This document shows, in pieces, positions 1-64,000 of a stretch of DNA of 64,000 nucleotides. This DNA comes from Heterodontus francisci. Its lineage: Eukaryota. The stretch is from assembly GCF_036365525.1 (NCBI RefSeq), contig NC_090383.1, forward strand, positions 111,788,531-111,852,530, read 5' to 3'. The translations under genes and the position numbers were made by a program. Under the pieces are notes generated by a model. The model ran no database searches. It had not been told where the DNA came from and saw only the letters and a program-made list of their open reading frames with translations. How positions within the stretch are numbered: the stretch's first letter is position 1; every line of letters begins with the position of its first letter.

Positions 1-7
1 CCAGTAT

Positions 8-865
8 TGTTATGAAAGTGCTTCTGTTTTTTGGTAAAATATTTGAGGAATTCATAGTCAAACTGCAAGAAATGTTGTACCAGTTTTGTTTTCTCAAGAG
101 GACACTGAAAGAACTGGTTTTGTAACAATGTTTACTGGTTGTCACATGACTCAAGTTGGAAATAGAACAGAAACCCTGGCACTGGGGAAGATGTTTGCAG
201 AGAAGTAGTGACAGTTGTGCACCCCTTGACAGGACTAGCCCAGGAGCAGCACAGCACACCTGAGAGCAGTAGCAAACTTACAAGCTTTAGGTTTTACTGC
301 CAGTGTTTACTTTCTGGAATGAGATAAAGAGTCAAGCCTGAAAAAGTGTCACACAGGAAGAGGTCAGATTATTGCTGAATGTTTAAAGAGTCAAGCCTGC
401 AGAAGAGGAGAATTGCCAAGGAAGACTACCACAACCCAGCTCAGCTTCCCAGCATCTCTCTAAAAGACCTCAAGAAGTCCACTGTGCCAAATCATCTCAT
501 CTCCTGTCTTTGAAGAAAAGCCGGCTAAATTAATTCTCAGTACCACCCGAAAAGAACTATTCTCAAAGATGCCAGCAACCCATCCACGTGTACTCGAAGA
601 CAAGACTCTATGCTAGTTTTGGAACACAACATATCACATCTTCTGTTTTCTTCAAGAATGAGCAAGTATTCAGCCCAAGTTTTTTTTGGCTAACAGAGAT
701 CTGAACAAAAATCCCTTTTATTTTTCCGGTTAACCGGTGTATATGTGTGTGTTTGAGTGTGATGGACGAAGGTAAAAAGGGAACTTTCAATCTGTGCTTA
801 TGCTTTACTTCAATACTGGTTATGACTGGTTCTATAATAAACTTCAGATTTTTTTCTTTTATATT
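8..865 (+). repeat. LTR-like sequence (partial)
   Basis: TGTTA start, internal direct repeat AAAGAGTCAAGCCTG, (TG)n then AATAAA; layout resembles the 29.9-kb element. Confidence 0.4.
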
Positions 866-974
866 CCATTCCTCTTGCGATAAATGACAATATTGCATTT
901 GCCTTCCTAATCCCTTGCATGTCCTAGGTTTTACTCTGCATGCTGAGTTAATTGACCTCAGCTGGGATTGTGGT

Positions 975-1610
975 CAGAATGTTGAAAGAAATATAAAATG
1001 TAAAGATGTTTTGCTGCAGTTGTACAGGGCATTGATGAGACCACACCTAGAGTATTGTGTACAGTTTTGGTCTCCTTACTTAAGAAAGGATATAATTGCA
1101 TTGGAAGCAGAGAAGGTTCACTCGACTGATTTCTGGGATGAAAGGGTTATCTTATGAGGAAAGGTTGGTCAGGTTGGATCTGTATTCAATGGAGTTTAGA
1201 AGGATGAGAAGTGATCTTATTGAAACATAAGATCCTGAGGGGACTTGACAGGGTGGATGTTGAAAGGATGTTTCCTCTTATGGGGGGGGGGGGGGGGGGG
1301 GGGAAAGGAGTCTAGAACATGGGGGCACAGTTTAAAAATAAGGGGTCTTCCATTTAAGACAGAGATGGAGAAAATTTCTCTGAGGGTCTGAGTCTGTGGA
1401 ACTCTCTTTCCTGGAGAGTGGTGGAGGCAGGGTCATTGAATGTTTTTAAGGCTGAAGTAGACAGATTCTTGACAAACAAGGGGGTCAAAATGTATTGGGG
1501 TAGGAAAGTGGAGTGGAGTCCAAACAGATCAGCCATGATCTTTAGAATGGTGGAGCAGGCTCAAGGGGCCAAATAGCCTACTCATACTTGTTCCTATGTT
1601 CATATGACCT
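975..1610 (+). mobile_element. CR1 LINE 3' fragment
   Basis: [25 protein letters not shown] motif and the CR1 3' tail. Confidence 0.9.
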
Positions 1611-1889
1611 TTAGTCCTTAGCCACATGGGGTACTGTTTATCCACTCGACTATTGCCAAGCTAAAAAATATAGTACAAAGTTACCAAAACTGGTCTGAAT
1701 TACAAAGAGCACTTGATATAGCAGGTACAGAATCTGAACCCAACCAAAATACTGTACTAATTATAAACCTGTAGTCAGTTTCAATCAAGTAACTTGTATC
1801 CTATTTTTAATGTAGAATAATTTCAATACGTTGCAACTGCCTATGTCCTGAATTCATTCAAATAAAACTACAGAATATATTTGAAGACT

Positions 1890-2213
1890 GGTGGCACAGT
1901 GGCTAGCACCGCAGCCTCACAGCTCCAGCGACCCGGGTTCAGTTCTGGGTACTGCCTGTGCAGAGTTTGCAAGTTCTCCCTATGAGCGTGTGGGCTTCCG
2001 CCGGGTGCTCCGGTTTCCTCCCACAGCCAAAGACTTGCAGGTTGATAGGTAAATTGGTCTTTGTAAATTGCCCCTAGTATAGGTAGGTGGTAGGAGAATG
2101 GTGGGGATGTGGTAGGGAATATGGGATTAGTATAAATGGGTGGTTGTTGGTTGGCACAGACTCAGTGGGCTGAAGGGCCTATTTCAGTACTGTATCTCTA
2201 AAAATAAAAAAAA
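1890..2213 (+). mobile_element. HE1-type V-SINE (tRNA head, V-domain, LINE-derived tail)
   Basis: A/B-box-like head, V-domain GAGTTTGCA..TTCTCCC..CCGGGTGCTCCGGTTTCCTCCCACA, tail GGGCTGAAGGGCCT..TGTATCTCT plus A-rich end. Confidence 0.85.
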
Positions 2214-2579
2214 GTTCAACACCTGAATGCATGTTATGTTAATGAATACAGGAATTATGCAGCTAATTGAGTGCATAGTATTTCATCCATGGCGATGAAA
2301 AGGTGATCCTTCATGGATTCAAAAAAAAACAGGTTTTATACAAATTCCTAACAGAACAAATTAGTGACTCAAGCATTGAAATAATTACATAATTTTTTTT
2401 TTTTTTTAAGGTGAATGTACTCTTGATACAGCATAGCCACTACTCTTCAAGAATAAAATGGTAATTGTTTTGCAAAAGTAGATGTAGCAAAATAAGTTAC
2501 GACCAGGTGAGCAATGTCTAGAAGTCTTTTGCTATCTTTACCTGGTCTTATTTTTAAACACACTGTTTTGAGTGCCCCT

Positions 2580-3194
2580 TTTTTGTGAATGTGTTCACAG
2601 TTTCTGATTAACAGTCAAATAACTGAGCATAAACAGGCTTTCTTTAGTTTAGAGCAGAAAGAAAATTTATTAAACTGTAAAACTTTAATACGGTGCACGC
2701 CTACAGATATACAACGTGCTCACACTGGCATGCACACAGGAATAGAAAAGAGAAGAAAAAAGATAAGTAGAACAGTTTGAGGCAATATCTTGTTACTGTT
2801 TCGAGCTCACTGTAGTCCTTGATTGAAGATATAGTCTTGTGATTCGTTGGGGCCCAGTAATCTTCTTAAAAAACTTTGTTTACGTTGCAAACCCTTCTCA
2901 GTTTCACGTGTCTTCAATGGTTTCAGTTCCGAGAGATGAGCAGACAGGCAGGCGAGGAGGTGCTCTCATCCATGAGCACACAGCATTCTCTGCTCTAATC
3001 CTTCTGTTGAGAAGTTCAAATTCAAAAAGCTCCCAGGGTGCTCAGCAGGTTAGTCATGTGACTAGCACCTTCTATGGAAGAGTCTTTTCAACATCCTTTG
3101 TTGGAAGTTCAAATCCAAAAGCTCCAGTCAGCTAGACATGTGACTAGAACTGGTTTGACCACTTCTGTGTATTGGAGAAACTGCTGAGTCCCCA
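2580..3194 (-). repeat. LTR-like or unclassified interspersed repeat interrupted by the Penelope element (continues ~5846-5980)
   Basis: Internal direct repeats GAAGTTCAAAT.CAAAA..CATGTGACTAG (about 3010-3065 and 3104-3147) and a minus-strand AATAAA. Confidence 0.35.
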
Positions 3195-5845
3195 CCCCAC
3201 CCCTTCTGATCTGACCCCTTGCCGTGTATTCACTATACCCTCTGACCTCCCCCTCTCTGATGCTGAGCAAAGGTACTCAGCAAAGGTCTCAGTTTTATCC
3301 CCTTACGCCTCCACCTCAATGAATTTCGTGCTCGGCATGACGTTGAGCTCTTCTTCCGTCGCCTCCGGGCTCACTTCTTTGACCAGGAGTCCTCCCCCCG
3401 ACCAGCAGACCCATTCACCCGCCTCCAGCATTCTCCCTCCCCCTGGCCTCTTACCCGCTCTTGATCTCTTCGTTGAAAACTGTCGGCGAGACATTGGTCG
3501 TCTCAATTTCTCTGCCCCCCTCATTCACGCTAACCTGTTCCCCTCTGAACTTGAGGCACTCCGTTCTCTCAGGTCTAACCCCGACATAATATATCAAACC
3601 TGCAGACAAGGTTGGTGCTGTTGTCGTATGCCGTACCGACCTCTACCTTACAGAAGCTCAACGCCAACTCATACACTTCTTCCTACCTCCCTCTGGACCA
3701 TGACCCCACCACCGAACATCAAGCCACGGTCCAAAGGACTGTCACTGACCTCATCTCCTCTGGAGATCTTCCCTCTACAGCTTCCAACCTCATAGTCACA
3801 CAACCCCGGATAGCCCGCTTCTACCTCCTTCCCAAAATCCACAAACGGGACTGTCCCGGCAGACCCATTGTGTCAGCCTGCTCCTGCCCCACTGAACTTA
3901 TTTCTTCCTATCTAGACTATCTTTTCTCCGCTGGTCCAGTCTCTTCCCACCTACATCCGTGACTCTTCTGACACCCTACGTCATTTTGACAATTTCCAGT
4001 TTCCTGGTCCCAACCGCCTCCTCTTCACTATGGACGTTCAATCACTCTACACCTCCATCCCCCACCAGGATGGTTTAAGGACTCTCCACTTCTTCCTGGA
4101 ACAGAGGCCCAACCAGTCCCCATCCACCACCACCCTCCTCCGCCTGGCTGAACTTGTTCTCACATTGAACAACTGCTCCTTCAACTCCTTCAAGTAAAAG
4201 GAGTTGCTATAGGTACCCGCATGGGTCCGAGTTATGCCTGTCTTTTTGTGGGATATGTCGAGCATTCTTTGTTCCAGTCCTACTCAGGCCCCCTCCCCCA
4301 ACTCTTTTTCCAGTACATTGATGACTGTATCGGTGCCGTTTCCTGCTCCCGCCCCGAACTGGAAAACTTTATCAACTTTGCTTTTAATTTCCACCCTTCT
4401 CTCACCTTTCACATGGTTCATCTCGGACACTTCCCTTCCTCGACTGCTCTGTCTCCATCTCTGGGGTTAGGTTGTCAACTAATATCCATTATAAGCCCAC
4501 CGACTCCCACAGCTACCTCGACTACACTTCTTCACACCCTACCTCCTGTAAGGACTCGATTCCATTCTCCCAGTTTCTCCGTCTCCGACGCATCTGCTCT
4601 GATGATGCTACCTTCTTCCATGATGGTGCTTCTGATATGACCTCCTTTTTCCTCAACTGAGGATTTCCCCCCACTGTGGTTGACAGGGCCCTCAACCGTG
4701 TCCGGCCCATTCCCCTCACCCCTTCCCCTCCCTCCCAGAACCGTGACAAGGTTCCCCTTGTCCTCACCTTTCACCCCACCAGCCTCCATATCCAAAGGAT
4801 CATCCTCCGCCACTTCCGCCACCTAGCGTGATGCCACTACCAGTCGCATCTTCCCCTCCCTTCCCGTCAGCATTCCGAAGGGATTGTTCCCTCCGTGACA
4901 CCCTGGTCCACTCCTCCATTACCCCTACCACCTCGTCCCCGTCCCATGGCACCTTCCCCTGCAATCGCAGGAGGTGTAATACCTGCCCATTTACCTGCTC
5001 TCTCCTCACTATCCCAGGCCCCAAACACTCCTTTCAGGTGAAGTAGCGATTTACTTGTACTTCTTTCAATGTAGTATACTGTATTCGCTGCTCACAGTGT
5101 GGTCTCCTCTACATTGGAGAGACCAAGCGCAGACTGGGTGACCGCTTTGCGGAACATCTCCGCTCAGTCCGCAAGCAGGACCCTGAGCTTCCGGTTGCTT
5201 GCCATTTCAACACTCCCCCTGCTCTCATCTCTGTCCTGGGATTGCTGCAGTGTTCCAGTGAACATCAACGCAAGCTCGAGGAACAGCATCTCATTTACTG
5301 ATTAGGCACATTACAGCCTGCCGGACTGAACATTGAGTTCAATAATTTCAGAGCATGACAGCCCCCCATTTTACTTTCATTTTTAGTTATTTTTTCTTCC
5401 TTTTTTTTTACATTCTTTTTTACAATCTTTTTTTTTGCATTTATTTCATTTCATCTTAGTTTGTTCAGTTTGCTTACCCACTGTTTTTTTTCAGGTTTGC
5501 ACTTGCTGCTGTTCAATATTCAGTGCATTAACAACTAATCTGTACTAATGCTTTGTCTTTCAACACACCATTAACATATTGTTTGCCTTTGCTCCATGAC
5601 CTTTTGGTCAGCTATGTGGCCTGGTCCAATCTAGACCTCCTTTGTTATCTCTTGCCCCACCCCCACCTCACTTGATTATAACCTGTGACTTTTCTAACAT
5701 TTGCCAGTTCCGATGAAGGGTCACTGACCCGAAACGTTAACTCTGCTTCTCTTTCCACAGATGCTGCCAGACCTGCTGAGTGGTTCCAGCATTTCTTGTT
5801 TATATTTCAGATTTCCAGCATCCGCAGTATTTTGCTTTTATATTA
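3195..5845 (+). mobile_element. Penelope-like retroelement (RT + GIY-YIG endonuclease), 5'-truncated and frameshifted, in DESI2 intron 1
   Basis: Fragmented ORFs give RFYLLPKIHK..PGRPIVS, MGPSYACLFVG, YIDD, HYKPTDSHSYL, then CxxxxCxxC and VVYCIRC..LYIGET (GIY-YIG). The 3' terminal region carries a hammerhead motif. Possible CCCCA TSD at 3190-3194 / 5846-5850. Confidence 0.92.
5706..5742 (+). ncRNA. Minimal type-I hammerhead ribozyme motif in the Penelope terminal repeat
   Basis: AGTT-CCGATGA-A-GGGTCA-C-TGACCC-GAAAC-GTT-AACT: stem I AGTT/AACT, core C(C)GAUGA, hairpin stem II, GAAA, and loop-less palindromic stem III ACGT. Confidence 0.7.
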
Positions 5846-6547
5846 CCCCATTGTTTCAACATTGTCTGGTACTATGTAAATGTCCTGCCAATCAGGGTTT
5901 GTAATTTTTAAGTTTTAATGTTCAAGTGGCAAAATAATATGCGCCTCAGTCTTGGCAGGTAGGCGTTTGCCTGACCACATTCCATTTCACTTAATGCAGA
6001 AGTTTGCAAAAACTGTTTCAGTATTAACTTGCACATGATTTTGCTGCACAAACTGTTTAATATACAGTACTAAAATATTTCAGTTTTAACTCCAAATACT
6101 TACCATGTCTACAGAATTCAATATTGTCCCTATAGAGGATATTTGTACACTAGATTGGATACATGTCATTTCAAATCTCAAAGGTGCCCAAGTACACACA
6201 AGTTGGATTCTGAAACCAGCAGTGGCACAAAACTAACATTTGCAAGTCAAGAACTTAATTTTGATAGAACTGTGCATGTGTGTTCTTCTGCATGTACATT
6301 TCCCCCAAATCACAATCCAACTTTACCATTGTGGCCTTAGATTCCCCATCATGTCCATGGTAGGCTGTAGGCCCTGCCCAGCAGCAAACTAAAAACTGCC
6401 CTTGCTGGGCCTGCCTATGATCAACACTGCCAGCTTTGTGTTTGCATCCAGTGATATTTTGCTCTGACAAAGAACAAACCACATTGAGGTTGCCACCTTG
6501 TTTATTTTGCAGTCTTGCCATGAAGTCAACTATGCATACAAATGGTA

Positions 6548-6690
6548 AAAGCAAAATACCGCGGATGCTGGAAATCTGAAATAAAAACAGGAAATCTGAA
6601 ATAAAAACAAGAAATGCTGGAACCACTCAGCAGGTCTGGCAGCATCTGTGGAAAGAGAAGCAGAGTTAACGTTTCGGGTCAGTGACCCTT
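6548..6690 (-). mobile_element. Short insert of the Penelope 3' terminal repeat
   Basis: Reverse complement of ~5715-5840, with an internal duplication of GGAAATCTGAAATAAAAACA. Flanked by CAAATGGTA at 6539-6547 and 6691-6699. Confidence 0.88.
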
Positions 6691-8189
6691 CAAATGGTAT
6701 ACCAGCTGCACTGTCACTGATGTAAGTTTCAAGACATTCAAGTGCTATGCCAACTGAATTCCTTCTGGACACTAGAAGAGAAAATATACGTGGGGGCAGC
6801 ACAAGTAAAGCCATTCCATCAAAGCTCAAAACATTGGTAATTACCTCCAACTAAAGCAGTTCCAACCCCTAACCAGATCATAACTGAAACCTGGCATGAA
6901 CACAATGTTCTTCCTCTTTGATACAGCACCCACCCCAGCAGCCCACGTGAATTAAGAGTAAAATATGATTAAACACTTCTAAGTCATGTCTTTAACTCCT
7001 TTCTGTTGTAGCAAACAACCCCACTAAACATACATGGACAAAATAAGGCTTACAATTTGATGAATATTGACTTTTAAAACTGATGCAATCTTTGTGAAAT
7101 ATTAGTTTCTCTGTTCACTATGTGCAGCAAAAACATTCTTTTCAAATGTATTTACAATGTTGCTTAACATAGAAGTGGGAGCAATTCTTTCCCCAGCATT
7201 TACTTGACAATGTTTCTTTGCGGGGGGAAAAGAGACATTCTAGACTTGAAGTTAAACATACATCATAACACTGAACCAATCCCATTGACCAATCTTTGCA
7301 GAATAAGTGAAACTATCCCATTAGGGACTTCAGCCCATCATGAATGCTTCCCCCTTGACTTTCGCATGCTAACAAAGCAGGTACATTTACAGAAGTGATC
7401 AGTAAAGGTGATGGCTTTACATACATTTGTAATGCCAAAGGGGTAGAAAGAAATATGGATTATTTTAATCATATTCAACATTCACAAAAGCATCAAATGC
7501 AAGTTAATCAACAAGAACTAAAAATGATCAAGACACAAAATGTTATGACTAATTTGTCAACAGCATGAGTCAAACAAATTTCCAGTTAAGAAAAGAAACA
7601 TATTAATTTGCAATAAAAAGTACCATTCAACTTCAAGCAAAGCTTTGTTTAGAAAGTCTCCACTTCAGTTTGATTTCCACAATGATTTTATCACACAAAC
7701 CAATTCATGATATACTGCATTGCAACTGACAAATACATTTACAGTTTAAAAGTAAAGTTAGGAGTGTATGCCTTTATTTGAACAAGTCATCCCACAATAA
7801 CGTGTACCAAGCATCAAGAGCAGCAAATTGTAAAAATCACTGGTTTACGAAAAACAGGAATTCAACTTCCAAGTTACAAATAAAAATCTCAAATCAGATA
7901 TGAATGTCCTATTTAGTGAAGGCAAATTGGGTCCTTTCGGTTCAGAAGTACAATGTGTGTATACGTTTACATATACTTAACATATTTAGTGTATATATTT
8001 ATATAAAAAAGATATACGCGTTTGAATGGGTTTTGAGATCTACTTCATTTTTTTTGTCCTAAATTTATTTAGCTTATGTTAAGAGCAATGGAATAAGGCA
8101 GGGGGAACAGGGAAAAGGTAATTTGCAAGACACAAACGCACATGAACATAAAGACGTACAAGTATGAGTAGGAGATCTTAACCACTGAG

Positions 8190-8860
8190 GAGTTAATGGG
8201 GCCCCGGTAAACTGGTGTGCCGGTGGCCGGCGCTACTTCACTCACCATGTCGTAGACGTTGAGTATCACCAGCTCGTTGGCCATTCTCTCCCCGTCCGGC
8301 GGCCGGCTGGGCTTTCCCTTCCTCTACCCGACCCGCGGCTTCCCGGCACTATCTTCTCCCCTGCCCTCCCTCCCCCCTAACCCTGCCCCCCACCCCCTCA
8401 CAGGCCTCCTCCGCCCGCTACCGTTGCTTCTCCTCCTGGTCGGCGAGACGCCGGACTCGCTGCGCGCGCGCCCCCCCCAACTCCCGCCAACGGCCGCTCC
8501 TCCACAGCGCGGGAGCTCCTCTGCCGCATCCACTCTGTTACCCCCTCCCCCCTCCTCCGCGGACAAAAGGCCAGCTCGCTGCTCTTCCCTCCCACCGGGC
8601 AGGGGCGGCAGAGGAGGAGGAGGTGATACAAAACCACCCCCCACCCCGGCGACCGCCACCCGCGGCGCCACCAAGCGACCGAAAGGCGGCGCTAACGGTC
8701 AGGCAGAGGCAATCGAATGTGGAGAGCGTCAATGCGCTGCAGCCCCAGGGAGAGGCAATGGAGCGGGAATGCTGGCTAACCCAGTTAGGGAGGCAAGAGC
8801 AGAGGTGTTATCAAGACGGCATTCGACTGACTGTGGTGCCAAGAAGCGCGAGGAAAATTG
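8190..8860 (-). promoter_or_regulatory. CpG island / promoter and GC-rich 5'UTR of DESI2
   Basis: Sharp rise in GC and CpG density against an AT-rich background, around and upstream of the DESI2 ATG. Confidence 0.8.
8246..8284 (-). CDS. DESI2: Desumoylating isopeptidase 2 (PPPDE peptidase), first coding exon; the rest of the gene lies left of the window
   Basis: Translates MANELVILNVYDM, matching the recalled vertebrate DESI2 N-terminus (MGANQLVVLNVYDM). It is followed by a phase-0 GTGAGT donor and lies in a CpG island. Confidence 0.9.
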
Positions 8861-9364
8861 AGATTAATAAGGACTGGAGAGAAAATCATTCCTGAAAAAA
8901 GATTTGTGGTTGTTGAGCCAATTATTGCAGCCCCAGGACTGTTCATTGGGTTGTTTCCTTAGGCCAACCATATTCAACTGTCTCATCAGTGACCTTCCCT
9001 TACTTATTAGATCAGGAGTGGGACTGTTTGCTGCTAATTTTCAGTGTTCAGCTCCATTCACAGCCCCTGATATTGAAGCAACTCTCCTGGTAGTTTAATA
9101 TATCCACTTCCCTGTATGATATTAAACAGATGTAAGGAGATCTGGAAGATCCCAGTGTCTACTCCATACTGTATTAACTGATTTCAGCCAGTAGCAATGG
9201 ATTCAGAGCCATTTGGCTAGGGAGGATAAAACTATTCCCTGTTCCAAGGACTCTCTAAAATGCTTTCAAAGTGCTGCCCCACATTAATATTCTGCTCAGA
9301 GATACATTCCATTCTGGCTGAACTTATAGAGAAGGAGGCCATTTGGCCCATTAAGTCTATGCTG

Positions 9365-9963
9365 GGAGGGATAAATATTGGCCAGGACACCAGGGATAAC
9401 TCCCCTCCTCTTCACATAGTGCAACAATAATTTTACATCCACCCGAATAGGTAGATGGGGCCTCGGTTTAACATCTCATCTGAAAGATGGCACCTCCAAC
9501 AGTGCAGCGCTCCCTCAGTTCTGCACTGGAGTGTCAGTCTTGATTTTTGTGCTTAAGTCCTGGAGTGGGGCTTGAACCTGAAACCTTGTATCAGAGGTGA
9601 GAGTGTTACCAACTGAGCTACAGCTGACATAATATAGGGGAACATGGCAGCCAATTCGTATACAGCAAGCTTCCACAAACAACAATAACCACATAATGTT
9701 TTTGCGATGTTGATTGAGGGATAAATATTGGGCAGGGCACCAGGGAGAACTCCCCATCTCTTCTTTGAAAGTATTGCCATGAGATCTTTTATATCCACCT
9801 GAGAAGAAAGACACTTCCTTGGTTTAACATCTCATCCTAACAACAGCACCACACTTCCTCAGGACTGCACTAGAATGCCAGCCTCACTTTTTGTGCTCAA
9901 GTCCTGGAGTGGGACTTGAACCCAGAACTTGTGACTCAGGCATGGGTGTGACCAACTGAGCCA
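9365..9963 (-). mobile_element. Two tandem Deu-domain SINEs (SacSINE1/AmnSINE-like)
   Basis: tRNA-like heads (AGCTCAGTTGG...GGTTCAAG.CCC) and Deu core CTGAGGGAG.GCTGCACTGTTGGAGGTGCC.TCTTTCAGATGAGATGTTAAACCGAGGCCC. Confidence 0.7.
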
Positions 9964-10636
9964 TTGAACCACATTTTCCTGAATCTTTCCAATGTCTACT
10001 GGATAAAATGGTACTCAACTTTACAAGCAAAATATTTGGACACCTCAGCCACAATGCTGAAATCAGTAGCAGTAACAGTCTTCCCATTAACCTCAATGGC
10101 TTGTTATAATTCCTTTCACATTCTCAAGAAGGAGGATGACAGCTCATTGGAAGTCTGTATCAAGATCATGAAGTTACACTAAAGAATTGTTTCACCACAA
10201 TTAATAAATGCAAAAAGGCTGTCTTATTTCCTTCCATCACTTGCTGCTTTTCCTCTCCACCACTTCCATCAAAATTTGCGCACATTGTGATTGGCCAGAG
10301 TCAGCCAAGTAACCAACATACGGGTAATGGAAAGCATTGCATGCAACATTTCAACAGTAAATTGTCAGTGCGTAGCACTTAGGCAGTTCTGACAAAGCAG
10401 CTTTATCTGAGATAACAACCTTCCTTTCTCTTTCAGATGCTGACCAATCTTGCTGTGGATTTCTGGCATTATCTCTGTTATTTCAGGTCTCCAGAATTTG
10501 CATTTTTAAATCATATTTCCATTTTGTGCAACATATTGTTTTACCTACACTTAGCTTGATGTGGCTGTGAATCGTGCTCCAACAAAAAAATAAAGATACT
10601 AGCAATCATACAGGTTATCATATAAATAAATGGGGA

Positions 10637-10642
10637 TTTATT
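10637..10642 (-). terminator. Polyadenylation signal AATAAA of the SYNJ2BP-like gene
   Basis: Minus strand reads TGA-AATAAA, followed by U-rich downstream sequence. Confidence 0.5.
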
Positions 10643-10786
10643 TCATTTCTTTACTGCTGTGAGTTTCAGTGCCCCCATCACAACGACTGCAGTCACTATA
10701 GAAGTTGCTAGAATGATCCATGGCAGTCTACCTTTGTTGAACGTCCTTGAACGGTTACGGCATTTTTCAGGTTTCTTTGCAGAGTA
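10643..10786 (-). CDS. SYNJ2BP/OMP25-like protein, last coding exon (linker + C-terminal TM anchor)
   Basis: Acceptor ttttattcctggcag, phase 0. Translates YSAKKPEKCRNRSRTFNKGRLPWIILATSIVTAVVVMGALKLTAVKK*: a hydrophobic helix flanked by basic residues. AATAAA directly follows the TGA. Confidence 0.82.
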   Translation of the reverse strand, partial: YSAKKPEKCRNRSRTFNKGRLPWIILATSIVTAVVVMGALKLTAVKK

Positions 10787-11359
10787 CTGCCAGGAATAAA
10801 AACAGGAAGTTAGGAAATCAGGGTACAAAACTGCTTTATTATTACTACATACATAAACTGGAACTAAACAGTAATAAATGATCAATTAGATGAGTGATTT
10901 GTTGTAAAATATGATTTGTTATAGTTTCACAGCCTTTAGGATTTCTGTGCAATCATGCAATACTCAGACAGCAAATTGTAAGACAGGTGGATAAAGGCAG
11001 AAATTTGCAGGATATCATACCACTCCACTTGTCCCAACACTCAACTGTATCAGGGCATTGAGGACTGGCAGGTTGATCAGACAGTAAAGGACACAGTTAT
11101 CACCATTAATTCAGTCTCATATCCTCAGCCCTCCAATACCACACAGACTGGGCTCATCGTTGCTATTCATTCATAGTTCTTGGTTCTGTTTCAGCCAGTA
11201 CCCTGTTTTTATGGTGCTGTGAAGCTTTTGAAAATGATTAACTGTGCTCAGAATTCAGGAGGAGACTTTTTAACTTGCCACTAATACCATGAAGCAAGTG
11301 ACTGCTGAAACCCTATCTTGGGCACCTGAAGAGGATTTTGGCTTTAACTAGTTTAGTAT

Positions 11360-12210
11360 AGAATCATCATGGTTAGAGCACAGAGGAGGACATTAGGCCT
11401 GTTGTGTCAGTGCCAGTTCTCTGCAAGAGCAAATCAGCTCATCCTGCTCCCCTGCCTTTTCTCAATAGCCCTGCACATTTTTCTATTCAGATAATTATCC
11501 AATTCACTTTTGAAAGCCAAGATTGAATCTGCCTCTACCACACTCACAGGCAGTGCAATCCAGATGCTGAACACTTGCTGTGTAAAAAAAGATTTTCTCG
11601 TGTCGCTTTTGGTTCTTTTTGCCAATCACCTCTAATCGGTATCCTCTGGTTCTCGATCCTTCCGCCAATGGGAACAGTTTCTCCCTACCTGTCCGAACCC
11701 ATTCAGATTTTGAATGCTCTATCAAATATCCACTCAACATTCTCGAAGGAAAACAGCCCAGCTTTTCCAATCTATCCACGTAACCTGGAACCATTCTCAT
11801 AAATCTTTTCTGCATTCTCTAAAGCCTTCACATCCTTCTCAAAGTGTGCTGCCCAGAATTGGACACAATACTCCAGTTGAGGGCAACACCAGTGTTTTAT
11901 AAAGGATCACCATAATTTTCTTGTATTTCTACTCTTAAGCCTCTATTTGTAAAGCAAAAGGATCCCACAACCCACACTTTCACAACCTGCCCTGCCACCT
12001 TCAACAATTTGTCCACATATACCCCCAGGTCCCTCTGCTCCTGCACCTCCTTGAGAACTGTATCCTTTATTTTATATTGTCCTTCCGACCAAAATGTATC
12101 ACTTTGGCTGCGTTAACTTTCATCTGCCACGTGTCCACCCATTCCACCAGCCTGTTTATGTCCTTTTTAAATCTATGGCTATTCTCCTCACAGTTCACAA
12201 TACTTCCAAG
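11360..12210 (-). mobile_element. CR1 LINE 3' fragment
   Basis: QKRFMRMVPG..RLEKLG, REKLFPLAEGSRTRG and FFTQQV motifs. Confidence 0.85.
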
Positions 12211-12235
12211 TATACTACAACATTATAATCTTGGT

Positions 12236-14487
12236 TGCTTTAAGTGCTACGGATGTTAACTTGCTGGGGGCTTTCTTGCAGTTCAACAGTGCAACTGTTG
12301 CACTGTTGAACTAATAGAAAGCCCCAGCGAGTTAACATCCATAGCACTTAAAGCAGCCAGAAGTGCTGCACAAAGAACAGCCAGGCGCTGCACAAATGAC
12401 TACTGGCAACATCTATGCAGTTGTATTCAGCTGGCCTCCAACACTGGAAACATTAGAGGAATGTATGATGGCATTAAGAGAGCTTTTGGGCCAACCATCA
12501 AGAAGATCGCACCCCCCACCCACCCCCCCCCACCCTCAAATCCAAATCAGGGGACACAATCACTGACCAACGCAAGCAAATAGACCGCTGGGTGGAGCAC
12601 TACCTAGAACTGTACTCCAGGGAAAATGTTGTCACTGAGAACGCCCTCAAGGCAGCCGAGTCTCTGCCAGTCATGGATGAGCTGAATATACAGCCAACAA
12701 AATCGGAAGTCAGTGATGCCATTGATTCTCTAGCCAGCGGAAAAGCCCCTGGGAAGGACGGCATTACCCCTGAAATAATCAAGAGTGCCAAGCCTGCTAT
12801 GCTTTCAGCACTCTATGAACTGCTTTGCCTGTGCTGGGATGAGGGAGCAGTACCACAGGACATGCGCGATGCCAATATCATCACCCTCGATAAGAACAAG
12901 GGTGACCGCGGTGACTGCAACAACTACCGTGGAATCTCCCTGCTCAGCATAGTGGGGAAAGTCTACGCTCAAGTCGCTTTAAACAGGCTCCAGAAGCTGG
13001 CTGAGCGTGTCTACTCTGAGGCACAGTGTGGCTTTCGAGCAGAGAGATCCACCATTGACATGCTGTTCGCCCTTCGCCAGCTACAGGAGAAATGTTGCGA
13101 ACAACAGATGCCCCTCTACGTTGCTTTCATTGATCTCACCAAAGCCTTTGACCTCATCAGCAGACATGGTCTCTTCAGACTACTAGAAAAGATCGGATGT
13201 CCACCAAAGCTACTAAGTATCATCAGATCATTCCATGACAATATGAAAGGCACAATTCAGCATAGCGGCGCCTCATCAGACCCCTTTCCTATCCTGAGTG
13301 GCGTGAAACAGGGCTGTGTTTTCGCACCTACACTGTTTGGGATCTTCTTCTTCCTGCTGCTCTCACATGCGTTCAAGTCTTCAGAAGAAGGAATTTTCCT
13401 CCACACAAGATCAGGTGGCAGGTTGTTCAACCTTGCCCGTCTAAGAGCGAAGACCAAAGTACGGAAAGTCCTCATCAGGGAATTCCTCTTTGCTAACGAT
13501 GCTGCATTAACATCTCACACTGAAGAGTGTCTGCAGAGACTCATCGACAGGATTGCGGCTGCCTGCAATGAATTTGGCCTAACCATTAGCCTCAAGAAAA
13601 CGAACATCATGGGACAGGACGTCAGAAATGCTCCATCCATCAATATCGGCGACCACGCTCTGGAAGTGGTTCAAGAGTTCACCTACCTAGGCTCAACTAT
13701 CACCAGTAATCTGTCTCTCGATGCAGAAATCAACATGTGCATGGGAAAGGTTTCCGCTGCTGTGTCCAGACTGGCCAAGAGAGTGTGGGAAAATGGCGCA
13801 CTGACACAGAACACAAAAGTCCGAGTGTATCAAGCCTGTGTCCTCAGTACCTTGCTCTACGGCAGTGAGGCCTGGACAACATATGTCAGCCAAGAGCGAC
13901 ATCTCAATTCATTCCATCTTCCTTGCCTCCAGAGAATCCTTGGCATCAGGTGGCAGGACCGTATCTCCAACACAGAAGTCCTCGAGGCGGCCAACATCCC
14001 CAGCACGTACACCCTATTGAGTCAGCAGCGCTTGAGGTGGCTTGGCCATGTGAGCCGCATGGAAGATGGCAGGATCCCCAAGGACACATTGTACAGCGAG
14101 CTCGTCACTCGTATCAGACCCACCGGGTGTCCATATCTCTGCTTTAAAGACGTCTGCAAACGTGACATGAAGTTCTGTGACATTGATCACAAGTCGTGGG
14201 AGTCAGTTGCCAGTGATCGCCAGAGCTGGCTGACAGCCATAAAGGCGGGGCTAAAGTGTGGCGAGTCAAAGAGACTGAGCAGTTGGCAGGAAAAAAGACA
14301 GAAGCGCAAGGGGAGAGCCAACTGTGTAACAGCTCCGACAACCAACTTTATCTGCAGCACCTGTGGAAGAGTCTGTCACTCTAGAATTGGCCTTTATAGC
14401 CACTCCAGGCACTGCATCACAAACCACTGACCACCTCCAGGTGCTTACCCATTGTCTCTCGAGACAAGGAAGCCAAAGAAGAAGATG
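12236..14487 (+). mobile_element. RTE-clade LINE, 5'-truncated, with a 612-aa RT ORF (12592-14430)
   Basis: RT motifs NYRGISLLS, QCGFR, FIDLTKAFD, GVKQGC and FAND (FADD with D>N). C-terminal CxxC..H zinc finger and a GAA-repeat tail. 11-bp TSD ATAATCTTGGT at 12225-12235 / 14488-14498. Confidence 0.95.
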
Positions 14488-15254
14488 ATAATCTTGGTAT
14501 TTGATGCAACAGTTCTCAAACACATTCAATATTTTATATAATAATGCTCAAGTAGGAATGTGTTACAGGGAAAGACTTCAATCTGATGTCATCTTATTGT
14601 AGAAGAGTGAAACCTCAGCATTTTCTGAATATCAATGGAACTGACTGAATTTCTGTATTAAGCTGTCTCCTAAAGCCCCTCACAATGACTCAGCTACGGT
14701 AAGTGCACCAATGTGGAATTAACCTTTACAGAATCAGAAGATTCTAATCTAAACAAATTTAGAATCTAATTCTAAACTAGCTAATCTCAGCAAGGACGGT
14801 ACTGGGCTTGGCTGTGATGCCCTCTTTTGTAGGTAGACCTAGAGGGTCAGTGTCCAGATTTAGATGTGAAGGGGGTGAAATGTACCTGGAGCATGAGTGC
14901 AAATAGGTGATCGGGAATCGGCAGCTCGTTTTACACTCCGCCCAATTTTCTTTGTCATTAACCTTAGTGTTCAGCAGCCAGCTGATATGTAATCACCTGT
15001 TTTGTGCTACTGTGCCCACCCCTGAAGATTGAGTGAGGCAATCAGCACATGTGGAACCTATATAAGCATAAATTAGTCTATATAGGATAGAAAATGGGAG
15101 TTGGAATAAATAAAAATTAAGGCTAGGTCTGTTGATCATGTGTTGCTGCTCCTAGGTTTAACCTTTCTTCATTATATTCAATGGGGTTTTTCACCACATT
15201 TAAGAGTTTTAGACAAGTACACATTTTTAGAACAACAAAGAACACCTTTCTGAA

Positions 15255-15690
15255 AACGTAATATAGGAAGAGGACCAGGCTATTCAATCCTCGAGCCTGT
15301 CTAGTATTCAGTTGTAACATGGCTGATCTGTACCTCAACTCCTTATCCCTCAATACCTTTACGCAACAAAAATCTATTGGTCAGTTTTGAAAGCTCTAGT
15401 TGTCCCAGCCTCACAGCCTTTTGGGGGGAAAAATTCCAGATTTCTATTACACTTTGTGTGGAAAAGTGCTTCCTGATTTCCCTCCTAAATGAACTTGCTC
15501 TAATTTTGTTATATTTCCTTATCACCAGATGAAGTAGTTTCTTATCTACCCTATCCAAATCATTTTAACATTTTGAATACCTCAATAAGATTATTCCTCA
15601 ATATTCTCTACTTAAAGAAATATAAGTCAAGTTTATGCAACCTGTCCTCATAATTTAAACCTCTAAGCTTCGCGATCACTCTGGTCTGGA
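15255..15690 (-). mobile_element. Degenerate CR1 3' fragment
   Basis: FRREIRKHFSTQSVIEIWN motif and CR1 tail. Confidence 0.75.
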
Positions 15691-17275
15691 TGCACACACA
15701 CATTTTAAATCCTGTGGTATTGTTCAAGGTAAGTCAGAGGATATGCTGCTTTATAAGGATGGGGGTTTTATACCACACAAAACAAAATGTATTATTCTGT
15801 CACTGTTGAGCTGTATCTATTTGTTAAGTAAATACAAGGTGAAATTACTGAGTTTAATTGTAGTGTGGTCAGGGAACTTGAAAAATTGTAAAGTGCTCGT
15901 CAGCTCTGGATCCAGGTCAGGAGCACCTAGCATGATGTAACTGCCTCTTTTTTTCTCTCTTTTTGTAAGTTTGTTTGCATCTGTAATAAAGTCTGCAGTG
16001 TAATTTCTGCATATATTGTTTTTAATATATTGTAGATAGATGGGAACCTCTAGAATTCCCTAAACGCCTCTGCCTCACTTTCCTCCTTTAAGACAATCTT
16101 TAAAACCTACCTCTTTGACTAATCTGCCCGAGCATCCACTTATGTGGCTGGGTGTCATATTTTGTATTATAATGCCCCTGTGAATGTTAAGTTAAACGTG
16201 CTATATAAATACAAGTTGTTGTTTTCTCTTGGGTTCAACAGTACAATGCGATCTCTATCACGTTTTAATACATGGGAAGATATTTGAATGACCTGCCAGA
16301 GTTGTGGCACCTTCCATTCAGATGTTGAACACACTTCATCGCCAAACTCATATCCAACCTGAAAAACATCATATGAATAGTTTAATAAAAGTTTAGCCTC
16401 AGAAATCTGCACACAATGGGTTGCCTATTAGTGTGTCGTTGAAGAAAATTGATGAGCACAGGCCCTGCTTTCCACATGGAATAAGATAACAAGGAGTCTC
16501 CTTGGTTTGCTGTGACAAACCTCCTTGTTGCTAATTTCAATGCTAAGACAGCATCACCTACTCACTCTCCGCGAGGCCCGAGAAAAGAAAAAGTGTCAAA
16601 AGAAAAGGGGGTTGTTCATTGTCAAAAAAAAGGTTTCTTTCTCTTCGTAATGTCCATTACCTTTGCTTCTAAAATACTCTGGGATCATCTCCTGACCAGT
16701 TGCTGTGTAGGCAATCTACAAGCTTTGCGAAATATATAACCAAGGAGAACAGATTGAAACCAGTGGCACAGGGAAGGCAGAATCTAAAAATGGCAAAATC
16801 TGTCCCTGAGCAGTTTCTTTATGAAAGTGTCTCTATAAAAGGACATGCATACACACTACTCTATTACTAAAATTGCATATGCAAAAAAAAGAGTACCATT
16901 ATACATTTGTTTTAATTTATGCAGAATTTTACATTAATTTCCATGTTGGTGGAGGTGCCACATGTTTTGTTTGCATGTAATTGAATACAATTGATCTATT
17001 GGCATAGTTGATCAGGGTGTTCAGGGGCTAACCTATCTTGTTCTGATGGGAGTTGTTTTGGGTTGCTGTGCTTTTGGTGCCGGGGGCAGCGGGAAGGGGT
17101 GGTGTGAGAAATGGGATGGAGCTTGTTTGCCTTCTTGTAAAGCACCTGCTCCTTCCTCTATTGGAATGTGCTAAGGTCCTTACTAATGTTACACAAGATC
17201 ATTTGCTCTAGCTGACTTTAACGACAAACATCTATCACAAAGAATGATTTCATGTTTTTTTGAATTGTTCCTTAC

Positions 17276-17374
17276 CTGCCTCTCGATTTGTAATACTAAC
17301 TCGCCATTGGTTATATTCCTAAATATTTTTGCTGCTTCCTCATGAAGTATATTAACAAGTGAAACTCCATCAGC
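17276..17374 (-). CDS. SYNJ2BP/OMP25-like protein, coding exon 3 (PDZ alpha-B/beta-F)
   Basis: Acceptor tttatctttag, 99 nt phase 0/0, donor CAG|GTAAGG. Translates ADGVSLVNILHEEAAKIFRNITNGELVLQIERQ, with the class-I PDZ His at the start of alpha-B. Confidence 0.9.
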
Positions 17375-17979
17375 CTAAAGATAAATAGATCAAAATAGAT
17401 ACAATAAAGCAGCAGTGCAGTTGGAAGTGATCTATTTATAATGAAAGCATGGATGGGGACTAGCACACTGTCCTTTCACATTTAGAATGTAGATTCAAAT
17501 GTAGCCCAGACAGAAGACAAAAGTTTCCTTTCTCTGTCTATATGCTTTTCCTCTTCCTCACTGAAGAACTCATTCTTCAACACTGTGAAAATCATTACCT
17601 CCTTCAGTTTCTCCTTATTCCTACAATTTTCAGCATTTAAACCCTGAGCTTGGCATCATCTAATTAGTTGTTCTTTCTTTAACTTGTCTTTTAATCTCTT
17701 CAGCCTTGGTTGTGTCATATCTTGATGGCTGAGCTCAAAATGGCCATCCAATGCCTTCTAAGCACCCTGCCACGAGCTAGAGTGAGAAACATCATAATAC
17801 GTAACCATGGTTTCAAATAACAATTGGAGGAAGCTTGTAGTGCCAACATCCTTGTGGATAAATTCCTAAATTATGATGGTTTCTAGGATGTCCCATAATT
17901 GTGCCATTGACAAGGTGAAAAAGTTAATTTTCACCAGCACAAATAACGTTTACACCGGCATAGCTAAGCATTTATTAAA

Positions 17980-18345
17980 CATTCGCTCCATCCACCACTG
18001 GCACACAGTGGCAGCAGTGTGTACCATCTACAAAATGCACTGCAGCAACTTTCCAAGGCTCCTTTGACTGCAGCTTCCAAACCCTCAACCTCTACCACTT
18101 GCAACAGGGGCAGCAGGCGCATGAAAACACCACCACCTGCAAGTTCTCCTCCAGGTCACACACCATCCTGACTTGGAAATATATCGCCATTCCTTCATCA
18201 CCACTGGTCAAAATCCTGGAACTCCCTACCTAACAGCAGTGTGTGTGTATCTACACCATGTGGACTGCAGTGACTCACCACCACCTCTGAAGGGCAATTA
18301 GGGATGGTCCTTGCCAGCGACGCCCACATCCCATGAATGAATTAA
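17980..18345 (+). mobile_element. 3' fragment of the 32865-type LINE
   Basis: HHWHTVAAVCTIYKMHCSN motif and tail. Confidence 0.78.
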
Positions 18346-18604
18346 AACTTGTTTTCTAACCATTTAACCCACTAACTGCCTCTCTTGTTCAATCCTCTAA
18401 ACAGACTCACATCTTCGAGTGCTGACAAAGATTTACACCTTAAATATTAACCTGTTCTTTCAGATGCTGGGAGACCAATGTATATTTCCAGGATTTTGTT
18501 TAGATTTGCAGCTTTTTTTTTCTTCATTGCCCAAAGTAACATGATCCATAATTCCAAAAAAACCCAATTCATTGTTTTTAATTAGAACATTTGCAACAAC
18601 ATAC

Positions 18605-18741
18605 CTCCAAGATCTTGTCACCCTCTCTAAGTCTCCCATCAAGAGCTGCTGGTTCATTTTCTCTTATTTTAGCCACATAGATTCCAAAATTTCCAGGATA
18701 ACAGGGTTTATCCACTCCTCCCAAGATGTTAAACCCAAACC
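18605..18741 (-). CDS. SYNJ2BP/OMP25-like protein, coding exon 2 (PDZ core)
   Basis: Acceptor tttacag, 137 nt, donor GAG|GTATGT. Translates (G)[45 protein letters not shown]: GFGF carboxylate loop and AALDGRL.EGDKIL as in recalled SYNJ2BP. Confidence 0.92.
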
Positions 18742-18911
18742 CTGTAAATGGGTATCAAGCATGAATCCAAATCAAAATGATATTAAACGCTATTATGTAC
18801 AATAGAACTTTTTTATGATAATCTTGTCTGCATTGGAGATAGCCATTATCATCTGTTTATACCATTAAGGCAAATGAAATGAAATTGCCAAAAATCATGG
18901 GGCAGTTATTG

Positions 18912-19275
18912 AGTACGGTGGTGTAGTGGTTATGTTACTGGACTAATAACCCAGAGAATGTTTGTTCAAATTTCACAATGGCAGTTTAAAAATTTGAATT
19001 CTGTTGAAATCTGGTCAGTAAAAGTGACCATGAGGTTGTCGGCTTGTTGTGAAAACTCAGCTGGTTCACGAATGTTCTTGCGGTAAGGAAATTTACCGTC
19101 CTTTACCCAGTGATTCCAGTCCCACATCAAGGTGGTCAACTGTTAACTGCCTCTTAAAAGAGGGAGAAATGGTCTCGGTCTAAGCTCCTGCTAGACTCCG
19201 CAATCAGTTCAACTAGTGATGGGTAATAACTGCCAGTCTTGCCAGCAACACCCACTTCCAAAGGATGATTTTTAA
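18912..19275 (+). mobile_element. Diverged copy of the same SINE family
   Basis: GGTGGTGTAGTGGTTATGTTACTGGACTA head, degenerate core and tail. Confidence 0.55.
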
Positions 19276-19602
19276 AAAAGATTTGCCGGGAAAATGTGAA
19301 AATTGCTCTCTAATCAAAGAATTGTTACAGCGCAGAAGGAGGCCATTCAGCTCATCGTGTCTGCACCAGCTCTCCAAATGAGCAATTCACCTAACACCAT
19401 TCCCACCTTCTCCCGTAACTCTGCACATTCTTCCTTTTCAAATGACAGATTAGTTCCCTACCGAAGGGCCTTAATTGAACCTGCCTCCACCACACTCTCA
19501 CGCAGTGCATTCCAGACCTTAACCACTTGCTGCACGAAAAAGTTTTTCCTCATGTCACGTTTGCTTCCCTCGCCAACCTAGGGCAATTGGTGAAAATGCA
19601 AA

Positions 19603-20420
19603 GGGCTGAATTTTACCAGCTCCTTGATGTCAAGGGTCGCGGCATGGAGCCTGTAAAATACTTACGGGTGAAGCCTGCCACGACCTCCGACACGGAGAAG
19701 GCCCCGCCGCATTTTATTGGCGGTGGTGGCAAGGCACCCCCCTCCCCCCCCCCCCCGCCCGACTGCTGCTTCATTTGCCTACTCAAACATATTCAAAAAA
19801 ATGTTAATTAACTTATCTGGACCAGGCGGCCGTCCCACGCCAATATTGCAGCTGGTGACTGGAAGTCACACACCTTCTGAACCCCGTTTGGGGATTCAAG
19901 GCGAGACACTGGTGGGGAGAGAGGAGGGGTGATATTATCAGGACAGGAGGGGAGCGGGTAAACTACTTTCTATTGGCTGTGGGGATGGTGAGAAGGGATT
20001 GACGGGCAAATATGACAAGGTTGCGGGGGTTGGGGAAGAGTTCAGATTGGGAATGAAATAAATTATCAACATATAGGCCAATAAAAAAAACAGTGGGGGA
20101 GGGGGGGTGGTTAGGAAAGAGCCTCCAGCTTTTAATTACTTTTTTTAAAGATGTTTCACAGAAATGTCCCTTTAAAAATTCACAATTCACTTTGTTCCCA
20201 AGGGCTTGAAGCCCTTTAAAAATGGCGCCGGCACCTGCGCAGTGGCACTGGGCGCAGCTGCCAGGGACGAAATGGCTGCCCCCTATATGACATCAGAGGC
20301 GGCCGTTCCGCCCCCTCCATTTAAAAGAGCCCCCGCGCGAAAAATCACAGGGGCTCAGCGGCAGTGCATCCGTGCCTGTAGGCTGCCGACTTCAAAGCGT
20401 ACCACCATAAAATTCAGTCC
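19603..20420. mobile_element. Non-autonomous DNA transposon (MITE-like) with terminal inverted repeats
   Basis: GGGCTGAATTTTA at the left end, TAAAATTCAGTCC at the right end; GC/CpG-rich non-coding interior. Confidence 0.65.
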
Positions 20421-20654
20421 AGGGTATTAGGTGGTTAAGTGGAACATCGGAACAGGTGCAGGCTATTCAGCCTGTTCCACCAATCAATCAGATCATGACT
20501 GATCTGTATGGTGCAAATGGTGATACTTGGGGCACTTGGACTGGATGCTATATTTTTGCAGATGTCAGTCAGCCCCGGACCATTTCTCCCTTCACCATAC
20601 CTCAATTTTAAACACTATTATGTTCTGAAGTGCTGCCGTTGTGTTTCTCTTCAC

Positions 20655-20992
20655 CCAGCACTGAGGGAGTGCTGCACTGTTGGAGGTGCCATCTTTCGAA
20701 AGGGACGTTAAACTGAGGGCCCCATCTGCCTGCTCAAGTGGCTGTAAAAGATCCCATGGCACTACTTCAAAGAGGGGCAGGGGTATCCTGGTCAATATTT
20801 ATCCCTCAACATCACAAAAACAGATTATCTGGTCAATATCAAATTGCTGTTGGTGGTAGTTTGCTGTGTGCACAGTTTCTGACGTGTTTCCTGCATTACA
20901 ACAATGACTACACTTCAAAAAGGACTTTATTGGCTGTAAAGCACTTTGAGGTGTGCAGTAGTGTGGAAGGTGCTATATAAGTGCAAGTCTTT
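20655..20992 (+). mobile_element. Deu-domain SINE fragment
   Basis: Deu core and GGTGCTATATAAGTGCAAG tail. Confidence 0.7.
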
Positions 20993-22140
20993 CCTTTTCC
21001 TTTTCATTTTCCAGCTGGCTTTCATTTAACACTGAAGAAAGTTTCCAGCTAGCTATCTTAACAACTGCTTTTACATTCAGCAAGCACTCAGTTCATTGGT
21101 GTTGCTTAAAATTTGTCTAAATTAAAATGCTGGCTTCTATTCAAAAACTAATTCACTACAAACAATTACTTTGTCACTCTTGCATTACGAGACCAGCCTT
21201 TCTCATGCATCAAACCTGCATGACCTCATTTTCATGTATCTTCTGTTCAATTATTAGAAAGAAAATGCTTGCATTTACCTAACACCTTATCACCTCCTCG
21301 GGCTGTTCCAAAATGTCTCACGACAAATTACTTTCGAAATGTAGCACTGTTAGATTTGCAACCCAAAAGTCATGATTTAAAATTCTACATGACAGATATA
21401 ATTCAATAAACCTGGTAATTTGTGGTCTAACACAAATCCATCTGGTTCACTAATACGTATCCTTCAGGAAGGGGAATATGTCACTCCCACTTGTTGTGCT
21501 TACATATGTCTCCACTCGCACACTTCATTGTTGATTCTTAATGGCCTCGGGCAAAATAGGATTGGACAATACTGCCTTTCCAGTGCTGCTGATATCCTAA
21601 GAACAATGTATGGCATGAGGCTGACTCCCCCTAAGGTACTAGGTGTGAGGCTGGTGCATGCCAGAATCTTTCTCCCACAACAATTAACCTGTTTTGTTTG
21701 AAATTCATTTCATAACTTGGTCTTGGATTTCACAAATAGTCAGTTGAAACAGGTTTATAATTCAACATGCAGTGAAATGATACCTAATCCCTTAATTTCA
21801 AATTATCAGGGTGGGGGGAAACGGCAGGGGGAGGGTGAAGAACATGCTGATATGGAATGAATTGGCGCATGATGAACTGCTTCTGTTTGGAGTGTACAGA
21901 ATGTGATAGATTGGAGTGTGTTTCAAGGATGTAACAGATCTGAGTTCCAATAATATTGAAAGACCACTCAGTTCATGACACAGATGTCATCTGAACCATT
22001 CAACATTTTACTGCCTTCTACATCCTCTGTCCTATTATTAGAAAGAGCAAACTTGCATTTATTTACCACATCCTCATTACCAACAATTAGTAAAATATAT
22101 GGTGATATAATTTATCCCCCTCTCCTCTTCTGAGGTCATT

Positions 22141-22268
22141 GGGGGTGAAATTCAATTTCGGCAGGGGGGCAGAAAAGGGCGGTTATTGGAAAGGAAAATG
22201 GAGTGGATTTATAATGGGATACCAACCCTCCCATCACTTGTTTGTGCCCTAAAGTTGAATTTCATCCC
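22141..22268. mobile_element. Small MITE-like element
   Basis: GGGGGTGAAATTCAATT ... AAGTTGAATTTCATCCC imperfect terminal inverted repeats. Confidence 0.5.
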
Positions 22269-22614
22269 TATAGCACCTGTTGTTGTATGATTCTAAAGGC
22301 ACAAGTCACCTTCACTTACCTCACCAAACTGGCCATTATTCCTTTGTAAACCTAAACAGTTGAGCGTTGGCATGCTATTTGGCTGTGGAGACACCAGAAC
22401 CAAATTCGATCTTGTCGTCATCTGACATCTCCAGACTGTGGTGATCACTGGCGGTGGTCACTGAATAATTAATAAGAGCGGGATCCATGATTGGATTTCT
22501 TCTCCTAAGCCCAGGGGTAATGGGCTCAACTGCCACTTAGGCTGTTTTCAGCTAACTTGGCACAGTTCAGGAATTAAATGGGGGGGCTTTCTGATCTGTA
22601 AGCTCATTTACATT

Positions 22615-23018
22615 TTTCATTTGTTTGTGGGACGTGGGCATCGCTGGCTAGACCAGCATTTATTGCCCATCCCTAATTGCCCTTGAACTGAGTGGCTTGC
22701 TAGGCCATTTCAGAGGGCATTTTTTTTTTTTATAAAAGAGTCAACCACATATTACTGTGGGTCTGGAGTCACATGTAGGCCAGACCAGGTAAGGACAGCA
22801 GATTTCCTTCCCTAAAGGACATTAGTGAACCAGCTGGCTTTTTACAACAATTGACAATGGTTTCATGGTCACCATTAGACTAGCTTTTTAAATTCCCAGA
22901 TTAATTGAATTAAAATTTCGCCATCTGCCATGGTGGAATTCGAACTCATATCCCCAGAGCAGTAGTCTGGGTCTCTGAGTTACTAGTCCAGTGACATTGC
23001 CACTATACCACCACCTCC
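22615..23018 (-). mobile_element. tRNA-derived SINE with SlmI/Meta-like core and CR1/L2-type tail
   Basis: Core GGTTCACTAATGTCCTTTAGGGAAGGAAATCTGC..CCTTACCTGGTCTGGCCTACATGTGACTCCAGA. Tail AAGGGCAATTAGGGATGGGCAATAAATGCTGG is shared with the LINE at 32865. Confidence 0.7.
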
Positions 23019-25925
23019 ATGCTGCTTTTATCAACTGAGCCACAGACTGTATTCACCCACCTCTGTCTCTTCGGCCCTCCCTACTTCCAGGAAACCACAA
23101 AATTGATAATTAAATATGGAAAAAAATAAATCACATTCTTTAATATTACGGAAAACACTCTGGAGATACAGGGGTATAAATGTCTTGGGTACTTGCACAA
23201 AGTGGAGGATAGCAATCGGCAGCCTATTTTGTGAGCTACTTGATTTTCATTTCTATTCACAGGAGGGGTGGCTCTGTTAATTAATGATGGTATTAGCACA
23301 ATAGAGAGGGATGACCTAAGTTCAGGAAACCAGGATGTAGAAGTGGTTTGGGTCGAGATGAGAAGTCACTTGTGGGAGTGGTGTATAAGCCCCCTAACAG
23401 TAACCACATGGTAGGATGCGATATATAGGAATAAATAATGGGAGCTTGTCAGACAGGTACGGCAATAATCATGGTGGATTTTAATCTACATACAGACCAG
23501 AAAAATCAGATGGGCAAAGGTGAGGAATTCATAGAATGTTTGTTTTTGGGATAGTTTCTTAGAACAGCACATTCTGGAGCCAACCAGAGAACAGGCTATA
23601 CTAGACTGGGTATTGTGCAATGAGACAGGATTAATGACCTCAGAGAAGGTGCCCCTAGTCAGCAGCGATCATAATATGACTGAATTTTACATTCAGTTTG
23701 TGGGAGAGAAGAATGGGTCTAAGACTAGTATCTTAAACTTAAATAAAGGCAATTATGAGGGCATGAAAGCAGAACTAGCAAAAGTGAACTGGCAAAGTAG
23801 GTTAAGGGATAGGTCAATAGAGATGCAGTGGCAGACATTTAAGGGGATATTTCAGAATACACAGAATAGATACATTCTAATGAGAAAGAAAAATTCCAAG
23901 GGGAGGACTAAAAAAGTTAACGATCGTATCAAACTTAAAGAAAAAGCATATATTTGTGCAAAGATGAGTGGCAGTTCAGAAGATTGAACAGAATATAAAA
24001 AGCAGCAAAGAATGACGAAAAGATTAATAATGAGAGAAAAATTAAAGTCTGAAAGAAAGCTGGCTAGAAATACAAAAACAGATAGTAAGAGTTTCTATAG
24101 ATATTTAAAAAAGAAAAGGGTTAACATAGTGAGTGTTGGTCCTATAGAAAGTGAGTCTGGGGAATTAATAAAGTAAAATAAGGAGATGGCAGATGAACTG
24201 AGCAGGTATTTTGCATCAGTCTTCACCATAGAGGATACAAGTAACAAACCAGAAAAAGCTGTAAATCAGGAAATGGAAGGGAGGGAGGAACTCAAGAATA
24301 TTACAATCACCAGGGAAGTGGTACTGAGCAAATTGTTGGAGCTGTGGGCTGACAAGGTCCAGGATCCTGATGGACTTCACCTGAGGGTCTTAAAAGAAGT
24401 GGCTACTGAAATAGTTGATAAGTCGATTTAAATTTTCCAAAATTCCCAGATTCGAGAAGGTTCCATTCCATTGGAAAATAGCCAATGTAACTCCTTTATT
24501 CAAAAAGAGAGGGAGACAGAAAGCAGGAAACTACAGGCCAGTTAGCTTAACACCTGTCTTAGGGAACATTTTAGAAGCTATTATTAAAGACATTATAGCA
24601 AGGCACTTCGAAATAGTCAAGGTAATCAGGCAGAGTCAACATGGTTTTGTGAAAGGGAAATTAGTTTAACCAATTTATTGGAGTTCTTTGAAGAAGTTAC
24701 ATGTGCTGTGGATAAAGGGGAACCAGTGGATGTACTGTACTAAGATGTCTAGAAGCATTTGATAAGGTGCCACATCAAAGGTTCTTGTGGAAAAGCTCAT
24801 GATGTAGGGGCTAACATAGTGGCATGGATAGAAGATTGTCTAGCTCACAGGAAACAGAAAGTAGGCATAAATGGATAATTTTCTGGTTGGCAAGATGCTG
24901 CAGCCTCATCTTTTTCTAATTTATATAAATGACTTGGATGAAGGGACCACAGGTATGGTTGTTGATGACACAAAAGATAGGTAGGAAAGTAAGTTGTGAA
25001 GAGGACTTAAAGAAGTTACGACAGGATATAGATAGGTTAAGAGAATGGGCAAAGATCTGGCAATAGAATGTAATGTGGGAAAATGTGAAATTGTCCATTT
25101 TGGCAGGAAGAATTAAAAAGCATATTATCTAAATGGTGAGAGATTGCAGAGCTATCTGGGTGTCCTCGTGCATGAATCGCAAAAGGTTAGCATGCAGGTA
25201 CAGCAAGTAATTAGGAAAGAAGCTAATAGACTGTTATTGTTTATCGCGAGGGGAATTGAATACAAAGCAGGGAGGTTATGCTTCAGTTATACAGGGCATT
25301 GGTGAGGCCACATCTGGAGTACTGTGTACAGTACTGGTCTCTTTATTTAAGAAAGGATGTAAATGCATTGGAAGCAGTTCAGAGAAGGTTTACTAGACTA
25401 ATACCTGGAATGGGAGGGTTGTCTAATGAGGAAAAGTTGGATAGGCGAGGCTTGCATCTGCTGGAGTTTAGAAGAGTAAGAGGCGCCTTGATTGAAACAT
25501 AAAAGATTCTGAGGGGTCTTGACAGGGTGGATGTGAAAAGAATGTTTCCTCTTGTGGGAGAATCTAGAACAAGGGGCCATTATTTAAAGATCCATTTAAG
25601 ACAAAGATAAGGAGACATTTTTTTCTCTGAGGGATGAGTGTCTTTGGAACTCTCTTCCTCAAAAGGTGGTGGAAGCAGAGTAGAATCACAGAAAAATTAC
25701 GGCACAGAAGGAGGCCATTCAGCCCATCGTATCCGTGCCGGCTGAAAAAACAAGCCGCCCAATCTAATCCCATCTTCCAGCACCTGGTCCATAGCCATGC
25801 AGGTTACAGCACTTCGGTTGCATGTCCAGGTACCTTTTATGAGTGTTCAGGGTTTCTGCCTCCACCACTGTACCTGGCAGTGAATTCTAGACACCCACCA
25901 CCCTCTGAGTGAGAAGTTTTTTCTC

Positions 25926-27656
25926 AGACCTGTTAGCCTTACATCAGTTGTCAGGAAAATGCTAGAATCTATTCTAAAGGATGTGATAAATGGACACTTG
26001 GATAATAATGATCTGATTGGGCATAGTGAACATGGATTTATGAATGGGAAATCATGTTTGACAAACCTGTTGGGAGTTTTTTGAGGATGTTACTAACAGA
26101 ATTGATAAAGAGGAGTCAGTGGATGTGGTATACTTGGATTTTCAGAAGGCTTTTGATAAAGTTCCCCACAGGAGATTGGTTAGCAAAATTAAAGTACATG
26201 GGATAGGAGGTAGTATACTGGCATGGATTAAGGATTGGTTAAACAGGCAGAAAGCAGATAGTAGTAATAAATAGGTCATTCTCGCATTGGCAGGCTGTGA
26301 CAATTGGGCTACCGCAGGGATCAGTGCTTGGGCCCCAGCTGTTCACAATATATATCAATGATCTGGATGTGGGGACCAAATGTAATATTTCCAAGTTCGC
26401 GGATGACACAGAACTAGGTGAGAATGTGTGTTGTGAGGAAGATGCAAAGTGGCTTAAGGAGATTGGGACAGACTTAGTGAGTGGGCAAAAATGCGGCAGA
26501 TGGAATATAATGTGGGAAAATGTGAGGTTATCTACTTTGGAAGGAGGAACAGATGTGCAGAGTATTTCTTAGATGGGAAGCGATTAGAAAGTGTAGATGT
26601 TTAGAGTTTAGAGAGATACAGCACTGAAACAGGCCCTTCGGCCCACCGAGTCTGTGCCGACCATCAACCACCCATTTATACTAATCCTACTCTAATTCCA
26701 TATTCTTACCACATCCCCACCTGTCCCTATATTTCCCTACCACCTACCTATACTAGGGACAATTGCTAATAGCCAATTTACCTATCAACCTGCAAGTCTT
26801 TGGCATGTGGGAGGAAACCGGAGCACCCGGAGAAAACCCACGCAGACACAGGGAGAACTTGCAAACTCCACACAGGCAGTACCCAGAATTGAACCCGGGT
26901 CGCTGGAGCTGTGAGGCTGCGGTGCTAACCACTGCACCACTGTACAAAGGGACCTTTGTGTCCTGTCAATAAGTCACTGAAAGCTAACATGCAGGTGCAG
27001 CAAGCAATTAGGAAGGTTAATGGTATGTTAGCCTTTATCGCAAGAGGATTTAAGTACAGGAGTAGTGAAGTCTTGCTTCAATTGTATAGAACCTTGGTTA
27101 GACAGCACCTGGAGTACTGTGTGCAGTTTTGGTCTCCTTACTTTAGGAAGGATATTATTGCCACAGAGGGAGTGCAACGAAGGTTCACTATTCTTGTTCC
27201 CAGGTTGACGGGTCTGTTCTATGAAGAGAGATTGGGGAAACTGAGCCTGTATTCTCTAGAGTTTCAAAGAATGAGAGGTGATCTCATTGAAACCTACAAA
27301 ATACTTAAAGGGAAAGACAGGGTAGATGCAGGTAAGATGTTTCCCCTGGTTGGGGAGTCTAGAAGCAGGGGACACAATTTCAAAATAAGGGGGAAGCCAC
27401 TCAGGACAGAAATGAGGAGAAATTTCTTTACTCGGAGGGTTGTGAATCTTTGGAATTCTCTACTCCAGAGGGCTGTGGAAACTCAGTCATTGAGCATGTT
27501 TAAAGCAGAGGTTGACAGATTTCTAAATACCAATGACATAAAAGGATATGAGGATAGTGTGGGGAAAAAGGCATTGAAGTGGATGATCAGCCATGATCGT
27601 ATTGAATGGCGGGACAGGCTCGATGGGCTGAATGGCCTACTCCTGCTCCAATGTTC
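25926..27656 (+). mobile_element. CR1 RT/3' fragment nested in the minus CR1
   Basis: [25 protein letters not shown] and a 237-aa C-terminal ORF. Same subfamily as 35925-37880. Confidence 0.88.
26601..26943 (-). mobile_element. HE1-type V-SINE nested in a CR1
   Basis: Reverse complement of the same SINE. It interrupts the CR1 at GTAGATGT|ACAAAG (uninterrupted in the sister copy near 37161). Confidence 0.9.
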
Positions 27657-28359
27657 ATGTCCCCTCTAATCTTTCTACCAATCACCTTAAATCTGTGCCC
27701 CCGGTAATTGGCCTCTCTGTTAGGACAGCTCCTTCCTGTTTACTCTATCTCATAATTTTGTACACCTCAATTAAGTCACCCCTCAGCCTCCTAAGGAAAA
27801 CAACCCTAGCCGATCCAATCCCCAACTATTATTGCCCGAAGAGTCTTTGAATTTTTTTAAGGCAGAGGTAGATAGATTCTTGATAAGCAAAGGAGTGAAA
27901 GGTTATTGGGCTTAGGCGGGAATGTGGGGTTGAGTTTACAATCAGATCAGCCATGATCTTGTTGAATGGTGGAGCAGGCTCAAGGGGACGAGTGGCCTAC
28001 TCCTGCTCCTAATTCATATGTTCGTATGTTCACTTCAATTTCTAACCTATAATCATAAAATTCAATCTAAAATCAAGTCCAAGAGAAAGCTTCTTCACAA
28101 AAAGGGTTGTGACTATGGGGAATGTATTGACCTAGATAACCATTGCTGCAAAATCAATTAGATGCATCCTGGGGAAGTAACAGCATTGACAAATATGAAT
28201 AAAGGGCAGTGAACTGGGATTAACAAAATGGTGAAACAGGCTTGAAGGGGTGAAAAGCCTACTTCTGTTTCAAAGCAGTAATAGCTCATAGCTCAGATGA
28301 TATTGACAAAATGCTTTGTAGAATTACAGAACGTTATACCAGAGGGTTTTTAAAAATTA

Positions 28360-28835
28360 ATTCATTTGATACGGGTGTCACTGGCTAGGCCAGCATTTAT
28401 TGCCCATCCCTAATTGCCCTTGAGAAGGTGATAGTGAGCTGCCTTCTTGAACCACTGCAGTCCATGTGGGGTAGGTCCACCCGGTTTCATTTCTTATTGA
28501 CCTTGTCGCGGTTTGACACAACTGAGTGGCTTGCTAGGCCATTTCAGAGGGCATTTAAGAGTCAACCACATTGCTGTGGGTCTGGAGTCACATGTAGGCC
28601 AGACCAGGTAAGAACAGATTTCTTTCCCTAAAGGACATTAGTGAACCAGACAGGTTTTTACAACAATTGACAATGGTTTCATGGACATTAGACTAGCTTT
28701 TTAATTCCAGATTTATTAATTGAATTCAAATTCCACCTTCTGCTGTGGTGGGATTCAAACCCAAGTCCTCAGAGCAATACCCTGGGTCTCTGGGTTACTC
28801 ATCCAGTGACATTACCACTAGGGCACTGCCTCCCC
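28360..28835 (-). mobile_element. Same SINE family with a longer LINE-derived tail
   Basis: Same core and head; the tail extends about 110 bp into the partner LINE 3' end. Confidence 0.7.
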
Positions 28836-29863
28836 GGTAGGCTATTTAGCCCATCAAGTCTGGCGCTAGTGTTGTTCTCCACATGAATAGATTAGGAAGT
28901 TCAACAGCTTGTATTTATGTCTTTAATGTACTAAAGCATCCCAAGGCTTCACAGGAACATTACCAAACACAATTTGAAGAGCCATATAATGAGATATCAG
29001 GGTTGATAACCATAAGCTTGGTCAAAGAGGTCGTGTCTTAAAGGCAGAAAGAGAACTAGCAAAGCAAAGAACTTTAGGAAGGGAATTCCATAACTTTGGG
29101 CCTTGGCAACTGAAGGCATAGCCATCAAACCAGGGATGCTCAAGAGGGCAAACTTGGAGGAGTGCAGATATCATGGAGGTTTGTAGGGCTGGAGAAGATT
29201 ACAGAGATAGGGAAGGGTGAGGTCATGGGAGGGAGTTGAAATTTTAAAATGATGCATTGCTTAACCAGAAGCCAATACAGGCCAGCGAGCACAGGGGTGA
29301 TGAGGGAATGGGACTTGATGCGAATTAGGACACGCGCAACAAAGTTTTGGATGACCTCAAGTTTATGGAGGGTAAACTTCCCAGACCATTTAAATGTTCC
29401 TCTTTTTCAGGCAACTATCTAATTGCCTTTAAACAGACTTTACAGATATTGCTTCAATACTGGCATGTGGCAGCAACTTTAAAATTCTAACCACACTATA
29501 TAAAGATATTTTAACTCCTACCCAAGAACACAAGAAATAGAAGCAGGACTAGACCATATGGCCCATCAAGCTTGCTCCAACGTTCAATACGATCATGGCT
29601 GATCTTAAACTTCAGCTCCACTTTCCCGCCCACTCGCCATATCCCTTGATTCCCTGAGACACCAAAAATCTGTCTATCCCAGCCTTAAACGTATTAAATG
29701 ATGGAGTATCCACAACCCTCTGGGGTGGTGAATTCCAAAGTTTCACAGCCCTTTGATTGAAGTAATTTCTCCTCAACTCGGTCCTAAATGATCAGCCCCT
29801 TATCACGAGACTGTGTCCCTGTGTTTTAGATTCCTCGACCAATCTCTGAGTGTTTACCCTACA

Positions 29864-30824
29864 TGTCAAATGGGAAATATTAATTTCATCGGCTGGAATT
29901 TTGCCTTTTACTGGAAATTCTTACAAATAACTTAAAAAAAATAATAAACTGACAGCCAAGATGGCCACTGCAATTTACATTTGAAACACCAAAGGAGACA
30001 ACACGACTGACTCAACCTAGCCAGAATAATGGGATGCTCACTGATTAAATTACCTGGGATGGCCTTATCAACATGGTCATCAGGGGCTATCGACACCCAT
30101 TGACCTTGAAAGAGCCAACCCCCAAGTGTGACCGGACAGCTTGAGGGATAGAGCCTTGAATCTGAGAAGATTCCAGAAGGACCTCATTAACAGCACAAAG
30201 AGGTTTGGTAATGTCATGTGACTGCTTGTGCAGCTCTGGGAAGACTGTAAGCTTTATCACACAGAAAGCAGACAAAAGTAACTGAAAAAACCATCACGAA
30301 GCAGTTCTCGTTCTCTCTCTCTCCAGTCAAACCGCCACAGCCAGCAACTAGGGGACAAGAATCGAACCCCTCTTCTGCCTACAGAAGCCCTGAGAAAAGC
30401 AAGCCCATCACAGTGCACGTGGCCCAGCTAGGACTTCTGGAATACAATTTCAGCTGAGGACTTGAGATTTAAAATTGTATTTAAATTCAATTTATTCCAG
30501 ACTCTACTCCAACCACCAAAGCGGTTTTCCCTCTGTAATCTATTTGTGTGTTTGTGTGTGTGTGAGACTCGTGTGAATGCGTAGCATATTTTAGTAATTT
30601 TAACTGGTTTAGAGTGTTAAGAATAATAAACTTTCATCTTTCTTGTTTAAACTCAAGAAAACCTGTCTGATTGGTTCTTTTGCAATTACATTAGAGGACC
30701 AGGAGCAAGCGCTCACTGAGTCGGTAAGTTCAATCCTATGTTAAAAAGGAATAAACCCTTGGGGTCAAACCAGAGAAGGGGCAAAAAGGGGAGCCTGAGT
30801 CTCCCTCCTCACCTGGCTGTAACA
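29864..30824 (+). mobile_element. Probable solo LTR inserted in a minus-strand CR1 fragment (29525-30880)
   Basis: Begins TGT and ends ACA, has internal AATAAA and a (TG)n tract, and interrupts a CR1 that resumes on the far side. No clear TSD. Confidence 0.55.
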
Positions 30825-31304
30825 AGCCCCTTCAGAATCTTGTATGTTTGAATGAGATCACTTCTCATTCTCCAAACTCCTGAGAATTTGGCCCAAAATA
30901 CTAGCTTCAATATGAAGCCTTTATATGATGTAACCATTAGTATATTTGTATCATTATTCCATGGTGTAAAATTCCTTTCATTATGAAATAGCATATCATC
31001 CAACTGAATGTGATGCTGCATAAAACTCCCTTGTACATGTAATTAAAGCTTGAACTTTAGCTTGGGTCTGTAAGTAAAATGGCCAGCGCATCTCAAAAGT
31101 GGCTGGGCATCAGACCTCAAAAGGAGGATTGGCTCACGTTCATCAGAAACTCAGTGTCACAGGCTGTGGTTATAATTTAGGACTGAGACACATTTGGGCA
31201 TATTTTTCATGAGATAATGAGAACAACTCCAAAACAGACAGGTGTGCTTACTTGTTTTACACAGGATTTAATATAGATCATTCCAGACACTTAAACATGT
31301 AATC

Positions 31305-31610
31305 CAGGCTGACCTTCAGTGCAGTATGGACGGAATGCTGCACTGCTGGAGGCACCATTTCTGATGAGAAGTCAAACCAAGACCCTGTCTGCCCTCTCAG
31401 GTGGAGGTAAAACATGTCATGGCATTACTCTCCCTGGTGTCCTGGCCAATTTTTATCCCTCAACCATTAACTGGTCATTATCTCGTTGCAATTTCTTGGG
31501 AACATTTTTCCACATTACAACAGTGGCTACACTTTAAAAGTACATCATTGACTATTAAAGGCTTTGGAGCGTCCCCGAGATGGTGAAATACGCTATTAAT
31601 ATGCAAGTTC
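31305..31610 (+). mobile_element. Degenerate Deu-domain SINE
   Basis: Diverged match to the 20655-20992 copy. Confidence 0.55.
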
Positions 31611-31863
31611 TAAACTTTAGACTAAACCTCCTCCTCAGTCAAGACAGCCTTGTGAGGATAGAATACTGGTGTTAGAACTCAACCCGTCTATGGCCTCAAC
31701 ACGGCGCAAATATTTAAAACACTGTGAAAAATGGCAAGTTTTGAAATGTTGGATGCACGTTAGCACTCCAGTACTGCTAATCCAAGATATAGACAGGCTT
31801 GGTCACACGTAACAACTTATATCTTCTTTCCGAACTGTGCACTGAGGATGCCAGAGTTTCTCT

Positions 31864-32049
31864 AAAATAAAAGCAAAATACTGCGGATGCTGGAAATCTG
31901 AAATTAAAAACAAGAAATGCTGGAACCACTCAGCAGGTCTGGCAGCATCTGTGGAAAGATGAAGGGTCACTGACCCGAAACGTTAACTCTGCTTCTCTTT
32001 CCACAGATGCTGCCAGAACTGCGGAGTGGTTACAGCATTTCTTGTTTTT
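31864..32049. mobile_element. Inverted (tail-to-tail) pair of Penelope terminal-repeat fragments
   Basis: A minus copy followed by a plus copy of the same 3' end. 16-bp TSD ATGCCAGAGTTTCTCT at 31848-31863 and 32050-32065. Confidence 0.9.
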
Positions 32050-32071
32050 ATGCCAGAGTTTCTCTGCTGAC

Positions 32072-32150
32072 CTGCATTTCCTCTTTTCAATACGATGATA
32101 TGAGATTCCGTTTTTACGCAGGGCCTGTTCCTCCTGCCCTTTATCACCAT
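32072..32150 (-). CDS. SYNJ2BP/OMP25-like PDZ tail-anchored protein, coding exon 1
   Basis: ATG at 32150 with in-frame TAA TAA upstream. Translates MVIKGRRNRPCVKTESHIIVLKRGNA(G), i.e. PDZ beta-A strand plus KRG. Phase-1 donor CAG|GTCAGC matches the phase of exon 2. Confidence 0.75.
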
Positions 32151-32169
32151 GCTCCAGGTCCATCCAGCC

Positions 32170-32420
32170 CCACCGCTGTTGTCACACGTCAGAAAGACAC
32201 ATTATTACGTCTCTCCTGCTCTGACACTCATTAAAACGCCATCGTCACGGCAGCTTCCCCATGATCATTCAAAATGAAAAGGGGCGAGAGACAGAAAATA
32301 AAATCACCTCCTGGTGGGTCGGATTGGTTTTCCTCCACTTAGCCGGTACATAACCGGAACTGAGAAACTGACCCGAATTTGGCTTATTGTAACCAAGCGA
32401 TTTAGCTTCAAACTGGGGAT
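32170..32420 (-). promoter_or_regulatory. Probable promoter / 5'UTR region of the SYNJ2BP-like gene, possibly with a short 5'UTR intron (~32177-32307)
   Basis: Local CpG enrichment, ETS-like CCGGAA near 32354, CCAAT-type ATTGG near 32323. A GAG|GTGATT donor and a ...gacaacag acceptor lie upstream of the ATG. Confidence 0.4.
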
Positions 32421-32864
32421 GACTGCAGTTGAAACAACTGCTAATTAGGCTACTCAGTAAAATTCGTGTTTTCCCCAATTAAAAACACAAGGTTCAAAAA
32501 TATATGTTATATAGATGCTTAACAGTACAATCATGTGCTAAGTTTGTGGTTTTCAAACTTTTCTGAAGGTGTGGTAGGCTGGAAATTCACCAATCTCCCT
32601 AGGAGCCTCTTTTAACTTGAAAACGTTTTTTTTAAATCACTATATGTTAGCAACAGAAATAACGTTAGTAAGTCAGCAAATACAGATATCTGATTGACTT
32701 GCAAACCTCGTGGCCACCCGTGGGCGTGGTGGAGCTGAAACTATATATACATATATATAAAGCAAAACTTACACCATCATCGGCATCTTAAAGTGCTTTA
32801 CAATCGATTAAATACTCTGACATGCAGTCACTGTTGCAATGCAAAAAGGGTACAACCAATTTTT

Positions 32865-34805
32865 TTTTATTCATTCATGGGATGTGGGTGTCGCTGGCCA
32901 AGCCAGCATTTATTGCCCATCCCTAATTGCCCTTGAGAAGGTGGTGGCGAGATGCCTTCTTGAACCGCTGCAGTCCATTTGGGGTAGGTACACCCACAGT
33001 GTTGTTAGGAGGGAGTTCCAGGATTTTGACCCAGTGACAGTGAAGGAATGGCAATATAGTTCCAAGACAGGATGGTATGTGACTAGGAGGGGAACTTGCA
33101 GATGGTGGTGTTCCCATGCATTTGCTGCCCTTGTCCTTCGAGTTGGCAGAGGTCACGGGTTTGGAAGGTGCTGTCAAAGGAGCCTTGGTGCATTGCTGCA
33201 GTGCATCTTGTAGATGGTATACACTGCTGCCACTGTGAGTCGGTGGTGGAGGGAGTGAATGTTTGTGAATGGGGTGCCAATCAAGTGGGCTGCTTCGTCC
33301 TGGATGGTGTCGAGCTTCTTGAGTGTTGTTGGAGCTGCACCCATCCAGGCAAGTGGAGAGTATTCCATCACACTCCTGACTTGTGCCTTGTAGATGGTGG
33401 ACAGGCTTTGGGGAGTCAGGAGGTGTGTTACTTGTCACAGGATTCCTAGCCTCTGACCTGCTCTTGTAGCCACGGTATTTATATGGCTACTCCAGTTCAG
33501 TTTCTAGTCAATGGTAGCCCTTAGGATGTTGATAGTGGGGGATTCAACAATGGTAATGCCATTGAATGTCAAGGGGAGATGGTTAGATTCTCTCTTGTTG
33601 GAAATAGTCATAGCCTGGCACTTGTGTGGCGTGAATGTTACTTGCCACTTATCAGCCCAAGCCTGGATATTGTCCAAGTCTTGCTGTATTTCTGCACAGA
33701 CGGTTTCAGTATCTGAGGAGTTGCGAATATTGCTGAACATTGTGCAATTATCAGCAAACATCCCCACTTCTGACCTTCTGATTGAAGGAAGTTCAATGAT
33801 GAAGCAGCTGAAGATGGTTGGGCCTAGGACACTACCCTGAGGAACTCCTGTAGTGATGTCCTGGAGCTCAGATGATTGACCTCCAACAACCACAACCATT
33901 TTCCTTTGCGCTAGATATGACTCCAACCAGTGGAGCGTTTTCCCCCTGATTTCCATTGACAGTTTTGCTAGGGCTCCTTGAAGTCATACTCGGTCAAATG
34001 CTGCCTTGATGTCAAGGGCAGTCACTCTCACCTCACCTCTTGAGTTCAGCTCTTTAGTCCATGTTTGAATCAAGACTGTAATGAGGTCAGGAGCTGAGTG
34101 GCCCTGGTGGAACCTAAACTGAGCATCATTGAGCAGTTTATTGCTAAGCAAGTGCCGCTTGATGGCACTGTTGATGACACCTTCCATCACTTTACTGATA
34201 ATTGAGAGTAGGCTGATGGGGCAATAATTGACCAGGTTGGAATTGTCCTGCTTTTTGTGTACAGGACATACCTGGGCAATTTTCCACATTGTCGGGTAGA
34301 TGCCAGTGTTGTAGCTGTACTGGAACAGCTTGGCTCGGGGTGCGGCAAGTTCTGGAGCATAGGTCTTCAGTACTATTGCCGGAATATTGTCAGGGTCCAT
34401 AGCCTTTGCAGTATCCAGTGCCTTCAGTCATTTCTTGATATCATGTGGAGTGAATTGAATTGGCTGATGTCTGGCATTTGTGATGCTGGGGACTTCAGGA
34501 GGAGGCTGCGATGGATTATCAACTTGGCACTTCTGGCTGAAGATTGTTGCAAATGCTTCAGCCTTATCTTTCGCACTGATGTGCTGGGCTCCCCAATCAT
34601 TGAGGATGGGGATATTTGTGGAGCCACCTCCTCCAGTTAGTTGTTTAATTGTCCACTACCATTCACAGCTAGATGTGGTAGGACTACAGAGCTTAGATCT
34701 GATCCGTTGGTTATTGGATCGCTTAGCTCTGTCTATTGCATGCTGCTTATGCAGTTTGGCACGCAGACAGTCCTATGTTTTATCTTCACCAGGTTGACAC
34801 CTCAT
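32865..34805 (-). mobile_element. CR1/L2-superfamily LINE RT fragment (partner of the SlmI-like SINE)
   Basis: PDNIPAIVLK, ALDIKAAFDRV, VPQGSVLGP and MFADNC motifs; 3' tail shared with the SINEs. Confidence 0.88.
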
Positions 34806-34807
34806 TT

Positions 34808-35565
34808 TGAACAGGGTGAGGCAATATAGACTTAATGGCACAGTTCTAAAGAGTGTGCAAGAACAGAGGGATCTGGGGGTGCATGTGCATCGATCTTTGA
34901 AGGTGGCAGGACATATTGAGAGAGTGGCTAGCAAAGCATATGGGAACTTGGGATTCATAAAAAGAGGCATTGAGTACAAAAGTGGGCGAGTTACACTGCG
35001 TCTTTCTAAAGCTCTAGTTAGGCCCCAACTGCAGTATTGCATCCAGTCTGGTCACCACACTTTAGGAAGGATGTGAGGGTCCTTGAGAGGGTGCTGAGGA
35101 GATTTATCACAATGGTTTCAGGGATGGGGGATTTTAGTTACAAGGTTAGGTTAGAAAAGCTGGAGCTGCTCTCCTTGGAGCAAAGGAGATTGAGGGGAGA
35201 TTTAATAGAGGTGTACAAGATTATAACAGGCATAGATAAGTTAGCTAAGGAAAAACTGTTCCCATTAACTAATGGTACCAGGACTGGGGGACACAGATTG
35301 AAGGTTTTGGGCAAGAGATGCAGGGGTAATGTGAGGAAGAACTTTTTTACGCAGCGGGTGGTAATGACCTGGAACTCACTGTCCACAAGGGTGGTAGAAG
35401 CAGAGACAATCAATGATTTCAAAAGGAAACTGGATTGCCACCTGAAGGAAATAAACTTGTGTAAGGCTCCAGGGATCAAGCAGGGGAGTGGGACTGACTG
35501 GATTGCTCCATGGAGAGCCAGCATGTACTCAATGGGTTGAATGGCTTCCTGTGCTGTAAATGACT
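34808..35565 (+). mobile_element. CR1 3' fragment
   Basis: EQRDLGVHV, RRLRGDLIEVYKI and FFTQRVVMTWNSL motifs. Confidence 0.88.
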
Positions 35566-35924
35566 ATCTGCAGTGATCAAATCACGTTTGCACAAAAGCG
35601 TCAGCTGTAAGTGGTGTGTGATGAGAAAAATTCCCTGTATGCAGCTAAGGATTTCATGGTGAATTCACGTTTTGCACACTAAACTGTAGAATGTGCGTAC
35701 AATGTTTTAACTGGCAATTCTACTAAAAACAAGCTATAATTTACTGAAATCCTATTACCAAATGTTTTGTAAACAACATTGTTGTAGTGTGATATAAAGA
35801 TTTAGGAATGTAGGGTAGGGTTGAGCATAGGAGTTCCAATGTACTGCATCAGATTGGTAGGGCAGGGGTTTGGTCTTGTGATCCTCTACAATGCAACCTC
35901 ATGCAAGTGGAGAAGTTAAGGATT

Positions 35925-37880
35925 GTATAAGATTAAAAGAAAAGGCCTATAAAGTTGCCAGATATAGTAGTACACCTGAGAATTGGAAGGATTTTAGAAT
36001 ACAGGAAAGGAGGACCAAGAAATTGATAAAGGGAGAATAGAATATGAATGTAAACTAGCAAAAAACATAAAAACAGACTGTAGAAGCTTCTATAGGTATG
36101 TAAAAAGGAAACTTTTGACTAAGACAAGTGTGGGTCCATTACATGCAGAATCAGGAGAATTTATAATGGGAAATAGAGAAATGGCAGAGAAGCTAATTGA
36201 TTACTATGTGTCTGTCTTCACTGAGGAAGATACAAGAAATCTCCCAGAATTAGAGATCCAAGGGACTAGGAAGAGTGAGGAATTGAAGGAAATTAGTATT
36301 AGTAAGAAGGTTGTATTGGAGAAATGAATGGGGCTGAAGGTTGATAAGTCCCCAGGACTTGATATTCTACATCCCAGAGCATTGAAAGAGGTAGCTATGG
36401 AGATAGTGGATGCATTGGTGATCACCTTCCAAAATTCTATGGATTCTGGAATGGTTCCTGCAGATTGGAAGGTAGCAAATGTCACCCCACTATTTAAGAA
36501 GGGAGGGAGGGAGAAAACAGGGAAGTACAGACCTGTTAGTAGTAGGGAAAATATTAAAATCTAAAGGATGTGATAAATGGACACTTGGGTAATAATGATC
36601 TGATTGGGCATAGTCAACATAGATTTATGAATGGGAAATCGTGTTTGACGAACCTGTTGGAGTTTTTTGCGGATGTTACTAACAGAATTGATAAAGGGGT
36701 GTCGGTGGACATAGTGTTGTTGGATTTTCAGAAGGCTTAAGTCCCACACAGAAGCTTGGTTAGCAAAATTAAAGCACATGGGATAGGAGATAATATTAAG
36801 GATTGGTTAACAGGCAGAAAACAGAGAGTAGGAATCAACAGGTCATTCCCATGTCGGAAGGCTGTGACTATTGGGGTACAGCAAGGATCAGTACTTGGAC
36901 CCCAGCTATTCACAATATATATCAATTATTTGGATGTGGGGACCAAATGTAATATTTCCAAGTTTGCAGACGACACAAAATGAGGTGGGAATATATGTTG
37001 TGAGGAAGATGCAAAGCGGCTTCAAGTGGATTGGGACAAAGTTAGTGAGTGGGCAAGAACGTGGCAGATGGAATATAATGTGGGAAGATGTGAGCTTATA
37101 CATTTTGGTAGGATGAACAGATGTGCAGTGTATTTCTTAAATGGTAAGAGATTAGAAAGTGTAGATGTACAAAGAGATCTTGGTGTCCTCATCAATAAGT
37201 CACTGACAGCTAACATGCAGGTGTTCAAGCAATTAAGGCTAATGGTATGTTCGCCTTTATCGCAAGAGGATTTGAGTACAGGAGTAGCAAAGTTTTGCTT
37301 CAATTGTATAGAAGCTTGGTTAGACTGCACCTGGAGTAGCGTGTGCAGTTTTGGTCCCCTTACCTTAGAAAGGATATTATTGCCATAGAAGGAATGCAAC
37401 AAAGGTTCACCAGATTTGTTCCTGAGATGGCAGGTCTGTCCTATGAAGAGAGATTGGGGAAACTGTGCCTATGTTCTCTAGTGTTTTGAAGAATGGGAGA
37501 GGATCTCATTGAAACCTACAAAATACTTAAAGGGATAGACAGGTAGATGCAGCTAAGATGTTTCCCTTGGTTGGGGAGTCTAGAACCAGGGGACATGATT
37601 TCAAAATAAGGGGGAAGCCACTTAGGACAGAGATGAGGAGAAATTTCTTTACTCGGAGGGTTGTGAATCTTTGGAATTCTCTACTCCCTGAGAGCTGTGG
37701 AAACTCAGTCATTGAGCATGTTTAAAACAGAGATTGACAGATTTAAAAATACCAATGACATAAGGGGATATGAGGAGAGTGTGGGGAAAAAGGCATTGAA
37801 GTGGATGATCAGTCATGATCGTACTGAATGGCGGAGCAGGCTTGATGGGCTGAATGGCCTACTCCTGCTCCAATGTTCCT
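35925..37880 (+). mobile_element. CR1 LINE RT fragment
   Basis: KSPGLDILHPRALKE, WKVANVTPLFKKG and KFADDTK motifs, plus CR1 tail. Confidence 0.9.
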
Positions 37881-38659
37881 AAGACAGACCATGTGCTTTA
37901 CCACAGGAAGGGAAGCTTATCCTGACAATTTACATGTATGCTCCAAGTTTTGCATCAAAGCTTAGCAATCTCTGCTTTGTTACAATGTTAAACTCGTAAA
38001 TGTAAATCAGTATTCAGTGCCAAATCTGAAGCAGAGAGACTCACTGAGGACGACGACTTGGATGCATTTGTGTTTGACACCATGGAGTGCAAATACAGTC
38101 AAACCAGTTTTACAAAGTACTTGTTGGACCTCCAGCCCTTTTTAAAACTCTATCTGGTATTAATTTAGACTGGAAAAGAAATCTTTCCTTTCCTGTCTCA
38201 GCACTAATATTTTTAACTACTGGGGAAAGAGCATATGCAGGACAAACAGAGTTACAGCCAGACAGGAGCCAAGTGATGTAAACAGGGTATAGCCTGGCTG
38301 AAACCTAACTGCAGCAGTAGGTGTAAGTCCCATTCCAGAGATTTGAACATATAATCTGGCCAACACTCCAGTGGAGTTTTGAGGGAATGCTGCAGTCTGA
38401 GCTGCCATCCTTTGTATGAGATGTTAAACTGAGGCCATGTCTGATATATCTCCATTTTCACAGAAGTAATGGCAGAGGTCCAGTCTGCTCTCGAATGGGT
38501 GTGGATTGATGGCTCACTAAAGGACAAAGACTAGAAAACTCACCCATCCACAAGAAATTACTTCCAGCAAACACAATTTAGAAACAAGTTACTTAATTTA
38601 ACAAAACTTACACTGACATTTAATTTTATGATTCAATTCCACAAAGAGTAATTTTCACT

Positions 38660-39410
38660 TCTGTTGCAAGTAACATTCGTGCTACACAAGTGCCAGGCAA
38701 TGACCATCTCCAGCAAGAGAGAATTTAAACATCTCCCCATGACATTCAACGGCTTTACCATCGCCAAATCCCCCACTATCAACCTCTTGGGGTTATCATT
38801 AACCAGAAACTTAGCTGGACCAGCCACAGAAATACTGTGGTACAAGAGCAGGTGGGAGACTGGGAAATCTGCAGTGAATAACTCACCTCCTAACTCCCCA
38901 AAGCCTTTCCACCACTAAATGGCACAAGACAGGAGAGATGGAACACTCTCCACCTGCCTGGATGATTACAGCTCCAACAGCACTCAAGGAGCTCGACAAC
39001 ATCCAGAACAAAGCAGCCCGTTTGATCTGCACCCCATCTACCAACAGCAGCAGCAGTGTCCATCATCTACAACATGCAGTCCAGCAACTCACCAAGGCTC
39101 CTTCAACAGCACCTTCCAAACCTACAACCTCTATCATCTAAAAGATATCACCACATGGGAACACCACCACCTGCAAGTTCCCCTCCAAGTCACTCACCAT
39201 CCTGACTTGGAACTATATTGTCGTTCCTTTACTATTGCTGGGTCAAAATCTTGAAACCTGCCCTCCTAACAGCATTGTGGGGGTACCTACAACACAAGGA
39301 CTGCAGCGGTTCAAGGCTGAGGCTCACAGCCACCTTATCAAGGGCAATTAGGATTGACAATAAATGCTGGCCTGGCCAGCGATGCCCACATTCCATGAAT
39401 AAATTAAAAA
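38660..39410 (+). mobile_element. 3' fragment of the 32865-type LINE
   Basis: QVTFVLHKCQAMTIS and MEHSPPAWM motifs; same tail. Confidence 0.8.
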
Positions 39411-40253
39411 TTATTCCTGGCATCAAATGTGTGTAAATGATAATGCTGCATCATTTGATACTGAAGAGGTCAATGTGATAGTTAACAATCAAAATATGTG
39501 TGTTATACTATGACAAAAATTTCTTAAGAACAACAAAAAAAAATTCAACAGCAGCCGTGGTCAATGTTCAGTGTATAACATACTAAATCTCTTTACTGGG
39601 ATCATCTCAAAGCTAACCAATTTAGCTTGCAACAAATTTATGGGTTGCAGTGCAGATCTGACTGGTATAAAAGCTGCTCTTTTTAAAGTTTTTCCTTTTT
39701 GGTAAATACAACTGGCAAAAAGAATAAAATGTCGTTCTCCATTTTTGGGGGTGAATTTTATAATTAATGCATTGTCATATAATTTCTGAAGTACAGAAGA
39801 AATCAACAGCATTTTCAAGATTCATAATCATATTTATTAGAAAAATACTAATAGCAAAACTGATGCCATTGCAGCTGTCGATGAGTGGGAAATCTGCCTG
39901 TTATTTTGTACAAGAGCTACATTATTCTTCCGAAACTGAATTCTATCTTCACATGATGCAAGACAGTTGTCTCGTCTATATGTATGAAGTCACTGAATAC
40001 GATTTTGACCATAAATAGCAGCCAAGCGATTGTTAGATGGAGATTTTGAACTTTATGAATGATTGCCTTTATGATCAGAGAATACATCACAATCTTGCTT
40101 CCTTGCATATTTTACCTGTGACTGTGAACCTCTCTCAGGAGGTTGTGGCAGAGTGCATATCAGTGCAAACTGTAAAAGTTTTGTCAGATGGAACAACATC
40201 AAATGGCTGACGAGCCAGTACCCCATACTTGTGCTCAGATATTTCCAACATAT

Positions 40254-40360
40254 TTATGTGTTCCATTTGAGCTGTTGAAAGATACAAGCTGTAAACTGTT
40301 CTATCATCCATCCAACGAAAATGACAGACAATGCAAACCTCCTGCTGCTATTCAGCACAA
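40254..40360 (-). CDS. ARV1: ARV1 last coding exon
   Basis: Acceptor ttcttacag, phase 1. (V)VLNSSRRFALSVIFVGWMIEQFTACIFQQLKWNT* aligns with the recalled ARV1 C-terminal TM segment. Total CDS 699 nt = 232 aa. Confidence 0.88.
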
Positions 40361-40689
40361 CTGTAAGAAGAAACAAACCATAAGATGACATTTTCACATT
40401 TAAAGGCTTAAAATAAATGCAGGACATATTCAGGAACATACCATTACTTGCTTGTTACACAGTTAAATATATGTTTAGATTGGACCGTGAACTAAAACAA
40501 ACAGTTAGGATTATGAATTATTTGTGAAGGTGTTGTGCCATTGCTAATTCACAGTCTGGTGTCTAGAGATTGGAGGCTCAACCAGTTAAGAGTGCAGAAA
40601 GAAAAAGAAAATTAAAAGATGGTGCACTGTTATTATGGGAATGGGTGAAGATCAAAATAAGCTGTTGACTGGAGGAATATGGGAAGAAA

Positions 40690-41110
40690 CAAAGAATTTG
40701 CATTTATATAGCACCTTTCACAACCTAACAACATCCCAAAGTGTTTTATAGCTATTGAAGTGCAGTTACTGTGGTAACATAGACAACATGGCAGTCAGTT
40801 TGTACATAGCAAGATCTCGCAAATAGCATCTTGTTTTGTTGATGTTGATTGATGGATTAATATTCACCATAACAGTGAGTACTCCCCTGCTCTTCATCAA
40901 AATAGTACTGTGGGATTTTGTTTTTGCATCTACACAGCAGCACAGAGAACTGATTTAACATCCCATTTGAAACACAGCACCTTTGACATTACAGCACTCA
41001 CTCAGTACTGCACTGGAGCATCAACTTGGATTATGTGCTCAAGTCTCTAGTGAGACATGAACCCACAATCTTCTGACTCAGAAGTGAGAGTGCGATCACT
41101 CAGCCAAGAC
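40690..41110 (-). mobile_element. Degenerate Deu-domain SINE, near full length
   Basis: Tail TTGCATTTATATAGCACCTTT through to the tRNA-like head, on the minus strand. Confidence 0.6.
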
Positions 41111-42709
41111 TGAAATATACAAAGAAAAAAAAATAATGCAAAGGAACTGCACAAAATTCAGCTTGAGAGACAGGAAAAAAGTAATTAAAAAAAAGTGGGT
41201 ACTCAGTTTCGCAGAGATAAAAAAAATTCAGACAGCGTAGCAAGTGTCTGATTGTTCTGCACAGACCATTTAATCATGAACACTATGTGGTTCGTGCGAC
41301 AGATCAGGATTCAACCATGTTTAATATCCCACGAATGTCTGCATGGTATACATTTTTTGGGGACAGGAGCTGTGGAGGTTGCAGTTGTGCCAGTATTGTG
41401 ACCACTTTAAACTTACTTCTGCTTGTTGGAAGAAGCAATCTCAATGCAATACGGTACATTTAATATCTGGATTAGGACTCCTTCAGCATGATGATATATT
41501 AAACAAACTGACTAACAAAAAGTGGAAAGGAAAGGTAGTGTACTTTATGTCCTGTATATATCTCAAAAACTGTCAAACGAATGGTGAACTACTATCGAAG
41601 TTTTTCACAAGTATCAGTACAAAAAGCCTTCAGCAAATGACATCTCCATATCCAATAAAGTGTTGCAAATCATATCACTGCAGATACAGAAAAAAAGAAA
41701 AATAATTAAGGGCTGAGAATTGAGGAATTCCGCCTGGTGGGAACCAGGGTGGTCACACCCAAAAATGCTGGAACATGACTTACTGCCTTGCTTCAGCCAC
41801 TGGTGGAGCTGATGCCACCTTCCCAAGGGCTTGCCTGTGTTAGGCAGTGGACCCTTTTAATATACAAATGAGTTGTAGGACTATATAGGGACCCCAATTG
41901 CCATTTTAGGGCTCAAATGCACTATATTATTTCACTCCTACTTCAAGTCTACTCTTGCCATAGATAGAAAGTGAAGAATTTTTCATTCTTCTACAATGTT
42001 GGTTCATAAGACCATTGTGCAAAATATTTTAAAAAAAAAACTCATCCATGTTTTTGGCACTTTGAGTGCAGACAGACGCAGAACACATTTTCTCACCCTG
42101 GAACCTGCTGAAGCTTGGAAAAGGGTAGCTACAATCTAGCCTAAGGTGAAAGACTCAGGTATTCAAAAACTGGACAGGTCTGACTGATAAAAATCTGATC
42201 ACTGCACAAAAGGAATGGTTTCAATCATGAATTGCTATCCAAATTTTTAAAAATCCACAGCTTTTAATGATGAAAGTTATCAAATGTCTGTTCTCCAAAA
42301 CCAGTTAACCTAATTTAGAGTAAATACAAATCGACAGTACAAAACTGCTGTCACAATGTTGTATTAGCAGTAAACATAACTTTTGCAAAATTAAGTTTAC
42401 CACATTCCAAATCTTTCTGAAGAATTGATTGGAGGGAATAAGTCATGTGGATGATGTTACATGCAAAACAACAGCGCATTCATATCAATTGTCAGCATTC
42501 ATTGTAAATTTATGTTAATCTATCGGCAGATATTTATATTTTATCATGTTTGAACACTACAGTTTCAAACTGTATCTTTAGTAACTTATTTTACATTGCA
42601 AGCTCACCAGATTTCAGAATGAAATATGGCTAACACAGAAGGCCATGATCATAACATTTCTTCAAATCATGTTCATTAAATAGTCAATCTGATATCATGA
42701 GCAAGTTAC

Positions 42710-42934
42710 CTCTGACAGCTTGTGTGTTTGACGCAAGCACAAAGAATTTGATGAGGTTAATGTATAGCGGTGAGTAGTCATGTTCCCAGATCACAGCTGG
42801 AATCACAAGGAGTTTCCCATAACCAGACAATAATAAGGCTATTAGCAGCATGTTGAGATTTGATTTTTTCTGGATGAAATCTGCTTTTGTTAACCACAAG
42901 AAGAGAAACGCCCCACTTAGGAATGCTGCTAGCT
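42710..42934 (-). CDS. ARV1: ARV1 coding exon 4
   Basis: (E)LAAFLSGAFLFLWLTKADFIQKKSNLNMLLIALLLSGYGKLLVIPAVIWEHDYSPLYINLIKFFVLASNTQAVR. 225 nt, phase 1/1. Confidence 0.95.
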
Positions 42935-43014
42935 CTAGAAAAAGAAAACCAACATTACACCACCTTTGCCTAATTTTTTTGTGGCTGTTGTAAGCGACAC
43001 TTTAAAAAAAAAAC

Positions 43015-44050
43015 AAGCTTCATTTATGTACTGCCTTTAATGTAGTAAAACGTCACTAGCTGCTTCACAGGAGCATTATCAAATACATTTCGACACCGAG
43101 GCATTTAAAGAGATATTAGGTCAGGGGACCAAAAACTTTGTCAAAGAGGTGTCTTAAAGAAGAGAGAGGTAGAGAGATTTCAGGAGAAAATTCCAGAACT
43201 TAGGGCCTCAGCAGCTGAAGGCACGGCTGCCAATGGTGGAACAATTAAAATCGGGGATGTGCAAGAGGCCAGATTCAGAGCAATGCAGAAAACTCAGAAG
43301 GTTGTGGGAGCTGCAGGAGGTTTTCGATATAGGGTGGGGCTAGGCCACAGATGGATTTGAAAACAAAAATGACAATTTTAAAATCAAGGCATTGCCAGAC
43401 AAGGGGCCAATATAGGTCAGTGAGCACAGGGGCGATAGGTGAGTGGGACATGGTGCGTTAGGAGTTTTGGATGAGCACAAGTTTATACAGAGATAAGAGG
43501 CTGGCCAGGAGAGTACTGGAATTGTCAAGTCCAGAGGTAACAAAGGCAGGGATGAGGGTTTCAGCAAATGAGCTGAGGCAGGAGCAGAGATGGCTGACGT
43601 TACGGAGGTGCAAGTAGGCAGCCTTGATGGAGTGGACATGTGTTTGGAAGCTTGTCTCAGGGTCAAAGATGACGCCAAGATTTTGAACGGTCTGGTTGAG
43701 AAATGGAATCAGTGACTAAGGAATGGAGTTTATCGTGGGTTTGAAGACAATGAGCTAAATCGTCCCAATATTTAGTTGGCAGGAAGTTTATATTCATCCA
43801 GTACTGGATGTCAGACAAGCTGTGTGATAAATCAGAGAGTGGAGGGGTCAAGAGAGGTGGTGCTGAGGTAGAGCTGGGTGTCATCAGCCCACACGTGGAG
43901 TCACACAATGTTCTTGGATGATGTCGCCAAGGGGTAGCATGTAGATGAGAATTAGGATGGGACCAAGGATAGATTCTTTGGGGGGCTCTAGAAGTTAATG
44001 GGTGAGAGTGTGTGACGGGAAGGCAATCAAGGTTATTCTCTGACTATGAG
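43015..44050 (-). mobile_element. Degenerate L2 LINE 3' fragment
   Basis: LSDIQYWMNINFL-type RT C-terminal remnants and an L2-type tail. A related piece lies at ~28905-29375. Confidence 0.7.
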
Positions 44051-44892
44051 TGGTATAATTCGTACAAAGTACAACTGATGATTCAATTCGCTTTTTGGAA
44101 GTACTATATTCTTCAATTAGTTTCAATTATCTGGTAATCTGAATTTCTGAGATCACATTCCCATTTTAAAATGTTATTTAAATTGCTTAACTCAAACAAT
44201 TGGATAATCCTATTTTTTTAGTGCAAAAAAAATCTTTGTTGTTGTTTCTCCTCTCCAGCTCATCTGTTTGCCCAAGTCACATTCACCATGGTCAAGATCT
44301 GTCCCCTCGACAAAAATACATAAAAGGGGCCTGGGCTATAAAGGCCACCTTAAAAAAAAAGGGGGCTAGATATAGAGTAAAACTCCATCTACACTGTCCC
44401 CATCAAACACTTCCAGCACAGGTACAGCATGGGGAAGAAAAAGAGAAAAAAAATGGTCAAGATCTGCTTTTCATGTTTGCAACAATGTTGCTCAAGGTCC
44501 ATTGCTAAGAGGACAACTGTGTTTCCCTTTGACTTTCCGTCACCAATTGTGGCAGAGGCTTCCTTGCAGCAGCGTAAAGACTGGGAATTTAAAAGCACAC
44601 AGGATCAAATGTTCATCTCCTAGTTGAATGTGGGGGGTGCGGTATGGGGGAATGTGAATTATGAAATGGAGAGGAAGAGAAATGAGGACTGAGGATGCCA
44701 CTATCTGTTTAGGTCAAATTGGACTTTGTTTTATGAAACAAGGACCAGGTCTACATATATACATGATATCTTCTCAACAGAGTTGTGAAGACTAACAGGT
44801 TCCTTCCAGTCCATGTGACGGATATTCCTTCACCCATGAAGAATGAACATTTAAGATGACTTTTCTTAAAAATGGAAATATAGTGGTCTTAC

Positions 44893-45046
44893 CCAAACTA
44901 GCTAATCCAAACATTTGGTAGAAGTCCCACTCTTTGGCATAACGAATTATATCTGTAGGATCAACAGTTTGCTGTGAATCCTGTAGCTGTGACCACCTAA
45001 GGTATGCTTCACACAACAAGCAGAAAATACACAGCTTCCAATGAAT
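44893..45046 (-). CDS. ARV1: ARV1 coding exon 3
   Basis: [51 protein letters not shown]. 154 nt, phase 0/1. Confidence 0.96.
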
Positions 45047-45386
45047 CTGAAGGAAAAGTTTACAAAAAATACAATGGATTAACAATGCCGATATTGTAAA
45101 AGGTGAAAACAAGAATTACACATGAATAATGTAACCTAAGGAGGGTGCTGGAGGGCACTTGGAACCTATAAACTTAAACCCTCAATAAAGAGGCCTTCAG
45201 GAGGGAAAAGCGAAAATTGTGAGGGGAAATAAAACATGTAAATTACTGTCACCAGAGGATGTTTTCATCAATAGTTACATGTAACTGAAAAATATCAGTC
45301 ACATGATGCACAAAAAGGATACTTGTGTTGTATTTTACTGTAACTACCAAGGAATTCACTGTGAATTAATACTGCAAAGTACTTAC

Positions 45387-45506
45387 ATTAATCTTGGTAT
45401 TGAGGATTATATGCCTATAAGCTTGAACTTTGCATAAGATTGCATCAATCAGAATGATCACTGGGTCATATTCAATGTACTTGTCAACTGGTTTCTGGCA
45501 TGATTT
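45387..45506 (-). CDS. ARV1: ARV1 coding exon 2
   Basis: [40 protein letters not shown]. 120 nt with ttccag acceptor and GTAAGT donor. Confidence 0.96.
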
Positions 45507-46761
45507 CTGGAAGAAAAAAATCATTTTTTCAGTCCTATTGATCATTCATTGCTGTAACTATTAGGATAAAATTTACTGGATGACAATTATTGATTTGTAG
45601 AAGAATTACATGTCAAACACTACAGTGACCCTGGAGCTATTATGTCATCATACATTAATGAAAAAAAACACTTTGGTTAAATGAAATACAAGTTAAGAAA
45701 TGTAATGCTGTGCAATAAATTGTTAATTTATTTCATACCCTCCAAAAAATGGATGTAGACCTATGGAGCACGGGCCAAAATTTAAATTACGTGCCACTCT
45801 TCCACTTGGGAGTTATGAGTTTGTCTTTTTTTAATATTCATTCGGCATAAGGAACAGTTGCATTATTGGAGATGCTATTTTTTGGATAAGATCTTAAACC
45901 AAAGCTCCAACTGCCTTGTTCATGACAAACAGCAGGAGTATTCTCCCAGCATCCTGGCAAAGATTTACCCCTCAATCAACATCAGCAAAACAGATTAACT
46001 GGCTATTTCTCTCATTGTTGTTTGTCGAAACGTACTGTGTACAAACTGATTGCCAGGTTTCTTTACCTTACCATTGTCCAAAGAAAACGAACAACCGGGC
46101 TGGGAAGCACATTGGGATACTCTGAGGTAGCAAAAAGTGCTTTATAATTGCAATTTCTTACTTTCATAACATCTAGGAGGTTACTATTGACCAGAAGCTT
46201 AATTGGACCAGCCATATCAATAATGTGGCTACAATAACAGGGTAGAAAGTGACATTTGGATTACCTCCTGATCAGCTCAATGCCTCTCCACCATCTAAAG
46301 ACTAAAGTTAGGAGTGTGATGGGATATTCACCACTTATCTGGATTGGTGCAGGTGCAAAAACACTCAAGAAGCTTAACACCATTCTGCATTCCCTCCCCA
46401 TTACTTGAGTCACATATTCCCTGCCCTGACGTGGACCTCGTTAAAGAAACAACGTGCATTTATACAGTGCCTTTCATGACCTCAGGACATCGAAAATGCT
46501 TTGCAGCCAACAAAGCACTTATGTTTTAGTTTTAGAGATACAGCACTGAAACAGACCCTTCGGCCCACCGAGTCTGTGCCGACCATCAACCACCCATTTA
46601 TACTAATCCTACACTAATCCCATATTCCTACCACATCCCCACCTGTCCCTATATTTCCCTACCACCTACCTATACTAAAGGCAATTTATAATGGCCAATT
46701 TACCTACCAACCTGCAAGTCTTTAGGCTTGTGGGAGGAAACCGGAGCACCCGGAGAAAACC

Positions 46762-47355
46762 GGGTGCGGCACAGTGGCGCAGTGGTTAGCACTGCAGCCT
46801 CACAGCTCCAGGGACCCGGGTTCGATTCCGGGTACTGCCTGTGTGGAGTTTGCAAGTTCTCCCTGTGTCTGCGTGGGTTTTCTCCGGGTGCTCCGGTTTC
46901 CTCCCACAAGCCAAAAGACTTGCAGGTTGATAGGTAAATTGGCCATTATAAATTGTCACTAGTATAGGTAGGTGGTAGGGAAATATAGGAACAGGTGGGG
47001 ATGTTTGGTAGGAATATGGGATTAGTATAGGATTAGTATAAATCGAAGTCGAAGAGACTTAGTAGTTGGCAGGAAAAAAGACAGAGGCGCAAGGGGAGAG
47101 CCAACTGTGCAACAGCCCCAACAAACAAATTTCTCTGCAGCACCTGTGGAAGAGCCTGTCACTCCAGAATTGGCCTTTATAGCCACTCCAGGCGCTGCTT
47201 CACAAACCACTGACCACCTCCAGGCGCGTATCCATTGTCTCTCGAGATAAGGAGGCCCAAAAGAAAGAAAGTATAAATGGGTGGTTGATGTTCGGCACAG
47301 ACTCGGTGGGCCGAAGGGCCTGTTTCAGTGCTGTATCTCTGATCTAATCTAATCT
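46762..47355 (+). mobile_element. HE1-type V-SINE (inner copy, full length, itself split by an RTE fragment)
   Basis: Intact A box TGGCGCAGTGG and B box GGTTCGATTCC, V-domain, and (AATCT)n-like tail. Confidence 0.9.
47044..47269 (+). mobile_element. RTE 3'-end fragment inserted into a SINE
   Basis: Matches ~60170-60386. TSD AGTATAAAT at 47035-47043 / 47270-47278. Confidence 0.92.
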
Positions 47356-48234
47356 AAAACCCACGCAGACACAGGGAGAACTTGCAAACTCCACACAGGC
47401 AGTACCCAGAATTGAACCCGGGCCGCTGGAGCTGTGAGGAGAGTTCCAAAGACTCCTGACCCTCAGAAAAAGAAGATCTCATCTCTGTTTTCAATGGGCG
47501 ACCCCTTATTTTTAAATAGTGACTCTAGTTCTAGATTCTCCCACAAGAGGAAGCATGCTTTCCACATGCACCCTGTGTAGACTCCTCAGGTTCTTTTATA
47601 TTTCAATCAAGTCGTGGCTTACTCTTCTAAACTCCAGGATACAAACCCAGACTGTCCAACCTTTCCTCATAAGACAACATGCGATTATTTTGAAGTGTAG
47701 TTGCTGTTACAAATAGGAACGTGGGAGTAGGCCATTTAATCCCTTGAGCCTGTTGCACCATTCAATGAGATCATGGCTGATCTGCGACCAAACCCCACGT
47801 ACTCGCCTTTGCCCCATATTCCTGAATACCTTTGATTATCTCAGTTTTAAAATTAATAACTGATCTAGCATCAATTACCATTTGCAGAAGAGAGTACCAC
47901 ACTAAATATAGAAAACACAGCAGCCAATGTGCACACAGTCAAGTCCCACAAACAATGAGATAAATGACCAAGTAATCTATTTTGGTTATGGTGATTGAGA
48001 ATAAATATTGGTCGGGACACTGGTGAAAATTCTTCTATCTTCTTTAAGTAGTACTGTAGGATCCTTTACATCTACCTGAGACATCAGATCTGAGAGCAGC
48101 ACTTCCTCAGTAGTGCACTGGAGTGTTAGCCTAGACTATGTGCTCAAGTTGTTGTCTTTGAACCCATGACCTTCTGACTCAGAAGTAAGAGTGTTACCCA
48201 CAAAACCACAGCTGACACTGTTGCTGGGTCGAAA

Positions 48235-49190
48235 TCATAGAAAGTTTACAGTACGGAAAGAGGCCACTTTGCCCATCGTGTCTGTGCCAGCCAAAAAACG
48301 AGCCACCTATTCTAATCCCAACTTCCAGCATTTGGTCCGTAGCCCCGCAGGTTACGATATTTCAGGTGCATATCCAGACACCTTTCAAATGAGTTTTAGG
48401 GTTCCTACCTCAATTACCCTTTCACGCAGTGAGTTCCAGACCTCTCACCACCCTCTGGGTGAAAAAATCTTTCCTCATCTCCCCTCTAATCCTTCGACCA
48501 ATCACTTTAAATCTAAGCCTCCGAGTCACTGACCTCTCTGTTATTGTAAATAGGCCCTTCACCTCCATTTTATCCAGGCCCCTCACTATTTTGTACATTT
48601 CAATAAGATCTCTCTTCAGCCTTCTCTGTTCCAAGGAGAACAACCTCAGCTTATCCAATCATTCCTCATAGCTGCATTTTTCCAGCACTGGCAACATCCT
48701 TGTAAATCTCCTCTGTACCCTCCCTAGTGCAATTACATCCTTTCTGTAATGAGGTGACCAGAACTGCACGCAGTACTCAAGTTGTGGCCTAACCAATGAT
48801 TTATACAGTTCCCGTATAACCTCCCTGCTTTTATATTATATACCTTGTCTAATAAAGGAAAGGATTCCATATCAAAAACAAGAAATGCTGGATTCACTCA
48901 GCAGGTCTGGCAGCATCTGTGGAAAGAGAAGCAGAGTTAACGTTTCGGGTCACTGACCCGAAACGTTAACTCTGCTTCTCTTTCCACAGATGCTGCCAGA
49001 CCTGCTGAGTGAATCCAGCATTTCTTGTTTTTGTTTCAGATTTCCAGCATCCGCAGTATTTTGCTTTTATTATAAAGGATTCCATATGCCTTCTTAACCA
49101 CCTTATTGACCTGTCCTACTACCTTCAGGGATCTGTGGACATTCACTCCGAGGTCCCTCACTTCCTCTACACCTCTAGGTATTCTCCCAT
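48235..49190 (-). mobile_element. CR1 3' fragment containing the Penelope palindrome
   Basis: LFSLEQRRLKRDLIEMYKI and FFTQRVV motifs. Confidence 0.88.
48873..49073. mobile_element. Palindromic Penelope terminal-repeat insert nested in a CR1 fragment
   Basis: 80-bp perfect arms 48873-48952 / 48954-49033. 14-bp TSD AAAGGATTCCATAT at 48859-48872 and 49074-49087. Confidence 0.92.
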
Positions 49191-49776
49191 AAATCTCTAC
49201 CAAACACCATGTGAGAGCACCATGATCACAGGAACGGCAGAGTTTGGCCCATCATCACCCACTCAGGTCAACGAAGAATAGATGAAGTCGGCTGAAGATC
49301 CCAAAAACAAATGGAAAAAAAGAAATGAACACATGACTTTCAATGGTTCCAAAAAAAGTAGAGAGAACGAATAATCTACATCTTGGGTTCATACCAACAG
49401 ACCTGAAAGATGAAGGCATTTTCATTAATAACTTTCAAAAGGGAATGGGATAAATATTGAGGAGAAAATAAATGCAGGGCTAAGGGGAAAGTGTTGGGAA
49501 ACGGGACTAACTAGATAACTGCAGCACAGGCAATGATGGGCTAAATAACCTCCTTCTGTGCTACACGATTGCCATAATAGAAACAGGCATACTAATAGGA
49601 TCAGAAATAAAGGGAATAGATTTTTAAAAAATGCTCATGTGACTAGCAAAGGAAATACAATGCTGGAGACAATGGCATGAAATTTAGGACAGCCAACAAA
49701 GTACTTTCGTTTGGAAGCGGAGTTAGTGTTGTGAAATACAGATTAAGTAGAGATGATGTGGGAATGCTACACTTAC

Positions 49777-49869
49777 ACATATGGTTATCTTGATAATGCC
49801 GCAATTGTAGTCCCTGTGCAGCTCCTGAACCTCTTCATTGCATTCAATACACCTAAACAACGCCGCCAT
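49777..49869 (-). CDS. ARV1: ARV1 (ER lipid/sterol homeostasis protein), coding exon 1
   Basis: MAALFRCIECNEEVQELHRDYNCGIIKITIC: the Zn-binding CxxC of the Arv1 homology domain. Donor GTAAGT, phase 0. Confidence 0.95.
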
Positions 49870-50156
49870 TCTAGCAAACAGCCATTAACTTTCAAAACGC
49901 CAAGCGCGAGGCCAGACCCAACCGACCCTCCACCCCAGCTCCTTGTCGTTGCCTGGTTACCAGCTCGCGGCGCTGGGGATGGCAGGATGTTGGCTGATGC
50001 GGGTGCCACGCAATGCCTCACGGGAGATGTAGTCCCCCCATTGATGACGCAACGTCGCTTTCGATGGCCGTTCCCGCCCAGAAGAACTACGGCTCCCAGA
50101 ACACACTGCGGTCGCCTCGCCACTTCCCCGTATGCCCCCGGAGAAGTAGCGCAAAG
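49870..50156. promoter_or_regulatory. Bidirectional CpG promoter shared by ARV1 and TTC13
   Basis: Only 287 bp separate the divergent ATGs. ACTAC-nnn-TCCC + ZNF143-like motifs at ~50009-50035 (-) and ~50084-50110 (+), TGACGCAA at ~50045, and YY1-like GCCAT motifs overlapping both start codons. Confidence 0.85.
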
Positions 50157-50343
50157 ATGGCAGCTGCCAGTCAGCGAGCCGCGGCGCCATTAGTCGCTCA
50201 ACTTTTATTGTTTTCTGTGTACGGCTCGACCTGCACCGAGTACATTTCTTCTCTCTTGTCGTTTAATAGCAACGGCCACCTGCAGAAGCAAGGCTGCGTC
50301 ACCCGGTCTGAATTCGGGAACTCGGAAGACTTCGTGGAGTGCG
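50157..50343 (+). CDS. TTC13: TTC13 coding exon 1 (signal peptide-like N-terminus)
   Basis: MAAASQRAAAPLVAQLLLFSVYGSTCTEYISSLLSFNSNGHLQKQGCVTRSEFGNSEDFVEC(E). Donor G|GTGAGA, phase 1, joins exon 2 in frame. Confidence 0.88.
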
Positions 50344-51589
50344 GTGAGAGCTTGGACTTTATTTTTTGCCACGTCCTTTTTCTTGCCCAGTATAATTTCT
50401 TTCTTACTTCCGCATCCGCGGTCAGGACAGATAGGTGCTAAGTCATTGTGGTGATTAGGTCTTTGTCGGATTACATTTATGGATTTCTTTTAAATATATG
50501 TTTGTGGAACATTCCGAATACTCCGAAGTTTCTAAAAACAGTGATAATTATAGAAGTAACTTGGATTGCTCTTGTGTACAATAACAAACGGTTGAGTTTT
50601 AAAGACTTCAAAAATTATCTGATATTCTTGGTGAATTATTTATTCCCTCATCCCTTACAACTGTAACAGCTTGAACCTTTAGTGTAATAAACATGTCAAG
50701 GTCTTTCACCAAGGAGGAATGCGTAGCTAGCAGTTATAGGAAAAATACGGGAGGCTTATAGTGTGGCCAGCGATGGGCTTTTTAAAAATCAATATGTCAG
50801 ATGGAACTGTCAGAAAAGTGATTTATGACCACAAGGCTGAATTGGAATCCTCAGTAGTAAATAGAAACAAACACTTTTTTTGGCAATACACTGTATTGGT
50901 TCGTACGATATTGAAGTATGAACAACGGTTGTGTTGATCCTGAACACTTTGACTTAGAATGCATACATTTTGAATACTAGGAGGGATACTTACACTTTGT
51001 TGTAAATGGTAAATGTGTCTCCAGTGTCTTATTAGAAGATAAATGACACTATTAGTGTACTATGAACTTAACTGTTTGTAAACATTGTCGTCAGACATGT
51101 GGGAGGAACAGCAGCTGTTTGCCCATTTTGTTTCCCTCCTCCACAGTGAAGGATTGAACGTGATTGACATGTCAGTCACCTGTCTGGTGTCTATATTAAA
51201 GAGGCGCCAAATTTATGGAAAATTTGTCATATGTTTATGCACAACGATTAAATACTAATGTTGAAATACATCACTTTCAAATGACAGCATTGTTCGGAAA
51301 GTGATACAACAACTTATATTTATGCATGACTTCTCTAGTACTTCCGTCTTTCCAAAATAATTTCCAAAATCAGCTCTTGCTGACTGTCATGGAATATTGT
51401 TTTCTTGCCAATTTTCTCAGGAGTGCAGTTTCACTCTGATGTTTATTTTTCTGTGTGAGCCTTGACTGTGAATGTTGGTAGGTCAGCTGTACAAGATCAC
51501 AAGACAACCATGAGGGATTCCAGGCTATTTTCCCTTCTTTAATCCAAGCAGCTGAGGCAAATGGGAGTTTCTGCCTTGTTGCTCTGATT

Positions 51590-53930
51590 CATAGAAAAAC
51601 ATAGAAAGTTTAAGACACAGAAAGAGGCTATTTGGCCCATTGTGTCTGTGCCGGCCGAAAAACGATCCACCTATTCTAATCCCACCTTCCAGCATTTGGT
51701 CTGTAGCCCTGCAGATTACGGCACTTGAGGTGCATATCCAGACTCCTTTTGAGGGTTTCTGCCTCAACTACCCTTTCATGCAGTGAGTTCCAGACCCCAC
51801 CTTCCTCTGGATAAAAATATTTTTCCTTAACTCCCCTCTAATTTTTCTACCAATCACTTTAAATCTATGCCCCCTCATCAATGACCTCTCAGCTGAGGTA
51901 AATAGGCCCTTCAACTCCACTCTATCCAAGCCCCTCAAACTTTTGTAAATTTCAATCAGCTCTCCCTCAGCCTTCTCTGTTCCAAGGAGAACAACCCCAG
52001 CCTATCCAATCATTCCTCATAGCTGCATTTTTCCAGTCCTGGCAACATCTTCATAAATCTCCTCTGTACCCTCTTTAGTTAAATTACATCCTTTCTGTAA
52101 TGAGGTGACCAGAACTGCACGCAGTATTCAAGTTGTGGCCTAACCAATGATTTATACAGTTCCAGCATAACCTCTTTGCTCTTATTTTCTATACCTTAAC
52201 TAATAAAGGGAAGGATTCCATGTGCCTTCTTAGCCACCTATCGCCCTATCCTGCTACCTTCAAGGTCCCTCACCTCCTCTACATTTCTCTGTATTTTCCC
52301 ATTAATCATGTATTCCTTTTCCTTGTTTGACTTCCCAAATGCATCACCTCACACTTCTCCAGGTTGAATTCCATTTACCACATATCTGTCCAGACCATCA
52401 ATATCTTCCTGCAGCCTACAGCTATCCTCCTCGCTGTCTAGCACACGGCCAATCTTTGGGTCATCTGCAAAGTTCTTGGTCGTGCCCCCTATATTTACGT
52501 CCAAATTGTTAATATATACCACAGAAAGCAGGGGACCCAGTACTGAGCCCTGCGGAATGCCACTGGAAACAGCTCTCCAGTCACAAAACACCCACCAACA
52601 ATTGCCCTTTGTTTCCTGCCACTGAGCCAATTTTGTATCCACCTTGCTGCATTCCCCTGGATCCCATGGAATTTTTTTTAACCAGTCTGCCATGTGGGAC
52701 CTTGTCAAAAGCCTTGCTAAAATCCATTTGGACCACATCAACTGCAGTCCCCTCATCTTTGTGACTACTTCAAAAAAATTGATCAAGTTGGTCAGACAAG
52801 ATCTTCCCTTAACAAATCCATGCTGACTATCCTTGATTAACCTGCGCTTTTCTAAGTGACAGTTTATCCTGTCTCTCAGAATAGATTCCAATAATTTGCC
52901 CCTTACTGAGGTTAGACTGACTGGCCTGTAATTATTCAGTCTATCCCTCGCTCCCTTTTTAAACAGAGGTACAACGTTAGCAGTTCTCCAATCCTCTGGC
53001 ACCACACCTGTACCCAGTGAGGACTGGAAAATGATTATCAGACCTTCCTCTATTTTCTCTCGCTTCTCTTAACAGCCTGGAGTGCATTTTGTCCGGTCCT
53101 GGTGATTTATCAACTTTCAATGATGCTAATCCCATTAATACTTCCTCTCTTCCCTATGTTTATCACAGCCAATACTTCGCATCCCTCTTCCTTAACTACA
53201 ATATCTGCATCGTCCCCCTATTTTGTGAAGACAGATGCAAAGTATTCATTAAGAACAATACCAACATCTTCTGCCCCTACACATAGGTTACCTTTTTGGT
53301 CTTTAATGGGCCCTACTCTCTCCTTAGTCATCCTCTTACTCTTAATGTATTAATAAAAACATCTTTGGGTTCACCTTGATTTTGCTTGCCAATATTCTTT
53401 CATGCCCTTTCTTTGCTTTCCTAATTTCCTTTTTGATTTCACCCCTCCACTTTCTATACTCCTGTAGTATTGAGTTCTTGGTGTCGGACATAAGATTTCC
53501 TTTTCTGCCTTATCTTACCCTGTAAGCTCCTTGACATCCATGGGACTCTAGATTTGGCCGTCTTGCCTTTTTTCTTTGTGGGAACATGTTTACTCTGAAC
53601 CCCTTGACTCTCCCCTTTGAATGCCTCCCACTGCTCTGACACTGATTTACCTTCAAGTAGCTGCTTCCAGTCCAATTTCACTAAATCACTCCTCAGTTTG
53701 GGGCCTTGCCCCAATTGAGAACTCGAACTCCTGTTCTATCTCTGCCCTTTTCCATAATTATATTAAAACTGTCTGAATTATGATCACTACCACCAAAATG
53801 CTCTCCCACTGCCCCACTTTCCACCTGCCCAACTTCATTTCCTAAAACTAAGTCTAAAACTGCGCCCTGTCATGTTGGACTTGCTACATACTGGCCAAAA
53901 GTGTTCTCCTGAATGCACCAAGAATTCTGC
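51590..53930 (-). mobile_element. CR1 LINE fragment in TTC13 intron 1
   Basis: VPEDWRTANVVPLFKKG, QHGFVKGRSCLTNL, PQGSVLGP and FADD motifs. Confidence 0.9.
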
Positions 53931-53979
53931 TCTGATTGGGGATGTCTCCTGGGGCCTTTTGCATCAACACAAAAAGAAA

Positions 53980-54270
53980 GACTTTTATTTATGTTATGCT
54001 TATCTCAATCTCAGGACATCCCAAAGCATTTTAACTTTTGAAGTGTAGCCACTGTTGTAATGTTGGAACTGTGACAGCCGATTTGTACATAGCCAGGCTC
54101 ACAAACAGCAATGTGATAACCAGATAATCTGTTTTAGTGACGTTGATTGAGGGATAAATATTGGCCAGGACTTCTGGGAGAACTCCTCTGCTCTTCAGAT
54201 GATGCCATGGGATCTTTTATGTCTACCCAAGAGGGCAGACGGGACCATGGTTTAATGTCTCTTTGGAAAT
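53980..54270 (-). mobile_element. Deu-domain SINE fragment
   Basis: TTGATTGAGGGATAAATATTGGCCAGGAC..GCCATGGGATCTTTTA, shared with the 9.7-kb copy. Confidence 0.6.
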
Positions 54271-55499
54271 GCAGTTCAGTAGAGTCATAGAGTCATCACA
54301 TGCTGGTTCAGCCTACTGGCGCAGCACAATGGAGATTTTTGAAAAGTTTCTTTTCTCCTTTCTGTAATTTTGATTTCCTTCCTAAATCTAGCTGAAAGGA
54401 GATGTGCAAGAGTAACAAGGCATTACTCTCCATCTATTTTCTCCTATGCAGAAACTCATCCTTGAGTAGGCCCTCCCCACAGCAAACTCAGCTTTATACC
54501 ATATTTCCCAATTTAGCTCTGCACTGTTAGCTTTGTTGCTTAACAATGCCTGGACATAGTGTGCTGATTCTGCTATCCGTCCTAGATCTCTTCCAGTCAT
54601 TCTATTTAGTTCACCATTCATCAGTTTTATTGATTGGGAGAGATAAGAGGTCTCTGTCCAAACTATTTATTCATATAAGTATCTAGAGGTTCCAGAAGAT
54701 ATCAACGTTACCCTGGACACTTTTTTTTTGGACCATGTTGAGAAGAGTTTTACTTCAGTGTCCAGAGTCACAATGTGGATTAGACCTGTGGCATATGTTT
54801 CCAAACAAATATGTACTTGTGATTTAGGACTGTGATAGATGTAATGGAAAGGCTTCCTCCCACTCCTGTCAGGTCCAAATTGTGAGATGGATCTGTGGCA
54901 AAAAGGCAGGAATGGAGGCTCAATCATATATCGACTTATCACTGGGCCCCTGAAGGATGTGTTAACCTGTAATTGTCATTGCCTAATTACCAATTAGTGG
55001 CTAGCTTACTGGGGGCAATAGGTAAGTGGTATCTTTATAGTTGATATGGTTTTCATCTGACTTGCCTGCTGATGGAAGATTGAAACTGAGCTAATCTTCT
55101 GTCGCAGGTTCAGCAACGTCGTAGCTGAGTTTGACTGTACTGCAGTTATCTAGGGTGCAGCTATTTGCCGGCTCAACTATGGATCCTGGTGGGGTAAACT
55201 AGTCACTGAATTCTTCTTGCCTAGGTCACGTAACCCTGCCATCCAGTGATCCAATTGTGCTATTGGCAGGATAAGTAGCAGGAAGCTTACCAATGCTCTG
55301 TAATGGTAAATTGCCTGGTTTTAGTTGGCTAATCCTCAGTAGTACCACTGCACACATTTGGGTATTCTTGAGCTCTGGCTCTTGTTAACTGCACTAAGTT
55401 ATCCAAGTCTGGAGATAGGAGTGTCCTGACAGAAATCAGAATCTACCAGCGTGGATTTCTCAATTTGTTTGGAAGTTCTTCAGTATGGTAATGTTTCAG

Positions 55500-55880
55500 T
55501 GGAGAGGTGGTAATGTCACTGGATTAGTAACCCAGAGCCCAGGCTAATGCTCTGAGGCATGGGTTCAAATCCCACCACAGCAGATGGTGAAATTTGAATT
55601 CAGTCCAATAAATCTGGAATTAAAAGCTCATTTGATGATCATGAAACCATTGTCAATTGTTGTAAAAATCCATCTGGTTCACTAATGTCCTTTAGGGAAG
55701 GAAATCTGCTGTCCTTACCTGGTCTAGCCTACATGTGACTCCAGACCTACAGCAATGTGGTTGACTCTTAAATGCCCTCTGAAATAGCCGAGTGAACCAC
55801 TCAGTTCAAGGGCAGTTATGGATGGGTAATAAGTGCTGGTCCAGCCAGCAATGCCCACATCCCACAACAGAATTAAAAAA
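55500..55880 (+). mobile_element. Same SINE family, near full length
   Basis: Head GGTAATGTCACTGGATTAGTAA..GGGTTCAAATCCC, core and tail all present. Confidence 0.72.
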
Positions 55881-55989
55881 AATTGTCAAGCAGTTCGCTG
55901 TCCAAAAGCAAATTGTATGCCCCTCAATATTTTTTCAATACATAATATCTTCAAACCTGTAGCTTAACATTCTTCAATTCCCTCTTCAG

Positions 55990-56330
55990 GAGTTGAGCAC
56001 AAAATCTTGGCTGACAGTCCCAGTGCAATACTGAGGGAGTGCTGCACTTCCAGAGAAGACGTTAAACCAAAGGCTGCCTCTACCCTCTTAGGTGGAAGTA
56101 GATATCCACAATGCAGTACTTAGAAAAAGAGTAGCCGAGTTCTCCTTGGTGTGCTGGCCAATATTTATCCTGCTACCAATATCGCTAAAACAAATTATCC
56201 GGAGTTGTATCTTGCTGCTGTTTGTGGCACCTTGCTGTGTGCAAATTGGCTGCCGCGTTTCTTGCATTACAACAATTACTACACTTCAAAAGTAGTTAAT
56301 TGGTCAATAAGTGCTTTGGGATGTCCTGTT
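55990..56330 (+). mobile_element. Deu-domain SINE fragment
   Basis: CTGAGGGAGTGCTGCACT..GACGTTAAACC core. Confidence 0.6.
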
Positions 56331-56594
56331 ATAAATAGTGTCTCTGTTTCAACATTAGATCAGCACGCTACCCCGAACAGCATCACAGAATAACTGGTGG
56401 TGCTAAAAGTTTCTTTTTCTCTCTAGCACTTTCATTTGCAATAAAACGTACAGTTTGTTCTTTTAAATTTGCTCCAGATTGATACTCAGAGGATTTTATT
56501 TGTGGACTAACCTATTGAAATATGCAGTATTTTAATAGAGTTTTTCTCTTACAGGTAGTGTTCCACTGGTTCTGACTGCTGATCTATTTCAAGA

Positions 56595-57190
56595 AGTTAA
56601 TAAGGCGTATGGGATCCTGGGCTTTATAAATACAGGCATAGAATACAAAAGGAAGGAAGTTATACTATTTATATAACACTGGTTCAGCCTCAACTACACT
56701 TTAGGAAGGATGTGAAAGCATTGGAGAGGGAGCAGAAAAGCTTTATGAGAATGGTTTTGGGGGTGAGATAACCAGGTAGGAGTACAGATTGGAGAAGCTG
56801 AGGCTGTTGTCCTTAGAGAAGAGAAAGTAGAGAGGAGATTTGATACAGGTGCTCAAAATCATGAGGGGTCTGGACAGCGTAGATAGGGAGAAACTGTTCC
56901 CATTGGTGGAAGGGTCGAGAACCAGAGGACACTGATTTAACTTGTTTGGCAAAAGAACCGGAGGTAACATGAGAAGGAATCCTCTGGAATGCACTGCCTG
57001 AGAGTGTGGTGGAGGCAGATCTAATCATGGCTTTCAAAAGGGAATTGGATAATTATCTAAAGAGGAGAAATTTGCAGGGTTACAGTGAAAAGGCATGCGA
57101 GTGGGATTAGGTGAGTAGTTCTTAAGAGGGAACTGCTATGGGGCATGATGGGCTGAATGGCCTCCTGTGCTGTAACCATTCTATGATTTT
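56595..57190 (+). mobile_element. CR1 3' fragment
   Basis: Degenerate match to the other CR1 3' ends, including the tail GGGCTGAATGGCCTCC. Confidence 0.8.
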
Positions 57191-57397
57191 ATAATAGTGA
57201 CTACACTTTGATAGTTCATTTGCTGTGAAGTCTTTTCACATGTGATGTAATGAGGCAATGTATAAATGCAAGTTTGCCATATCGAAACAAATATATGTAA
57301 ATGTTTGTTTAGTATGTTCATTGCTTTGAATATGTAAAACAGCAGAATAACAATGTGCACTTATCCCGTAGCTATACTTAAAAAAACAATAATAGTT

Positions 57398-57720
57398 TGG
57401 TTAGCACCGCAGCCTCACAGCTCCAGCGACCCGGGTTCAATTCTGGGTACTGCCTGTGTGGAGTTTGCAAGTTCTCCCTGTGTCTGCGTTGGTTTTTGCC
57501 GGGTGCTTCGGTTTCCTCCCACAGCCAAAGACTTGCAGGATGATAGGTAAATTGACCATTATAAATTGCCCCTAGTATAGGTAGGGGAATATAGGGAAGG
57601 TGGGGATGTGGTAGGAATATGGGATTAGTGTAGGATTAGTATAAATGGGTGGTTGATGGTCGGCAGACTCGGTGGGCCGAAGGGCCTGTTTCAGTGCTGT
57701 ATCAATAAATAAATAAAAAA
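57398..57720 (+). mobile_element. HE1-type V-SINE, slightly 5'-truncated
   Basis: Same body and tail as the other copies; (AATA)n end. Confidence 0.88.
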
Positions 57721-57924
57721 TAAATTGCTTCCATCTTATCGCATTAAAACAGCCTGTCTTGCTTCACACAATTCATTACTTTGTGGTGACAGATTTTATG
57801 CAGAACTATTTGACACCCATTATGTCCCAACAACCCCTCACAAGTAGCAATGTGGAATTGGTCGAAAAGGAAAAGCAGATCTCTTCAGGTAGTGCCATGG
57901 GATTTTTAATGTCCACGTGAACAG

Positions 57925-58160
57925 ACAAAGATACAATTTTTTGGTCACATCATTAGAGCAGAAGGTAGACAGACAATTATTGGAAGGAAAGATTGACGGA
58001 AAATGTAGGAGAGGGAAGCAGGGAAGAAAATAGATGAAGGATATAATGGTCTGGATGCAGTTGACCTTTGTGGAATGTGTAAGGGCAGCACAGGACAGAC
58101 AGATATGGAGATCCATGGCAGTCAACCTCTGGGAAGATGACGATTCCAACGAACGAATGG
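57925..58160 (+). mobile_element. Degenerate 3' end of a second RTE (BovB-like) family
   Basis: Remnant translations FFGHIIR, LLEGKIDGK.RRG, AQDRQIWRSMAVNL, followed by a short tandem tail. Confidence 0.6.
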
Positions 58161-58674
58161 TTAGGGCAAAGAGACCGGGCCCTCTTTACTACCTGATAAA
58201 GCTAGTAGTCAGCACTTAACAGTAGTGCTGGTCTGAACCATGAACTCTTGTTGGTTTTGTGAATTCACAGATGCTGTAAAAATTCTATGTTATATCTATA
58301 TGAAGACCTTATCTAACAAGTGTTTCAGATTTGCATAGACACACTGTGTTCCAGTTGCATTTTATCAGACCTGTTTGATCAACAGCAACCGCATCCCAGT
58401 GGTCCTATGCACCTCTGCTTATCTAAGTAACTCATGGAGCAAATATTTAAAACAAAAAGTTTGAAATAAAAAACAGTTAATGTTGAAATTACTCAGTCAG
58501 CCAGCATTTGTAAAAGTAAGACAGGTTATGATGTTTTAATTTGTGTACCCTTCACCAGATTTAAGTCTGAGATTAAGATTGCAAAAATAGAGGAAAAAGA
58601 GGCACAAAGAACCAACAGATATGGGTCAATGTGCTAAGTGACTTAGTGTTCGTTTTTTTTGCTTAATGTTTTAG

Positions 58675-58769
58675 AGTCTTCATTTCTGAATCCTGAAGAC
58701 ATTGACTGTATGCCGAGAGGGGCTCCACCATGTGAACCAGTGCAAACCCTTGATACAGAGAAAATTCTG
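58675..58769 (+). CDS. TTC13: TTC13 exon 2
   Basis: (E)SSFLNPEDIDCMPRGAPPCEPVQTLDTEKIL. 95 nt with AG/GT boundaries. Confidence 0.93.
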
Positions 58770-58926
58770 GTATGCTATCCTGTTTTTTTTAAAAAAGCAC
58801 GGGCGCTCTAAACCCATTTTTCATTGGTAATTATGAATGTACTGTGGTTTTATTGTTTTGAAATAAATGATTAGTTAAATCTTCTGAGGTTAAATTCTGG
58901 TCAGATTTGTAGGGAGTAATATTTCT

Positions 58927-60386
58927 ATTCTACCCTGAGGCACAGTGCAGAGAGATCGACCGTTGACATGCTGTTCTCCCTTCGTCAGATACAGGAGAAA
59001 TGCCGTGAACAACAGATACCCCTCTACATTGCTTTCATTGATCTCACCAAAGCCTTTGACCTCGTCAGCAGACGTGGGCTCTTCAGACTACTAGAAAAGA
59101 TTGGATGCCCACCAAAGCTACTAAGTATCATCACCTCATTCCATGACAATATAAAAGGCACAATTCAACATGGTGGCTCCTCATCAGAGCCCTTTCCTAT
59201 CCTGAGTGGCGTGAAACAGGGCTGTGTTCTCGCACGCACACTTTTTGGGATTTTCTTCTCCCTGCTGCTTTCATATGCGTTCAAGTCCTCTGAAGAAGGA
59301 ATTTTCCTCCACACAAGATCAGGTGGCAGGTTGTTCAACCTTGCCCGTCTAAGAGCGAAGTCCAAAGTATGGAAAGTCCTCATCAGGGAACTCCTCTTTT
59401 CTGACGATGCTGCTTTAACATCTCGCACTGAAGAGTGCCTGCAGAGTCTCATCGACAGGTTTGCGGCTGCCTGCAATGAATTTGGCCTAACCATCAGCCT
59501 CAAGAAAACGAACATCATGGGGCAGGACGTCAGAAATGCTCCATCCATCAATATTGGCGACCACGCTCTGGAAGTGGTTCAAGAGTTCACCTACCTAGGC
59601 TCAACTATCACCAGTAACCTGTCTCTAGATGCAGAAATCAACAAGCGCATGGGAAAGGCTTCCACTGCTATGTCCAGACTGGCCAAGAGAGTGTGGGAAA
59701 ATGGCGCACTGACACGGAACACAAAAGTCCGAGTGTATCAGGCCTGTGTCCTCAGTACCTTGCTCTATGGCAGCGAGGCCTGGACAACGTATGTCAGCCA
59801 AGAGCGATGTCTCAATTCATTCCATCTTCGCTGCCTCCGGAGAATACTTGGCATCAGGTGGCAGGACCGTATCTCCAAAACAGCAGTCCTCGAGGCGGCC
59901 AACATCCCCAGCTTGTACACACTACTGAGTCAGCGGCGCTTGAGATGGCTTGGCCATGTGAGCCGCATGGAAGATGGCAGGATCCCCAAAGACACATTGT
60001 ACAGCGAGCTCGCCACTGGTATCAGACCCACCGGCCGTCCATGTCTCCGCTTTAAAGACGTCTGCAAACGCGACATGAAATCCTGTGACATTGATCACAA
60101 GTCGTGGGAGTCAGTTGCCAGCGTTCGCCAGAGCTGGCGGGCAGCCATAAAGACGGGGCTAAAATGTGGCGAGTCGAAGAGACTTAGTAGTTGGCAGGAA
60201 AAAAGACAGAGGCGCAAGGGGAGAGCCAACTGTGTAACAGCCCCGACAAACAAATTTCTCTGCAGCACCTGTGGAAGAGCCTGTCACTCTAGAATTGGCC
60301 TTTATAGCCACTCCAGGCGCTGCTTCACAAACCACTGACCACCTCCAGGCGCTTATCCATTGTCTCTCGAGATAAGGAGGCCAAAG
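58927..60386 (+). mobile_element. RTE-clade LINE of the same family, 5'-truncated (456-aa ORF), in TTC13 intron 2
   Basis: Nearly identical protein to the 12.6-kb copy, with FSDD at the catalytic motif. TSD AATATTTCT at 58918-58926 / 60387-60395. Confidence 0.95.
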
Positions 60387-61432
60387 AATATTTCTTATGC
60401 CGTAGTTTGAGATTTTTTTAAACCTGAAATTTACTAATGCAGTTTTTTTTAGTAGCTTAATGTGTCATAAAAGTACAAACTGAAAAGGATTAAGTCAGCT
60501 GGATCAGTTCTAGCTATGCAATGTTAATTTTATAACTAGCCCTATATTTGATTGTAGGTTTCTAAGTTTATATCATTCAGAAACAGATTTAAAATAATAC
60601 ATATAACATTGGATCTAGCTAGTGTCAGCATTATGCAGGCATTTCTTTGTAGATTTTTTTTGCCTTCGCTCCAAGAAATTACAGTTTACAAATGCCAAAC
60701 ATCATTAATTTGGAATGGGCTGATGGAATTTTCTTTCTAAGTTATTGTGCTATTAATCTAAGTAAATATTGCAGTGTAGAAACATTTCCAGAATTGTGAT
60801 GGTCTATTGTTACCAAATGGCTAAAACTTGTTTGGTGGCTAGAGAAGATCCTTTTACTAATTTGCAAAGAAAGAAATTAGAACCCCTCCCCTAAGCTACC
60901 TACAGTCAACTAACAATGCGAACTGGCCCTGCAGTGCTGCTCTTGAAAGGTGCATAAGAGAGTTTGCTCACTCACTTGCCTTTCCTGCACCATTGACTAA
61001 GACTGGGAAGTCACCTGTGAGAAAAAACACTTAATTCTCTCATTGATTTTCATAAGTTATTGTGTTTTGGGAAGGAGCACCAGGAACTAGATTTAAAAAA
61101 AAAATTACAACCACCTTAAATGTAATCGTCAATAGGAGTTGGTGGAAAGTTAATCAGAACCTGTTATATTTCATATGGTGAATAGAGGTTGTTTTATACA
61201 AGCAGAAGACGTGTTTAACAGGATTTCATCATAAATGGCCTCAATCGAATTATATTGAATTTTTTGTAGTGGTGAACAAATGTAAGATGTTGCATAATGC
61301 AGAACATCTGGGCGGCATACTTTGATGATGATCTCTGTGTAGAGATCACTCCTTAAACTATAGAATAGATTTGCAGTTGTAACTTATATTTTATAGTTTC
61401 TTGCACCAATGCATTACATTTCTCAATTTCAG

Positions 61433-61508
61433 AGTCAGGCTAAAGTATTGGCTGAACAAAAGAGGTTCCCCTTTTCTACTACCGATGCAAATACAAATGA
61501 GGAATTGG
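61433..61508 (+). CDS. TTC13: TTC13 exon 3
   Basis: SQAKVLAEQKRFPFSTTDANTNEEL. 76 nt, phase 0/1. Confidence 0.95.
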
Positions 61509-61649
61509 GTATGTATTCATTTGTGGGTTGTGTTAGTTTTAATGTGGATTGTCGAGTAAAGAAAAAGCAATAATTTTTCTGCAGGGAAAATATTGTGCTC
61601 TACTGCTTTAGGTTGTTTTCTATTTCCCAATGAGCTGACAGGATCTGAA

Positions 61650-61845
61650 ATACACTGCCTGAGAGTGTGGTAGAGGCAGGTTCAATCGAGGCATTCAAGA
61701 GGAATTGTTATCTGAAAAGGAAGAATGTGCAGGGCTATGGGGAGAAGTCGGGAGACTGGTACTAGGTAAATTGCTCTTTCAGAGAGCCGGTGCAGACATG
61801 ACGGGCTGAATGGCCTCCTTCTGCTGTAACAATTCTGTGACTCTG
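61650..61845 (+). mobile_element. CR1 extreme 3' fragment
   Basis: CACTGCCTGAGAGTGTGGTAGAGGC..GGGCTGAATGGCCTCCTTCTG. Confidence 0.75.
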
Positions 61846-62972
61846 AGTTGCTCCCAGATGGCCACCACTGTTGCTCCATAGCTGACTTTTAAGAAAGATG
61901 TGGGAGCAAACATGCTGTTCTGTTAGCCCCTGCCACTTGTTTGGGAAGTGTTGAACAAATCCCACTAATGCGATCTATTTTATGGAAGCAGTTCTTGGGT
62001 GCTGCATTATAGCAGTGGCCTAATTGTGATCAGCTACGCTACACTTGGGTAGTTGAGTTTGAAGTTGGTTTTCTGTGGTGCATTTGGACATGTGATTATA
62101 GAAAAAGTAGCAGCAAGTGTGACACCATTAGAAGAGAAATATTTTCAACCCTGACAATTCTCTTTGCTCACTTTCACTTCTGGAATCTCCTGATGGGTAT
62201 AGTTCCATAAATACATTTCACCCTCTGATATCTGACCCAAGTGGCTATCGCTAATGTGTGAATCTCGACAATGAGGGCCCACCTAGTTGGGCTTTTCAGC
62301 TGCAAGAGGCACTATTGAGAAACATGATCCTATCCCCTCCTTGCATCTCCACCTTTGTATCTCCAGCAAGCTTTGTTGGATAGTGATCAAAAGTATTTTT
62401 CTTCCCTCGAGTCGGGCACCAAAGCCAGTTCTTGCTGCTCTAGATCAGTCATCAGCATAGGATTGGAATTGAACCTCGGGCATTTCTGTTCTGTATTGCA
62501 CTGGGTTTTTAGTTAATGAATTTTGCTGTCAGCATCTCTTCAGATTTGACTGATATAAAAAGATCAGTAAATTTAATAAAGTTTTGCTATATTTGAATGC
62601 TGATGACCACAGAGAGATGCTGACTGCCTGTGCTAAGCTCAGTGTTTCCAGAGCTGAAATGCAGCAGTTGAAATGACCCAATTGCTGAATTTTCCTGGGT
62701 TTGTGACTATTGCTGTTATTAATTACTCATTCAGTTAGTACCCAAGATGCTCATCTTCAAGTTGCATTTGTTAATCCGTCTCCCTCACCTTATTGTGTTC
62801 AGTAATGCGTCCAGCTAGCCTTTTGACGTCATCAGCATTTAATTGCTTAAAAATTACAAAAAGATGAAACCAAACAAAATAATATTTAGAATTCTTTGGA
62901 AATGAACTGCAACATCACCTAGATCTGAATTATTTTTTAAGTTACTGCTAATCCATATTTGTTTCTTCCTAG

Positions 62973-63043
62973 CATTTGGCTATGCCTTGATTGGAAACAG
63001 TTTGTATGATGAAGCAATAAAACAGTTTTCAGCACTGCTACAG
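62973..63043 (+). CDS. TTC13: TTC13 exon 4 (TPR)
   Basis: (A)FGYALIGNSLYDEAIKQFSALLQ. 71 nt, phase 1/0. Confidence 0.95.
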
Positions 63044-63418
63044 GTATGTACACTTTATCTAAATTACAGTTGTAACATGTAGCTCTATTCATGTTTTCTG
63101 CATCCAATAAATAAGTGCTGTAGTCATTTGATAAATTAACCTGTGAAGACTGAACAGTAGAATATTTAGCGCTGAGCCCATATTTAATGATATTCATTTC
63201 ATACATATGTCATGACTTTTTAGACCTGGCGGATTAGCTGGGAAATTACAGCATAGGCATTGAATCAATAACCCTGACACGGTATGTATGTATATTCACA
63301 TTGAGTATATAATTAGGGGGTAAAATACAATTGGTGTGAGTGTAGCAACTGTTTACGATGCACATTTATCTGAAACAATTACGTTTCTGCATTCCTTTAT
63401 TTTTATGTCTGAGAGTAG

Positions 63419-63484
63419 GGGAACCCGGAACTAGTGAGTGCCATCTACGGAAGGGGAATAGCATATGGAAAGAAGGGTTTACAG
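63419..63484 (+). CDS. TTC13: TTC13 exon 5 (TPR)
   Basis: GNPELVSAIYGRGIAYGKKGLQ. 66 nt, phase 0/0. Confidence 0.95.
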
Positions 63485-63804
63485 GTCAGTAGTTCTCCTT
63501 TTTGAATTGAATGCAGAAGTGTGTTATGAAAAAGCTTGATATTTCTTTGAATTCATTGTGAGCTTTTTTTTTATTAAGTTCCGAATGATTTTTATGCAAG
63601 TCCAATAAGTTAATCTTTGTAGTAAAGGTAGTTATAAACAACTCTATTTATGCTGATTATTGTTTCTTAATGATTGACCACCATCTACCAAGGTAGCCTC
63701 TGAAATGTTCATGTAAGCATAAGGGAGGGGGAATTACAAGCTTGAAAAAATTGTATTATATTTAGTGGAAAATGTTGGTATTCTAAGTGACATCTGTGTT
63801 TCAG

Positions 63805-63897
63805 GATATCAAAAATGCTGACCTTGCCCTCTTGGAGCTGAACAAAGTTATAACCTTAGAACCTAATGCACCCGAGGTATTTGAGCAGAGAGCAGAG
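63805..63897 (+). CDS. TTC13: TTC13 exon 6 (TPR); gene continues beyond the window
   Basis: DIKNADLALLELNKVITLEPNAPEVFEQRAE. 93 nt, donor GTAAGA. Confidence 0.95.
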
Positions 63898-64000
63898 GTA
63901 AGATTTGTCCTTGTTAAATGACTCCTTATTTATTTTTGATGTCATGAACATCATCGTCGTTGGGAGAGTTTACCTGCTATCTTATAATATTGTATGGTGG

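Follow-up and report, generated by a model that had tools for sequence, protein, structure and literature searches.

A second, intact SYNJ2BP gene of cartilaginous fishes, a likely 1R ohnologue, is predicted to encode a tail-anchored PDZ adaptor

Our preferred reading of a 64,000-nt stretch of the Heterodontus francisci genome (contig NC_090383.1, positions 111,788,531 to 111,852,530; hereafter the window) is that cartilaginous fishes have a second SYNJ2BP gene, intact and spliced, which it carries. This gene encodes a predicted tail-anchored PDZ adaptor and is likely an ohnologue of the first vertebrate genome duplication (1R) that was likely lost in bony vertebrates. We assign this reading a probability of about 0.7. 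An initial annotation of the same DNA had proposed a second, diverged SYNJ2BP derived from the early genome duplications; the second copy stands, since a separate SYNJ2BP gene exists on C9, but the status of ohnologue is likely rather than established.

Splice sites and reading frame confirmed the four minus-strand exons originally proposed. These exons, of 79, 137, 99 and 144 nt, are bounded by GT donors and AG acceptors and join in phases 1, 0 and 0 into an open frame of 152 aa. They are real, but the proposed model overlooked a fifth exon, the cassette exon of Table 1, which was included in contigs from 4 of 4 runs; the main isoform comprises five exons and encodes a 174-aa protein. The contigs are of RNA type, although none of the listed runs is recorded as RNA, and they drop rare variants. 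Exon 3 was joined to the cassette exon in all four runs, from two studies (joint 16356/17274, CT..AC), whereas the direct join of exons 3 and 4 in the initial annotation was absent from these contigs; models from other sharks do contain it (P0008, P0029, P0003, P0004). The loose ends of the exon 3/cassette contigs read into exons 2 and 4, and the 3′ UTR was extended by contigs to 10474. The join of exons 1 and 2 is supported by RefSeq model P0022 and not by reads. Contrary to the description of the gene as hidden, that model (XP_067901529, 174 aa, 'DLG1-like') already represents it in RefSeq, matching all five exons letter for letter within the exon bounds. The paralogue retains all three ancestral introns, with phases 1, 0 and 0 in both shark genes, and exon 2 of the canonical gene on C9 has the same length (137 nt) and phases; an origin as a retrocopy is thus ruled out.

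Table 1. Location of the features described, in positions of the window
Feature	Position	Strand	Description
DESI2-type gene, first coding exon	8246..8284	-	downstream neighbour; further exons in left flank
Last coding exon	10643..10786	-	144 nt; basic linker, hydrophobic segment (~10717-10661), short basic tail, stop
LINE-like element	12478..14430	+	650-aa open frame inside last intron; very high contig depth
Cassette exon	16293..16358	-	66 nt; 22-aa linker; AG..GT; in frame
Exon 3	17276..17374	-	99 nt; betaE, alphaB, betaF
Exon 2	18605..18741	-	137 nt; GFGF loop, betaB-betaD; covered by RNA-type contigs
Coding exon 1	32072..32150	-	79 nt; start codon to first PDZ strand; phase-1 donor; residues 1-26 of RefSeq P0022
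Candidate alternative first exon	32356..32424	-	tblastn; 78% like N-terminus of Heptranchias isoform X1 (P0028)
ARV1	42684..49869	-	Pfam; upstream neighbour, same strand as paralogue

The neighbours named in the initial annotation were recovered to different degrees. ARV1 was identified by Pfam and a DESI-type gene, probably DESI2 and not DESI1, extends into the left flank; TTC13 was seen only as one TPR exon on the plus strand of the right flank, and its exon 1 gave no Pfam match. The LINE-like frame presumably encodes an RT, judging by its motifs.

Only two loci of SYNJ2BP type were present among the genome matches, at C9:95.41 Mb and C13:111.81 Mb, the latter being the gene in the window; the next-best matches were DLG-type exons (five checked). 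The C9 locus is a canonical four-exon SYNJ2BP, separate from the C13 copy, and lies in the order SMOC-type gene (93.26 Mb), COX16 (93.78), SYNJ2BP (95.41), MED6 (95.60), pecanex (96.69) and RGS-type gene (98.67), which matches human 14q24.2. COX16 is 1.63 Mb away on the opposite strand, and linkage to COX16, MED6 and PCNX1 belongs to the C9 gene and not to the C13 paralogue. The separate COX16-linked SYNJ2BP that the initial annotation had suggested looking for was therefore found. In Callorhinchus, a protein of the paralogue type is the one that NCBI names plain SYNJ2BP, and no canonical chimaera SYNJ2BP was among the matches listed, which would suit the idea that the C13 gene is a translocated sole SYNJ2BP, or else a silent pseudogene. 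The four-exon gene on C9 refutes a translocated sole orthologue for this genome. Spliced contigs from two studies, and a frame that proved undisturbed in related sharks and a skate (10 proteins of 9 species have it intact together with the anchor), speak against a pseudogene, and we find either version scarcely credible.

Two further genes of C13, which represents 2.0% of the assembly, have counterparts on C9: ADSS (109.5 Mb) and a gene of RGS6/7 type (100.9 Mb). When six families with a C9 copy were tested, two had a partner on C13, three on C3 (pecanex, IRF2BP, presenilin) and one showed none. The claim that the region is paralogous to a 14q24-like one is thus backed by the ADSS and RGS6/7-type pairs, but three families link C9 to C3, including the pecanex pair cited in its favour, whose partner is not on C13 in this genome. 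Exon-level searches, whose results are floors, found no C9 or C13 match for LURAP (LURAP/FAM89 search) and no C13 copy of SMOC. The paralogy of C13 and C9 holds at chromosome scale only, the immediate neighbours being without C9 counterparts shown. In the skate study, SI Table 3 sets LER9 (1alpha) against 'LER5 or LER8' (2alpha/2beta) for linkage group A1, and Desi2 is on skate 8 (PMC10115646). Skate LE03433 'Synj2', two numbers from Ttc13, was considered as a mislabelled paralogue and rejected: it has synaptojanin Pfam domains, and the horn shark has a synaptojanin of its own at C13:47.1 Mb.

Exon 2 scored above the Pfam PDZ cut-off (E 3.8e-7). The predicted model showed high pLDDT over the PDZ domain, with SYNJ2BP as its best PDB match (2JIK, rmsd 1.2 Å over 94 columns), and the alphaB1 His (His83) and alphaB8 Phe were invariant across 56 sequences. 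These features could also belong to an independent gene in which a DLG PDZ2 module joined a tail-anchor exon and converged on the SYNJ2BP layout. Introns 1 and 2 lie at the exon bounds of DLG PDZ2. Specificity to the SYNJ2BP family is thus confined to intron 3 and the tail exon, and only these uphold the proposal that the intron positions are a SYNJ2BP hallmark. The betaB/betaC loop, described as altered, does differ from that of SYNJ2BP, but it is free of indels and DLG PDZ2 has a similar P-G-D/N-N part, so the difference is not necessarily derived; in addition, RefSeq names several isoforms 'DLG-like'. Against a DLG origin, the anchor exon and the third intron are as in SYNJ2BP, the paralogue joined SYNJ2BP against DLG in two trees (99/98 in the first, 100/98 in the second), a PDB sequence search by single domain gave SYNJ2BP 81 bits versus at most 57 per DLG domain, and the top three ESM Atlas clusters were SYNJ2BP (0.94-0.96). 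We consider such convergence very improbable, and the identification as SYNJ2BP puts right misleading database names (DLG-like, ARV1 isoform).

Orthologues of the paralogue were found in 10 elasmobranchs and one chimaera. Among the 147 proteins compared, 25 were closer to the paralogue type, all of them chondrichthyan, and none was a bony-vertebrate member. No relatives outside cartilaginous fishes were among the matches listed in an exon-2 search (best 21 of 60 candidates) or a profile search (best 120 of 773 matches). A tail-only search of 1.84 billion representatives gave three matches, two from sharks and one in an unrelated repeat protein, and no cyclostome or invertebrate SYNJ2BP was among the matches retrieved. 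Taken together, these searches, two of which cover the best rows of longer lists, provide weak evidence of absence.

This distribution would also result if a DNA-level duplicate had arisen on the cartilaginous-fish stem after the bony-fish split, with a move to C13 and rapid divergence; in that case the paralogue would never have existed in bony vertebrates. Consistent with such a duplicate, the first of our two trees, both with DLG PDZ1/2 domains as the only outgroup, placed the paralogue as sister to the shark canonical gene (85/70); it included three rows whose N-termini are not homologous (P0003, P0030, P0044). The second tree, of 33 rows, from which these three and 14 others were excluded, nested the paralogue beside eel (98/87), an impossible placement that indicates a long-branch artefact. 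The AU test rejected neither 'all canonical together' (p 0.177) nor 'paralogue plus shark canonical' (p 0.199), and site patterns were 0/0/1 and 1/0/0 of 51 columns. Phylogeny therefore supports a second, diverged member of the SYNJ2BP clade, as initially proposed, but its placement is unstable and a duplication before the split of sharks and bony fishes is not established. The lack of local synteny between C13 and C9 likewise suits a stem duplicate, which would however require a chance landing in a region with C9 paralogues. Moreover, the paralogue is no closer to the shark canonical PDZ (51% identity) than to those of sturgeon (54%) and toad (51%); shark and bony canonical PDZs are 58-67% alike. 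The paralogue stem measures 1.3 changes per site, so a rate acceleration is needed whatever the dating. A stem duplicate would have to fit this change between the crown gnathostomes, at about 456 Ma (PMC10972751), and the chimaera split, and then slow to the canonical rate; horn shark and skate are 83% identical in both genes. Overall, we regard a stem duplicate as unlikely, though deserving consideration, and favour a 1R ohnologue.

At its C-terminus the paralogue has a hydrophobic segment and then a short basic tail; here the predicted model places a helix (151-172) at low confidence. The tails of 10 paralogue proteins had a mean hydropathy of 2.24 and a charge of +2.1, compared to 2.21 and +3.7 in the shark canonical gene; published mean tail charges are +1.12 for mitochondria, +2.5 for shared and +0.21 for ER (PMC5450235). 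Judged by its composition, the putative tail anchor is compatible with targeting to mitochondria or with shared targeting. It would insert post-translationally, in the outer membrane of mitochondria and perhaps in peroxisomes or the ER as well. The PDZ domain would then face the cytosol and may bind class I C-terminal motifs (S/T-X-hydrophobic), recruiting the bound proteins or the membranes that carry them. Its ligands are likely in part those of canonical SYNJ2BP and in part different. A GC donor 4 nt upstream of the cassette donor would yield the frameshifted, anchor-less RefSeq isoform X2 (P0001), a soluble PDZ-only form as in mouse SYNJ2BP, in which 2/3 variants are without the TMD (PMC7164261); both chimaera models of the paralogue also lack the anchor. 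A bolder scenario, which we find rather doubtful, is that two PDZ tethers with tail anchors existed in early vertebrates and that the copy lost in bony vertebrates served a different membrane (ER or peroxisome, in view of its less basic tail and more basic linker) and different ligands, was tuned by the cassette exon and the conserved anchor-removing donor, could be joined through read-through to ARV1, an ER protein, and maybe replaced the canonical gene in chimaera.

Among known systems, SYNJ2BP (OMP25, ARIP2; human, PDB 2JIK, 2ENO) has the same single PDZ domain and C-terminal anchor, with the alphaB His and Phe kept, anchor-less splice forms and, in human, the PDZ exon layout of the shark canonical gene. 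Among PDZ proteins it is unusual in being a transmembrane protein of mitochondria, which it tethers to the rough ER by way of RRBP1 (PMC5404927). The paralogue differs from human SYNJ2BP in its PDZ (~45% identity; GLGF to GFGF, alphaB5 Val to Ala, betaC Ser-Arg to Ala-Lys, a different loop of equal length), and further from SYNJ2BP in the extra 22-aa cassette exon, the more basic linker, the less basic tail, the locus and having been seen in cartilaginous fishes only. As a long-diverged pair kept in these fishes, the two genes offer a natural test of how ligands and membranes are divided in a duplicated tail-anchored adaptor. DLG1-4 PDZ1/PDZ2, the nearest other PDZ family, share introns 1 and 2 and a similar loop, but they belong to multi-domain soluble scaffolds without an anchor and form a separate clade in both trees. 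SYNJ2BP-COX16 read-through occurs in human, and was also seen in Centroberyx (P0116). RefSeq models in whale shark and zebra shark similarly fuse the paralogue to ARV1, although here the partner lies upstream and the fusion retains the anchor; the ARV1 exon-3 donor (44894) is in phase 1, so an in-frame splice to paralogue exon 2 is possible. No earlier description of the paralogue was found in the literature searched, and 'synj2bp' had 0 matches in the part of the PMC10115646 supplement searched. Differential ohnologue retention in sharks is already known, which limits the surprise: 19 genes were counted as ohnologues retained by chondrichthyans and lost in bony fishes, and wnt6b and cspg5 are named as retained ohnologues (PMC10115646). 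Unlike those genes, the paralogue has a duplication node that our trees do not fix; like them, it is a duplicate on a paralogous chromosome, present in sharks and skates and not found in bony vertebrates.

We conclude that the SYNJ2BP-type PDZ gene at 10643..32150 on the minus strand (hereafter the C13 gene, after the assembly sequence carrying the window) is a real, spliced and conserved SYNJ2BP paralogue. The initial annotation had positioned four exons correctly, with GT/AG sites, phases 1, 0, 0 and an open frame of 152 residues, but a fifth exon was missed. Nor is the gene hidden, as had been claimed: its sequence was already in RefSeq under other names, and the record P0022 (XP_067901529, "disks large homolog 1-like isoform X1", Heterodontus francisci) agrees with the window in every exon. 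A GC donor 4 nt upstream, shifting the frame and deleting the anchor, would account for RefSeq isoform X2; the Chiloscyllium and Scyliorhinus canicula models are frame-shifted at the same place, and this form was not seen in the contigs.

Exons of the C13 gene (window coordinates)
Feature	Position	Strand	Evidence
Exon 1	32150-32072	-	GT donor
Exon 2	18741-18605	-	AG acceptor, GT donor; passes Pfam PDZ cut-off
Exon 3	17374-17276	-	AG acceptor, GT donor
Fifth exon, between exon 3 and 10786-10643	16358-16293	-	match to P0022; contig joints
Last exon	10786-10643	-	AG acceptor

Splicing was supported by contigs of all four sequencing runs (two studies), which contained the joint between exon 3 and the fifth exon with intron-type ends; loose contig ends at this joint continue into exon 2 and the last exon, and one 763-nt contig covers exon 2 through the last exon with the spacing of the five-exon form. 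The runs are guessed to be RNA, and the coincidence of contig joints with splice sites speaks for this. The direct join of exon 3 to the last exon, originally proposed, was absent from the contigs of the four runs, which drop rare forms; the four-exon form appears in gene models of two catsharks, the whale shark and the zebra shark. At window position 17313, an A>G change present in contigs of all four runs, with both letters within one run, would convert Ile93 to Thr, just past helix alphaB.

ARV1 lies upstream of the C13 gene, on the same strand, and a DESI-type gene downstream; the proposed TTC13 is a plus-strand TPR gene beyond ARV1, consistent with TTC13 as a candidate name. ARV1 (49869) and the TTC13-like gene (about 50190) start head-to-head across a CpG-rich stretch, which suggests a shared promoter. 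In RefSeq models of the whale and zebra sharks, ARV1 residues 1-122 run in frame into the PDZ gene (P0003, P0004, P0023, P0025, P0026), and the horn shark ARV1 exon-3 donor (44894, phase 1) could be spliced to 18741 or to exon 1 in the same way. Near-identical LINE-like elements occupy 12478-14430, where contig depth is very high, and 58920-60338 (open frames of 650 and 472 aa). In the flank L048 (6595-6870; C13, about 111.95 Mb), a Pif1 helicase 2B-domain fragment probably derives from a Helitron-like element.

Two genome searches located SYNJ2BP-type exons only in the C13 gene and at C9:95.41 Mb, the next five matches in the first search being DLG-type exons. Identical DLG-type exons with equal scores at C48:1.60 Mb and on C580 are likely a duplicated haplotig. 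Like the C13 gene, the four-exon C9 gene has phases 1, 0, 0 and an exon 2 of 137 nt; it is surrounded by SMOC-type, COX16, MED6, pecanex and RGS-type genes, a set that matches the human 14q24.2 neighbourhood. A separate COX16-linked SYNJ2BP, the search for which had been suggested, therefore exists, and it refutes the reading of the C13 gene as a sole, translocated orthologue. COX16 is 1.63 Mb away (93.78 vs 95.41 Mb) on the opposite strand, hence non-adjacent, so that the SYNJ2BP-COX16 read-through of Centroberyx (P0116) cannot form in horn shark.

Two trees joined the C13-type gene to SYNJ2BP against DLG PDZ1/2 (99/98 and 100/98) and recovered it as one clade (100/100), in agreement with the second, diverged SYNJ2BP initially postulated. 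The clade's placement shifted from sister to the shark canonical gene (85/70) in one tree to beside eel, a long-branch artefact, in the other. AU tests rejected neither dating of the duplication, whether all canonical genes were held together (p 0.177) or the paralogue was placed with shark canonical (p 0.199), and site-pattern counts on its age were empty. PDZ identity of the C13 gene to canonical proteins is alike in shark (51%), sturgeon (54%) and toad (51%); horn shark and skate share 83% in both genes, and the C13-type stem measures 1.3 changes per site. Equal distance and a long stem are compatible with, though no proof of, an old split after which constraint was normal. We favour an ohnologue from the early vertebrate duplications, with a probability of about 0.7, and consider a duplicate arising in the shark stem rather unlikely.

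C13-type proteins occur in 10 elasmobranch species and Callorhinchus. In a paralogue-versus-canonical profile test, 25 of 147 stored proteins fell on the paralogue side, all chondrichthyan; frog "SYNJ2BP-like" matches are canonical. The best 120 of 773 profile-search matches held no relative outside chondrichthyans, and a tail-only search with the C13-type sequence gave three matches, of which two were from sharks and the third was an unrelated repeat protein. Judged from these searches, the gene was likely lost in bony vertebrates. The sole chimaera matches listed, Callorhinchus P0012 and P0034, are both paralogue-type models without the anchor, with no canonical SYNJ2BP among the matches listed, possibly through reciprocal loss or an annotation gap. 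Titles and abstract openings on SYNJ2BP paralogues or SYNJ2BP in sharks contained no description of this gene, and "synj2bp" was absent from the searched part of the skate supplement and 12 of 24 whale-shark supplement files.

Among six gene families represented on C9 (the names of individual members are putative), two had a C13 partner, ADSS (109.5 Mb, 2.3 Mb from the window) and an RGS6/7-type gene (100.9 Mb, 11 Mb away); three, pecanex, IRF2BP and presenilin, had a C3 partner instead, and one had neither. LURAP matched neither C9 nor C13. The C9 counterpart is therefore spread over C3 and C13: the proposed C9-C13 paralogy holds for the ADSS and RGS6/7-type pairs but not for pecanex (PCNX). 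As C13 makes up only 2.0% of the assembly, it is improbable, though conceivable, that a SYNJ2BP copy landed there by chance. A third adenylosuccinate synthetase gene, at C44:20.03-20.05 Mb near a pecanex gene, may be another retained ohnologue; humans have two. The ambiguity between C3 and C13 has a parallel in skate, where SI Table 3 sets group A1 on LER9 against "LER5 or LER8" and Desi2 is on chromosome 8 (PMC10115646). If C9 corresponds to LER9 and C13 to LER8, the SYNJ2BP pair would date from 1R, put at about 527 Ma (PMC10972751). The skate paper counts 19 ohnologues that chondrichthyans retain but bony fishes have lost (PMC10115646).

In the predicted model of the C13 protein, confidence is high over the PDZ domain (pLDDT of at least 90 for 83 residues) and low over linker and tail; in the PDB, human SYNJ2BP structures match it best. 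Helix alphaB carries His83 and Phe90, both invariant across 56 sequences; His at this position marks class I PDZ binding. Compared with human SYNJ2BP, GLGF is replaced by GFGF, alphaB5 Val by Ala and betaC Ser-Arg by Ala-Lys, making a shifted ligand range plausible. The GFGF change had been noted correctly. The betaB-betaC loop, described as altered, is of equal length and similar to that of DLG PDZ2. By analogy, the protein may act as an outer-membrane adaptor like SYNJ2BP (PMC5404927, PMC7164261). Its anchor resembles that of shark canonical in hydropathy (2.24 vs 2.21), whereas the linker is more basic and the tail less so (+2.1 vs +3.7), published mean tail charges being +1.12 for mitochondrial, +2.5 for shared mitochondrial/peroxisomal and +0.21 for ER proteins (PMC5450235).
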